Assembly (NCBI GenBank): GCA_963777315.1
Contig: CAVZQC010000002.1
Span: forward strand, 192,001 to 256,000
Length of the DNA: 64,000 nucleotides
Direction: 5' to 3'
Source: Vulcanimicrobiota bacterium
GTDB taxonomy: Bacteria; Vulcanimicrobiota; Vulcanimicrobiia; Vulcanimicrobiales; Vulcanimicrobiaceae
A program made the position numbers and the translations under genes. Under the pieces are notes generated by a model. The model worked only from the letters and a program-made list of their open reading frames with translations, was not told the DNA's origin and ran no database searches. Positions 1 through 64,000 of the stretch are shown piece after piece (position 1 is the first letter of the stretch; each line of letters begins with the position of its first letter).

Positions 1-417
1 CGTGGAGGTCGTGTTGACCGACTGTTTGCCGTTGATGCGTACCGAAGCGATCGTTTTGAGCGACGACACCGAAACCGGCTGGAGCGTCACCGCGAGCTGG
101 ACGTGCTCGCTCACGCCGACGCTGAACTGCGGCGACAAGCTGATGGAAAAGCCCGGCGCGGTGGTGCGCAGGGAATACGAGCCGGCGGAGAGATCGTTGA
201 ACGCGAACGCGCCGGCCGCATCCGTAGTGGTCTTACGATCGACGCCCGCGCCGGTCAGTTCCAACGCCGCGCCGGCTACTGCGCCCTGCGACGTTGCGTT
301 CGTTACCGTTCCGGTTACGCTCGAGCCGCCGGCGGCCGGCGATGCAGCGGCGTGGGCTTGTCCCACTGCAGCGAGCGAACACAAAAGCAATGCCTGCACA
401 AACGACGACGCGCGCAT
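1..417 (-). CDS. TonB-dependent receptor, N-terminal part (signal peptide + carboxypeptidase regulatory-like domain); runs off the left edge
   Basis: Not in the ORF track; read from the minus strand: MRASSFVQALLLCSLAAVGQAHAAASP...SVTGTVTNATSQGAVAGAALELTG...TTTDAAGAFAFNDLSAGSYSLRTTAPGF...SLKTIASVRING. ATG 417 with GGAGG RBS at ~423-427; same N-terminal architecture as the neighbouring TBDT. Confidence 0.8.
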   Translation of the reverse strand, partial: MRASSFVQALLLCSLAAVGQAHAAASPAAGGSSVTGTVTNATSQGAVAGAALELTGAGVDRKTTTDAAGAFAFNDLSAGSYSLRTTAPGFSISLSPQFSVGVSEHVQLAVTLQPVSVSSLKTIASVRINGKQSVNTTST

Positions 418-577
418 TCCCGCCTCCAATTCAAAGCATCGTAGACATTCGATGAAACGCCCGCAATTTACCTATTGCTCGCAAACCGCCGCTTCGAACG
501 TAAAGGGGGCCGTAAACGCAAACCGCGAATGGCGGACCGAGCCGATTTACGGCTTGCCTGCCGCACGAGGGATCGAC

Positions 578-3391
578 ATGCACAAATGGTTCCTGTCCGC
601 CGCCATTGCAATCGCCGGGCTGTTGCTGGTTTCCGCGTTTCCGCTCGCGTCGTGGGCGCAGGCGGCCGCGACGGTTACGGGCACCGTCGTCGACGAAACC
701 GGGGCGCCCATCCCGGGCGCCGCAGTCGTGCTGCGCGGACCTACGTCGCGCACCGTCAACTCGGATCAAAAGGGGGCCTTTTCGTTCCCGGGCGTCACGC
801 CGGGAATCTACGCGCTGACGGTCACCAAGGCCGGCTACACCACGGCCCTGCAGAACGACATCACCGTCCTGGCCGGCCAAACGTCGAACTTGGCGGTCCG
901 CATGGGCGCGGCCACGTTTTCGTCCCTGCGCACTATCGCCAGCGTGCGGACGACGGGGTCGGGCCTGAACACGGCGCCCGCTTCGGTGAACGTCGTCACG
1001 ACGCAGACCTTCATCGATCAGGCGCAGCCGCAGGTCACCCGCGTGCTCAGCCAGGTCCCGGGCCTGCAGATCTCATTTCCGTCGAATTCCTCCAACGGCG
1101 CATCGCCCGGCTCCATCACCGTGCCGAACATCCGCGGAGTGACGTCGTACGAAACCGCCTCGCTCATCGACGGACACTATATCTCGGTCGGTCAGTACGG
1201 CGACAACGTCACGACCTTTCTGAACTCCTTCATGTTTGGAAACATCGAAGTGGTCAAAGGTCCGGGCGCCGATGCTCCCGTGGTGAACAATGCAATCGGC
1301 GGAACGACCAACTTCCGCACGAAGGACCCCACGCTTACGCCCACGCCGCAAATACTCTTCGGCTTCGATAACCACGGCGGCACGCTGAGCAATTTGAGCT
1401 TCTCCGACACGCTCGGACGGCTGGGATTCATCGTCGACGTCGCGACGCAAAACAACGTGTCCGCACTCAACGGCAAGGGTGTGTACTACGATCCCAGCTT
1501 CGGCAGCCTCAACGGCGGAACGCTGTTCGGCAACTCGAGCTCGACGCAAGTCGGCAATACCGCCAGCACGCTGACGACCCAGTATCCGTTATTGGCGTGC
1601 TGCTACACGCTGTACGGCAATCTGGACCAAACGGCCGAGCTGGTCAAGCTGCGTTACAAATTGTCCCCCGCGACGGCGTTGACGGTCAGCTATCTGGGTG
1701 GCCAGTCGCACGCGGATCAAAATGGAAACACGTCGGACTTCATCCCCTCGCAGTTCACGCCCGGACCCGGTTATACCGGCAGCCTGCCGCCGGGTCCGGT
1801 TCAAGTGTCGAACGTGTTCCCCGGCGCGTACAGCGGTGAGTTCAACAACGAACCGATCTTCCAAGTCGAAGCGTCCACGACGCTGGACAAGGACACGATC
1901 ATCGGACGTTACTACCATGCAACGGTGAGCAGATACCAATATCAGGGTCTCAATCCGAATTCGTTGGACTACAACAACGTCACGCTGTACGGGACGTCGT
2001 CGGGCTCGGGAAATATCAATCAGACTTTCAACGGCACCCCGGCCGGCGTGGGCTATGCCAGCTTGTACGAAGAGCCCGAAACCGACAAGCTGACCGGCGG
2101 CTCGTTCGAGATTCAGCATCCGCTGGGCTCCAACGACCTGCTCACCTTCTCGGCGGACCGGACCTGGGCGCAGAGCACGGACTACTCGCTGTTCCCGTCG
2201 GGCTATTCGTTCAGTCTGCCGCCCGGAACGGCGCAGACGCTCACCACGTACATGCTGCGCGGGCACTTTTACTTCGGCCCGAAGCTCGACATGACGTTGA
2301 GCAATTATTACAACACGTACAGCAGCACGTACGCGATCGGCTGCGTCGACCAAATCGATACCGGCTGCAATACGCAGGCAAACGCGCAATACGGAACCGG
2401 AGTCTTCTTTGCAACGACCAAAAACCAGCACGACGATCCGCGCGTCGGGTTGACCTACCGGCCCAACGGCGCGACGTCGGTTCGATTTGCGATGGGCAGC
2501 GCGATTGCGCCGCCTTTCCTCGGCCTGCTCAACCAAGTTACGTCGACGCCCACGTACGATTCCTCGACCGGCGTTGCGATCGAGTCGCAAAGCAACGGCA
2601 ATCTGCGGCCGGAGACTGCATTCGGATACGATCTGGGCGCCGACGTTCGGCTCAAGGATCCCGCGACGATCTTCTCCGGTGACGTGTATCTGACCAACTT
2701 GTTCAATCGGTTTTTCGGGCAAACCGTCGACACCGGGTTGACGTGCGGCCAAACCGGTAACTGCGCGCCATCTACCGGCGTTCCGGCTTCGACGCCGATT
2801 CTCAACCAAACGAACACCAACATCAGCAACGCCCGGTTCGAAGGCGTGGAACTGTCGCTGCGCCGCGCGCCGGCCGTCGGACTGGGCTTCGTGCTCTCGG
2901 GCGCGCTGCAAAGGGGATATTATTACAACCTGCCGCCGTACTTCTATTGCTCGATACCGCGCGCGGGCTGCACGCCCGATCAGAACCTGAACATCATTTC
3001 CGGGCAAAACACCAACGGCCTACCGGTGGGATTCTATAAGATCTCGTACAACGGCAACATGCGCATTCCGTACTCGCAAGGCAACGCGGAAGTCTCCTAC
3101 CGCTTCGCGAACGGCGCGTACGCCGCATTCGGCGACACCTATTACGGCAACAACAACTCGCTCAACGAGCCGCCGTTCGGCATCGCGTACGCTACAGTGC
3201 GGTATCCGATCACGAAAACCGTCGATCTGCAGCTGTCGGGCGACAACATCTTCAACGCTTATCCGGGATACTTGCCGATACTGGGCGGCGGCGTGCCGAT
3301 TTCGCTGTACGGCGGCCAAACCGGCGCCACGACCGGCAACGTGCTCGGACCGGCGACGTGGCGGCTCATCCTGTCGACCAGAATGCCGTAG
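578..3391 (+). CDS. TonB-dependent receptor with N-terminal carboxypeptidase regulatory-like domain
   Basis: Real start MHKWFLS at 578 (GAGGG upstream); signal peptide, TVTGTVVDETGAPIPGA domain, plug motifs (LSQVPG, NIRG, IEVVKGPGA..AIGGTTNF), barrel motifs (DPRVGLTYRP, NLRPETAFGYDLG, DNIFN). Confidence 0.9.
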   Translation: MHKWFLSAAIAIAGLLLVSAFPLASWAQAAATVTGTVVDETGAPIPGAAVVLRGPTSRTVNSDQKGAFSFPGVTPGIYALTVTKAGYTTALQNDITVLAGQTSNLAVRMGAATFSSLRTIASVRTTGSGLNTAPASVNVVTTQTFIDQAQPQVTRVLSQVPGLQISFPSNSSNGASPGSITVPNIRGVTSYETASLIDGHYISVGQYGDNVTTFLNSFMFGNIEVVKGPGADAPVVNNAIGGTTNFRTKDPTLTPTPQILFGFDNHGGTLSNLSFSDTLGRLGFIVDVATQNNVSALNGKGVYYDPSFGSLNGGTLFGNSSSTQVGNTASTLTTQYPLLACCYTLYGNLDQTAELVKLRYKLSPATALTVSYLGGQSHADQNGNTSDFIPSQFTPGPGYTGSLPPGPVQVSNVFPGAYSGEFNNEPIFQVEASTTLDKDTIIGRYYHATVSRYQYQGLNPNSLDYNNVTLYGTSSGSGNINQTFNGTPAGVGYASLYEEPETDKLTGGSFEIQHPLGSNDLLTFSADRTWAQSTDYSLFPSGYSFSLPPGTAQTLTTYMLRGHFYFGPKLDMTLSNYYNTYSSTYAIGCVDQIDTGCNTQANAQYGTGVFFATTKNQHDDPRVGLTYRPNGATSVRFAMGSAIAPPFLGLLNQVTSTPTYDSSTGVAIESQSNGNLRPETAFGYDLGADVRLKDPATIFSGDVYLTNLFNRFFGQTVDTGLTCGQTGNCAPSTGVPASTPILNQTNTNISNARFEGVELSLRRAPAVGLGFVLSGALQRGYYYNLPPYFYCSIPRAGCTPDQNLNIISGQNTNGLPVGFYKISYNGNMRIPYSQGNAEVSYRFANGAYAAFGDTYYGNNNSLNEPPFGIAYATVRYPITKTVDLQLSGDNIFNAYPGYLPILGGGVPISLYGGQTGATTGNVLGPATWRLILSTRMP

Positions 3392-3409
3392 CTGACGGCA
3401 TTCCGGCGG

Positions 3410-5875
<2,466 letters not shown>

Positions 5876-6268
5876 CTACGCGAGAATCCTTTTAACGATC
5901 ATCCGAATTTCCGTGCGCGCTTCGGGGATGTATTCGGTGGAAGCGATGGGCAGCGAGATCGTCAGCATGCCGTCACCGTACGTGGCAAAGACCTCGCCGT
6001 ATGCAACGCCAACCGGCAAATGAATTTTTTTGACGAACTCGCCGTTGGCGATCTCCTTTTGCAAAAAAGAACCGCCGCGCAGGCGCGCGGTCTCGGCGCG
6101 GCGTCCGGCGATGAACAGATAATGCTCGTCGAGAAAAACGCGCAAACTTTCGCTGTCGGCGCCCGCGAGCTCGACGCGAACGACGGCCATGCCGGCGGCA
6201 TCGTCGATGACGACGTCGGCGTTGGGTTCCCATAGGGCGCGCGAACGGAAGCGCACGAGTGAATCCAT
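5876..6268 (-). CDS. Hsp20/alpha-crystallin family small heat-shock protein
   Basis: WEPNADV..VRVELAG, EI.NGEFVKKIHLP, ATYGDGMLTISLP; stop abuts the lon ATG (TAGATG). Confidence 0.9.
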   Translation of the reverse strand: MDSLVRFRSRALWEPNADVVIDDAAGMAVVRVELAGADSESLRVFLDEHYLFIAGRRAETARLRGGSFLQKEIANGEFVKKIHLPVGVAYGEVFATYGDGMLTISLPIASTEYIPEARTEIRMIVKRILA

Positions 6269-6289
6269 CAGCCGGTATAACCTCCGTAA

Positions 6290-6316
6290 TTAGCAATCGG
6301 ATGCGGTGATTGCTAG
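6290..6316. promoter_or_regulatory. CIRCE element (HrcA operator) upstream of hsp20-lon
   Basis: TTAGCAATC-N9(GGATGCGGT)-GATTGCTAG vs consensus TTAGCACTC-N9-GAGTGCTAA; just upstream of the GGAGG RBS of hsp20. Confidence 0.85.
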
Positions 6317-6351
6317 AAGCGGGCGGCGGCATCCTTGGCCGCCGTTGCGGC

Positions 6352-7290
6352 TCACGAAGACCGCGCGGCGTCCAACATTCGCTCCAGTCTGTACTTGACC
6401 CGGTACACGCGGTTATGAACGCCGCTTTGCCGGAAGATCCGTCCGCGGCCGCCGTGCGCCTCCCAAAAAAACGCTTGTCCGAACGGCAATCCCATGCGTA
6501 CCAGTTCTTCGTGATACCGATCGATTGCCGCGCTGCGCTCGCGCACGTACTGCGGCGATATTCGATCGAATTGCGCGGTACCGTCGAATACGCTGCGCGC
6601 GAAGTCCTCCGGCGCCTGGCCGTCGGCCAGCGGCAACACGGCCCGCAATTTCGCCGTAAGACCGTCGTACGCCGTGCGAAAGGCACTCCATATTTGGCTG
6701 AGCGCGGCGTGCGGTTCCCGATCGAAGTACGTGGATCTCACCCCGTCGATTTCGGCAGCGTACGCGTCGGCCACATTGGTGTCCGATAGAATGTCCAATT
6801 GCCGCAGACTGAAACGAAGCGAGCTCGCCTTGGCAACGAGCCGCCGCCCCGGGCACCGTCCCGCCGATTCTATTGCATGAACGTAGACGGCGTAGGTGCA
6901 GTATCCCTCGAGCAACTTGCACCAGCGTTCCTGCGGGCTGTCCAAAAAACTCATTCCGGCCAGGACGTCCTTTCCGGCCAGCAGCTGTTTGGGAGCGTGG
7001 GTAGTATACGCCAGGACCTCGAGATGGCTCGACGGGACGATGAGCGGATCGTGATGGAACACCGTGCGATACCGGTCCGGCAGGCGACAGAACGTCGAGA
7101 AGTATTGCGCGTTGTCCGCGCGTTTGTTTGAGGTGACGACGAGCAGGTCGAGATCCGACAGCCCGGGGTAGGTGACGTTCCCGATCAGGTACACCGCATC
7201 GGCGCGGCGCGCAATCTTTGCGGTATAAAAGCGCATCGCGTCGTCGTAGAGGCTGCGGTCCAAGACCGTGGGCAGATCGGAAAAATTCAT
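6352..7290 (-). CDS. Hypothetical protein with Pol-beta superfamily nucleotidyltransferase motif
   Basis: AVYLIGNVTYPGLSDLDLLVV fits hG[SN]x(n)DhDh; start MNFSD at 7290 overlaps the upstream stop (ATGA). Confidence 0.7.
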   Translation of the reverse strand: MNFSDLPTVLDRSLYDDAMRFYTAKIARRADAVYLIGNVTYPGLSDLDLLVVTSNKRADNAQYFSTFCRLPDRYRTVFHHDPLIVPSSHLEVLAYTTHAPKQLLAGKDVLAGMSFLDSPQERWCKLLEGYCTYAVYVHAIESAGRCPGRRLVAKASSLRFSLRQLDILSDTNVADAYAAEIDGVRSTYFDREPHAALSQIWSAFRTAYDGLTAKLRAVLPLADGQAPEDFARSVFDGTAQFDRISPQYVRERSAAIDRYHEELVRMGLPFGQAFFWEAHGGRGRIFRQSGVHNRVYRVKYRLERMLDAARSS

Positions 7291-8261
7291 GCCGCGAGCT
7301 CCCGGCATCGCACGAGGGTTCGTTCGAGATCCTCACGCCAGCTCCCGGCCGATGTTGCCAGCAGTCTGCGAACGTTTCCGCGCGGAGGTCTTTTGGCCGA
7401 CCAGCGAACGCGCATCGAGGGATGCGAGCAATCCCCCAGCCATTGCGCAAGCGCGGATTGAGGCGGACGATCCCACCGGCGACGGTATTCCTCGGCGCGC
7501 GCTACGGCTTGCCACTGACTTTTGGAAAACCAGCCGCGCGCCAAATCGAACGAATCGCGCTTGTAGACATACTGTCCGCGAGCCGCGCAAAGCAATGCCG
7601 GCATCAGCAGCACGTTGGAGAGCAGCTGTTTAAACGCAAAATCGTCCTGCTCGTGCCGCCGTTGTTTTGCCGCCCCGAGCAGCACGTCGGCTGAACGGCG
7701 AACCCGCGCGCGCGCCGATTGTTCGTCGGGGGACTTCGTGTGGAGCACGATCGTGCGGCTACCGTGAAGCGCAACGGCGCACCGAAGGGTATCCAGCGGC
7801 AAAAACGACTGGTCGTACGCGTCCAGCGCGCTGGCCGCAAAGAACATCAGCCCGTGGTGCATCAACGAGTCGTAACGGAAAATCGCGCGCAGCAAACGCT
7901 GCAGTTCCTGCACGGCCGCCGCGTGTTCCGCCAAGGTGAAGTCGACCCGGTCCTCGATGACGGCGACGACGTCCACGTCGCTGAACCCGCACGCGTCATG
8001 CGTCGCCTGACTGCCGTGCAGAATGACGTGCGGCACGGGATGCAGTCGATCCGCGTTCAGGACCGGCAATCCGGCCATTGCGGGCGATTCCGACAAGGTT
8101 ATCGCAACATCATCCGTGCCAACCGCCGTCTCCGGCCGCACCGATGCGGGCACTCGTCGGGGCCTGGGGCTGAGCAGCGCGTGCAGCGAACGCAGGCCCG
8201 CACCGTTCACCCAGCGTTCGTAATACGCCAGCGGCAGCACTGTGGTTTGACGGTTCTTCAA
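7287..8261 (-). CDS. Nucleotidyltransferase domain protein (Pol-beta superfamily)
   Basis: VILHGSQATHDACGFSDVDVVAVI motif, then DSLMHHG and a helical C-terminus; TTG start uncertain. Confidence 0.75.
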   Translation of the reverse strand: MKNRQTTVLPLAYYERWVNGAGLRSLHALLSPRPRRVPASVRPETAVGTDDVAITLSESPAMAGLPVLNADRLHPVPHVILHGSQATHDACGFSDVDVVAVIEDRVDFTLAEHAAAVQELQRLLRAIFRYDSLMHHGLMFFAASALDAYDQSFLPLDTLRCAVALHGSRTIVLHTKSPDEQSARARVRRSADVLLGAAKQRRHEQDDFAFKQLLSNVLLMPALLCAARGQYVYKRDSFDLARGWFSKSQWQAVARAEEYRRRWDRPPQSALAQWLGDCSHPSMRVRWSAKRPPRGNVRRLLATSAGSWREDLERTLVRCRELAA

Positions 8262-8517
8262 GATGTGCTTCTGGGCATGCGCTTAAGACTAGTGGTAGAA
8301 CCGGGCCCCCGCAATGGTCCGGTTGTTCGGGCCGAGTGGTACGGGTGGGGCTATACGGGCTGCAATGTTAAGACTTCGTCTCGGAAAGTAATCTAAGACT
8401 TTACTTTGGCCCATCGTGCCCCGCGGACGCTTCAAGGACAATTTTGATAGATCACTTGCGTCGGCCGTCAACGGGCCCGGCGCTTTTTGAATCGTCATAT
8501 TGGGGTCGAGCATCGTC

Positions 8518-9111
8518 ATGTCCAGTTTCACGCCTCGTTATGGATGGCTAGCGGCAGCAGCTGCGCTGGTTTTTGTTAGCGCTTGCTCCGCACACCAATC
8601 CAGCTTGCCCGCGATACCGGTGCTCTCGTCCGGCATCCAAAGGGTGCCGACCCCGCAACCGCAAATCACTCCGACCCGGCAAACGCACAGTGTATCCGTG
8701 CAGCAAGGAAGGGCGCCATCGCATCCCGTCACCGCCCCGCATCCGACCAATGCCGCGGGCGACACTCATCCGGGCGTGCGACCATCGCTGGTCCGAGCTC
8801 TCGTGCAGATTACCGACCTTGACGCTGCGGCGCCGCAAGCCGGCTACGATCCCTATCACGATGCGCTCCGCATCGTGAACGGATCCCGTCTTCGTATCTC
8901 CGTGCGGGACGCCACGATTGTATCAGGCTCCATTCGGGCGGGTACCTCTCAGGCCCAACTCACTTCCGACGGCAACGGGCGATGGAGTGCTACGCTGCGC
9001 TTCATCGATACCTCGAATCCACCCAACCCGCACCCTGCGGTCGTCGTGACCCTCACCAAAAACGGCGCCGTGAGCACGCAAAGCTTTACGCTGGCCGAAA
9101 TGCACGAATAG
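8518..9111 (+). CDS. Hypothetical lipoprotein
   Basis: MSSFTPRYGWLAAAAALVFVSA-C lipobox, Pro-rich linker, beta-rich C-terminal domain; 10 bp upstream of the next gene. Confidence 0.65.
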   Translation: MSSFTPRYGWLAAAAALVFVSACSAHQSSLPAIPVLSSGIQRVPTPQPQITPTRQTHSVSVQQGRAPSHPVTAPHPTNAAGDTHPGVRPSLVRALVQITDLDAAAPQAGYDPYHDALRIVNGSRLRISVRDATIVSGSIRAGTSQAQLTSDGNGRWSATLRFIDTSNPPNPHPAVVVTLTKNGAVSTQSFTLAEMHE

Positions 9112-9121
9112 AGCCGCGGCA

Positions 9122-14890
<5,769 letters not shown>

Positions 14891-14894
<4 letters not shown>

Positions 14895-15253
14895 TGAATG
14901 TGTGAAGGGATCTGCTTGGCTTTCTTCATGTTCGCATTATTGAGAATGTAGATCTTGTCGGCGTGACGCATGCCGAGCGCCTTTTGATCGTACACGACGC
15001 GAACGTACTGGCCGTGCTTGAGATCTTTCATTTGATACGTCGTCTTGCCGTTGGCGGAAAAGACCTGATCGAACTTCGGCGTGACGATGAAACTCAGGGT
15101 TTGCTGAGCCTTGGGATCGTACACCTTGATGTTGTTTATGGAAGCGTGTACGACCTCGCCGTAAAAATTATTGGTCTTGCCGGCAAACGCGAGTTGAGGA
15201 GCGGCCACGGTTGTTATAAGGACGGCTGAGGCGAGTAGACGGGAGATGCGCAT
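14891..15253 (-). CDS. Small secreted hypothetical protein (possibly OB-fold-like)
   Basis: [24 protein letters not shown] signal peptide; GEVVH...IKV...[18 protein letters not shown] pattern; AAGGGG RBS. Confidence 0.7.
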
Positions 15254-15349
15254 GGAGTGAACCCCTTTGCAAAGTGATATGCTGCACTCGTACCCCGCTT
15301 GACGCACACTTGAACGTATTGCAGCAGGGCAGCCCGAGCGATCCCCCGG

Positions 15350-16432
15350 TCAATATGGATTGCGCGAATACATCGGGCTGCCGGTGCCGCGAACCGTTAC
15401 GCTATAGCGCGTTCCGGCGCCTGAGTGAGAGATCAAATCGTATGAAGAACCGGGCGCTGCGATATGCGTTACGTCTACGGTATACAGCAGCGGCCGCCCC
15501 GGCGTGAGTTGCGCCGCGCGCCGGCCAGTCAAAACATAGGCGCCGCGCGGCACGTAGCCGTCCGCTTCGCGAGCGCGCTTTACCAAGGTGGCGACGCCGC
15601 GCGCATCGACGAGCAAAGCTGCTCCCTCATCTACCGCGACGCCGTAGATGCGATCTCCGCGTACCAGGCGGTCCTGCAGCGCGCGCGCCATGAACGCAGC
15701 CAGCCTGCCGAACCGATTGCGTTGCGCAAAATGCGTGTCCGTAATCGACGAAGCCAGCGGCGGCCACGAAAAGAAGTGCGTGGTAAAACTGATGGCCCTT
15801 TCGTAGGGATTTTTGACCGCATCGGGAGATGCGACGTCTTGATCGTCGCGCAGAACTTTATCGGCTGCAACGGAATCGAAAACGACGGCTCCTTGAATTG
15901 CCAAGCCCGCGCTGCCGCCGCCCACTATTCCCCCACGCGCGTACACGCCTCGGACGGCGGCAATCAGCCCGGAGCCTTTCCATGCGACGTAGTTGGCTTG
16001 ATCGCCACCGGCAAACAGCACGGCGTCGGCGCGCCGAACGTACGCGGCCATGCGATCGACGTCGCCGCGGGTCGCGCACGGGGGAACGAGTATTTCACGG
16101 ATCGATCCGAGCTTGCTGTGGGCGTAAAACAAGTCGCTGTAATCCCGCGCGCCGGAGGCTTTGAGAATTAGCAGATTTCCGGCGCGCGTGCCGGGCGGCG
16201 CGGCAATTCGCGCGCGCATCCATGGGAGCACGCTGCCGTACGGCATGCCCATCAAACCGCCGCCGGAAAGCACCAGGCCCGGTCCGCCGGTGAGACGGTC
16301 CGCGCGCGGACTGCCCGCGGGCGCAAAGACCGTCGGCGTACATGGTGTAGAACGCGGCGCCGGTGAAGCAACTGCGCCGGCAAGCGGCGCACAGGCCAGA
16401 CAGCATAGTAACGTCAGGACGTATCGTGTCAT
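15350..16432 (-). CDS. Secreted cyanophycinase-like peptidase (MEROPS S51)
   Basis: Signal peptide MTRYVLTLLCCLACAPLAGA; LVLSGGG, ADAVLFAGGDQ, nucleophile GGSAG, ITDTHFAQRNRFGRL, GVAVDE; ATGA overlap with the upstream gene. Confidence 0.88.
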   Translation of the reverse strand: MTRYVLTLLCCLACAPLAGAVASPAPRSTPCTPTVFAPAGSPRADRLTGGPGLVLSGGGLMGMPYGSVLPWMRARIAAPPGTRAGNLLILKASGARDYSDLFYAHSKLGSIREILVPPCATRGDVDRMAAYVRRADAVLFAGGDQANYVAWKGSGLIAAVRGVYARGGIVGGGSAGLAIQGAVVFDSVAADKVLRDDQDVASPDAVKNPYERAISFTTHFFSWPPLASSITDTHFAQRNRFGRLAAFMARALQDRLVRGDRIYGVAVDEGAALLVDARGVATLVKRAREADGYVPRGAYVLTGRRAAQLTPGRPLLYTVDVTHIAAPGSSYDLISHSGAGTRYSVTVRGTGSPMYSRNPY

Positions 16433-18405
16433 CGAAACTGCTTTCGCGGTGAGAGGTAGCGATCGAACCATGCAAGCCACTTGCCGTAAACGTCGGCCAA
16501 GCGCACGGGCCCGTTGGGCAGATGGCCGGTGGTCGGATAGGCGAAGAACCGCACGGGCACGCCGCTGTCGCGTAGGGCGTGAAACATCTCGTACGATTCG
16601 ACGATCGGCACGCGCACGTCGTAGACGTTGCCGAAGATCAGTGTGGGCGTCCGGATATTCTTGAAGTACGTTATCGGGGAGTGCTTGCGCCACAGCTGCA
16701 GATAATCGCCTTTGTACGGCGATCCGCCGGCGAACGAAACGGCATCGGCGTCGATGTCGTCGGCAATCGCGTAATCCACCACCAAATCGTTCACCGCTGC
16801 GCCGGCGACCGCAGCTTTCCAGATCTGATAGTGCGATTCCATCCACGACGTCAGCTGGCCGCCGTACGACCATCCCGAAACGCCGATGCGCGCCGTATCC
16901 ACGATGCCCAGGCGTTCAACGGCTTGGATTCCAGCCATGATGTCGCGGCCTGGTCCAATGCTGGCGTCGTTGAAGATCGCACGCTCGTACGCGTTGCCCA
17001 AATCGTTGCTGCCGCGATAGTTCGGCGCAAAAACCAAATAGCCGCGAGCCGCGGCCAGCTGGCGGAACGGATCGAATGCAACCGTGGACGATTCCGTGGG
17101 ACCGCCGTGGATGCGCAGCACCAGCGGGTATTTTCGCCCGGCAGCATATCCGGGCGGATACGTGAGCACGCCGTCTTCTGCCATGCCGCTCGCGCCGCGC
17201 CATGCGATTCGCACGCTGCGGCCCAATTGCAGCGCTGCGATATCCTGGTTGAACGACGTCAGCCGCTGCGGCGCTGCGGCGCGCGGCGAAAGCACGTACA
17301 GTTCGGCCGGACGGCTTGTTTGCTCGCCGACGAACGCGATCGTTCCGTCGCGTGCGATGCTACCGGCGGCTTGGATCGAAGCGGACACGACGCTCCCCAA
17401 AGGAAGGCGCCGCGCCGCGCCGTGCAGCGGCTGAACGTACAGCGGAGCCTGTGCGCGATCGTCGACTTGCAGCAGCAGCGACGCATCGCCGGGCATCCAC
17501 GAGAACGTATCCACGTGGCGGTCGAGCGCGAGCGACACGTCGCGCCCGTCGACCACCGCGTCCGGCTCGTTCATCGGATCGCCGCCGCGATTGTACCGGT
17601 ATGCGACGTGCAGTCCGGCGGGCGAATACAGGCCGTTGTCCTGATACCTGCGCACCGAGGTCGCATAAACGCTGCGCCCGGAAGAGACCTCCAACCGCAT
17701 GAGCGCCGACCGGTCCTGCAGCCCGTACACTGCGCTCGGCGCGCGTTCGTACAACAGCGATCGGCCGTTCGCGGACCACGAGAGCGGAGCGTCGGCCACG
17801 CTCCACGATCCGTGCGTCAGCCGGCGTTCCTTACCCGACATGCCGACGATCCACAAGTGCACGCTGTGCGGACTCTTGGTAACCAAATACGCGTTGTCCG
17901 TCACTTCGAATCCGTCGCGGAAGGCTGCGGCGCCCCTAGCCGGCGCGGCATAATCGCGCCGGGAGAACGCGATGCGATCTCCGCCGGGAGCCCAGGCGAT
18001 GTTGACGACGCTCGTCTTGCCGAACGTCAGTTGCCGCAGCGCGTCCGAGCCGGCATCGATGACGAACAGTTGATCGGCATCCTGCCCCGGCACGTCGAGC
18101 ACCGCCGCCAGGCGCGTGCCGTCGGGCGACCACGCCAGTGCATCGACGGAGCGATGGCCGTTGGCTACAGCGCGCAGCGCACCGGTTTTTCGATCGTACA
18201 GCTCGAGCGTATCGTTTCGGCGGTTCCGCTGGAAATCGACGCGCGTCGCGACGAAAGCGATCCTGGCTGCATCGGGCGAAATCGCCGGCAGCGACAAGTC
18301 GACGATGCGCTGCATCGCTGCGATGGAAAAGCGCTGCGGCGCTGCCGCCGCCGCTGCTGCAGGCAGCGGGACTGCGGCAAGCACGATCGCCGCCCAACGG
18401 TTCAT
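16429..18405 (-). CDS. S9 family peptidase (dipeptidyl-/acylaminoacyl-peptidase-like), secreted
   Basis: Signal peptide, WSPDG propeller repeats, YPLVLRIHGGP, PNYRGS, GWSYGG, DVRVP, GH; ATGA overlaps at both ends. Confidence 0.93.
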   Translation of the reverse strand: MNRWAAIVLAAVPLPAAAAAAAPQRFSIAAMQRIVDLSLPAISPDAARIAFVATRVDFQRNRRNDTLELYDRKTGALRAVANGHRSVDALAWSPDGTRLAAVLDVPGQDADQLFVIDAGSDALRQLTFGKTSVVNIAWAPGGDRIAFSRRDYAAPARGAAAFRDGFEVTDNAYLVTKSPHSVHLWIVGMSGKERRLTHGSWSVADAPLSWSANGRSLLYERAPSAVYGLQDRSALMRLEVSSGRSVYATSVRRYQDNGLYSPAGLHVAYRYNRGGDPMNEPDAVVDGRDVSLALDRHVDTFSWMPGDASLLLQVDDRAQAPLYVQPLHGAARRLPLGSVVSASIQAAGSIARDGTIAFVGEQTSRPAELYVLSPRAAAPQRLTSFNQDIAALQLGRSVRIAWRGASGMAEDGVLTYPPGYAAGRKYPLVLRIHGGPTESSTVAFDPFRQLAAARGYLVFAPNYRGSNDLGNAYERAIFNDASIGPGRDIMAGIQAVERLGIVDTARIGVSGWSYGGQLTSWMESHYQIWKAAVAGAAVNDLVVDYAIADDIDADAVSFAGGSPYKGDYLQLWRKHSPITYFKNIRTPTLIFGNVYDVRVPIVESYEMFHALRDSGVPVRFFAYPTTGHLPNGPVRLADVYGKWLAWFDRYLSPRKQFR

Positions 18406-19931
18406 CGGGCGGCTCGCATCTCGCGCACGTCCGCCAAGACGGCGTGTGCGGCGCGCTTGCCGGGAAATCCGCTCACGCAGCCTCCGGGGTGCGCTCCCGA
18501 TCCGCACAAGTAGAGATTGCGAACCGGCGTTCTGGTAGCAAAACGCGATTCATAGATTTGTCCCGGCAGCAGTTCGCCGTGAAAGATGTGGCCGCCCGGT
18601 AGAGCAAAGCGGGTTTCCAAGTCGACGGGACTGAGGATTTGACGCGCCTCGATAGTGCTCGGAACGTTTGGGGCATATTGCCCGAGCAAGTACACGATGC
18701 GATCGGCAACGGCTTCACGTTGCGCGCGGCTCCAGCCGTCCTTGCGATCGTACGGGTAGTACTGAGCAAACACCGACAGAATGTGCTTACCCGCAGGTGC
18801 CAGCGACGGATCGGTACACGTTTGCAGAAAACATTCCAGCATCGGCTGCTTGGAGATGCCGCCTTCCTTGGTGTCTTCAAACGCTTCCTGCAGATAGTCT
18901 ATCGACGGTGCGACGTGAATGGTCGCGCGATGATGCGCCTGGGGGTGCGTGCCCGGCCGGCATTTGAAGTTCGGCAGTTCCCCCAGCGCCAGATTGAGCT
19001 TGAACGAAACGCCGGTGCTGCGCCAGCTGCGAACTTTTTGAATGAAGCCCGGATCGAGCTGCGCTTGCGCAGCCAAGTCCAAAAACGTCGTCCGGGGATG
19101 CGCGTTCGAAACGACCATTCGTGCCGACACCTGCGCGCCGCTTTCGAGCACTACGCCGCGCGCAATGCCGTCGCGCACGACGATGCGCGTAACGGCCGCG
19201 CAATCGTGCAGCACGGCGCCGTTCGCGCGCGCCGACGAGGCCAGTGCCGTCGAAATCGCGCCCATTCCGCCGCGCACGAAGCCCCAGGCGCCCTGAACGC
19301 CCAGCGCGCGGCCCGCATAGTGATGCGCCAGCACGTATCCCGTTCCGGCATCGCGAGGGCCCGCATACGTACCGATGATGCCATCGGTCGCCAAAGCCGC
19401 TTGAAGAACCGGCGTGTTCACGTAAGGCTCGATCAGCTGCGCGGCGGAACCCGTCAGCCGCCGCTGCACCGTCTGGTCGAACCGGCCAAACGACGGCTCG
19501 GGATCGGAGAACGTCTCGAACAGACGGCTGCCGAGATCGCGCACGAGCGCGTCGACTTGCGCGAACCCGCGAACATCGTCACGATCGAAAACGGCAATCT
19601 CGCGCGCATTGTCTTCCTCGTTCGAGCCGAGCAGCAGCGAACGCCCGTCCCCCAGCACGTTGAAGGTCGCGGGATCTTTGCGATACGCGCTGTACCCGTG
19701 CCGCTGCAGTTCCAATTCGTGAATCAGCCACGGATCGAGCAGCGTGCAGACGTATGAGGCGGAGGACACCTGATAGCCGTCCCACATCGGTTCGGTTACC
19801 GCGGCCCCTCCAAGCCGCTCGGCGCGTTCGAAGACTTGGACGGACAGCCCCGATTTGGCCAGCAACGCCGCGCACGCCAGCCCGTTATGGCCGCCGCCGA
19901 CGACCGCTACGTCACAGCTCGGCGAAAGCAC
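18402..19931 (-). CDS. NAD(P)/FAD-dependent oxidoreductase, phytoene dehydrogenase-like (PYROXD2-like)
   Basis: DVAVVGGGHNGLACAALLAKSG..VFE, GGMGAIS, GGHIFHGEL, NLYLCGSGAHPGGCVSG; GTG start ~19931 inferred from AGGTG RBS. Confidence 0.88.
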   Translation of the reverse strand: MLSPSCDVAVVGGGHNGLACAALLAKSGLSVQVFERAERLGGAAVTEPMWDGYQVSSASYVCTLLDPWLIHELELQRHGYSAYRKDPATFNVLGDGRSLLLGSNEEDNAREIAVFDRDDVRGFAQVDALVRDLGSRLFETFSDPEPSFGRFDQTVQRRLTGSAAQLIEPYVNTPVLQAALATDGIIGTYAGPRDAGTGYVLAHHYAGRALGVQGAWGFVRGGMGAISTALASSARANGAVLHDCAAVTRIVVRDGIARGVVLESGAQVSARMVVSNAHPRTTFLDLAAQAQLDPGFIQKVRSWRSTGVSFKLNLALGELPNFKCRPGTHPQAHHRATIHVAPSIDYLQEAFEDTKEGGISKQPMLECFLQTCTDPSLAPAGKHILSVFAQYYPYDRKDGWSRAQREAVADRIVYLLGQYAPNVPSTIEARQILSPVDLETRFALPGGHIFHGELLPGQIYESRFATRTPVRNLYLCGSGAHPGGCVSGFPGKRAAHAVLADVREMRAAR

Positions 19932-19990
19932 GCCGCACCTGCGCGACCCGAAATTGCGCGTGCGCGGCGAGAGTGCCGCTCCCAACGCAT

Positions 19991-22900
19991 TTACAGTTTG
20001 ATTTGCAGTTGGAAGTACAATTGCAGCGGCAACGGATAGTTATAGGAATTCGTATCGCCGTACGCCGGAACGAACGGCTGCGCGAAATACGGATTGAGCG
20101 GAACGCCGTTTGCTGCCGTATCGCCCGGGCTAGACCCGTTGTAGTAGTTGCTGATGTAGAATTTGTTGTAGCCGTATCCGCAGATGGCGCTGTCCGGCGC
20201 ATATTGCGTGCTCCACGGCGTTTTCGATCCCCCAAAGCAGCGATTGAGCAGGTTGGCAATGGTCACATTGCCGGTGATCCGCGGACTGAACTGGTAACTG
20301 AGCTGCAGTCCGACGTTGAGCTGCCACGGCTGGCGGAACTGACCAAAAGTATCGAACGTGCCCGTATTCGGATTAGGAATATACAAATGCCCGGGGTTCG
20401 TGCCGCTCGCGCCGATTGCCGCAGCCTTGCACGACGTATAGTCCGCCGTTAACGGATTGGGAGCGTCTGGGATACCCTCGCTGCTCTGGTTAGAGCGGCA
20501 CGTGCGGGGATCCAAACCCTGAAAATCCGCCGGGGTTCCATAGGTCGCTCCCTGATTCAGGGTGACGGCCGGGGTGATTGCAAAACGATCGTGCTTATAG
20601 TTCAAGATCAGCGCAAACGTGTTGGGCGAGACGTACGGATAGTCCAAACCGGTATCGTACCAGCCGTATTTGTCCAAAAGCGGCTGCGGAGACATGCTGT
20701 AGTACGGATTCAGGATGGACGTCGCGCCGCAGGTGGGATCCGGCGTGCCGCTGCGATCGTTGACGTAGCAGTGAGCGCCGCCGCCCGCCTTGGTCAGCGC
20801 GTTGAAGTTTTGGATGTCTTCGTTGTAGGGATCGACCGGATTGATCGGCACCCCCGCGTAGTTGTTCCATTTTTCCTTTGAGTTCGTGTACGTGTACGAA
20901 AGCACTCCCGCCAAACCGTTTTTGTTGAAGTCGCCTTTGGTCAATTCCAGTTCGACGCCGCTCGTGCGCTCGGTTCCCGAATTGAACGACGGAGAAACGC
21001 CGAACAACGTGGGGATGTTCACCGTCTCGTACAGTTGATCGGTCGCATAACGGAAATACGGGGTCAGTTTAACCGCCATATCGGTGCCGCGGAAGTGGTG
21101 CTCGTACGACAGATCGAAGTTGTTGGAAAACTGCGCCTGAGCTTCGTGCAGAGGCGTAGTGAACCCAAAGGGAAGAAAGCCGATGAGCTCGGCGGCGAGA
21201 TTCGGCTCGAGACTATTGTACTCTATTTCGTAATTTTGCGGCTCCTGCGCAAACCGGCCGGCCGAGAAGCGCAGCACGGTGTCCGGATCAACCGAATACG
21301 TCAAACCAAAGCGGGGCGAGAAATACGTTTGAACGTACGTCGGGTTGAACTGGTCGGTGAGCAGCAAGTGACCGCCTTGGCCGTCGGGATGCACCGACTG
21401 GACGCCGTCGACGACCGGACAGGTGAATGAAACGTACGGGTTGACGTTCTTTAACGATTGCGGAGGTTCGGGCACGATAATGGGCTGCAGCGTGCTGGGA
21501 TTGTAACAAAATTCTTTCTGAGCGGCTGCATACCAAAAATTCTTCGCGGGCGAAGCGACCGGCGTTACATCGAACTCGTCGCGATCGAACCGCACGCTGG
21601 CATTCAGATCGAGTTTATCGGTGGGCCTCCATTCGTCCGTCAGTGAAACGTTGGCGAATTTCGGCGTTACCGAATTGATCGAGGCCTGGTTTCCCGTATA
21701 CGTGAGCCGCCACGCCGCGCCGGCCGAACAGGCGCCGGTAGGAATTGGATCCCCGCCGCCCGCGCCGCATGAAACCTCCTGCGGATTGCCGGCATTGGAG
21801 ACGCTGGTCGGGTCCTCGAAAACGCCCTGAGTAATCGGATCGTTGCACGGTGCCGCCTGCCCCGCGACGACGTTGTCCACGCCGTTGGCCAGCGTGCCGT
21901 CGTACGCGGCAAAGCACTGCGAGCCATTGGTAAGGCTGCTCACTTGCCAATCTGCGGTGTTGTAGTTGTTGAAATTGTAATAGCGCAGCGTCGACGAGGT
22001 GACGTAGTTGAGCGTAAAGGCCAGTTGGTTGTTGCCGCTGATCTGATCGGCGAATTGCAGCTCGGCTCCGCGCGTGTGTGCGTCAACCTCGTAGTCGTAG
22101 TTCGTGACGCCGATGTTGGCGCTGCCGTATTGGCCGGTGACCCCTTCCTGATTCGCGCCGCTTCGATTGGTGTTCGAGTAGAACGTATATCCGAATAGCC
22201 GCAGGTACGCGCTGCTGCCCAGGTTTTTTTGGTACTGCAACTTCACGATGCTGGCCTGATCCCAGCGCGCATCGCGGTAGTCGTTGGGAAGAGCCGCATA
22301 ATCTCCGGCCGGGCATGCATTGGGAATGGGCAGCGGATTGCTTCCCGCACCGGTGAGATTTACGCACCGATTTTGCGGCGATCCGGGAAACATATAACCG
22401 ATTGCGGGCGTGTTTGCCGGAGCCAAGAACGCAGTGTTGGCCGGATACGTGTAGAAATCGGGCCACTGCGGGGGATAGAGGTACGCTCCGCCGGGCAGGT
22501 TTGGATTCATCAAGCCTTGGATGAACGGGCCGGCATCGTTCACTCCGCTGTAGTATTGCCGGTACTGTGCCGAATTGCTGAAAAGCAGACTGCAGGTCGT
22601 CGCGGCCGGCATCGCCTTTGTGCGGTATTGCAAAATGCAGGTTGGCCACGGCTTCGCGCCCGTTGATCATCGAAATATTGCCGTATGCCGGGTTCAGAGC
22701 GGTGAAGCAGCCGGGGTCGCTCCAGATGGTGGCGACAGCCGGGTTCGTATAGAGATTCGGATTGGATGCATCGCACGTCGGATACACTGCCGGCCAAAAC
22801 GACAAGTTCGTCGTAATGTTGTCCACGTACGTCACCGGAAACTCGTCGGTGAGATTTGCGCCGTTAAACTGGTTCAAATACCGGAAATCTTGGTTGAACC

Positions 22901-23780
22901 CGCTCAAGCCGGCGTAATACGAGAACGTGCGTGCGGGGTTGGCGCCCCCGGCTTCAACCGACAGATCGTGATAGAACGTCGGCGAGCCCATGCGCCCTGA
23001 AACGGTGCTAAAGCCTGGGTAAGTGCCGCTCTTTACGACTTGATTGATGAAGCCCGCCAAGCCCGTCGCATTTGCGCTGGCGGGGCCGCCGCCCGTGTAA
23101 ATCTGGAGCTCTTGCTGGCCCAGCGTCGACGCCGAGTGCGCGGGATAGTTGTCGAACGCGCGGTTTACCGGAACGCCGTCGTATTCGTAGCCGATCTGAT
23201 CGTAGTAGCCGCCGCGAATGTAGACGGTTTGATTGACGCCCATCTGACCGGATGGAACGAACGCGCCCGGCATGGAGGCAATCGCCGAATACGCGTTGTT
23301 CAGTCCGCCGCCGCCTCCCAACGGCGCTGCGGCTTGCGTGAGCGCGGGGTTGATCGAATACACATCCGTGGTCACGCCGGCCTTTACCGGTGAGAGCGAC
23401 GAGCGGCTGGTGACGTTGGCAATCGTTTTCAGACTGGTGCGCATCGTTACCGGCAGCGACTGCTGCTGATCGGCGAATATCGCGATGCCGGCAATCGACA
23501 CCGGTTCGTATCCCGGTTTTCGCGCCGTCACGGTATACGTGTCCGGCATCAGCGAAACGAACACGTACTTGCCGGCCGCATTCGTGACGGCCGACGAACT
23601 TTGCGACGGGCTGGTAACCGTAACGGTGACGTTGGCGAGCGGTGCATTGTTGGCGTCGCCGACCGTACCGCTCAAACCGCCGGTAGTGCCGGCAAGCGCC
23701 GGAATCGCTCCACCGGCGAGCAGAACGCATGAAATGAGCGCCGCAACCAGTACGCGGCAACTGCGCAAACGATAAACCAT
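19991..23780 (-). CDS. TonB-dependent receptor with carboxypeptidase regulatory-like domain; single +1 frameshift at ~22589
   Basis: N-part 23780-> (signal peptide, plug IRGG..YEYDGVPVN..GFINQVVKSGTYPG..GRDDLQ) continues in the other frame as LLFSNSAQYRQYY..SPRFGLTYSVD..QLYFQLQIKL; GGAGGA RBS. Confidence 0.88.
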
Positions 23781-23852
23781 GCCGTCCTCCGAGAATGCAG
23801 GGTGATCTTCAGTATAGGAAGCCCGGCTGCGCGCGGCTATCCCGGGATTCCG

Positions 23853-26579
23853 CTATGGCAGCTCGTTCTGACCCAAGATGTGCGCCAGCTGTGCGCGCGA
23901 CTTCAAGCCCAGGCGCGCAAAGGTGCCGGACAAGTGATGCTCCACGGTGTGTTCGCTGATGTGCAGCCGTTGTGCGATCGCACGGTTGGTCTCTCCCTGC
24001 GCGACCAATTCGGCAATTTCCATTTGACGCGCCGTGAGCCTGACGGAGTTCTCCTTGCGTGGTTCGCGCTTGTCCAGCCGCTCGACGTCGCGCACGGCAC
24101 CCATGCGGCGATAGCACTCGAGCGCCTCAGGCAAACAGCCGGCAGCTTCGAGCGCCAAAGCTTCGTACAGAGCGTTTCCCATGCGCGCAAAATGGCGCGC
24201 CGCAGCCAGCGCAAACCGATTCGCGCGCGCGGGATCGGCCTTTATGGAAAGCGCGCCAAACAGCAGACGATAGGCGCGCCGCAGCATGGGCCGGCCCGCC
24301 GCAGTTTCGAGCAGTGCACCCGCCAGCTCGACGTCTTGCGGATCGCCCCATTGCGCGACGGCGACGAACAACTCCCAAGCGCGATGCGCGTACGGAATCG
24401 CTCGAACGCCGTGCGCGAGCAAGGCTCGCGCTTCCGCACGGGCCCCCTGCGCGACGCGCAAGCCCGCAAACGCAGCCGTAACGGAAGCGATGCGCTGAAT
24501 TTCTGCCGACTGCTGCGCCAACTCCAGGGTTGCGTCGTCGGTGCAGGCGTCGAGAAGGGCGCGGTCGTTGAGCAGCAGCGCCAACGGTATTCCCACGCTG
24601 GCGGCTTTGGTTTTGAAGGTCGCGGTGGTTACGCCGGAGTCGAGTGCTTCCCACGTCAGCGCCCGCGCGCGTTCCAGCTGCCCTTTGAACGTGAGCGTGC
24701 GCGCATAATTGAGCGACGAATAGGCGATGCGCCACATCAAGCCGGTACGATGCGCTTCGTCGACTGCGATCTGGTGCCGCGCCATCGCCAAGTCCAAATC
24801 GCCTAAATCAAAGGCCGCCAGCGCGAAGTTGTTTTCGATCTGGGCGATCAGCTCGCTCACCCCGCTTTGCGCGGCAAGCCGCGCCGCGTCGCGAAAGTCG
24901 GCCAATGCGGGCTGCGTGCGGCCGAGCACGGCGTTGGTTTCCCCGCGAACTTCGTGCCACGCGGCTCGAGAGCCGGCGTCGAAGTGCGCGCGCAGGGCGT
25001 CCACCGCTTTGAGATGCGCGAGGCTTCGATCGACCTGGCCCAGAGTGATCGAAAAGCGCGCCACCGTGAGCAGCGCCTGCGCGTACATCTGCATGTGGCC
25101 CAGCCGCTTGAGCGCGACCGCCGCTTCGGAAGCTGCCCGCACGCTTTCCTGCGTACGCGCGTCTACCCAGCTTTGATCCGCCTGCAGCAGCAACGCGTGC
25201 GCGGCGCCGACGGCGTTGCCGCACGCATCGTACTCGCTGCGCGAACGCGCGAACCAGTGCGCGGGTTCTTCGCCGCAGCCGTCGATATTGAGCAGTACGC
25301 CCAACCGCTCGTAGACGGCGGCGCGCTGCGTACCCGGCGGATATCCCCATCGCAGCGCGTCGGTATAGAACCGGATCGCGTCGCGGTATGCGTATACTTC
25401 CCACGCCGACTGCGCTGCCGCCTCGTTCCAGAGACGCGCTTTGTCCGCAACGCGCGCTGCCGACCAGTGATACGCCAGTTCGGCCGCGCGCCCGCGCGCG
25501 TCCGGCAGCGCTTCGATTTCCTGCGCGATCCGCACGTGCAGCGGCGCAGCCAGCGCAAAGACCAACTGGTCCGCGAGCGCTTGGCGGATGAGTCCGTGGC
25601 GAAAACGAAAGCGGCTTTCGGATTGCGGGAGCTCCTGGAGGAGACCCGATGCGACAGCGCGTTCCAGAACGCCCAGCACGTCGGCGGCCGCGTGACCGGA
25701 TATTGCGCTGAGCAACGATGCGGAGAAGGTTTCTCCCACAACCGCAGCCCGGAACAGCATGCCGCGCTCGCGCGTCGAAAACGGCTGCAGACGTTCGCTC
25801 AAGATCGCCTGCAGCGTCACGGGCATCTGCGCTTGGAACGCCAGTGCGCCGTTCTCGAGCGCAACGCGAGCGAGCTCTTCGGCGAACAACGGATTGCCCT
25901 CGGCAAGTGTTTCGATTTGGGCGACCATTGCCGGGTCTAAATGCAGCCCGCGTTTCTGCAGCGAAGCTTGCACCAAGCGCTTGATCTCGTGCCTGCGCAG
26001 CGCGCGTAACTGGATCGTCGCAGCCCGGCTGCGCGACGCCGCGCTGCGCAGCGCGGCCGCCGCCGGATTGGGCGAGAGCGCTTCCGCTCGCAGCGTGACG
26101 ACAATAAGACAGCGCGTACCGTGAATGCGCCCGAGCAAAAACCGCAGCAGCTCGATGCTCGCGCTGTCGGCCCACTGACCGTCTTCTATCGCGAGCGCAA
26201 CGGGACGTCGAGCGGACTCGGCGCGCACGACTTCCGCAACTGCGTTGAAGTAGGCCCATTTTTCGTCGCTGTGCGTTCCCTGCTCGCGCGGTTTGAGTGC
26301 CGCCAGCCGCGCGCGCGGATCCAGCCGTTCGACGATTTCGGTAAACGGCAAATAGGGCGCCCGCACATGCTCGACGCAATAGCCGGCGGCGATCGTCGCA
26401 CCGTGTTCGATCCGTGCGAAAAATTCGTGCAGCAAGCGAGACTTGCCGATTCCCGCATCACCTTCGACGGTCAGAAAACGCACGCGCGAATCGCAAGCGG
26501 CTCGGAACTCTTCGCATAAGTACTCGAGTTCGTCGCGCCGCCCGACGAACTCGTCGCTGTAGAGCGGTTTGGAAATCAT
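23853..26579 (-). CDS. LuxR-family STAND regulator (AAA ATPase + TPR-like + C-terminal LuxR HTH)
   Basis: FVGRRDEL, Walker A GDAGIGKS, IEDGQWAD, EGNPLFAEEL, FRFRHGLIR, LTARQMEIAELVAQGETNRAIAQRLHISEHTVEHH. Confidence 0.93.
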   Translation of the reverse strand: MISKPLYSDEFVGRRDELEYLCEEFRAACDSRVRFLTVEGDAGIGKSRLLHEFFARIEHGATIAAGYCVEHVRAPYLPFTEIVERLDPRARLAALKPREQGTHSDEKWAYFNAVAEVVRAESARRPVALAIEDGQWADSASIELLRFLLGRIHGTRCLIVVTLRAEALSPNPAAAALRSAASRSRAATIQLRALRRHEIKRLVQASLQKRGLHLDPAMVAQIETLAEGNPLFAEELARVALENGALAFQAQMPVTLQAILSERLQPFSTRERGMLFRAAVVGETFSASLLSAISGHAAADVLGVLERAVASGLLQELPQSESRFRFRHGLIRQALADQLVFALAAPLHVRIAQEIEALPDARGRAAELAYHWSAARVADKARLWNEAAAQSAWEVYAYRDAIRFYTDALRWGYPPGTQRAAVYERLGVLLNIDGCGEEPAHWFARSRSEYDACGNAVGAAHALLLQADQSWVDARTQESVRAASEAAVALKRLGHMQMYAQALLTVARFSITLGQVDRSLAHLKAVDALRAHFDAGSRAAWHEVRGETNAVLGRTQPALADFRDAARLAAQSGVSELIAQIENNFALAAFDLGDLDLAMARHQIAVDEAHRTGLMWRIAYSSLNYARTLTFKGQLERARALTWEALDSGVTTATFKTKAASVGIPLALLLNDRALLDACTDDATLELAQQSAEIQRIASVTAAFAGLRVAQGARAEARALLAHGVRAIPYAHRAWELFVAVAQWGDPQDVELAGALLETAAGRPMLRRAYRLLFGALSIKADPARANRFALAAARHFARMGNALYEALALEAAGCLPEALECYRRMGAVRDVERLDKREPRKENSVRLTARQMEIAELVAQGETNRAIAQRLHISEHTVEHHLSGTFARLGLKSRAQLAHILGQNELP

Positions 26580-26612
26580 AGGCGATTGGACTTGTGCTTC
26601 GAATGAGGCCGC

Positions 26613-27968
26613 ATGAACCCTTCGGGTCCGGTTCGTCTGGCGCGCCGGTTAGGCGTCTACGATGCGGCGCTCATCGTCATGGGCGGCATCATCGGTTCGG
26701 GAATATTTCGCAATCCTTCGGTCGTTGCGGCGCGCGTGCATACGCCCGCGCTGATTCTGATCGTATGGGGCTGCGGCGGCGTCGTTGCGCTGCTGGGAGC
26801 ATTGATCTTCGCCGAGCTTGCCGCCAGACACCCCAGCGACGGCGGTCTGTATGCGTACATGCGCGATGCGTTTCATCCGGTCGTAGCGTTCATGTACGGG
26901 TGGACGCTGCTGCTGGTTTCGCAAAGCGGAGGCGCTGCCGCGTCTGCAATAACGTTCGCCGGCTACCTGCAGCGGGTGCTTCCCGGGCGCCACCCCGGCG
27001 AGCAAATCGTCGCCGTGGGCACGCTGGCGTTTTTGACGGTCGTGAATTGTTTGGGCGTGCGAGCAGGCAGCAACGTGCAAAACGGTTTGATGCTGCTCAA
27101 GATCGGCGCGATCGGGGCGCTGATCGTCGTCGGGCTGGTCGCGCAGCCCGCCGCCGGAGCAAATGCGCCGGTCCCGGGTTTCGGCAATACGCCCGATATG
27201 CTGACCGCTATGGGCGTCGCCATGATCCCCGTGCTGTTTGCCTACAGCGGATGGCAAACGTCCAGCTTCATGACCGCCGAGATGAAACATCCGCAAAGGA
27301 CGCTGCCGCTGGGCATGCTCTGGGGCGTTGCGGCAGTCGTTGCGCTGTACATGCTGGTGAATTTCGTGTGCGTGCATACGCTGGGCTCGGGACGGCTGAT
27401 GGCCACCGATACGCCTGCGTCGGACGTTCTGCAGCTCGTGTTCGGACCTCGCGGCGCGCAAGCGATTGCCGCGGCGGTGATGCTGTCCACGTTCGGCTTC
27501 ATGAGCAATCAGATCCTCACCTCGCCGCGCGTCTATCACGCGATGGCGCGCGACGGCGTGTTTTTCAAACCGGTGGGATGGGTTCATCCGCGCACGCGCG
27601 TGCCGGTCGTGGCGATTGCGCTGCAAGGTTTGTTTGCCGCGATCATCGCGCTGTCGGGACGCTACGATCAGATTCTGAATTACGTCACGTCGGTCGATTA
27701 CGTCTTTTTCGCGCTGGCGGCGATTGCGCTATTCATCTTCCGCGCCAGGGAATCGGGGCGCGCCGGGGCGCACGCCGGTTTCCGCGTCCCCGGCCATCCG
27801 GTATCTACCGGCATTTTTCTGATCGTATCCGCAGCGGTCGTCTTGGACACGTACGTGAAATATCCGGGCAACAGTCTCGTCGGCCTGGCAATTCTGCTGC
27901 TGGGAATACCGGTCTACTGTATTTTCATCTACGTTTCGCGGCGCGCCAAGATCCCGACGGGCTCCTAA
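26613..27968 (+). CDS. APC-family amino acid permease
   Basis: GGIIGSGIF, FAELAA..GGLYAY, LFAYSGW, AEMKHPQRTLP, AMARDG; ~12 hydrophobic segments. Confidence 0.95.
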   Translation: MNPSGPVRLARRLGVYDAALIVMGGIIGSGIFRNPSVVAARVHTPALILIVWGCGGVVALLGALIFAELAARHPSDGGLYAYMRDAFHPVVAFMYGWTLLLVSQSGGAAASAITFAGYLQRVLPGRHPGEQIVAVGTLAFLTVVNCLGVRAGSNVQNGLMLLKIGAIGALIVVGLVAQPAAGANAPVPGFGNTPDMLTAMGVAMIPVLFAYSGWQTSSFMTAEMKHPQRTLPLGMLWGVAAVVALYMLVNFVCVHTLGSGRLMATDTPASDVLQLVFGPRGAQAIAAAVMLSTFGFMSNQILTSPRVYHAMARDGVFFKPVGWVHPRTRVPVVAIALQGLFAAIIALSGRYDQILNYVTSVDYVFFALAAIALFIFRARESGRAGAHAGFRVPGHPVSTGIFLIVSAAVVLDTYVKYPGNSLVGLAILLLGIPVYCIFIYVSRRAKIPTGS

Positions 27969-28411
27969 ATCTCGAAATCACCGCATGCGATCGGCGTCTT
28001 GGGATGAATTGCGTCCTCGACCACGATCGCATAGCGTCCGCTCTTGATGTCGCCGACCGTCACGCCGGGAACGTACGTCGACGATTTTCCGTCCACGACG
28101 GGATGCAGGGGTTTCCACGGAACCTTCGCCGGGCGCGTACAGTTGCTGCGCCCGATGTAGGCAGCCTCGGCTTCCCCATGCGGTTCGTTGTCCAACCGGA
28201 CCGCGACGTCGACGCCGTGCGACTCGTCGCCCATGCTCGCGCTGCCGAACTGGTTCGAATGACGAAGCGCGCCCATGTTGACCGTCAGCAGGTGATCGGT
28301 CATGGCGTTGTGGGCGACGTGCAGCGGATTGATCTGCCGCACGGGTTGGCTGCCGTGGCAGGATGCGAGCGCCACGGCAGCCGCCGCCAGAACGCAGGTG
28401 CGTTTGCGCAC
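27965..28411 (-). CDS. Lipoprotein, CHRD/SOD-like beta domain, His-less paralogue of the adjacent gene
   Basis: Lipobox ALAS-C; aligns with 28416-28937 over its length (NPLH.AHNA, PWKPL.PVVDG.S, ACGD). Confidence 0.75.
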   Translation of the reverse strand: MRKRTCVLAAAAVALASCHGSQPVRQINPLHVAHNAMTDHLLTVNMGALRHSNQFGSASMGDESHGVDVAVRLDNEPHGEAEAAYIGRSNCTRPAKVPWKPLHPVVDGKSSTYVPGVTVGDIKSGRYAIVVEDAIHPKTPIACGDFEI

Positions 28412-28415
28412 GAAG

Positions 28416-28937
28416 TTAGAGCATCAGATCTCCGCAGGAGACGTACGTTTTCAGGTCGTTGGCGCTCTTGTGAACGTTGATCGCGTACTGACCCTTTTTG
28501 ATCTGCGCGACGCTCACACCCGAAAGATGCGTCATCGAGTTGCCGTCTACGACCGGATTGAGCGGCTTCCACGGCGCGGGGTTGAGCTTCTTGCACGTGC
28601 CGCGATGGATGTGCGCGGGTTCCGAAACGCCTTTGGGCACGGATTTGAGGTGGATCGCCACGTTGACGCCGCCGTTGTGATCGACGACGCTGGCGTTTCC
28701 GGCTTGCCCTGAGTTATTTTGCTGGCCCATGTTGATCTCCAGGCTGTGCCCGGCGATCGCGTTGTGGGCCGCGTGCAGCGGGTTCATCTGTTTGACTTGC
28801 TGCGAGCCTGCGTTACCGTTGGTCCCCGGGTTGTTGCCGGCGTTCTTGTTGTTGTTGCCGCCTCCGCCTCCGCAGGCGGCCAACGTCACTGCCATTCCGA
28901 GGGCGATCGCAATCGATGCGACTTTCGCTTGCTTCAT
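28416..28937 (-). CDS. Lipoprotein, CHRD/SOD-like beta domain (PAHIH.GTC...YAINVH...CGD)
   Basis: Lipobox LAA-C, GAGGA RBS, EPAHIHRGTC, YAINVHKS, YVSCGDL. Confidence 0.8.
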   Translation of the reverse strand: MKQAKVASIAIALGMAVTLAACGGGGGNNNKNAGNNPGTNGNAGSQQVKQMNPLHAAHNAIAGHSLEINMGQQNNSGQAGNASVVDHNGGVNVAIHLKSVPKGVSEPAHIHRGTCKKLNPAPWKPLNPVVDGNSMTHLSGVSVAQIKKGQYAINVHKSANDLKTYVSCGDLML

Positions 28938-29051
28938 TGATTTCCTCACGAAGAGAACAGGTAGGTCGCCCAGGATTATTGCCCGATATGTTCGCGCGCT
29001 AACAGCCTAAGCGGGCGCCCTGCTGCCGAAAGCCGTTCTATTCCACCCCAA

Positions 29052-29088
29052 AGCAAAGAGCCCCGCGAGGACCGCGAGGCTCTTTTGC
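29052..29088 (-). terminator. Intrinsic terminator after groEL
   Basis: aaagagcc-ccgcg..cgcg-a-ggctcttt GC-rich hairpin with flanking A/T runs, ~20 bp past the groEL stop. Confidence 0.75.
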
Positions 29089-29109
29089 ATCCAGTTCGGG
29101 CCGCCGAGA

Positions 29110-30777
<1,668 letters not shown>

Positions 30778-30787
30778 TCAGACTCCT

Positions 30788-31093
30788 TTAAACGCCGGCC
30801 GGGACTTTGTCGACGATGGCGAGTACGTCTTTTTCAGAGATGATGAGATATTCTTTGCCGTCGATCTTCACTTCGGACCCCGAGTATTTCGAGTAGATGA
30901 TCCGATCGCCGGTCTTCACGTCCATGGAGAGTTTAGTGCCGTTGTCGAGCGTGCGGCCCGTTCCGACGGCGCGGACTAGCCCTTCCTGCGGCTTTTCTTT
31001 AGCGGTGTCCGGAAGAAACACGCCGCCGGCGCTTTTGTCATCCTGCTCGACGTGCTCGACGACCACGCGATCGGCCAAAGGCTTGAGATTCAC
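30788..31093 (-). CDS. groES: Co-chaperonin GroES
   Basis: GTG start after [49 protein letters not shown]. Confidence 0.98.
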
Positions 31094-31210
31094 GAAAATC
31101 CTCCAAGTATCAAATTCATTGAAGAAGCGGCTTCCGAAGCGCTGCCGAGCCGAGCCGAGCGTCACGCAAAGCGTGCCGTCGGGCCGAGCCCGTCGAAGCG
31201 CCGGAGCCCG

Positions 31211-31274
31211 CTGGCGCTCTTAGCAGTAGACTGCCAGCCTCGGAATTTTAGCAGACTCCGATGGAGACTGCAAG
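31211..31274 (-). promoter_or_regulatory. groESL sigma70 promoter with two CIRCE elements
   Basis: CIRCE-1 CTGGCGCTC-N9-GACTGCCAG (31211-31237); CIRCE-2 TTAGCAGAC-N9-GACTGCAAG (31248-31274) overlapping minus-strand TTGCAG-17nt-TAAAAT with extended TGn. Confidence 0.85.
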
Positions 31275-31315
31275 TGGTTTTGACGGGCAGATCGAGCCGG
31301 GTCGGGGACCAGGCC

Positions 31316-31768
31316 TCAGGTGCTGAAAGAGCCCACCGGGCCCACGGGCGAGCAATTGGAGGATGGCTGGTTCACGTACACGTTCACGACCTGGCTGGGC
31401 AGAAACGTGAAGCCGGAATAGGAGCTGCTCTCGTATTTCGGGTTTGGAAAGGACGGCGTTGCGTTGGGGGTGGGGAAGGGCGGCGTCACCGACGTGAGCG
31501 TCTGCCCGGGGATGCCGTTCGGGTTCACTGCGTCGGTTACTACGATGTTGTAGCCCGAGCCGAGCGCGGTGGTCGACCCGATGATGACTTGTCCGAATGT
31601 GCCCGGCACGCTCGTTGCGCCCGGCGCGGGATACACCAGCACGGTCGTATCGCCGGCAGGGGTCGGACATGGCGTTGACGGTGCAGAGGGGCCGGTACTC
31701 GAGTTGTTGCAGGCGGCCAGCGCTATGGCGGCGGCGGTTACGGCAAACCAGACGGCAAAGCGTTTCAT
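31316..31768 (-). CDS. Hypothetical lipoprotein
   Basis: MKRFAVWFAVTAAAIALAA-C lipobox; LVYPAPGATSVP Ig-like start; Cys pair. Confidence 0.75.
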   Translation of the reverse strand: MKRFAVWFAVTAAAIALAACNNSSTGPSAPSTPCPTPAGDTTVLVYPAPGATSVPGTFGQVIIGSTTALGSGYNIVVTDAVNPNGIPGQTLTSVTPPFPTPNATPSFPNPKYESSSYSGFTFLPSQVVNVYVNQPSSNCSPVGPVGSFST

Positions 31769-31839
31769 AGTCGGTATATTCCCCCGATTCTCTGAGTTTT
31801 TGCCAAGCAAATGCGTTCGGAGCGAGAACGCCTGCGTCG

Positions 31840-32706
31840 ATGAATCGAGCGCAGTTTCTCGCCCTGTCCGGTTCGGCGTTCGTTACGCCGGTCGCGCCGC
31901 AAGGACGCACGTTTTTCCCGGTGCTGCGTTCTGCGCCGTATCCGCACGCCAGCAGGTCGAACGGCCACGTCTACCAGGGAAAACTCTACGACGCGCCCGC
32001 GCATTACGCCGACGGAACCGTCGGGATCTACGTTCCGCCGCAGTATCGCGACCGCGGCGCGATCGACTTCGTCGTGCATTTTCACGGTTGGAACAACGAC
32101 GTGCGCCGGGTGCTGGAGCGCTACAGGCTGCGCGAGCAGATCGATGCGAGCGCGCGCAACGCCGTTCTCATCGTGCCGCAAGGGCCCAAGGACGCACCCG
32201 ACTCGGGTGACGGCAAGCTGGAACTGGACGCCGGCGGTTTTGCACGATTCATCGATGACGTCCTCGCTTGGCTGCGCGCAAACGGCGTGTCCGGTGCGGG
32301 CCGTGTCGGGCAAATCGTGTTGACCGCGCACAGCGGCGGTTACGCAGGCGCCGGCGGCGCGCTGCAGCGCGGCGGAATGGATGCGAGCATCACCGACGTC
32401 GTGCTGTTCGACGCAGCGTACGGCTATTACGACGCGTTTGCGAATTGGACGAACGGCGCGCCTTCACGACGATTGCTGAGCGTCTTCACCGACGACACCA
32501 GCACGGGAAACACCGCGATCATGGGCATGGTGCAGGCTCCGCAGCCGAACATCTACGTGCGCTTGGGCGATTCGCTGTCGCAGACGCAGTTGGAAACGCG
32601 CTCGCCGACGTTCGTTCTGACGACGAGCATCGCTCACGATGACTTGCTGACCGCTCGAAATTGGTACGCGATGTTTCTGCGAACCAGCGCGCTCACTCCG
32701 GCTTGA
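31840..32706 (+). CDS. Alpha/beta-hydrolase-fold protein, possibly Tat-exported
   Basis: MNRAQFLALSG Tat-like N-terminus; VVHFHGW, nucleophile elbow TAHSGG, VVLFDAAYG, C-terminal His. Confidence 0.7.
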   Translation: MNRAQFLALSGSAFVTPVAPQGRTFFPVLRSAPYPHASRSNGHVYQGKLYDAPAHYADGTVGIYVPPQYRDRGAIDFVVHFHGWNNDVRRVLERYRLREQIDASARNAVLIVPQGPKDAPDSGDGKLELDAGGFARFIDDVLAWLRANGVSGAGRVGQIVLTAHSGGYAGAGGALQRGGMDASITDVVLFDAAYGYYDAFANWTNGAPSRRLLSVFTDDTSTGNTAIMGMVQAPQPNIYVRLGDSLSQTQLETRSPTFVLTTSIAHDDLLTARNWYAMFLRTSALTPA

Positions 32707-33706
32707 AGGGATCCATCCGATCGATGAAGTGGTTGAGCGTGCGCTTGAGCCAACTCTTTTTCGGCTTGGGCGGCGGCGTTTTCAGTACGACCTTGTGCGG
32801 AACGGCCGCAGGCGGCGCGGTGACGACCGGCAGCGGTGTTGCGTCGGAGTACGCATCGGGCATGTCGCTCACGTCGTACGACGTGGGTTCGGTCGTGGGC
32901 GCCGGCGTAGCGGCCGGTATCGCGATGGTCGCAATGCCTTGCGCGGGCTGCGGGGTAGGCGTGCTGCGCGCGGGACGCCGCACGCTAGGAGCAGGCGCGG
33001 CTAACACGCGGGCGCGCTCCACGTACGGCGCAGCAGCCGCTGCAGGCGTCGTCTGCCCGGTCGGTGCCGGAAGCGGCGTCGCAACGCGCGCCGCCGCTGC
33101 AGCGGGAGGCAGCGTCTTGACCAGCGCGGCCGTAGGCTTTTGCTCGCGCGGAAGGGGCGTCGCATAACCCGCGATCGGCATTGCGGCTTGCGGAAGCGGC
33201 GACGCGCCGTTTTGCGCGCGCACGCTGCTGAAGACTCGCTCGCCGGCCGCGCCCAACAACAGCAGCGCGACCGCCGCTATCGCGATTGCGACCGTCCGCG
33301 CACTGCCGCCATGCGATTCCTCACCGATGTCGATCGAGCGGTCCGCCGGAACGTGCTGGAGCACTGCGTTCGTAAACGTCGGGCCGAAAACCGGGATGGC
33401 GCGCAAATTGCTTTTGAGCAGCCGCGCGAACGCGTCCTTGAGCGCGCCTTCGCTGTGCGGCGCGCGCACGATCTGAACGAATTCTCGCCCGTCGAGCTCC
33501 TGCGCGCCGGAGCGCGGCGCCGTCGTGTCGTCCAACAGCAGCCGAACGAACTCGGCACGGTAGTACGCGCCCATACGCTCGCGCGCGTCGATGACGACCG
33601 ACCGGACGCGATCGGCCGACATGACGCCGACGTATCCGTCCAGCGCTTGAGCCAAAACAAACGGATCGGTCCTTGCAAGGACCCGGTCCAGACGGTGCGC
33701 GATCAC
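32693..33706 (-). CDS. Hypothetical single-TM protein with Pro/Ala/Thr-rich C-terminus
   Basis: Helical N-domain, TM TVAIAIAAVALLLLGAAG, low-complexity tail; start uncertain. Confidence 0.6.
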   Translation of the reverse strand: MIAHRLDRVLARTDPFVLAQALDGYVGVMSADRVRSVVIDARERMGAYYRAEFVRLLLDDTTAPRSGAQELDGREFVQIVRAPHSEGALKDAFARLLKSNLRAIPVFGPTFTNAVLQHVPADRSIDIGEESHGGSARTVAIAIAAVALLLLGAAGERVFSSVRAQNGASPLPQAAMPIAGYATPLPREQKPTAALVKTLPPAAAAARVATPLPAPTGQTTPAAAAAPYVERARVLAAPAPSVRRPARSTPTPQPAQGIATIAIPAATPAPTTEPTSYDVSDMPDAYSDATPLPVVTAPPAAVPHKVVLKTPPPKPKKSWLKRTLNHFIDRMDPFKPE

Positions 33707-33821
33707 GACCGTAAGTATACCCGACCGGCGGCAAAATTCGCCAGGGCGAGCGGAACGGCCGCTGTTCGCCCGCTCGGCTTGGAAGCCAGGCCATCGTCGC
33801 GGCCGAACTGAAAACGCCGGT

Positions 33822-34964
33822 ATGATCGGCGCGTTGCACGTGTCATTGGAAGCGCTTGCCCGCAACGCGCGGACGCTGCGCGATCTCGTCGCGCCCTCGA
33901 AGGCCGCCTTCGTCGTCAAGGGCAACGCTTACGGGCACGGTCTAATCGCGGCGGCGCGCGCGCTGGAGCCGTTTGCGCATCGCTTGTGCGTTTACTCGCT
34001 CGATGAAGCGGCCGCGTTGCGCGATGCCGGCATCGCAAGCTCGATCTTGGTGATGGGCCCAATCGAAAGCGCGCACTTGGACGAAGCGTTTGCGCGCAAC
34101 GTCGAGATAGCGCTGTGGAACACCGGGCCGTACCTGGCTGCGGCCGCGCGCGTCGCAAACAAACGCCGCGGCCGCTTTCGCGTGCACGTGAAGATCGACA
34201 CGGGTACTGCCCGGCTTGGGCTCACGCCGGCCGACGCCGTCGACGCGATCGAGGACTACGCGCGCATGCCGGAGATCGAGATCGCCGGAGTGTTTTCGCA
34301 TTTGGCGGCCGCGGAAGAACTTGACACCGCATTCACATTCGCTCAACTCGAACGATTCCAGCACGTGTTACGAGCAGTGCACTCATCGTTGGATGCAAAG
34401 GGCGTTCGCCCGCTGCGCCACATCGCGTCCTCGGCAGCGGCGATGCTGTGGCCGCAGATGCGGCTGGACATGGCGCGCATCGGCATCGCAGCGTACGGGC
34501 TGTGGCCGTCGGCGCAGATCCGCTCGGCTGCCGGCGGAGAGCGAATCGAGCTGCAGCCGGCGCTCTCGTTCACGAGCAAACTCGCCGCGATACGCCACGT
34601 CGACGCCGGAACGCCCGTCGGCTACGGCGGCGCTTATCGCGCCGAGAAACCGACCCGAATCGGCACCGTACCGCTGGGCTACGCCGACGGAATACCGCGT
34701 CTGCTCTCCAATCGGGGCGAAATGCTCGTTTCAGGGGCCCGCTGCCCGATCGCCGGACGGGTATGTATGAACATGACGATGATCGATCTGGAGAACGCGC
34801 CGGATGCGGTTCCGGGCGACGCAGTGACGTTGACCGGCAGCCAAGATTCCGAACGCGTGGAAGCCGACGATTGGGCGCGCTGGGCGCAGACGATTGCATA
34901 CGAAATCGTCGCTCGTTTGCCCGCACACCTTCCCCGCTCGTTCGATCGAGAGCAAACGGCGTAG
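33822..34964 (+). CDS. alr: Alanine racemase
   Basis: VVKGNAYGHG (PLP Lys), HVKIDTGTARLG, GVFSH, VGYGG, LGYADG, GRVCMN. Confidence 0.97.
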   Translation: MIGALHVSLEALARNARTLRDLVAPSKAAFVVKGNAYGHGLIAAARALEPFAHRLCVYSLDEAAALRDAGIASSILVMGPIESAHLDEAFARNVEIALWNTGPYLAAAARVANKRRGRFRVHVKIDTGTARLGLTPADAVDAIEDYARMPEIEIAGVFSHLAAAEELDTAFTFAQLERFQHVLRAVHSSLDAKGVRPLRHIASSAAAMLWPQMRLDMARIGIAAYGLWPSAQIRSAAGGERIELQPALSFTSKLAAIRHVDAGTPVGYGGAYRAEKPTRIGTVPLGYADGIPRLLSNRGEMLVSGARCPIAGRVCMNMTMIDLENAPDAVPGDAVTLTGSQDSERVEADDWARWAQTIAYEIVARLPAHLPRSFDREQTA

Positions 34965-34967
34965 ACA

Positions 34968-36116
34968 GTGCTAGTCGTCAGCGTGAACGATCGTCCTCTC
35001 GACGTGCCTGCCGTCGTACGGCGCGGCCGCGCCATGGTTCCGACGCGCGCGACGTTCGGCGCGCTCGGCGCGACTGTATCGTACGATCCGAATTCCCGCG
35101 CAATCGTTGCGTACACCGCCGAGCACGCCGTGCGCATGACGATCGGCGTGAACGCCGCGCTCGTGGACGGGCGCGACGTGCGCTTGGACGCGCCGCCGCT
35201 AGTCCTCGGCGCGCGCACGTACGTGCCGTTGCGATTCGTTGCGCAGGCGATGGGAGCCGCAGTTGCGTTCGATTCCGGCATGGTAAGCGTTACGATGCAG
35301 CATGCGAGCGCGACTGCGCAGACCGTCCCGGTTTCTGCGTTGGATCCGCCGGCGGACGCGACAATCGCCACGGCCTATCCGACGATCTCCGCATCGCTGG
35401 GCAGCGCGAACGCCGCGCGCGCCGACGTCACGCTCACGCTCGATGGGCAAGACGTTACGGCGCCGGCTTCATTCGACGGCTCTACGATTACCTTCATGCC
35501 GCGAACGGGGCTCGCGCGCGGAACGCACCAGGTCGCGTTCACCGGACGCACCGATGCGGGCCGTTCTTTTTCCGCGAGCTGGTCGTTCGCGACAACCCTT
35601 GCAGCACCGCCGGATCCCGGACCCGACCTCTATACCGATTACGGCTACCGCTTTTACGTCGACGGCGCAAATGCGTTCTATCCCGGCGATTGGATGCATT
35701 TCGTGCTCGTCGCGCCGCCGGGCGGCAGTGCGGTGCTGCAGCTGTGCGGTTTGGGATATCAATACGGATTCTGGAACGGCGGCTACGGCGCGACATACCA
35801 AGCCGACGTGGCTGCGCCGCTGGGGTATTGGCTCCCGAGCTGTCAAGTGACGGCGATCTATACGTCGTGGAACGGGGCGCGCACGTACGTTCCGATTCCG
35901 CTGTTCGTCGGTCTCTACACGCATCCGCAATTTACGCCGCAGCCGGCGCGCACGCCGGCGCCGACGCCGACGCCCAAACGCACTGCCGCACCCATCGCGG
36001 CGCCTACGCCGACGATTGCGCCGATGCGTACGCCTGCGCCCACGCGAACGTACCGGCCGGTGCACCCGCCGCCGGTGCGCCCACCGCCTGCGCGTCCGCG
36101 GCCGACGCCCCGATAA
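34968..36116 (+). CDS. Copper amine oxidase N-terminal (stalk) domain protein with Ig-like domains and Pro-rich tail
   Basis: GRAMVPTRATFGALGATVSYD, LDAPPLVLGARTYVPLRFVAQAMGAAV. Confidence 0.85.
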   Translation: MLVVSVNDRPLDVPAVVRRGRAMVPTRATFGALGATVSYDPNSRAIVAYTAEHAVRMTIGVNAALVDGRDVRLDAPPLVLGARTYVPLRFVAQAMGAAVAFDSGMVSVTMQHASATAQTVPVSALDPPADATIATAYPTISASLGSANAARADVTLTLDGQDVTAPASFDGSTITFMPRTGLARGTHQVAFTGRTDAGRSFSASWSFATTLAAPPDPGPDLYTDYGYRFYVDGANAFYPGDWMHFVLVAPPGGSAVLQLCGLGYQYGFWNGGYGATYQADVAAPLGYWLPSCQVTAIYTSWNGARTYVPIPLFVGLYTHPQFTPQPARTPAPTPTPKRTAAPIAAPTPTIAPMRTPAPTRTYRPVHPPPVRPPPARPRPTPR

Positions 36117-36126
36117 TCTTGGGCGA

Positions 36127-36873
36127 TCAGCTCAGCGCTGCAATCGCTTCCTTCAAATCCAGCGTCTGCTCGTACAACGCTCGTCCGATCACGCACGCAT
36201 CGACGTTCGCCGGAGCTCGTTCGCGCAGGGTGCGAAGATGGTCTATCGTCCGCGCGCCGCCGCTGACCGTTACCTTGAGTTCGGCAACGCCGGCGACTTC
36301 GCTCAGCGCCTGCAGATCGTAGCCTTCGCCCGTTCCGAATCGGCCGATTTCGGTAAAGATCACGCGGCCGACGCCCCATTGCGCCACGCGCCGCACCAGC
36401 GCATCCCGGTCGACGGGCGTGCCTTCTTGCCAGCCCCGAACGGCAACGCGATCGCCGCGCGCATCTATGCCGGCGAAGACCTTGTCGCCCAGCGATCCGA
36501 TGATGTTGCGCGCGGTGCGCTCGTCTTGTACCAGCAGCGTTCCGAGAATCAGATACGATGCACCCGCGTCCAGACGGGCTTGCGCGTGCGCGAGCGTGCG
36601 GATTCCACCGCCGGTCTGCACCGGCACGTCGACCGCGCGGCAAATGCGCGCGATGGCTTGATTGTTCTCGCCCGACCCGAACGCGCCGTCAAGATCGATC
36701 ACGTGCAGCTGGCGCGCGCCGTCGGCGACGAACGCTTTGGCCTGCTCGACCGGATCCGTACCGTACGCGCGTGCGCGGTCGGGATCGCCTTGCTGCGTGC
36801 GTACGCACTTGCCGCCGCGCAGATCGATGGCCGGTATGACGAGCAGGGGATGCCCCGGCTTGCCGTCGGTCAC
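36127..36873 (-). CDS. hisA: HisA/PriA-family (beta/alpha)8 isomerase homologue
   Basis: IPAIDLRGGKCVR, LHVIDLDGAF, QTGGGIR, GIDARG..VAVRGW, VIGRALY; GTG start overlaps the citrate synthase stop; loop-6 RDG is RFG (see findings). Confidence 0.8.
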   Translation of the reverse strand: MTDGKPGHPLLVIPAIDLRGGKCVRTQQGDPDRARAYGTDPVEQAKAFVADGARQLHVIDLDGAFGSGENNQAIARICRAVDVPVQTGGGIRTLAHAQARLDAGASYLILGTLLVQDERTARNIIGSLGDKVFAGIDARGDRVAVRGWQEGTPVDRDALVRRVAQWGVGRVIFTEIGRFGTGEGYDLQALSEVAGVAELKVTVSGGARTIDHLRTLRERAPANVDACVIGRALYEQTLDLKEAIAALS

Positions 36874-38081
36874 TCGTGGAGCGCCTGCGAAGTCCCGTTG
36901 CCCGATCGCCGTTCTATCGGTTCGAACGGATGCACGGCCGGTCCCGAGTACGTCGCTTGCGGGCGAATCAAACGGTTGTCGTGCAGCTGTTCGAGAATAT
37001 GCGCGGTCCAGCCGGCAATGCGGCCGCACGCGAAGATCGGCGTGAACTCTTCACCGGGAAAACCCAAACTGTAGAACAGCGGCGCACTGTAGAAATCGAC
37101 GTTGGCGTAGATGCTCTTGCCCGGTTTGGTTTCTTGCAGCACTTCGTTTGAAGCATCCTCGAGCGCCCGCGCTATCGCGTACCACTTGGGGTCGGTGATC
37201 TCACTGAGCTTCTTTGCAGCTGCTTCCAAATGTTTGGCGCGCGGATCGCGCACTTTGTATTCGCGATGGCCCATGCCCATGATCCGTTCGCCGCGAGCGA
37301 GAACTTCGCGCACGTACGGCTGCGCACGTTCGGGTTTGCCGATCTCGAGCAGCACGCGACCGACGGCGCTGGCCGCGCCCCCGTGAGCCTCTCCCTGAAG
37401 CGTCGCAATGGCTGCGGTTACTGCGGCATACAGATCGGCTTTGGTCGAAGCAGTTACGCGCGCCGAAAACGTGGACGCGTTATACGAATGATCCGCCAGC
37501 AGCACCAAATACGTGTCCATCGCTTCCTCGGCGATGACGGTCGGCACTTGTCCGCGACACATGTACAGAAAGTTGGACGCCTGCGAAAGGTCCGTGCGCG
37601 GTTCGATCGGATCCAGTCCGCGGCGAATGCGATCCCACATCGCCACGATCGTCGGCACTTTTGCAACGAGTTCGATCGCAACGTGCACGTCGGATTCATG
37701 CGCGCCCTTGGGATCCACCGGCACGAACAATCCCAAACCCGACAGAATGGTTCGCAGCACGTCCATGGGCCAAGCGTCTTTGGGCGCGCGCTCCATTGCG
37801 TTGATCAACGGCTCGGGAATCAGACGGTGAGCTCCGAGCTCTTTTTTGAGCAGTTCCAATTCGGCGCAAGTGGGCAGATGGCCGTAGAGCAGCAGGTGAA
37901 CGACTTCTTCGAAGCATGCGTGCGGCGCGAGATCGTCGATGTCGTAGCCGCGGTACGTCAGCCGGCCTTGCTTGCCTTCGACGTTGCTGAGCAGCGTGCT
38001 GCCGACGACGACGCCTTCGAGACCGCGATCGACGACAATGCCGGTGGTGGACAGTCTGCGTTCCTCCGGGTGGATGGTCAT
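36870..38081 (-). CDS. Citrate synthase (type I / methylcitrate synthase family)
   Basis: GLEGVV, LTYRGY, ADHSYNASTF, HGGA, MGMGHREYKVRDPRA, YANVDFY, GWTAHILEQ. Confidence 0.95.
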   Translation of the reverse strand: MTIHPEERRLSTTGIVVDRGLEGVVVGSTLLSNVEGKQGRLTYRGYDIDDLAPHACFEEVVHLLLYGHLPTCAELELLKKELGAHRLIPEPLINAMERAPKDAWPMDVLRTILSGLGLFVPVDPKGAHESDVHVAIELVAKVPTIVAMWDRIRRGLDPIEPRTDLSQASNFLYMCRGQVPTVIAEEAMDTYLVLLADHSYNASTFSARVTASTKADLYAAVTAAIATLQGEAHGGAASAVGRVLLEIGKPERAQPYVREVLARGERIMGMGHREYKVRDPRAKHLEAAAKKLSEITDPKWYAIARALEDASNEVLQETKPGKSIYANVDFYSAPLFYSLGFPGEEFTPIFACGRIAGWTAHILEQLHDNRLIRPQATYSGPAVHPFEPIERRSGNGTSQALHE

Positions 38082-38121
38082 CCGGGCTTTCGGCGCGTCG
38101 CGCGAAGACCCCCGGTCGCGC

Positions 38122-39030
38122 CTAGGTTGGAGCCTGCTCCTTATTTTGCGCGTACTGCCGCGGATCGAAGTACCACGACGGCAGCGCACTGGGGAAGGAA
38201 ATGTCCTCGAAGCTGAAGTCCACGGTTCTGCCGTCGCCGCCGTAGACGGTTTGCGTGCCGTCGGCCTCTATGCGCGGCTCCACGATGCCGTGCAGCTTGG
38301 TAATCACCAAAACGCCTTGCAAATATCCCAGCGTGTACGTGAACGTTACCGGAAAGGTGCCCTGATCGTCGGTAAAGAGCCGGTCGTGCGCGACGATCTT
38401 ACGCAGCTCGTAGTTGTGCTTGTCCACCCAGATTTCGCGCAAGACGTTGCGCTCGGCATCGCGACGCGGTTTCAGAACTAAATCGAGGAGATTGCCTTCG
38501 ACCGTCATCTTGGGCACGTAATACTCCGATTCGCCGAAGGAGACGACCGAGGTGATCGTTTTGAGCGGTGCGGCGGACGGTTCGGGCGTGGGAACGTACG
38601 AGAGCGGATTGGGATGCTGCCTGATGGGCGCAGGAGCGAAGACGTCGACGGTCGGAGGGCCGGGATCCGTCGCCTCGTTCAGCTCCGGGCGCTGAAACGT
38701 CAAGTCGCCCTCATAATCGTCGCGAAAAAGCTTGCGCGTGAGCGCCGCGCGATCCACATTGCGCACCCAGTACTTCGTCGTGTACGAGTTGGCGTAATCG
38801 GGATAGCCGTAGTTCGTCATCTGGGTGCGCACCATGGTGTACACTTCGTACGGCGGCGGCGGCCGGTGCGACCGAAAGACGCGCCGGACGTACCCCAGCA
38901 CGCGCACCGGCGTTAACGTTTGATACGGCGGCAAGGTCGATGCCGGCGCCGGATCGGCCGCGCGCGTGGGCAGTACGGTATAGGGAACGGCAAGCGCAGC
39001 AATCAGCAACGCAACCCAGGCAAATCTCAT
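38122..39030 (-). CDS. Secreted hypothetical protein
   Basis: Signal peptide; LVLKPRRDAERNVLREIWVDKHNYELRK pattern reminiscent of LolA-like folds. Confidence 0.7.
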   Translation of the reverse strand: MRFAWVALLIAALAVPYTVLPTRAADPAPASTLPPYQTLTPVRVLGYVRRVFRSHRPPPPYEVYTMVRTQMTNYGYPDYANSYTTKYWVRNVDRAALTRKLFRDDYEGDLTFQRPELNEATDPGPPTVDVFAPAPIRQHPNPLSYVPTPEPSAAPLKTITSVVSFGESEYYVPKMTVEGNLLDLVLKPRRDAERNVLREIWVDKHNYELRKIVAHDRLFTDDQGTFPVTFTYTLGYLQGVLVITKLHGIVEPRIEADGTQTVYGGDGRTVDFSFEDISFPSALPSWYFDPRQYAQNKEQAPT

Positions 39031-39118
39031 AAGCTCTCGTTACAACGTCGCGTATCTCGCTTAACGTTGCCTGAGCGCCGGCAGTGACACAAATTTAACC
39101 CGCCGTTCATCTGCGCTG

Positions 39119-40069
39119 CTACCGTGCGAGAACCGGCTCCCCGCTGCGTCCAAGCGCGTATCCGACGAGGCGCTCGACCAGTGCATCGTACGATATGCCG
39201 ACCGCACCGCAGGCATCCGGCAGCAGGCTGGTGGGCGTCAACCCCGGGAGCGCGTTGATCTCCAGCACGTAAGGACGCCCCTCGTTGCTCACGATGAAGT
39301 CGGTGCGCGAGTAATCGCGCAACCCGAGCAAGCGATGCGTGGAAAGCGCGAGCATTTGAAGCCGCGCGGCCAGATCCTCGCCGATCTTGGCGGGAACGAT
39401 GTGCGTGCTTCCGCCCGGTGCGTACTTGGCTTCGTACGTGTAAAACTCGTCGCGGTTGGCGACGATCTCGATGAGCGGGAGCGCTTCCTCGCCCAAAACG
39501 CCGCAGTGCAGCTCGCGTCCGGGAATGAACTCCTCGGCGACGATTTCGGTGTACTCTTCGGCCGCCTGGATCATTGCCTGCGTCCATTGTTCGTGCGTCC
39601 TGACGATCGAAACGCCCTTGCTGCTGCCTTCGTAACGCGGTTTGACGACCAGCGGCAGGTCGAGCGAACCGGGCAACAGCGGAAGCGTACCGCCCGTGAG
39701 ATCGAAGAGATCCCACGCCGCCGTCGGCAGGCCTTCGGCGGCGCAAAGTTTCTTGGTCAAATGCTTGTCCATCGCGAGCGCCGCGGATTCGATGCCGCTG
39801 CCCGTATACGGAATGCGCAGGTACTCCAGGATGCCTTGAATCTGGCCGTCCTCGCCGCCCGGACCGTGCAGCGCGTTGAACACGACGTCGGGCCGCATTT
39901 CCCGCAGCGCGTCGATAAAGCGGTGATCGTAGTCGATGGGCTGCGCATCGTATCCGAGATCGTGCAATGCGCGCATGACGCCCGAGCCGGTCTGAATCGA
40001 AACTTCCCGCTCGGCGCTGCTGCCGCCCATCGCGACGGCGACTTTGGCTTTCTGCTTACTCTTGGTCAT
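39119..40069 (-). CDS. ddl: D-alanine--D-alanine ligase
   Basis: GGSSAEREVS, ALHGPGGEDG, PYTGSG, MDK, FYTYEAKY, EINALPG. Confidence 0.97.
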   Translation of the reverse strand: MTKSKQKAKVAVAMGGSSAEREVSIQTGSGVMRALHDLGYDAQPIDYDHRFIDALREMRPDVVFNALHGPGGEDGQIQGILEYLRIPYTGSGIESAALAMDKHLTKKLCAAEGLPTAAWDLFDLTGGTLPLLPGSLDLPLVVKPRYEGSSKGVSIVRTHEQWTQAMIQAAEEYTEIVAEEFIPGRELHCGVLGEEALPLIEIVANRDEFYTYEAKYAPGGSTHIVPAKIGEDLAARLQMLALSTHRLLGLRDYSRTDFIVSNEGRPYVLEINALPGLTPTSLLPDACGAVGISYDALVERLVGYALGRSGEPVLAR

Positions 40070-41012
40070 CTACGAATACGCCGACCAGATGAACCTCCAT
40101 GGCAAGGTCTATGCCGAAACGATCGGCGACGGCGCGGTGCACGCGTGCGAGCAGCGTTGCGACGTCTTTTGCGCTCGCGCCGGCGACGTTGTTGATGAAA
40201 TTGGCGTGCAGCGGCGAAACTTCCGCGCCGCCTTCGCGCCATCCCTTGGCCCCGGCAGCTTCGATCAGACGCGCCGCCTTATCCCCCGGCGGATTGCGGA
40301 AACAGGAACCGGCATTGGGCAGCGCGATCGGCTGCGTATCCTTGCGGCGCACCAGGCGCCGCTGCAGCTCTGCGCGCACCTCTTTCGGATCCGCGCGCTC
40401 GAACCGCAACGTTACCCGCGAAACGACGGCGTCGCGAGAAAGCGACGTGTGGCGATAGTAGTACTGCACGGTCACCGGATGCGGATCGGGTTTCGCGGGC
40501 GATTGCACCCACACTTCGCGCACGAATTCGCCGATCTCTTTGTCGGTGCCCGCGTTCATTCGCAGCGAACCGCCCACGCTGCCCGGAATACCGGCCAGCG
40601 AAGCGATCCCAAGCGCGCCGGCGGAAGCGGCTTTTGCGGTGAGCAGCGCCATCGAGGCCGAAGCCCCCGCGCCGACGACTACCGCGCCGTTTTCAACAGC
40701 CGCCGCGATCTTTGCGAACTCCCCGGACAAACGCAGCACCAAACCGCGAATGCCGCCGTCTCCGACCAGCAAATTGCTTCCGCTTCCAAGCACCATCCAC
40801 GGCGTTTTACGCCGGGCGCAGAATCGCATCAGCGCGCCGAGCTGCAATTCGCTTTCGACGACGACCCATGCATCGGCGGCGCCCCCGATCTTCCACGACG
40901 TGTATGGCGCAAGCGGTTCGTCGAAACGAACGCCTCCAGGACAGATGCCTTCCAGCTCGCGGCGATCGCCGTCGGTCAAGGCGCTCGCGGCGCCGGCAAC
41001 CGCGCAGCTCAT
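40056..41012 (-). CDS. murB: UDP-N-acetylenolpyruvoylglucosamine reductase
   Basis: TSWKIGGAA, GSGSNLL, GIPGSVGG..MNAG, NAGSCFRNP, HANFINN. Confidence 0.96.
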   Translation of the reverse strand: MSCAVAGAASALTDGDRRELEGICPGGVRFDEPLAPYTSWKIGGAADAWVVVESELQLGALMRFCARRKTPWMVLGSGSNLLVGDGGIRGLVLRLSGEFAKIAAAVENGAVVVGAGASASMALLTAKAASAGALGIASLAGIPGSVGGSLRMNAGTDKEIGEFVREVWVQSPAKPDPHPVTVQYYYRHTSLSRDAVVSRVTLRFERADPKEVRAELQRRLVRRKDTQPIALPNAGSCFRNPPGDKAARLIEAAGAKGWREGGAEVSPLHANFINNVAGASAKDVATLLARVHRAVADRFGIDLAMEVHLVGVFVDDQE

Positions 41013-42379
41013 ACCGGAGCGCTCTCACGCACGTCGCGCGCGAGATTGGCGGCCACGCACGTTATATCTCCGGCGCCCAGCATCAGGACGAGCGCGTTGG
41101 CGGGCGCCCGGCGCGGAAGAACCGCGCGCAGATCCTCGACGCGCGAAACGTACTCCACGCGCGTTCCCATTCGCTCGAGCGGTTCACCGATGCTGCGTTC
41201 GCTCACGCTTTCGATCGGCGCTTCGCTCGCGGCGTAGATTGGCGCCAGATACACGCAATCGGCCGCGCTCAACGCGCGCGCGAACCCCTGCGCGAGATAC
41301 GCCGTACGCGTATAGCGGTGGGGCTGAAACCCGACGACGATCGGACCCTTGTGATATTGCTTGGCGGCAACGATCGTGGCTCTGATCGCGGTAGGATGGT
41401 GCGCATAGTCGTCCACGACGATCATGCGCGGGGTCTTTGCCAGAATTTCGAATCTGCGGCGCACCCCGCGAAACCGCTCGAGTGCCTGGGCGACTGTCGA
41501 AAACGGTACGCCGAGCGTGCGCGCCACGCAAATTGCCGCGAGCGCGTTTTCGATGTTGATCGCTCCGGGCACGTTCAGATGCGCGGTTCCCGCGCGCTGC
41601 CCTTCAACCATGACGTCGAACGACGATCCCAGATCGGCAAAGCGAATGTCTTCGGCGCGCACGCCGGCGTCGCACGCGATGCCGAACGTGACGGTGGGCG
41701 CGCGGCGCTTCGACCCCGCAATCGATCCGCTCTGCGGGTTGTCGACTCCAACGATGGCCGCGCCGTCCTCGGGCAGCTTGGCCAAAAATCGATCGAACGA
41801 GCTCACGAGCTTCGGCAGCTCGGTATCAGACGACAAATGATCGTTCTCGATATTCGTGACCACGCCGATCGCCGGATCGAGCAGCGCGAAGGATCCGTCC
41901 GACTCGTCCGCCTCGCTCAAAAACCACGGCGCGCTGCCGTCACTGGCGTTCGTGCCGGTTGCCACGTCGATGCCGCCCAGCACCAAACCGGCGTCGATGC
42001 CCGCGCCCCGCAAAATCGTAGCGGTCATGGCGGTAGTCGTGGTCTTGCCGTGCGTACCGCACACCGCGATGCCGCGCCGTCCTTCCATGACGCGCCGCAG
42101 CATCTCTCCGCGCGCCACGATTGGAATGCCACGCTGCGCCGCTCGGATGCATTCCGGGTTGTGCGGATCGATTGCCGAGCTGACCACGACTGCGGCCGCG
42201 CCGTTGACGTTGCTTTCGTCGTGCCCGATTGCAATGGTCATGCCCAGCGCGCGCAGCTCCTCGACGAGCGCGGACTCGCTCACGTCCGAGCCGGTGATTC
42301 GCTCTCCGCGGGCCAGCAGCACGCGCGCGATCGCGCTCATGCCGATTCCTCCGATGCCCACGAAGTGAAAGGATCTCAT
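41009..42379 (-). CDS. murC: UDP-N-acetylmuramate--L-alanine ligase
   Basis: HFVGIGGIGMS, GTHGKTTTT, EADESDGSF, DDYAHHPT, FQPHRYTRT. Confidence 0.98.
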   Translation of the reverse strand: MRSFHFVGIGGIGMSAIARVLLARGERITGSDVSESALVEELRALGMTIAIGHDESNVNGAAAVVVSSAIDPHNPECIRAAQRGIPIVARGEMLRRVMEGRRGIAVCGTHGKTTTTAMTATILRGAGIDAGLVLGGIDVATGTNASDGSAPWFLSEADESDGSFALLDPAIGVVTNIENDHLSSDTELPKLVSSFDRFLAKLPEDGAAIVGVDNPQSGSIAGSKRRAPTVTFGIACDAGVRAEDIRFADLGSSFDVMVEGQRAGTAHLNVPGAINIENALAAICVARTLGVPFSTVAQALERFRGVRRRFEILAKTPRMIVVDDYAHHPTAIRATIVAAKQYHKGPIVVGFQPHRYTRTAYLAQGFARALSAADCVYLAPIYAASEAPIESVSERSIGEPLERMGTRVEYVSRVEDLRAVLPRRAPANALVLMLGAGDITCVAANLARDVRESAPV

Positions 42380-43491
42380 GTTTTGACGGCCTTTCGCGAC
42401 ACGAGCGCGTCTATCCGCGCGACGATTGTCGCGACGGGATCGCCCGGTGCAAGCGAGCGGGCAGCGCTGCTCATCGCGCTCAGGCGCTCGGGCTGCATGA
42501 TTGCCCGCAGCGACCACCACAGCGCATCGCCGTCGAGGTCGCGATCTTCGATGACCGCGCACGCTCCGGCGGTCTCGAACGCTCGCGCGTTGTGCGCCTG
42601 ATGATCGTCTGAAGCGAACGGATAGGGCACCAGAATCGAGGGGACGCCCAATGCGGCCAGCTCTCCTAGAGTCGAGGCTCCGGAACGCGCGATCGCCACG
42701 TCGGCAAGCGCGTACGCGTCGGCCATGTCGTGCACGTACGGCACCAACGTCACGCGGTTGCCGCCGAACGGCTCGCGCTCTTGCGCACGCACTTGCGCGT
42801 AATTGCGTTCGCCGCTCACGTGCAGGATCTGCCAGTCCGACGGGAGAGCGCGCCGCGACACCAAGGCTGAAACCGCAGCATTGATCGAACGCGCGCCTTG
42901 GCTGCCGCCCATCGCCAGGATCGTGCGGCGGCTAGGGTCCAGGCCTAAGCGCAGCGCCGCTTGCGTTCGTTCGGCCGGACGAAACAGCGATGAGCGCACC
43001 GGAATTCCCGTTTTGACGAACTTGCTCGCAAAGCGGGAATCGGGCGCGTCGAAAGCGCCCCACACTTCGTCGACGAGCGGCGCCAAAAGGCGGTTGGTCA
43101 AACCGGGACGCGCGTTGGGTTCGAGCAGCGCGAGAGCCGGACGCTTCGCGCGACCCCGCAGCAGCTTGGCAGCAGCCATGACCGGAAAACACACGTATCC
43201 GCCGGTTGCCACGACGGCGTCGGCAGAAAATCCACGCAGCAAGCGCATCGCCTGCGCGATGCCCAAGGCATTGGCGCCTATCGTTTGCAGCGCCGCGGGC
43301 GACAAGGTGCGCCGCAGCGAACGCGCCGAGATCGTTTCGAGCTCGTATCCGGCCGCCGGCACGATCGCCGTTTCCAAGCGATCCACCGTGCCGACAAAGC
43401 GGATCCGCGCACGCGGGGCGAGCGCGTCCGCCAGCGCGATTGCCGGATAGAGATGTCCCCCCGTCCCTCCTGCGGCAAAGAGCACGTTCAT
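42376..43491 (-). CDS. murG: Undecaprenyldiphospho-muramoylpentapeptide GlcNAc transferase
   Basis: GGTGGHLYP, GGSQGA, RSGASTLGE, HQAHNA. Confidence 0.97.
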   Translation of the reverse strand: MNVLFAAGGTGGHLYPAIALADALAPRARIRFVGTVDRLETAIVPAAGYELETISARSLRRTLSPAALQTIGANALGIAQAMRLLRGFSADAVVATGGYVCFPVMAAAKLLRGRAKRPALALLEPNARPGLTNRLLAPLVDEVWGAFDAPDSRFASKFVKTGIPVRSSLFRPAERTQAALRLGLDPSRRTILAMGGSQGARSINAAVSALVSRRALPSDWQILHVSGERNYAQVRAQEREPFGGNRVTLVPYVHDMADAYALADVAIARSGASTLGELAALGVPSILVPYPFASDDHQAHNARAFETAGACAVIEDRDLDGDALWWSLRAIMQPERLSAMSSAARSLAPGDPVATIVARIDALVSRKAVKT

Positions 43492-43525
43492 GCAATCTAG
43501 CGTCCTGAGTCGGAAGTTGAGGACA

Positions 43526-44692
43526 CTAGGACAAATCGATGCGGCGGTGGCGGCCGACATTCATGATCAGCGCGACGGCGATGAGCGAAACGATCAGCGA
43601 GCTGCCTCCGAAGGAAATGAACGGCAGCGGCACGCCCGTTACGGGCCACGACGACGACACCACGCCGATATTGACGAACGCCTGAATGACGATCGTCGCC
43701 GCGCAGCCGATCGCGAGAAAGAATCCGAACCGGTCGGGCGACGCGACGGCAATGCGAACCGCGCGATAGGCAAACGCAACGAACAGCACGATCACGGTCA
43801 GCGTGCCCAGCAAACCGAGCTCTTCGCCCAGCACCGAGAAGATGAAGTCGGTGTACTGTTCGGGCAGATAAAAAAACTTCGCGCGCGATTCTCCCAGGCC
43901 GACGCCCAAAAGGCCGCCGCTTCCCAGCGCGAGCAGCGACTGCACGATGTGGAAGCCCGTGTTTTGCGGGTCTTTCCAGGGATCGACGAACGCAAAGATG
44001 CGCGCGCGCTTATACGGGCTGGCCAAAACGGTCAGCACGGCGGGCGGCACGGTGACCATCGCGATCAGAAGCAGATGCTCGATGCGGGCGCCTGCGGCGA
44101 ACAGCAGCACGAACGCGGTAAAGACCACCAAGGTCGCGGTCCCCATGTCCGGTTCCACCAGCACCAGCAGCGCCACGAACAGCACCAGCATGCACAGCGG
44201 AAACAACCCTCGCCCCAGCGACGTGATGCGATCGCCTCGCACCGACAGCACGGCGGACAGGTACACCACCAAGGCCAGTTTGGCGAACTCCGAAGGCTGC
44301 AGCGAAAGCATGCCGGCGCCGATCCAGCGCCGAGCGCCGTTCACCGCCACTCCGACGTGCGGGATCAGCACCGCCACCAATGCAAGGATGCATGCCAGCA
44401 GCGCATACGGTGCAACGGCTTTGAGCTTGCGGTAATCGATGCGATAGGCCATGTAAGCGAGCACCAAGCCGACGACCAAAAAAATCGTTTGATGCTTGAC
44501 GTAATAGGCGGTATCGCGATGGTCCGCATAAGCTTGCGCGCTCGATGCGCTAAAGATCATCACCAGGCCAATCGCGACCAAGATCGCCACCGCGGCAAAA
44601 AGTATGGTGTCCGGCGGCGCTGAAACGAAAGCGCGCGCTGCCTGAGCACGCGCGGGCTTGGGTTTTGACGCGAGCTGTGCGGCGGCTTTCAT
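43526..44692 (-). CDS. ftsW: Peptidoglycan polymerase FtsW (SEDS)
   Basis: GARRWI, QPSEFAK, EPDMGT, LPEQYTDFIFSVLGEELG, PLPFISFGGSS. Confidence 0.96.
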   Translation of the reverse strand: MKAAAQLASKPKPARAQAARAFVSAPPDTILFAAVAILVAIGLVMIFSASSAQAYADHRDTAYYVKHQTIFLVVGLVLAYMAYRIDYRKLKAVAPYALLACILALVAVLIPHVGVAVNGARRWIGAGMLSLQPSEFAKLALVVYLSAVLSVRGDRITSLGRGLFPLCMLVLFVALLVLVEPDMGTATLVVFTAFVLLFAAGARIEHLLLIAMVTVPPAVLTVLASPYKRARIFAFVDPWKDPQNTGFHIVQSLLALGSGGLLGVGLGESRAKFFYLPEQYTDFIFSVLGEELGLLGTLTVIVLFVAFAYRAVRIAVASPDRFGFFLAIGCAATIVIQAFVNIGVVSSSWPVTGVPLPFISFGGSSLIVSLIAVALIMNVGRHRRIDLS

Positions 44693-46141
44693 CTACGCCG
44701 TCGTCCTGACCTTATCGGAAGGAGGCGCCCCCAGCGCGTTTACCGCCGCCGCGAATTTTGTGCCGCGGTCCTCGGCCGATTCGAACATGTCGAACGAGGC
44801 GCACGCCGGCGAAAGCAGCACGATCGATCCGGGCTTGGCCAGACACGCGGCGCGCCGCACTGCATCCTCCATCGAACCGGCGCGCTCGATCGGCGTGCGG
44901 TACACGTGCGCGGCCAAATCGTCCGCGGCTTGGCCGATTGTCACCAGCGCCTGCGCGCGCTGATCGATCGCGCGGCCCAGCTCGGTAAAATCGGTATTCT
45001 TGGCTTTGCCGCCCGCAATGAGCACGACGGGTTGCGCGTAAGCCGCCAGAGCGGCGATTGCGGAGCCGGGATTGGTGGACTTGGAATCGTCGACGTACAG
45101 TACGCCGTCCACCGTTCGCACCGGCTGCAGGCGGTGCGCCATGGCGGTAAAGCTCGCGACGGCCGCGCGAAGGCCGCGGTGATCGATGCCGGCGCCCAAG
45201 CTCGCGAGCATTGCAGCCATCACGTTGTGCACGTTGTGCCGACCGGCCAGCGGAATATCGCCGGTGCGCAGCAACTCCACGGGCCGCGGATCCCCCGTGA
45301 GCGGCGCGTACACGATCGTGTCGCCCTGCAGATACATCGATGCGTGCTCGTGCCTGGGACCCAGCGTATACCACAGTTGGCGCGCGTGAACGCGCGTTTC
45401 TCCGGTATGCCAGTGCAGCTCGCGCAGTCGCGGGTCATCGAAATTGCCCACGAACACGTCGGATTCGCTTTGATTGGCGAAAATCCGGTATTTGGCTTCG
45501 GCATACTCGTCCATCGAGTAATACCGGTCGAGATGATCCGGCGAGATGTTGAGAATGACTGCGACGCGAGGCCGGAACGCTCGAATCGCTTCCAGTTGAA
45601 AGGACGACACTTCGGCGACGACCCAATCTTGCGGCCGGGCTTGAATCGCTTCGCGAATGAGCGGGTTGCCGATGTTGCCTCCGACGTGCACCGTGCACGC
45701 ATCGCCCGGTGCGCCGCACTGCCGCAGCAGATGCCCGATCAGCGCCGTCGTCGTGGATTTGCCTTTGGTTCCGGTAACGGCGACAATCGGCGCTCGGCAT
45801 AAACGATAGGCGACCTCGATTTCGCTGTACACCGGAACGTTCGCATCCTGCACGCGGCGCACGAAGCCGCCGTTGAGCGGAACGCCCGGAGAAAGCACGG
45901 CTATCGTTATGCCCGGCAGCACGCTCTCGAGCTGGTCGGGCTCGACGAACGTCGCGCCGAACTCTTGCGCGCGCGCGAGCGCCTGCGCGAGCTGCTCGCG
46001 CGGTTTTTCGTCCACGGCGTACACGCGCGCGCCGCGCGCGCGCAGAATCTCCACGGTCGCCTGGCCGCTGCGGCCCAGCCCGATGACAAGCACCGTTTCG
46101 CCGGCCGAAAAAGAATGGTTTGCGCTGCCGTGCAGATTCAT
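44693..46141 (-). CDS. murD: UDP-N-acetylmuramoyl-L-alanine--D-glutamate ligase
   Basis: GLGRSG, SPGVP, TGTKGKSTT, EVSSFQL, DDSKSTN, LSPACASFDMF. Confidence 0.97.
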   Translation of the reverse strand: MNLHGSANHSFSAGETVLVIGLGRSGQATVEILRARGARVYAVDEKPREQLAQALARAQEFGATFVEPDQLESVLPGITIAVLSPGVPLNGGFVRRVQDANVPVYSEIEVAYRLCRAPIVAVTGTKGKSTTTALIGHLLRQCGAPGDACTVHVGGNIGNPLIREAIQARPQDWVVAEVSSFQLEAIRAFRPRVAVILNISPDHLDRYYSMDEYAEAKYRIFANQSESDVFVGNFDDPRLRELHWHTGETRVHARQLWYTLGPRHEHASMYLQGDTIVYAPLTGDPRPVELLRTGDIPLAGRHNVHNVMAAMLASLGAGIDHRGLRAAVASFTAMAHRLQPVRTVDGVLYVDDSKSTNPGSAIAALAAYAQPVVLIAGGKAKNTDFTELGRAIDQRAQALVTIGQAADDLAAHVYRTPIERAGSMEDAVRRAACLAKPGSIVLLSPACASFDMFESAEDRGTKFAAAVNALGAPPSDKVRTTA

Positions 46142-47106
46142 CGCACTATCGCCAGCCCCACGCCCGAGAGCACGGCGGACGCGAGCCAAAACCGTGCCGT
46201 TACTTTGGTTTCCGGCCAGCCGCCCAATTCGAAATGGTGATGCAGCGGGCTCATACGCAGCACGCGCTTGCCGTGCGTGCTCTTGAAGTAGGCAACTTGC
46301 ACGATCACCGACAACGCCTCGGCAACGAACACGCCGCCGATCAGGATGAGCAGCAGCATTTCACCGCTCAAAATTGCAAGCCCGGACAGCAGTGCGCCCA
46401 GCGCCAGCGACCCCGTGTCGCCCATGAACATCCGCGCCGGATACCGGTTGTAACTCAGAAAGCCGAAGCATCCGCCGATGCCCAAGACCGCAACGACCGG
46501 CCAAGTCGTCGCCGCAATTGCGCCCATGTCGAGCGCGACGATCAGCAAGACGATCAGCGGCGGAATCACCGTTCCCGTCACCAGACCGTCCAAGCCGTCC
46601 GTGAGGTTGACCGCGTGAACGCAGCCGGTAACGGCGAAAATTCCCAGCAGCAGCCAGAGCCAGTGGGGGACCGTAAGCGCGTACGCACCGGCGTGAAAGA
46701 TCGTATCGCGCGGGAAGATCGATGCCGAAGCCGTGATGAGGCGCAGAAAGATCACCGCCGCAAGCGCAGTCAGCAGGTATTTGGTGCTGGCGCGCAGCCC
46801 GGTGTTTCTTCCACGTTTGATCCCCAAGGCATCGTCGGCAAAGCCGATCGCCGCGCACGCGAAGACGAGCGCGAGCAGCCAGAGCGTGAGCGCGTCGAAA
46901 CGGGCAAACGCGGGCAGCAGCGCGGCCAGAATCGCAAGTCCACCCATTGTGGGCGTGCCGGTTTTTTGCCGGTGCGTCTGCGGCGCATCCTCGTAGGCGG
47001 TCTGCCGAACCTGCAGCCGCGGCAGCGTTGCAAGCAGCAGCGCACCGGTCGCAACGGCGATGAAGAATCCGATGAACAGCGTGACGATAACGGATACGGG
47101 CGTCAT
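46138..47106 (-). CDS. mraY: Phospho-N-acetylmuramoyl-pentapeptide transferase
   Basis: KTGTPTMGG, GFADD, VNLTDGLDGL, FMGDTGS, PLHHHFE. Confidence 0.97.
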   Translation of the reverse strand: MTPVSVIVTLFIGFFIAVATGALLLATLPRLQVRQTAYEDAPQTHRQKTGTPTMGGLAILAALLPAFARFDALTLWLLALVFACAAIGFADDALGIKRGRNTGLRASTKYLLTALAAVIFLRLITASASIFPRDTIFHAGAYALTVPHWLWLLLGIFAVTGCVHAVNLTDGLDGLVTGTVIPPLIVLLIVALDMGAIAATTWPVVAVLGIGGCFGFLSYNRYPARMFMGDTGSLALGALLSGLAILSGEMLLLILIGGVFVAEALSVIVQVAYFKSTHGKRVLRMSPLHHHFELGGWPETKVTARFWLASAVLSGVGLAIVR

Positions 47107-47807
47107 GCAGCGCCTTGCTCGAACAGCGGGTTCGACGCGTCGGCCCGCCATTTGAGCACGACGATGGGCGTCTGTTCGTCGCCGTTGCCGTGCGGGTTGG
47201 AAAGCAGCGCGCACTCGACGGCGCGGCGATTCACGCCGCGGGAGGCGCCCAGCACTTTGGCTTTTTCCAAATCGTTTGCATCGACCACGCACGCCGCGAT
47301 CCCTGTACGATCGCAGAGGACCTGCGCAAACGCGCCGGGATCTTGCGGCGCGAAAACGATCGTGCGCTCAAATGGCGGCAAGGTGCCGGTATAACCATCG
47401 ATTGCGGCGATCGATTCCCCCATGATCTCGTAAAAAACGCCGCGTTTGCCCAGCGCCCGCCCGGCGACGTGCGCGATCGACGCATACAGCACTTTGGCGG
47501 CGCCCGCACGATCGATCACGATCTGCAGCGACTCGGGTTGGTTGACGGTAGCCAGCGCGCCGGCGCGGCGCGAAAGAAAATACGCCATCGGCGAAGGGCG
47601 CACGTATTCGGCCGGCACCGATTGGCCCTGCGCTATCGCAACGGCCGTTTCCGAAATCGCCAGCACGTCGCCGGAGCGCGCAATACCTGCAGTCGCGCGC
47701 GCAACCAGCTCGACGAGATCGTCGCCGGGCTGCACGAGCCGCGTACGAACCGGAAGCGCGACGATGCCGGGCGGCACTTCGGTGCGCTCGACGCGCAAAC
47801 TTCTCAT
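47103..47807 (-). CDS. Coenzyme F420-0:L-glutamate ligase (CofE)-like protein
   Basis: PVRTRLVQPGDDL, GDVLAISETAVAIAQG, AAIDG, VVDANDL, NPHGNGDEQTPIVV resemble the F420_ligase-like family; ATGA overlaps with murF and mraY. Confidence 0.8.
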   Translation of the reverse strand: MRSLRVERTEVPPGIVALPVRTRLVQPGDDLVELVARATAGIARSGDVLAISETAVAIAQGQSVPAEYVRPSPMAYFLSRRAGALATVNQPESLQIVIDRAGAAKVLYASIAHVAGRALGKRGVFYEIMGESIAAIDGYTGTLPPFERTIVFAPQDPGAFAQVLCDRTGIAACVVDANDLEKAKVLGASRGVNRRAVECALLSNPHGNGDEQTPIVVLKWRADASNPLFEQGAA

Positions 47808-49180
47808 GCGATCTCACTGGTCTCACGCAGCGCTGAAACGATCTCCTCCATCTTGTACTTGCGCGACCCTTTGAGCAGCACCACATCCGCAGCACGGGCA
47901 TGCCGGCGCAGCCAGCTCGCCGCTTCGGCGTTGCGGGCGTACGTGACGATGCGGTCCTGCGGCAAACCTGCGCAAACCGCTCCCCGCGCGAACGATCCGG
48001 CATACTCGCCGCCCGCGAGCAGAATGTCCACGCCGGTCCGCGCGGCGTGCGCCCCGACTCGCTCGTGCATCGCGGGCGCATCGGTTCCCAGTTCCGCCAT
48101 GCTCGCCAAGACCGCGATGCGCCGCTCGGCGGCTTCGCCGGCAAAAGCGTCCAGCGCCGCGATCATGCCGGTCGCGTTTGCATTGTATGCATCGAAGATC
48201 AGCTGCATGCCTCCGGCCACGGCAACGCGCTCGTAACGCCCAGGGGGCAGCGTGAGAGCCGGCACGGCGCCGATCAAATCTTCGGGTTCGATACCCAACG
48301 CGAGCGCTGCAGCCAGAGCGGCGGCCAGATTCGCCCGATTGTACGATCCGGGGACGCGCACGTCGATCGCAAACTCGCGCGGGGTGCGCCCATAGGTGAG
48401 CATCAGCGTACCCGAGCCACTCAGGAGGACCCCGTGTTCGACCGCTTCGCCGGTGCCGAACCACAGCGGCGGAGCGGAAAGCGACGCCGCGCGCGCGACC
48501 GATTCCGGATCGCCGGCATTGAGAACGGCCTGCGCGCCCTGGGAAAACAATCCCCATTTCGTGCGCGCCAAGCGTTCACGCGATCGGAAGATCTCCAGGT
48601 GCGCTTCGCCGATGTTCGTGAGCACGCCGATATGCGGGCGCGCGATCCGCACGAGCGCGGCAATCTCGCCGTCGTGGCGGGCACCCATTTCGACGACGAG
48701 CACGCGCTGATCCGGTCCCGCGTTCAGCAGCAGCTTGCTCACGCCGATCTCGTTGTTCTCGTTTGCCGGCGAGGCGAGCACGCTATCCACCCCGTACTGC
48801 ACCGCCAGAAGCTGCGCTAAAAAGTGCTTGGTCGTCGTTTTGCCCGTGCTGCCCGTGATCCCGACGACCGAACCTTCGTACGCGTCGCGTGCGGCGGCCG
48901 CCAGCTCCATGTAGGCGCGTTTCGTGTCGGCGACCAGCAGAGCCGGAACGCCTTCCAGCGCGGCGCGCGCGTCGTCGATGACGATGGCTGCCGCGCCTTT
49001 GTCCACGGCGTCGCGCACGTAGTCGTGTCCGTCGAAGCGCTCGCCGCGCAGGGCCAAAAACGTATCGCCTGCTGCAATCTCGCGCGTGTCGGTGGTAACG
49101 TGCAATTGCGAGGGGAACCGGTGCGCGCTCAGCAGTCGGCCCGCCGTCGCGCGGACGGCCGTCTCAAGCGCGAGGCTCAT
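47804..49180 (-). CDS. murF: UDP-MurNAc-tripeptide--D-Ala-D-Ala ligase
   Basis: TDTR, GERFDGHDY, TGSTGKTTTK, NNEIG, EMG, DAYNAN, KGSR. Confidence 0.97.
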   Translation of the reverse strand: MSLALETAVRATAGRLLSAHRFPSQLHVTTDTREIAAGDTFLALRGERFDGHDYVRDAVDKGAAAIVIDDARAALEGVPALLVADTKRAYMELAAAARDAYEGSVVGITGSTGKTTTKHFLAQLLAVQYGVDSVLASPANENNEIGVSKLLLNAGPDQRVLVVEMGARHDGEIAALVRIARPHIGVLTNIGEAHLEIFRSRERLARTKWGLFSQGAQAVLNAGDPESVARAASLSAPPLWFGTGEAVEHGVLLSGSGTLMLTYGRTPREFAIDVRVPGSYNRANLAAALAAALALGIEPEDLIGAVPALTLPPGRYERVAVAGGMQLIFDAYNANATGMIAALDAFAGEAAERRIAVLASMAELGTDAPAMHERVGAHAARTGVDILLAGGEYAGSFARGAVCAGLPQDRIVTYARNAEAASWLRRHARAADVVLLKGSRKYKMEEIVSALRETSEIA

Positions 49181-50643
49181 CGACGGGCCGCCTGCCGTTG
49201 CGCGAGCGCTTGGCGCGCTTGCGCCAGATCGTCGAACGGCAGAACCTCGCCGCTCACGATTTGATAGTTTTCGTGACCCTTGCCCGCGATCAGCACGACG
49301 TCGCCCTCCCGGGCCGCGTCGATCGCCGCTTCGATTGCCTCGCGGCGATCGACGCGCACCGCGTGCGGCGCGTTACCTATTCCGGGAAGAATCTGATCGA
49401 TGATGCTCTGCGGATCTTCGCCGCGAGGATTGTCCGACGTCACGTAACTGAAGTCCGCATAGCGCGCCGCAGCGGAACCCATCTGCGGGCGTTTGCCCGA
49501 ATCACGATCTCCGCCGCAGCCGAATACGGCAATCAGCCGGCGCGCCGCCGTTTCGCGAAGCGTGCGCAGCGCGTTTTCGAGCGCATCGGGCGTGTGCGCG
49601 TAATCGACGACCACGTCGATGCCGTCTGCACGCACGTGTTCCATTCTTCCGGGGATGCGCTCCAGGTCCGCAAGTCCTTCAGCGGCGAGTTCGTCGCTCA
49701 CCCCGAGCGTTTTTGCCGCGCCGATCGCGCACAGCGCATTGGCGACGTTGAACCTGCCGGGGATCCGAACTTCGAAGCGGCGTCCTTGCAAGTAAAAGAT
49801 GCTTGCGTCCGGCCGCAGGTCGATGCTTTCCGGCCGCAGGTCGGCCTGCGCTCGCAGCGCGTACGTCGTGACTGGCTTGTGCGCGCGCAACTGCAGCGCC
49901 CATCGGTTGCCCAACTCGTCGTCGGCGTTGAACACGCAGCACTGCGCGAGATCGAACAGTTTACGCTTTGCCGACGCATACGATTCAAAACGCTTGTGGA
50001 AATCCAAATGGTCGCGCGTCACGTTCGTGAGCGCGCCCACGCGTATGCGCACGTCGGAAACCCGCTGCAGCGCAAGCGCGTGCGAGCTCACCTCCATTGC
50101 CGCGGCCCGGGCGCCGGAATCACGCATTTGCGCGAGCAGATCCTGCAGCTGCGGGGCAGGCGGCGTCGTATTCTCGAGCGGCCAGGTTTGCCGGTCGAAG
50201 GCGGCGCCGATCGTGCCGATGAGTCCGCACGGCATGCCCGCCGCGTTCAGGATTGCCGCAATCATGTGCGTTGCCGTCGTTTTGCCGTTCGTTCCCGTAA
50301 CGCCGGCAACGGCGATGTCGTCGGAGGGCCTGCCGTAGAACGCGGCGGCGAGTTGCGAAAGCGCGCGCGCGGAATCGCGCACGACGATCGACGTTACCGC
50401 CGGCGGCACTTCGCACGGCTCTTCGGTCACCACCGCAGTTGCACCGCGCTCGACGGCCTGCGCGACGAACCGGTGGCCGTCGGTCTGCAGGCCGCGCAAT
50501 GCGACGAACATGCTTCCTCGTCCGGCCCGGCGCGAATCCGCGACGACGGCGTGAACCATGCTGCTCGCCGGACCATCCACGCTCAGAACGTCGTCGAGCG
50601 CCTGCAGCAGCAACTCCAATGCGACGCTTCGCCGGCCTTCCAT
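49177..50643 (-). CDS. murE: UDP-MurNAc-dipeptide--meso-DAP ligase
   Basis: TGTNGKTT, MEVSSH, DHLDFH, DYAHTPD, GCGGDRD, DNPR (DAP-type), AGKGHE. Confidence 0.97.
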   Translation of the reverse strand: MEGRRSVALELLLQALDDVLSVDGPASSMVHAVVADSRRAGRGSMFVALRGLQTDGHRFVAQAVERGATAVVTEEPCEVPPAVTSIVVRDSARALSQLAAAFYGRPSDDIAVAGVTGTNGKTTATHMIAAILNAAGMPCGLIGTIGAAFDRQTWPLENTTPPAPQLQDLLAQMRDSGARAAAMEVSSHALALQRVSDVRIRVGALTNVTRDHLDFHKRFESYASAKRKLFDLAQCCVFNADDELGNRWALQLRAHKPVTTYALRAQADLRPESIDLRPDASIFYLQGRRFEVRIPGRFNVANALCAIGAAKTLGVSDELAAEGLADLERIPGRMEHVRADGIDVVVDYAHTPDALENALRTLRETAARRLIAVFGCGGDRDSGKRPQMGSAAARYADFSYVTSDNPRGEDPQSIIDQILPGIGNAPHAVRVDRREAIEAAIDAAREGDVVLIAGKGHENYQIVSGEVLPFDDLAQARQALAQRQAARR

Positions 50644-50647
50644 ATCG

Positions 50648-52414
50648 TCAACGAATATTCGCCGCGGGCACCGCTTTTGCCGCCCGGCCGGCTGCGACGG
50701 TGCTCGGCAACACGCCCGCGTGCAGCATTGCCGCTTTGGCGATTTGAACGAAAGCCGGCGCAGCGACTATCGACCCGTAAATGGCTCCCTGCGGCTGCTC
50801 GACTTTGACGTAGATGACGTAGCGCGGATGTTCGTACGGGACCATGCCGATGAAGGACGCTACGTACGACCCCGGATCGTATTGGCCGTTCACGACCATT
50901 TGCGCGGTCCCGGTCTTTCCGGCGGTCGCGTAGCCCGGAATCTGCGCGGACGGATTGCCGGTGCCGCGCACCACCACTGCGCGCAAAAAACTGCGCAGCA
51001 CGGCTGCGGTATGCCGCGAGAAGACGCGGCGCTCGATCTGCGGCGGATATGTATAGATTGGACGACCGCTTGCGTCGAGGATGGACCGAACGATCTGCGG
51101 GCGCATGACGAGTCCGCCATTGGCAATGGCGCAGTAGTAGCGAGCCATCTCGATCGGCGTTACCGAAACCCCTTGCCCGAACGCCATCGTGGCCAGCGAG
51201 CTTCCGCTCCACTCTGCCGGAGGCGGAACGATTCCGGGGCTTTCACCTGCCAGGCCGATTTGCGTAGCCTCCCCGAATCCGGCGCGCCGCTCCATGGCGT
51301 AGAACGTGCGGCCTCCGACGAACCGCCCGACGTTGGCGATGCCGACGTTGAGCGAATCGGCAATAATCGTTTCCAGCGTATCGCCGGCGGGATTGGGCGT
51401 CAGACCGTCGACCGCGTTGTAAATTCGCCGGCCTCCCACTTCGAGCGGGCCGACCGCATCGAAGCGCCGCGTAAGCGAAACTTTTCCGCTGTCGATTGCC
51501 GCCGCTGCCGTAACCAATTTGAACGTGGACCCCGGTTCGTACGCATCCTGAACCGCGCGGTCGCGATAATCGTCGGCGGGGAATTTCCAGTACGCGTTCG
51601 GATCGAAGTGCGGCGCATTGGCCATCGCCAGCACTTCGCCGGTCGAGGGGTCCATGACGATCGCCGTTCCGCTGCGCGCGTGATACGTCTTGACCTGCTT
51701 TTCGAGCGCGGCTTCGGTAACGAATTGCAAATAGGAATCCAGCGTGAGCTGCAGCGATAGTCCGGGCTTTGCCGGTTTGACGACGCGCTCGTGGCCGAAC
51801 GGAATGGGCATTCCGAATTCATCGGCTTCGATCGTGACGCGCCCAGACGATCCTTTCAGGAGATCGTCGAACGTATATTCCAGACCGCTCAGGCCGTTCT
51901 CGTCGATGCCGACGAAGCCCAAAATCGTCGAAGCGCTGCGGCCCGCGAGGTCGACGCGCCTGCCCGTGTCTTCCTCCATCAGCGCTATGCCGGGCAAATT
52001 CAGCGCCTGCACCTTGTCGGCTTGGTCGTGCGGAATCTTGCGCGCGATCCAAACGAACTGCAGATGGCGATCGTGCAGCAGGCTCGCCGTCGCCGTGTCG
52101 ATCTTGCCGACGATACGATCGAGCTGCGCAATAGCGCTATCGGGGTTGGTCAAGTCGTGCGGTACGGCATAGACGCTTTCGGACGGAAGCGAACGAACCA
52201 GCACGGTGCCGTAGCGGTCCAGGATGCTGCCGCGGCGAGCAAAAACTTCAATCGTATCGCTGCGCTGCGCGAGCGCCTCTTTTGCGTAGACCGGCCCTTT
52301 GACCAGCTGCACGTACGAAAGCCGCCACGACAGGAACGCGGCGATCGCGAACAGTCCGTAAAAGAAAGCTTTGGCGCGGCGGGGGCCGACGCGCGCGAAC
52401 GTGCGCTTGTGCAA
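50648..52414 (-). CDS. ftsI: Class B penicillin-binding protein (FtsI/PBP3-like)
   Basis: N-terminal TM, RGSILDR, EPGSTFK (SxxK), SLN (SxN), KTGTAQ; TTG start inferred. Confidence 0.92.
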   Translation of the reverse strand: MHKRTFARVGPRRAKAFFYGLFAIAAFLSWRLSYVQLVKGPVYAKEALAQRSDTIEVFARRGSILDRYGTVLVRSLPSESVYAVPHDLTNPDSAIAQLDRIVGKIDTATASLLHDRHLQFVWIARKIPHDQADKVQALNLPGIALMEEDTGRRVDLAGRSASTILGFVGIDENGLSGLEYTFDDLLKGSSGRVTIEADEFGMPIPFGHERVVKPAKPGLSLQLTLDSYLQFVTEAALEKQVKTYHARSGTAIVMDPSTGEVLAMANAPHFDPNAYWKFPADDYRDRAVQDAYEPGSTFKLVTAAAAIDSGKVSLTRRFDAVGPLEVGGRRIYNAVDGLTPNPAGDTLETIIADSLNVGIANVGRFVGGRTFYAMERRAGFGEATQIGLAGESPGIVPPPAEWSGSSLATMAFGQGVSVTPIEMARYYCAIANGGLVMRPQIVRSILDASGRPIYTYPPQIERRVFSRHTAAVLRSFLRAVVVRGTGNPSAQIPGYATAGKTGTAQMVVNGQYDPGSYVASFIGMVPYEHPRYVIYVKVEQPQGAIYGSIVAAPAFVQIAKAAMLHAGVLPSTVAAGRAAKAVPAANIR

Positions 52415-52419
52415 GGGCC

Positions 52420-52854
52420 TTACTTCGCGCCGAACAGAGTCGCGAGATTCGAGAGAAACGCCAAATGGGAGCGATCGGGCGCGCGCACCGTCGCCGGAAG
52501 CGTGACGACCGCAAACTGCTGCGGATCCTGCATGTGCAAGCGCGCCGCTACGGTCGCCAGACGATCGTCCGAGCGCAGCGCCGCGAGCCGGTTGTCCAGG
52601 ACCGCGCTTTCGGCGGCAAGCGTGGCGCGTTCGTGCTGCGCCTTTGCGACGGCATAATTCAAGCTGGTCAGGCGCGCCATCAGCATGACGTAGACCATGA
52701 CCAAACAAAGCGATATCGCGAGCACCGCGCAAAAGCGCGACAGGCCCGCGTATCGCGCGCGCTCTTTGCGCGTGATGCGGCGCAGCGTTGCGGATTTTGC
52801 CGTGCGCACGTTGGAGGGACGCGGCTTGGTACGTTCCTTGGGTTGGGCGATCAT
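52420..52854 (-). CDS. ftsL: Cell division protein FtsL-like
   Basis: Basic N-terminus, single TM, coiled coil (L..E...L...LA.L.S.DRL...A..L.M); position between rsmH and ftsI. Confidence 0.7.
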   Translation of the reverse strand: MIAQPKERTKPRPSNVRTAKSATLRRITRKERARYAGLSRFCAVLAISLCLVMVYVMLMARLTSLNYAVAKAQHERATLAAESAVLDNRLAALRSDDRLATVAARLHMQDPQQFAVVTLPATVRAPDRSHLAFLSNLATLFGAK

Positions 52855-53730
52855 TCAGCTTGCCTTACGCTGGGCGGCGCGCAGTTTCGCGCTGCGGGCC
52901 CGTGGATTGCTTGCGCTTTCGGCTTCGCCCGGCACGATCGGTTTGCGGGTGAGCACCTCCAAGCGTTCGTCGTCGCGAAACGCATGTTTGACGATTCTGT
53001 CTTCAAGCGAGTGAAAGCTGATTGCCACGATGCGTCCCGCCGTGCGCAAACGGCCGGCCGCCGTGTCGACGCTTTCGCGCAGCGCGTCCAATTCGTCGTT
53101 GACCGCTATGCGCAGCGCTTGAAAGACCCGGGTGGCGGGATGAATGCGTTCGCGCCGGCCGGGGCGATGCAAAAGCCCGCTGATCATTTGCGCGAATTCC
53201 ACGGTCGTATCCGGCAACGTCCCTTGGCTGCGGCGGTGCACGATCGCGCGCGCTATCTTTCTCGCGCCGCGTTCCTGTCCATACTGAAAGAAGATGTCGG
53301 CGAGTTCGCCTTCGCTCGCGTTCATCAGCACGTCGTAGGCGCTGCGTCCGCAGCTCGGGTTCATGCGCATGTCCAGCGGTGCGGATTGGCGGAACGAAAA
53401 GCCCCGCGAAGCGTCATCAAGTTGCATCGACGAAACTCCCAAGTCGTAAAGCACGCCGTCGACCGAATCGATGCCAAGCCGGTCCAGCGCCGCCGACAGC
53501 TGCCGGAAGTTGGAAGGCACGAAGGTGAATGCGGACTCGCAAACGGCGAGCGCCCGCGCCTGCGCCTGCGGATCGGCATCGAGCGCAATGAGCCGGCCGC
53601 CCCGTAAGCGCTCCAAGATTCCCCGGCTGTGGCCGCCCGCACCGAAGGTCGCATCGACGTAGACCCCATCCGGCCGGATCGCCAAGCAGCTCAAAGCCGC
53701 TTCGTACAGGACCGGGACATGCTGCTCCAT
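52855..53730 (-). CDS. rsmH: 16S rRNA m4C1402 methyltransferase
   Basis: HVPVL, DATFGAGGHS, DLGVSSMQLD, PLDMRM, SFHSLEDRIVK, NPRARSAKLR. Confidence 0.98.
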   Translation of the reverse strand: MEQHVPVLYEAALSCLAIRPDGVYVDATFGAGGHSRGILERLRGGRLIALDADPQAQARALAVCESAFTFVPSNFRQLSAALDRLGIDSVDGVLYDLGVSSMQLDDASRGFSFRQSAPLDMRMNPSCGRSAYDVLMNASEGELADIFFQYGQERGARKIARAIVHRRSQGTLPDTTVEFAQMISGLLHRPGRRERIHPATRVFQALRIAVNDELDALRESVDTAAGRLRTAGRIVAISFHSLEDRIVKHAFRDDERLEVLTRKPIVPGEAESASNPRARSAKLRAAQRKAS

Positions 53731-53745
53731 CCGTCCACCCCGGCA

Positions 53746-54189
53746 TCAGTAGAGTCCCAAATCCGCCATAAAGTCGGCCATCTCGCCCTCCGGCGCCGCG
53801 TGCTCGGCGTACCGTTCCTTGGCCCATACCTCGACGCGGCTTAAGGTGCCCACCGAAACCACGTCGCGTTCGATCCCGGCGTAGGTCCGCAGCGCGCCCG
53901 GCACGAGCAGGCGGCCTTGGGCGTCGCACGCCACGTCTTCGGTGCGCGCGAAGAGGTGACGCACGAACCGCCGGAACGCGACGTCCTTCACGGGCGCCGT
54001 TTCCAAGCGGGCGCAAAACTCGCCCCAGGTCGCCTGGGGGTAGAGCGCCAAGCACGGCTCGGGCGGCGCGATCGTTAAGATGAAGCCATTGCCGAGCCGC
54101 TCGCGGAACCGCGCAGGTACGATGAGGCGGCCCTTATCGTCAAGAGCATGCTCCACCGAACCGGAAAAGCGCGGTAGGTCCGCGTGCAA
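53746..54189 (-). CDS. mraZ: Transcriptional regulator MraZ
   Basis: LDDKGRLIVPARFR, DAQGRLLVP, RVEVW; first gene of the dcw cluster; GGAGG RBS. Confidence 0.96.
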   Translation of the reverse strand: MHADLPRFSGSVEHALDDKGRLIVPARFRERLGNGFILTIAPPEPCLALYPQATWGEFCARLETAPVKDVAFRRFVRHLFARTEDVACDAQGRLLVPGALRTYAGIERDVVSVGTLSRVEVWAKERYAEHAAPEGEMADFMADLGLY

Positions 54190-54205
54190 ACTCGCCTCCC
54201 CTGGT

Positions 54206-54258
54206 CACCACTACGCACCACTTTGCACCACTATACGCCCCCGCACAGGCGGTGGCAA
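54206..54258 (-). promoter_or_regulatory. dcw promoter with MraZ operator
   Basis: Minus strand TTGCCA-17nt-TATAGT (54258-54230) followed by three AGTGGTG direct repeats at 10-bp spacing (54206-54232), matching GTGG-type MraZ boxes. Confidence 0.85.
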
Positions 54259-54325
54259 GGTGTGGCCGGGTGGACGACTCCATAAGAAAGGTGAGTTAGA
54301 TTCCAATTGGCGCGCGAGGGTCCAA

Positions 54326-54425
54326 TGACGCGATTAGTGCGACCTAATCGCGTCAGTGTGTGGCGCGATTATTGGCAAGACGCGATCGTTCCGGTATAAT
54401 TGCGTCAAAATATGACGCGATTATA
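54326..54425 (+). promoter_or_regulatory. Fic gene promoter (TTGGCA-17-TATAAT) embedded in TGACGCGATTA motif repeats
   Basis: -35 at 54372-54377, -10 at 54395-54400; perfect 12-bp inverted repeat 54326-54355; second inverted pair 54395-54425. Confidence 0.7.
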
Positions 54426-55500
54426 CATATGGGAACAGGCAGACTGGCCGACTTTTTCGTATGACGCTGCCCGCTTGCTAACTGCCGTGGGAAACGCCCG
54501 AAGGGCGCAAGGGCGCCTCGCTGAGGCAATGGCGCGAGTCGGGTTCGCGGAGCGAGAAGAAGCCTTTCTTGAGACGCTCACAACAGACGCGGTTGAAACA
54601 AGCAAAATTGAGGGCGAGAACCTCGACTACGCCGCGGTACGCTCCTCGGTAGCGGCGCGTCTAGGAATGCCGCATGCCGCGATCGCCCCCACCGACGCAC
54701 GTACTGAAGGGATCGCCGTCATGGTGCTTGACGCAGTCGAGAATTACGATAAGCCGCTTACGGCGGAGCGGATTTTCAGTTGGCATGTCGAGCTGTTCCC
54801 CGGCAAACGCGAAGCCGTCATTGGCAATTGGCGCCCGGGCCCTGTCGGCGTTTACCGCTACGGCCGCGTGGACCAACCGCCAACTACCGAGTACATGGCC
54901 CCGCCTGCGGAGCGTGTCGCCACCGAAATGCAGCGCTTCTTTGATTGGTTCAACGCGCGAAGCGATACCGACGGCATCATGCGCAGTGCGCTTGCGCACC
55001 TATGGTTCGTAACGATCCATCCATTTGAGGACGGCAACGGTCGCATTGCGCGCGCTATAGCAGATATGGCATTGGCCCAAGACGAACACTCAGCTCGCCG
55101 CTTCTTCAGTATGTCTCGCCAAATCCGTGAGGAGCGCAAACACTACCACGCCATACTCAAAGAAACGCAGCACGGGCAGCTGGACGTTACGTCATGGCTT
55201 GAATGGTTCTTGCAGTGTTACGAAAGGGCGGTGCGGAGCGCTATGGACACGCTTGGGCGCGTGCTTGATGTGAATACATTTTGGGCCCGCCACGGTTCCG
55301 TAACGTTTACCGATCGCCAGCGTAAGGCGCTGACACATGTATTACACGGGTTCAAAGGCGCCATTACGACAAAGAATTGGCAACGCCTGGCGCAAACCTC
55401 ACGCGAAAGCGCCACACGCGACTTAAGCGATCTCGTGCAAAAAGGCGTGCTGCGCTCCGAAGGTGCTGGAAGGTCGACCCGTTATCAATTGCTTGAGTGA
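54412..55500 (+). CDS. Fic family protein (DUF4172 + Fic + C-terminal wHTH)
   Basis: YIWEQADWPTFSYD, TSKIEGE, canonical HPFEDGNGRIARA, SRESATRDLSDLV..GAGRSTRY. Confidence 0.93.
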   Translation: MTRLYIWEQADWPTFSYDAARLLTAVGNARRAQGRLAEAMARVGFAEREEAFLETLTTDAVETSKIEGENLDYAAVRSSVAARLGMPHAAIAPTDARTEGIAVMVLDAVENYDKPLTAERIFSWHVELFPGKREAVIGNWRPGPVGVYRYGRVDQPPTTEYMAPPAERVATEMQRFFDWFNARSDTDGIMRSALAHLWFVTIHPFEDGNGRIARAIADMALAQDEHSARRFFSMSRQIREERKHYHAILKETQHGQLDVTSWLEWFLQCYERAVRSAMDTLGRVLDVNTFWARHGSVTFTDRQRKALTHVLHGFKGAITTKNWQRLAQTSRESATRDLSDLVQKGVLRSEGAGRSTRYQLLE

Positions 55501-55644
55501 GTCCCGACCCGGCCTATTCATCGCGCAGTCAAGCGCCCCGGATAGACTTTAGTCCGTAGTTAAACTGCACCGCGCAATATACGGCCTGACCGCCGGATAA
55601 GGAGGCGCTGAATCAGCATCCGAGACAGGTTTTCCAAGCCGGCG

Positions 55645-56130
55645 GTGTCACTGCGTCGCGCGGTGGCTTGCGAGGCTGCTGCCTTATCGGACTTGGCGTT
55701 CCGATCGAAGGCCCGCTGGGGCTACGACGAGAGGTTCATGAATCAGGTGAAAGACGCTCTATCGGTGTCTCCGCAATACCTCGAGCAGGATCCGGTATAC
55801 GTTCTACTGCGCGGTGGAATGATTGTCGGCTTTTTTGGGTTCCTGTCGCAGCCCAGCGAAACGCTTCTCAACGATTTCTGGCTCGAGCCGGAAGTCATTG
55901 GAACTGGTGTCGGGCGCGTAATGTGGGAACACGCCGTCCGGCACGCGCGCGCCAATGGTTGTCGCGCCTTTGCTATCCACAGTGATCCAAACGCTGAAGG
56001 GTTCTACCTTCATATGGGAGCGCGCCGTATCGGTACGAGAATTGCACTAGAAACAGGACGCGAATTGCCGTTGCTAGAGTACGACGTACTTCCGGAGCGG
56101 CACGAGTCCACGTCGCAAACGATAGTCTAG
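55645..56130 (+). CDS. GNAT family N-acetyltransferase
   Basis: LAFRSKARWGY, LEPEVIGTGVGR, SDPNAEGFYLHMGA. Confidence 0.9.
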   Translation: MSLRRAVACEAAALSDLAFRSKARWGYDERFMNQVKDALSVSPQYLEQDPVYVLLRGGMIVGFFGFLSQPSETLLNDFWLEPEVIGTGVGRVMWEHAVRHARANGCRAFAIHSDPNAEGFYLHMGARRIGTRIALETGRELPLLEYDVLPERHESTSQTIV

Positions 56131-58310
56131 ATTCTGCGGCGCAGCAGCAGCGAATTGCCTACCACGAACAGGCTGGACATGCCCATCGCCGCCGCTGCAA
56201 ATATCGGATGCACGATTCCGAGAGCTGCGAGCGGAATGAGAACGACGTTGTAGGCGAACGCCCAAAACAGGTTCATGCGGATCGTTCGCATCGTCGCGCG
56301 TGAGAGCAGAATCGCCGACGCAACCGCGGCCGGATCGTTGGACACGATCGCCGCCTTCGCGGTCTCCATCGCGACGTCGGTTCCGCCGCCCATCGCGATA
56401 CCGACGTCGGCCGTAGCCAGCGCCGGCGCGTCGTTGATGCCGTCGCCGACGAAGGCCACTTGGCGTCCGGTGCTTTGCAATTCGCGCACGAAATGCGCCT
56501 TGTCTTCGGGCAACATCTGCGCCGTCGCGTTGGCGAGCGGAATGCCTATGCGTTCGGCCAGCATGCGTACAGGCGACTGCGCATCGCCGCTGACTACGTA
56601 CGATTCCACACCGAGACTTGCAAGAGCGGCGATTCCCTCCGCGGCACCGGCGCGAGCGGCGTCGTGCACCGCGATTACACCAATTAACTCACCGCCGTGG
56701 GCGACGAAAATCGCCGTCGAATCGGACGAGTCGCGCAGGGCCGGAGGAACCGAAACGCCTGCGTCCGCCACGAAGTCCGCGTTTCCGGCGACGGCGGGCT
56801 TGCCGAGCACCGTTCCCGTAAGACCTTTGCCGCGCACCGCGTTCACGTCCGTAGCCGCAATGGCCGCAAGCGGCTGCGCGGCGCGCACGACCGCGCCCGC
56901 TAACGGATGCGACGAGTTACGTTCCAGAGCGGCGGCGATTGCCAGCACGGCGTTTTCGTCGACGCGCTGCGTGCATCCGGTCACGCGCGCAACTTGCGGA
57001 TGGCCCTGCGTGAGCGTTCCGGTTTTGTCGAAGACCACTGCGCCGACCGAGCGCAGTTTTTCCAGAGCCTCTGCATCCTTGAACAGCATTCCGTGTTTTG
57101 CGCCCAGTCCGACGCCGACGATCACGGCCATCGGCGTAGCCAAGCCGAGCGCGCACGGACATGCAACCACCAGCACGGCAACTGCAACGGGCAGCGCTAC
57201 CGACCACGCGTGGCCGCTCAGCAACCACGCCGCAAACGTCACAGCGGTAATCGCGAGGATGACCGGCACGAAGACCCCGGCGACGCGATCGGCCAAGCGC
57301 TGAACGGGCGGCGTCGAACCTTGCGCGTGCCGAACGATTTCGATGATGTGCGCGAGCGTCGTGTTCGCACCCACGGCGCTTGCTCTCACGACCACTGCGC
57401 CGTCACCATTGATCGTTCCGGTGCGCACCGCCATCCCGGGCTCGACTTCTTGCGGCAACGATTCTCCGGTCAGCGCTGAAACGTTGACGGCGCTGCGGCC
57501 CTGTAACACGATGCCGTCGACGGGCAGGCGTTCGCCCGGAGGAACCAGCACTTCGTCACCGACTTCAACGGCGTCCGACGGCACTTCGCGCACCGCCCCG
57601 TCGCGATCGCGGATCCGCGCGATATCGGGGCGCAAGTGCAACAGCGCGCGAATCGCGCTGTTGCTTTTTCCTTTGGCCGCGGTCTCCAAGTACTTGCCCA
57701 AGAAGATGAGCGTAACGATTGCGCTTGCCGTTTCGTAGTATGCGGGCCGCATGGCGATCGTCGCATAGATCGAGTACGCCATGGCCGCGCTCGATCCGAG
57801 CGATACCAGCGTATCCATGTTGGCCGCCCCATGCATCGCTTTGACGATCGCGCCGCGATGAAAGCTCCATCCCACGATCGCCCAGACCGGAACGGTGAGC
57901 GCAAACATGACCCAGTCTTTATTCGCAAAGTCCGGCACCGCCATGCCGACGATCATCGCCGGCACGAACAACACGATGGCGAAGACCAACAGACGCCGTT
58001 TGCGCAGCAGCTCCGCGTCGCGCCGCTGCGCGTCGACGTCGTGGAAAGAATCACCGGCCGGCGCGGGAGCAGCGCCGTATCCGGCGTGCCGGACGGCGGC
58101 AATGAGATCCTGCGCGCTGATTGCAGCGGCATGATCGACGCGAGCGCGCTCCGTGGCCAGATTGACCTGCACGTCCGCAACGCCGGGGACTTCCGCCAGT
58201 GCGCGCGTCACGTGGGCGACGCACGACGCGCACGTCATCCCTTCCACGGCCAGTTCGGTCGTAGCGTCGGCTGGTTTGTTGGGCGCGGTATCTTGGGCTA
58301 AAGCCGGCAT
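56127..58310 (-). CDS. copA: Copper-translocating P1B-type ATPase
   Basis: GMTCASC metal-binding domain, TGES, CPCALGLATP, DKTGT, HP, GDGINDAP, YN and MxxSS (P1B-1 Cu+ signature). Confidence 0.94.
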   Translation of the reverse strand: MPALAQDTAPNKPADATTELAVEGMTCASCVAHVTRALAEVPGVADVQVNLATERARVDHAAAISAQDLIAAVRHAGYGAAPAPAGDSFHDVDAQRRDAELLRKRRLLVFAIVLFVPAMIVGMAVPDFANKDWVMFALTVPVWAIVGWSFHRGAIVKAMHGAANMDTLVSLGSSAAMAYSIYATIAMRPAYYETASAIVTLIFLGKYLETAAKGKSNSAIRALLHLRPDIARIRDRDGAVREVPSDAVEVGDEVLVPPGERLPVDGIVLQGRSAVNVSALTGESLPQEVEPGMAVRTGTINGDGAVVVRASAVGANTTLAHIIEIVRHAQGSTPPVQRLADRVAGVFVPVILAITAVTFAAWLLSGHAWSVALPVAVAVLVVACPCALGLATPMAVIVGVGLGAKHGMLFKDAEALEKLRSVGAVVFDKTGTLTQGHPQVARVTGCTQRVDENAVLAIAAALERNSSHPLAGAVVRAAQPLAAIAATDVNAVRGKGLTGTVLGKPAVAGNADFVADAGVSVPPALRDSSDSTAIFVAHGGELIGVIAVHDAARAGAAEGIAALASLGVESYVVSGDAQSPVRMLAERIGIPLANATAQMLPEDKAHFVRELQSTGRQVAFVGDGINDAPALATADVGIAMGGGTDVAMETAKAAIVSNDPAAVASAILLSRATMRTIRMNLFWAFAYNVVLIPLAALGIVHPIFAAAAMGMSSLFVVGNSLLLRRRI

Positions 58311-58379
58311 ATTCTGGTGCCGCCGTATCTTTTGATAACGGCGGGTACGCACCTCGCCGGCCGCGGCTTAACGGGCTGG

Positions 58380-58631
58380 CTAAGCGGGAGTCTTACGAAA
58401 GTACTCGGCGTTGAGCTCGGTGAAGTCGGACCATTTTTCCGGCAGATCGCTGTCGGCGAATATGGCTTCGACGGGGCAGGCCGACACGCAGGCTCCGCAG
58501 TCGATGCACACTTCGGGATCGATGTACAACTGCGGATCTTCGTCCTTGCCATGAATGCAATCCACCGGACACACGTCCACGCATGATTTGTCTTTGGTTC
58601 CCACGCAGGGTTCGGCGATAATGTAAGCCAT
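58380..58631 (-). CDS. Ferredoxin (7Fe FdxA type)
   Basis: MAYIIAEPCVGTKDKSCVDVCPVDCIH...IDPEVCIDCGACVSACPVEAI. Confidence 0.95.
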   Translation of the reverse strand: MAYIIAEPCVGTKDKSCVDVCPVDCIHGKDEDPQLYIDPEVCIDCGACVSACPVEAIFADSDLPEKWSDFTELNAEYFRKTPA

Positions 58632-58707
58632 AGCACCATTAGCGTAGCGCCGGAGCGCCGGCGCCCGGAACGACTGGGGTGGCCATAAAACTGCGACTTT
58701 TCCGTCA

Positions 58708-59631
58708 ATGCAGACGATAGAGCGCCGAATGGACGTGCGAACCATGCCGCCGCCGCAGCGGCATGCGGGGATATTGCGCGCTTTCGACGGCCTCGCCGAC
58801 GGTCAAAACCTCGTGGTCGTCACGGACCACGACGCCCGCCCGCTGCACATCGAGCTCGAGCAAACCCGCCGTTCGACGTATGCCTGGTCACAGCGGCGGT
58901 TAGGCGAGCACCACTGGGAAATCGTGCTGCGCAAAATGCGCCCGCCGCTGGGCGACAGCGCATCGTGCATGGATCGCTCGCCGGTGTTTGCGCACGGTTC
59001 GCCGGCTTCGATAGCCGCGCTCGCGCCGCAAGCTCGGCGCGCGATCATCAAACGCGATCGCGCCGTGGTCGAACAAGGCATCGCGTGGCCGTACGTCGGT
59101 CTGGTTGAAGCGGGAATCGTGCAAGCCGTTCTGGCCAGCGACAGCGGGCGCGAGCAGGTGCTGTTCGATGCGCTTCCCGGCGACGTGTTCGGTGAAGCGG
59201 CGCTGATCGACCGCGGGCCCACGCTGGTGCGTTACATCGCGCAAACTGCGGGCACTACGGTGCTGCTGTTTCCGGTAGAGGCGGTGCGCCGGCAGTTCCA
59301 AGCGGATCCCGCGCTGTTTGGCGCGCTGGCGGATCTGAACGCACAGCACACGCGCGCAATTCTTGATCGCTTCGCGCTTTTGCTCGCTCAGCCGGCGGCT
59401 GCGCGCATCGCCAGCGTTTTGCTTTCGTATGCGGCACCGGCGCAGGGTCTTTCACCCGCATTGCCGCCGCTTCCGACGATGACGCAGACCGAAATCGCCA
59501 GACTCGCCGGCACGATAAAAGAGATCGTCCAGCGGCTGCTTCCCAAATTCGAAGCGGAAGGCGCGCTGCGCCGCCAAGGCGGACGCATCGTCGAAGTCGA
59601 CCGCGGCAAACTCGTGCAGCTGGCTTCTTAA
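58708..59631 (+). CDS. Crp/Fnr family regulator with N-terminal DUF2249-like domain
   Basis: DVRTMPPPQRHAGILRAFDGL..G..LVVVTDHDARPL..W (DUF2249-like); cNMP domain GREQVL..PGDVFGEAAL; HTH MTQTEIARLAGTIKEIVQRLL. Confidence 0.88.
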   Translation: MQTIERRMDVRTMPPPQRHAGILRAFDGLADGQNLVVVTDHDARPLHIELEQTRRSTYAWSQRRLGEHHWEIVLRKMRPPLGDSASCMDRSPVFAHGSPASIAALAPQARRAIIKRDRAVVEQGIAWPYVGLVEAGIVQAVLASDSGREQVLFDALPGDVFGEAALIDRGPTLVRYIAQTAGTTVLLFPVEAVRRQFQADPALFGALADLNAQHTRAILDRFALLLAQPAAARIASVLLSYAAPAQGLSPALPPLPTMTQTEIARLAGTIKEIVQRLLPKFEAEGALRRQGGRIVEVDRGKLVQLAS

Positions 59632-60086
59632 AGCGCAGGCTCGTGCTCGCGCCGCTCGATCTCCCACTCGCGCTCGACGTAGCTTTTCACTTCGTCCAAA
59701 AAACGCTCGACCGTGCGCTGAGCGATGTGCCTGCCGACGATCGCGTCGAATATTCGTCCGAGCAGGCCCAGCGGGGCCGCATACCTGCCCTCCATGCGCA
59801 GCTCCGTCACGGGTCCATTCGGACGCACCGTAATCAAGCCCGTCATCGCCGGCAACGGGAACCACGAGCGGGCTTTCCAGCGAAGCAAGGCGGCTTCGTG
59901 AAGGCGCGTCGTATCGGTGTGGTCCGGAACTTCGACCAGTTCGCACTGCACGCCGGCGCGCAGATGCTCGGATGGACCCACGCTGTGGCGGGCACCCTTG
60001 GCGTGAAAGCGTTGAACCATTTCGATAGCGGCGCTGAACGGGCAGCGCACGTCGCGCTTGGCAAAAATCGCGGTCACGGCGTCCAC
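59628..60086 (-). CDS. Hypothetical protein, SRPBCC/START-like fold
   Basis: LRWKA..P.MTGLITVRP..TELRMEGRYAAPLGLLGRIFDAIVGRHIA pattern; GTG start after GGGGG. Confidence 0.7.
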   Translation of the reverse strand: MDAVTAIFAKRDVRCPFSAAIEMVQRFHAKGARHSVGPSEHLRAGVQCELVEVPDHTDTTRLHEAALLRWKARSWFPLPAMTGLITVRPNGPVTELRMEGRYAAPLGLLGRIFDAIVGRHIAQRTVERFLDEVKSYVEREWEIERREHEPAL

Positions 60087-60447
60087 TCTACCCCCAAAGC
60101 GGCCTGCCGCCAACGACTGCGGTGGCCGCCGCCTGCCGTTGGGCCTAACGACCTATCGCGGGGGCGATAGGCCTGCCCCAAACGGGTATAATAGCCAGTC
60201 CTGGGGGTGTTTCCATGAACGCGCAGCGACCCGGCATAGTCGTTTCGGGCTCTATCCAAACCGCACTGGCCGCACATCGGCGGATACATGTGGCGGTCTT
60301 TGACTGTTCCCCGCGCTTTCGCATCTTTCGCGGCCTGCGCATCGTTGCGCGTCCGGTCTGCTTAAAGCACCGGCGGTTGAGTCTGATCCTGCGCTGTCAT
60401 TGGCACATCACGCGCTCGCACAGCTCTTACAGCCGCGCCTCACTCCA

Positions 60448-60480
60448 AGAACGGGCCGGCGCATCGCGCCGGCCCGTTCT
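60448..60480. terminator. Strong hairpin, probable terminator downstream of the S53 peptidase
   Basis: AGAACGGGCCGGCGC-ATC-GCGCCGGCCCGTTCT perfect 15-bp inverted repeat. Confidence 0.75.
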
Positions 60481-60499
60481 GCATGGGACCGATTGCGCG

Positions 60500-62870
60500 T
60501 TAGAGCGCGTTTGCCAGCGTCCAGCCTTTGGGCGCGCCGATCCCGGTCACCAGATCGTAGCCGGTAACCGCGTTGTACGCACCGTTGGTGCCGGACGTGA
60601 CGTCGGTGTAGTCGGAGTAGGCTGCGTTTTTGAACGCCGTGTACAGATTCGGATTGACGAATCCGTAGTGCGTGTTGCGTAGCTGGTTGACTTCGGCCAT
60701 GAAGGCGACGAATTCGGGCGACGACCACGACGTGCCGTCGACCTCCAACCATCCGCCTTGCCCGGCCGCGTATACCGCGACGCCGACGCCCGGGAGGGAA
60801 ACGTCGGGCTGATTGCGTCCGGACGAATGCACGCCCGAAACGCCCGACTGGTAACTCGGCAGCGCGAACACCGTCGAAACGCCGCCGCCGGATTGGAAGC
60901 CGTTGCCCGAATCGCTGCCGGCGGTGATGCTGGTGAGCGCACCGGTAGAGCTGTTGCTCGTGAAGTTCACCGCGCCGACCGAGACGAAATACGGGCCGCC
61001 CGCCGGAGCGCTTACGCCCAGCGAACCGCTGCATTCGTTGCTTCCCGAGTCGCCCGAAGAAGCCGAAAACGTCATCCCCTTGGATGCGGCTTGCTGCGCG
61101 ATCGAATTCGTCGTGTTGGCGAACGACGTGTCGCCCGATTCGCAGCCTCCGAACGAGGAGTTGACCACCGTCGCGATACCGTCGGAAACGGCCGTGTTGT
61201 ATCCGTCTTCGATGCTTTGATCGCTCAGATCGGGGAAGTTGTAGACGCGAATGTTCGCGCCCGGCGCAAGACCCGCTATCGTTTCCACGTCCAGCGCAGT
61301 TTCGACGTAGTCGCTGCTCGAGGAGTTGCCTCCGCCGTCAACGGCGACGTTGGTGATGGTGCCCGTATGCGAAACGCCTGCGGAGCTCAAATACGTGCTC
61401 ACGTCGCCGGTGTTGATCGGCGTGTCGATCTCGACCGCTACCGTTTGGCCCGCACCGTTGCAGCCGTGCTGCACGGGATAGTCGAACGCTTTGGCTACGC
61501 CGGTAGCGTACCAGCCGTGCGAACCGCTCAGCGGACCGCCCAGTGCAGCCGCGCCGTTACAGCCGCCCGGCGCCGGTGTCGGGCTGTTGGTCGGTTTGGG
61601 CGTGGGGCTTGGCGAGCCCGACGGTTTGGGTGTAGGAGACGGAGAGTTCGTCGGCTTGGGCGTGGGCGTTGACGTGGGCGAAGGCGTCGGCGTCGAGGTG
61701 GCGCCCGAAAGGCTGACGTCGTCGACGAACTGCTGGGTGTACAGATAACGGTAGCCGTCGCCGTGCACGCCGAAATACAGATAGTAGGTTTGACCGGCGT
61801 AGGCGCTCACGTTGTAGACTCTTTTGCACCCAGCCGGCCTGATTGTTGACGCTGTAGTAGAAGTTCTGCACGACGTTGCCGCTGCCGTCGAGCAGGTCGG
61901 CTTCCTGCCACGCGTACGTCGTGTCGGTTTCGTCGGAGAGCTGATAGACGTAGAAGGTGAGCACGCCGCTAGCGGGGATCGTGACCTGCTGGCAGACGCC
62001 CGTGTCGCCGTTCGGCTCGCTGCTGCCGTTTCCTGATTTTTCGTCGTAGCGGCCGGTGTGCGGATGCGCCGTCGTCACCGACGCGTTAATGTTGCCGCAT
62101 TGGATCCAGCCGCCGTTGACGCGGCCGGTTTCGAAGCCCGGATTGAGCAATACGTTCCCGGCCGAGGGATGCACGGCCGTCGTACGCCGCGCAGAAAACG
62201 CCGGAACGCTGATGCGCGAATCGACGGCATGCCGGGCGGAATCCGCGCCGGTATGCACGACGATGAGGTCGTTGAGCGAGACGTCTTTGATGTAGTCCGC
62301 GATGCGCGAGGGAATCGTGGGCGCTTTGACGTTCATGTAGCGGCGCCCGAATTTCCCTTGGCTGACCGTATGCATCTGCGTGCTGAAGAACCGTTCGACC
62401 GCCGAACTGGGCGCAGTTGCATCGACGATGGTGCGATTGTCGAAGCGGTGCGTGATCGTAAAGCCCGCAGCGCGCAACGCATCGACGACCGCGGTTTCCT
62501 GCGCTGCCGTAGGCGCGTAGTAGCCGTTGAATTGAGCGGTCGTCAGATAATGATGGTACATGCCGGAAAGCCGGTCGCTTTGTTCGCGTACCAGCTCGTC
62601 CAGTTGCGATTGATGATTATAGCGCAACGTCACGGCGACGTTGACGGGTTCGTTCGCTGAACGCCGGCCGAGATCGCTGATGGCCAAACGTCCGGTGGGA
62701 TGCGGGACGGCGCCGATGACCGCTTGGGCCTGGCTTTCGGTGGTCGGGCCCGAAGAATTGCCGGAAGGCCCAGCGCCGGCGATAGGCGGGACGGAAGAGT
62801 GCCCTCCGCATGCGGACAGCGCCATACCGATGCATAGCAAGGAAGCTGCCGCCCTAAAGGTTGATCGCAT
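60500..62870 (-). CDS. Sedolisin (S53) family peptidase lipoprotein with pro-domain and inserted jelly-roll domain; single +1 frameshift at ~61818
   Basis: Lipobox ALSA-C; pro-kumamolisin domain (YHHYLTTAQF..YAPT); NVLLNPGFETG..GWVQKS | YNVSAYAGQTYYLYF; catalytic ETALDVE, SSGDSG, DGTSWSSP, GYDLVTGIG. Confidence 0.88.
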
Positions 62871-63026
62871 AAGACTCCTCGCGTGGGTGCAGTGCAACAA
62901 CGGAAAAGACCAACGTTTTCTGGAGCCGCCTTCAGCGCCTGCAGCCTGCTCCAGGGTCAAGCAAATCCGTGCCCGGTACTACTGCGCAGGCCGCTAAAGT
63001 CCGATACAAGAACTGTGCGATTTGCA

Positions 63027-63500
63027 ATGAGGAAGCTGCTGGGTTCGGTTATGCTTCTCGGGCTGCTCTACGGATGCAGCGGAAGCGGCTATTTGCCGTA
63101 CGCGCCCAACGCGCTTACGCCCGGCCAGCTGCAGAGTTTGATAGATTCGGCCTCGGACCGCAACGACGTGGCGCCGGGACTGGTCAACGCCGTCGTCATG
63201 GCCGAGTCCGCAGGCGATCCTTCCGCTGTCAGCGTCGCGGGCGCGCAAGGGCTCATGCAGCTCATGCCGGGCACGGCAGCGTCGTGCGGCATCAGCAATC
63301 CCTTCGATCCCGTGCAAAACGTGGACTGCGGAACGCGCTACCTGCACGAACTGCTGCAGCGCTACAAGCAAAATGCGACGCTGGCGGTCGCGGCATACAA
63401 CGCCGGCCCGGGTGCGGTCGATCAGTATCACGGCGTTCCTCCGTACGCGGAGACGCGCGCGTACGTTTCGCGCGTTTTGACCGCATACCGGGACTACTAG
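63027..63500 (+). CDS. Lytic transglycosylase (SLT domain), probable lipoprotein
   Basis: LYG-C lipobox; AESAG, GAQGLMQLMPGTA, AAYNAGPG, PPYAETRAYV. Confidence 0.93.
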   Translation: MRKLLGSVMLLGLLYGCSGSGYLPYAPNALTPGQLQSLIDSASDRNDVAPGLVNAVVMAESAGDPSAVSVAGAQGLMQLMPGTAASCGISNPFDPVQNVDCGTRYLHELLQRYKQNATLAVAAYNAGPGAVDQYHGVPPYAETRAYVSRVLTAYRDY

Positions 63501-63520
63501 GCTCAGCGAAAGCCGGAGCA

Positions 63521-64000
63521 ATGGCCTCCGTACCCGGAACTCGCGCGGCGCCCATCGGCCTGCTGCGCCAACTGCGCTTGCCGATTCTGGATTCCTACGT
63601 CCTGCGCGAATTTTTGGCGCCGTTCGTATTCGCATTTCTGGCGTTCTTTTTGTTCTGGGCGTTCAACATATTTTTTCTGGCGGCAAAATACCTCATCACG
63701 CAGAACGCCCCGTTCTTTCTGGTCATGCGCTTCGTCGTGTTTCGGATTCCGCAGTCGATTCCGATGGCGTTCCCGTTCGCGACCCTGTTCGCAACGCTGC
63801 TGGGCATGGGGCGCCTCATGGCCGATAACGAGGTCAACGCCATCCGCACGTCGGGAGTGTCGCTCTGGCGTTTGTCGCTTACGCCGTTCATCTTCGGCGC
63901 GTGCGCGTTTCTTCTGGCTTACGGCATGAACGAGTACATCGCGCCCAAGGCAGTCGATCTCTCTACGCGCACGTTCTATCAGATCATCTATCACACCGCG
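63521..64000 (+). CDS. LptF/LptG family LPS export permease, N-terminal part; runs off the right edge
   Basis: Not in the ORF track; reads ILDSYVLREFLAPF...PMAFPFATLFATLLGMGRLMADNEVNAIRTSGVSLWRL..NEYIAP. Confidence 0.9.
   Translation, partial: MASVPGTRAAPIGLLRQLRLPILDSYVLREFLAPFVFAFLAFFLFWAFNIFFLAAKYLITQNAPFFLVMRFVVFRIPQSIPMAFPFATLFATLLGMGRLMADNEVNAIRTSGVSLWRLSLTPFIFGACAFLLAYGMNEYIAPKAVDLSTRTFYQIIYHTA

What the first reader, a model, noticed from the sequence alone, without database searches (positions are those of the whole stretch)
47103..47807. CofE-like amide ligase coupled between murF and mraY: candidate peptidoglycan-precursor modifying enzyme
Seen: a 234-aa F420:gamma-glutamyl-ligase-like gene sits inside the dcw cluster exactly between murF (last cytoplasmic step) and mraY (lipid I synthesis), with ATGA overlaps at both ends. 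No other F420 gene is in the window. Known: CofE uses NTP to join an amine to a carboxylate (the lactyl group of F420-0). Some diderms carry diamines on the stem D-Glu carboxyl (cadaverine/putrescine in Selenomonas/Veillonella, N-acetylputrescine in Cyanophora cyanelles), added at the lipid-intermediate stage; I do not know of a gene assigned to that activity. Inference: this protein may ligate a polyamine or amino acid onto UDP-MurNAc-pentapeptide or lipid I/II, giving a modified cell wall in this lineage.
Basis: partly seen in the sequence, partly recalled or inferred. Interest (0 to 1): 0.85.

Follow-up and report, generated by a model that had tools for sequence, protein, structure and literature searches.

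The report
Candidate cell-wall glutamate-capping enzyme

Summary
Confirmed: a 234-aa CofE-fold gene (X) overlaps murF and mraY by ATGA. It is not CofE: below cut-off, F420-binding parts missing, no cofC/D/G found in the genome. The scan noted this synteny twice on other DNA; the rest is new here. murF-X-mraY holds in 77 of 80 loci (3 truncated); X is fused to MurF in 3 of 4 sister-family genomes, and a distant subfamily also lies between mraY and ftsW. Homologues occur in 198/201 phylum genomes, 150/151 Negativicutes (murI in 50/80 loci; the class with polyamine on stem D-Glu), fuse to amidases and AsnB, and occur in algae, mosses, ferns and a conifer. In 121 cyanobacterial genomes X (40) and the D-Glu amidotransferase MurT (69) never co-occur, over about 4-5 switches (not significant after phylogeny). 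Against: in Bacillota X and MurT co-occur freely (12/40 vs 14/40). Best reading: an NTP-dependent ligase that caps the D-isoGlu alpha-carboxyl of the wall precursor, most likely with a diamine (0.45; ammonia 0.22). No biochemistry was done.

The parts
47103..47807 (-). Gene X, 234 aa, CofE-fold putative amide ligase
47804..47807 (-). ATGA overlap: murF stop / X start
47103..47106 (-). ATGA overlap: X stop / mraY start; X ends in ATGA, GTGA or TTGA in 65 of 80 relatives (overlap with the mraY start not checked one by one)
47397..47399 (-). D137, 97% conserved in 141 family domains; aligns to the invariant Asp of the CofE/FbiB VDxSN motif (metal ligand; role recalled)
47271..47282 (-). D176-x-N178-D179 motif (97/94/92%); D176 aligns to the CofE/FbiB TDT/TDN Asp
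47166..47198 (-). N204-P205-x-G207-N/Q-x-x-E-Q-T213-P214 loop, family signature
47442..47501 (-). Amphipathic helix 103-122 in an insert with no counterpart in FbiB; proposed membrane-contact element (inference)
47804..49180 (-). murF (naturally fused to X in 3 of 4 sister-family genomes examined)
46138..47106 (-). mraY
49177..50643 (-). murE, meso-DAP type (PRK00139.1-4, 528 bits, cut-off 373)
44693..46141 (-). murD
39119..44692 (-). ftsW, murG, murC, murB, ddl (ddl by HMM; the other four named from reading the translations, not scanned)
50648..54189 (-). mraZ, mraW, ftsL, ftsI (named from reading the translations; ftsL only a weak DivIC hit)

Best explanation
X is a cytoplasmic, NTP- and metal-dependent amide ligase of the CofE fold that has been turned to the cell-wall precursor. 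It activates the free alpha-carboxyl of the stem D-isoglutamate as an acyl phosphate and joins it to a primary amine, most likely a diamine or polyamine (cadaverine, putrescine or a derivative). The substrate is the MurF product as it passes to MraY, or lipid I/II at the membrane. It would be the non-homologous counterpart of MurT/GatD, and its Negativicutes orthologue the best candidate for the unassigned enzyme that polyaminates peptidoglycan. Shown here: fold, conserved acidic residues, loss of F420 features, coupling and fusion to wall genes, distribution. Inferred: catalysis, the D-Glu site, the amine, the stage.
For: Synteny: murF-X-mraY in 77 of 80 loci, the other 3 cut by contig ends; MurF-X single ORFs in L208, L209, L211; a distant subfamily independently sits mraY-X-ftsW-murG-murC in L248 and L233 and after ftsI-murF in L285. 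Fusions among 123 of 150 representatives scanned: Amidase_3 6, AsnB-type 9, PgdA-type 1. Negativicutes: 150 of 151 genomes, murI in 50 of 80 loci, MurT in 0 of 39; this class carries polyamine on the D-Glu alpha-carboxyl (PMC10628300 passages). MurT amidates that same carboxyl (PMC6085368 passages). Cyanobacteria: X 40, MurT 69, both 0, neither 12 of 121. MurT in 0 of 76 Vulcanimicrobiota. Amine-supply neighbours: Orn/Lys/Arg decarboxylase directly downstream in 3 of 40 Bacillota loci, with a 4-nt overlap in L500; speD in 11 of 80 Negativicutes loci; bpsA once. Membrane access: a TM-anchored partner domain is adjacent in 79 of 80 Negativicutes loci and fused in cyanobacteria and other classes. 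Plant homologues are named only from algae, bryophytes, a lycophyte, ferns and a conifer. CofE works through an acyl phosphate on two metals, like MurD (PMC10861534 passages and part of section 3).
Against: No activity or wall chemistry was measured. In Bacillota MurT is as common with X (12 of 40) as without (14 of 40); in Actinomycetota 2 of 12 vs 33 of 68 (p 0.058); in G642 X lies directly after a MurT-like gene. The cyanobacterial exclusion rests on about 4-5 switches: independent pairs never go the opposite way but p is 0.125-0.25. In the other classes of the phylum, 0 of 16 loci lie in the dcw cluster, and only about 16 of 80 distant-subfamily loci have a wall gene nearby. X is in 111 of 301 Bacillota, far beyond the taxa with reported polyaminated walls. 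This genome has CsaB and no SLH hit, so a polyamine tether is not evidently needed; it lacks the TM partner. Its only decarboxylase found is an unassigned AAT-fold one. The invariant Lys of FbiB (SKxE motif) is Ile in X. Cyanophora and Veillonella were not seen by name in any listed hit.
Confidence: 0.45

Rival explanations
1. Same site, ammonia as the amine: X is a non-homologous replacement of MurT that makes D-isoglutamine, using free ammonium or ammonia from a glutaminase partner (the fused AsnB/GATase domain in some actinobacteria).
For: Complete X/MurT exclusion in 121 cyanobacteria; MurT absent from 76 Vulcanimicrobiota; 9 fusions to AsnB-type proteins; X is far more widespread than reported polyamination.
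Against: In Negativicutes, where X is near-universal and MurT was not found, that carboxyl carries polyamine, not ammonia; co-occurrence with MurT in Bacillota would be redundant; no AsnB homologue in this genome beyond a weak N-terminal hit.
Confidence: 0.22
2. A wall-precursor ligase at another position or with an amino acid: for example adding Gly, Glu or Asp to the D-Glu carboxyl or to the diamino acid as a bridge (then amidated by AsnB), or capping the meso-DAP carboxyl. Subfamilies may differ.
For: CofE's natural nucleophile is an amino acid; X coexists with and once adjoins MurT; AsnB and amidase fusions mark separate clades; the query differs from the family consensus at Q62, K105 and E127.
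Against: Does not explain the cyanobacterial exclusion with MurT; the stretch that carries CofE's swapped hairpin appears deleted (manual pairing).
Confidence: 0.17
3. Not a stem-peptide enzyme: X ligates some other envelope or cytoplasmic substrate (lipid, secondary wall polymer, protein), or is a non-catalytic partner of the Mur/MraY machinery; the dcw position is inherited gene order.
For: No dcw link in 16 of 16 other-class loci; most distant-subfamily loci lack wall neighbours; loss of the FbiB Lys; a Tetraselmis homologue whose wall status was not tested.
Against: Repeated, independent links to murF, mraY, murI, murB, dacA, mltG (41 of 80 cyanobacterial loci), amidases and AsnB; strict conservation of D137, D176, N178, D179; exclusion with MurT.
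Confidence: 0.13
4. True CofE making polyglutamylated F420.
For: Pfam PF01996 hit and automatic database names; CofE fold.
Against: TIGR01916 32.7 bits against a cut-off of 180.65; no CofC; the CofD-family hit is YvcK; the CofG-like hit is MqnC; cofD over cut-off in 0 of 34 same-class, 0 of 19 Negativicutes and 0 of 16 X-bearing cyanobacterial genomes, though in 2 of 9 other-class genomes and 2 of 2 positive controls.
Confidence: 0.03

Closest known systems
CofE / FbiB N-terminal domain (F420-0:gamma-glutamyl ligase; PF01996, TIGR01916; PDB 2PHN, 2G9I, 7ULD)
   Same: Fold (Z 15.4, TM about 0.6), two aligned Asp motifs, presumed acyl-phosphate chemistry.
   Different: 19-25% identity, far below the family cut-off; GRPWR motif replaced by NDL; about 25 residues shorter between the second Asp and the last strand; no C-terminal DxFR; Lys lost; helical insert gained; no F420 pathway; wall-gene context.
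MurT/GatD lipid II isoglutaminyl synthase
   Same: Proposed target (D-Glu C1 carboxyl of lipid I/II) and activation by phosphorylation (PMC6085368 passages); complementary distribution in cyanobacteria.
   Different: Unrelated fold (Mur ligase plus class I glutaminase); known product is D-isoGln; co-occurs with X in many Bacillota.
Lipid intermediate:diamine transferase activity of Selenomonas/Veillonella, and putrescine transfer in Cyanophora
   Same: Amide between the D-Glu alpha-carboxyl and a diamine; membrane-bound stage, lipid II preferred in Cyanophora (PMC3266927 passage); X is near-universal in Negativicutes with a TM partner.
   Different: No gene assignment found in the searches made; the name Ldt and the ATP dependence are recalled, not read; Cyanophora not tested; no polyamine wall is known for this window's lineage.
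PPASP (van Baren et al. 2016, PMC4815162)
   Same: Plant protein that tracks plastid peptidoglycan genes.
   Different: PPASP is a LysM plus transmembrane protein absent from bacteria; it is not this family.

Membership tests
CofE/FbiB F420 ligase | CofE fold | tested here: met
CofE/FbiB F420 ligase | Score over the TIGR01916 / PRK13293 cut-off | tested here: not met
   32.7 vs 180.65 and 29.4 vs 274 bits
CofE/FbiB F420 ligase | Two metal-site Asp motifs | tested here: met
   D137 and D176 align to the invariant FbiB Asp residues; their metal role is recalled
CofE/FbiB F420 ligase | F420-contacting segments (G153-C155 stretch, swapped hairpin, partner R234; PMC10861534) | tested here: not met
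   GRPWR replaced by NDL; hairpin region and C-terminal motif missing by comparison (manual pairing beyond residue 187)
CofE/FbiB F420 ligase | Host makes F420-0 (cofC, cofD, cofG/H) | tested here: not met
   assembly 89.9% complete, but 0 of 34 same-class genomes have cofD
CofE/FbiB F420 ligase | GTP-dependent glutamylation of F420-0; homodimer | not testable with these tools
   needs an assay; no complex prediction was run
MurT/GatD | Mur-ligase middle domain plus MurT_C, with a GatD partner | tested here: not met
   X hits only PF01996; PF08353 not found in G000; GatD itself was not searched
MurT/GatD | Acts on the D-Glu alpha-carboxyl of lipid I/II (works like) | tested here: inconclusive
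   exclusion in cyanobacteria but not in Bacillota
Peptidoglycan diamine transferase (activity without a gene) | Present throughout Negativicutes | tested here: met
   150 of 151 genomes, including a Selenomonas ruminantium MAG (L191) and Anaerovibrio lipolyticus (L155)
Peptidoglycan diamine transferase (activity without a gene) | Membrane-associated | tested here: inconclusive
   TM partner adjacent or fused elsewhere but not found in G000; X itself has no TM segment
Peptidoglycan diamine transferase (activity without a gene) | Present in Cyanophora paradoxa | tested here: inconclusive
   not among the best 120 of 2805 hits listed; no glaucophyte database was searched
Peptidoglycan diamine transferase (activity without a gene) | NTP-dependent transfer of diamine to lipid intermediates | not testable with these tools
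   needs biochemistry

The most novel reading that the evidence does not exclude
X defines an ancient Terrabacteria-wide family of CofE-fold peptidoglycan-modifying ligases, the missing polyamine-to-D-Glu transferase that outer-membrane tethering in Negativicutes depends on. It is swapped with MurT/GatD across cyanobacteria and was carried into plastids, so that mosses, ferns and conifers would cap their chloroplast peptidoglycan with an amine, and amine-capped walls would be far more common than reported.
Probability: 0.4. Interest if true: 0.92.

Novelty: new variant of a known kind. Interest (0 to 1): 0.8.

Why it matters
Polyamine on the stem D-Glu is what OmpM binds in Negativicutes, yet no gene for it turned up in the searches made. 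A named candidate makes this testable at once in Veillonella, and the same family gives a candidate for the predicted but unidentified modification of moss chloroplast peptidoglycan (PMC9434261 passages). It would also correct thousands of 'F420 ligase' annotations in organisms without F420, add a second chemistry beside MurT/GatD at one site, and bear on how diderm envelopes and plastid walls evolved.

Tried and rejected
F420 role: rejected. PPASP identity: rejected. General X/MurT exclusion: not upheld in Bacillota. Carbamoyltransferase neighbours read at first as ornithine/putrescine clues are aspartate carbamoyltransferase (L526, L535) and were dropped. The class III aminotransferase next to X in 5 actinobacterial loci could not be assigned. 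MraY-domain fusions among representatives (3) may be frameshift artefacts and were not counted as evidence; the MurF fusion was counted only after it was seen in 3 genomes. The first recA tree had 8 rows translated in the wrong frame and was redone. The partner domain folds as an Ig-like beta-sandwich behind a TM helix with no specific match (TM at most 0.37); ESM Atlas gave only unnamed or F420-ligase clusters. No plasmid match. Literature: 0 papers for peptidoglycan+F420-0+ligase+polyamine and for F420+gamma-glutamyl ligase+peptidoglycan+cyanobacteria; 'CofE' absent from the 30 listed of 162; 'polyamination' absent from the 25 listed of 143; nothing relevant. The library holds only open-licence papers, and supplements were not read, so a published assignment may have been missed. 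No complex prediction and no read mapping were run.

Full report
Observation. The ORF is real and placed as described: 47103-47807, minus strand, 234 aa, with ATGA overlaps to the murF stop and the mraY start. murF, mraY, murE (meso-DAP type), murD and ddl pass curated cut-offs. Named close hits are Vulcanimicrobiota (Eremiobacterota). Differences from 7 relatives concentrate on third codon positions.

Fold and active site. X hits PF01996 over residues 20-101 but scores 32.7 bits on the CofE equivalog, cut-off 180.65. A confident model (pLDDT 93, 94 sequences) matches only Archaeoglobus CofE. Against five FbiB domains fetched here, profile alignment (92.8%, 126 columns) pairs D137 with the VDxSN Asp and D176 with the TDT Asp; both are 97% conserved in 141 family domains, with N178, D179 and an NPxG(N/Q)xxEQTP loop. 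The invariant FbiB Lys is Ile, the GRPWR stretch is NDL, and by manual comparison about 25 residues and the C-terminal DxFR are missing. These are the regions that hold F420 in CofE (PMC10861534, passages and part 2 of section 3). X gains a helical insert with an amphipathic helix. That the two Asp residues bind metal is recalled.

Not F420. In this assembly (89.9% complete) X is the only PF01996 hit; CofC was not found; the CofD-family gene lies after rapZ and is YvcK; the CofG-like hit is MqnC. cofD passes its cut-off in 0 of 34 same-class, 0 of 19 Negativicutes and 0 of 16 X-bearing cyanobacterial genomes, in 2 of 9 genomes of other classes, and in both positive controls.

Context in the phylum. 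X is found in 198 of 201 genomes (the tally includes two unpublished genomes, G128 and G178; without them 196 of 199). Of the 80 best loci kept from 123, 77 read murF-X-mraY and 3 are cut by a contig end. In a sister family MurF and X form one ORF in 3 of 4 loci. In the other classes X is fused to an N-terminal partner domain and lies outside the dcw cluster in 16 of 16 loci, which counts against a universal dcw link.

Context elsewhere. Among 123 of the 150 listed representatives, X is fused to Amidase_3 (6), AsnB-type domains (9), TPR repeats (12), a PgdA-type deacetylase (1) and MurF (1); these fall in separate clades. In Negativicutes X occurs in 150 of 151 genomes; in the best 80 of 404 loci the partner gene is present in 79, murI in 50 and speD in 11. 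murI-rph-rdgB is a general Firmicute cluster (recalled), so that adjacency is partly inherited. The partner is a TM helix plus an Ig-like sandwich and was not found in this genome. In a distant subfamily (best 80 of 586 loci; Patescibacteria, Clostridia and others) X sits mraY-X-ftsW-murG-murC in L248 and L233, after ftsI-murF in L285, before murB in L277, before dacA in L281 and near mraZ in three; about 16 of 80 have a wall gene nearby and the rest do not. In 40 Bacillota loci an amidase is fused or directly upstream in 9 and an Orn/Lys/Arg decarboxylase directly downstream in 3. In cyanobacteria X heads a run that includes mltG in 41 of 80 loci. This resembles the range of plastid peptidoglycan (abstract starts of PMC9434261 and PMC12681378), but some angiosperms keep most Mur genes (PMC7432710 passage) and I did not profile Mur genes.

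Which carboxyl. MurT/GatD amidates the D-Glu C1 carboxyl of lipid I/II (PMC6085368 passages); Negativicutes carry polyamine on that carboxyl (PMC10628300 passages; bioRxiv 2021.05.31.446380 passages; PMC12826042 passages). If X acts there it should replace MurT. In 121 cyanobacterial-phylum genomes 40 have X only, 69 MurT only, 12 neither, none both. On a recA tree of 80 of them (all 40 X, 32 of 69 MurT, 8 of 12 neither) X needs 6 changes and MurT 5 (4 each on strong branches); independent pairs never go the opposite way, but 4 pairs cannot reach significance. MurT was found in 0 of 39 Negativicutes and 0 of 76 Vulcanimicrobiota. The test fails in Bacillota, where X is in 111 of 301 and MurT is in 12 of the first 40 non-Negativicute X-positive and 14 of the first 40 X-negative genomes. 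In Actinomycetota X is in 15 of 251 (includes unpublished G598 and G648, left out afterwards) and MurT is in 2 of 12 X-positive and 33 of 68 X-negative genomes. Subfamilies may therefore differ in site or amine, or two enzymes may share one site.

Mechanism proposed. NTP and two metals on the conserved Asp residues phosphorylate the D-isoGlu alpha-carboxyl; a primary amine displaces phosphate. Coupling or fusion to MurF beside MraY (here) or a TM partner (elsewhere) brings the enzyme to the precursor. In Cyanophora the putrescine step is membrane-bound and prefers lipid II (PMC3266927 passage). I put 0.45 on a diamine, 0.22 on ammonia, 0.17 on another position or an amino acid, 0.13 on a non-stem role, 0.03 on F420. 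For this genome specifically, CsaB is present, no SLH domain was found, and the only decarboxylase found is an unassigned AAT-fold enzyme before tmk, so the amine here is the least certain step.

Novelty. Two earlier notes of this scan reported the same murF-X-mraY arrangement and loss of F420 features on other genomes; a word search for the MurT, murI and Negativicutes links found no note. No paper linking this family to peptidoglycan was found; PMC13721041 (first 300,000 characters), PMC12632261 and PMC6704402 were searched for terms and name no such enzyme. Kojima 2010 was not held; the Kamio and Pfanzagl papers were seen only as citations. Supplements were not read and could list this gene among essential or plastid genes. 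Verdict: a real, strongly conserved, mis-annotated enzyme family with a testable claim to a long-unassigned cell-wall reaction.

Noticed in passing
window 38122-39030 (-): A 302-aa ORF with a hydrophobic N-terminus and no Pfam or NCBIfam hit follows ddl directly, where ftsQ-ftsA-ftsZ often stand; a citrate synthase-like gene comes next.
   Followed up: partly
L081:5142-7349 (G000:C4): rapZ and yvcK read as one 735-aa ORF with an apparent frame change near the end of rapZ; a sequencing indel or a real fusion. The YvcK part has an N-terminal membrane extension.
   Followed up: no
G000 whole assembly: No PF02784 hit, so no LysA-type DAP decarboxylase was found although MurE is DAP-type; 13 of 14 control genomes ring. 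May be incompleteness.
   Followed up: no
L545:3866-6552 (G000:C1): murI lies directly behind a 632-aa Amidase_3 gene in this genome.
   Followed up: partly
L130:6456-7004 and orthologues: Unnamed 180-aa partner family: TM helix plus Ig-like sandwich with conserved N60, R98, D100, Y102 (RxDGYW motif), no Pfam; separate gene in Negativicutes, fused to X in cyanobacteria, plants and other classes.
   Followed up: partly
L510:4323-7528 (G642): A 741-aa MurT-like ORF, then X, then carbamate kinase: X and MurT in one run.
   Followed up: partly
L375, L378-L380, L382: In five small actinobacterial genomes X is followed by a conserved class III aminotransferase of unclear specificity.
   Followed up: partly
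L047, L050, L057, L065, L073, L076, L233, L248, L285: Record titles name Verrucomicrobiia, Acidiferrales, Binatia, Rhodospirillales or Gammaproteobacteria, but the sequences group with Vulcanimicrobiota or Patescibacteria-like hits (G355 is 0.9 Mb); the labels look doubtful.
   Followed up: no
window 54400-58352: A Fic-like ORF, a GNAT-like ORF and a heavy-metal P-type ATPase-like ORF lie upstream of mraZ (named from reading the translations).
   Followed up: no
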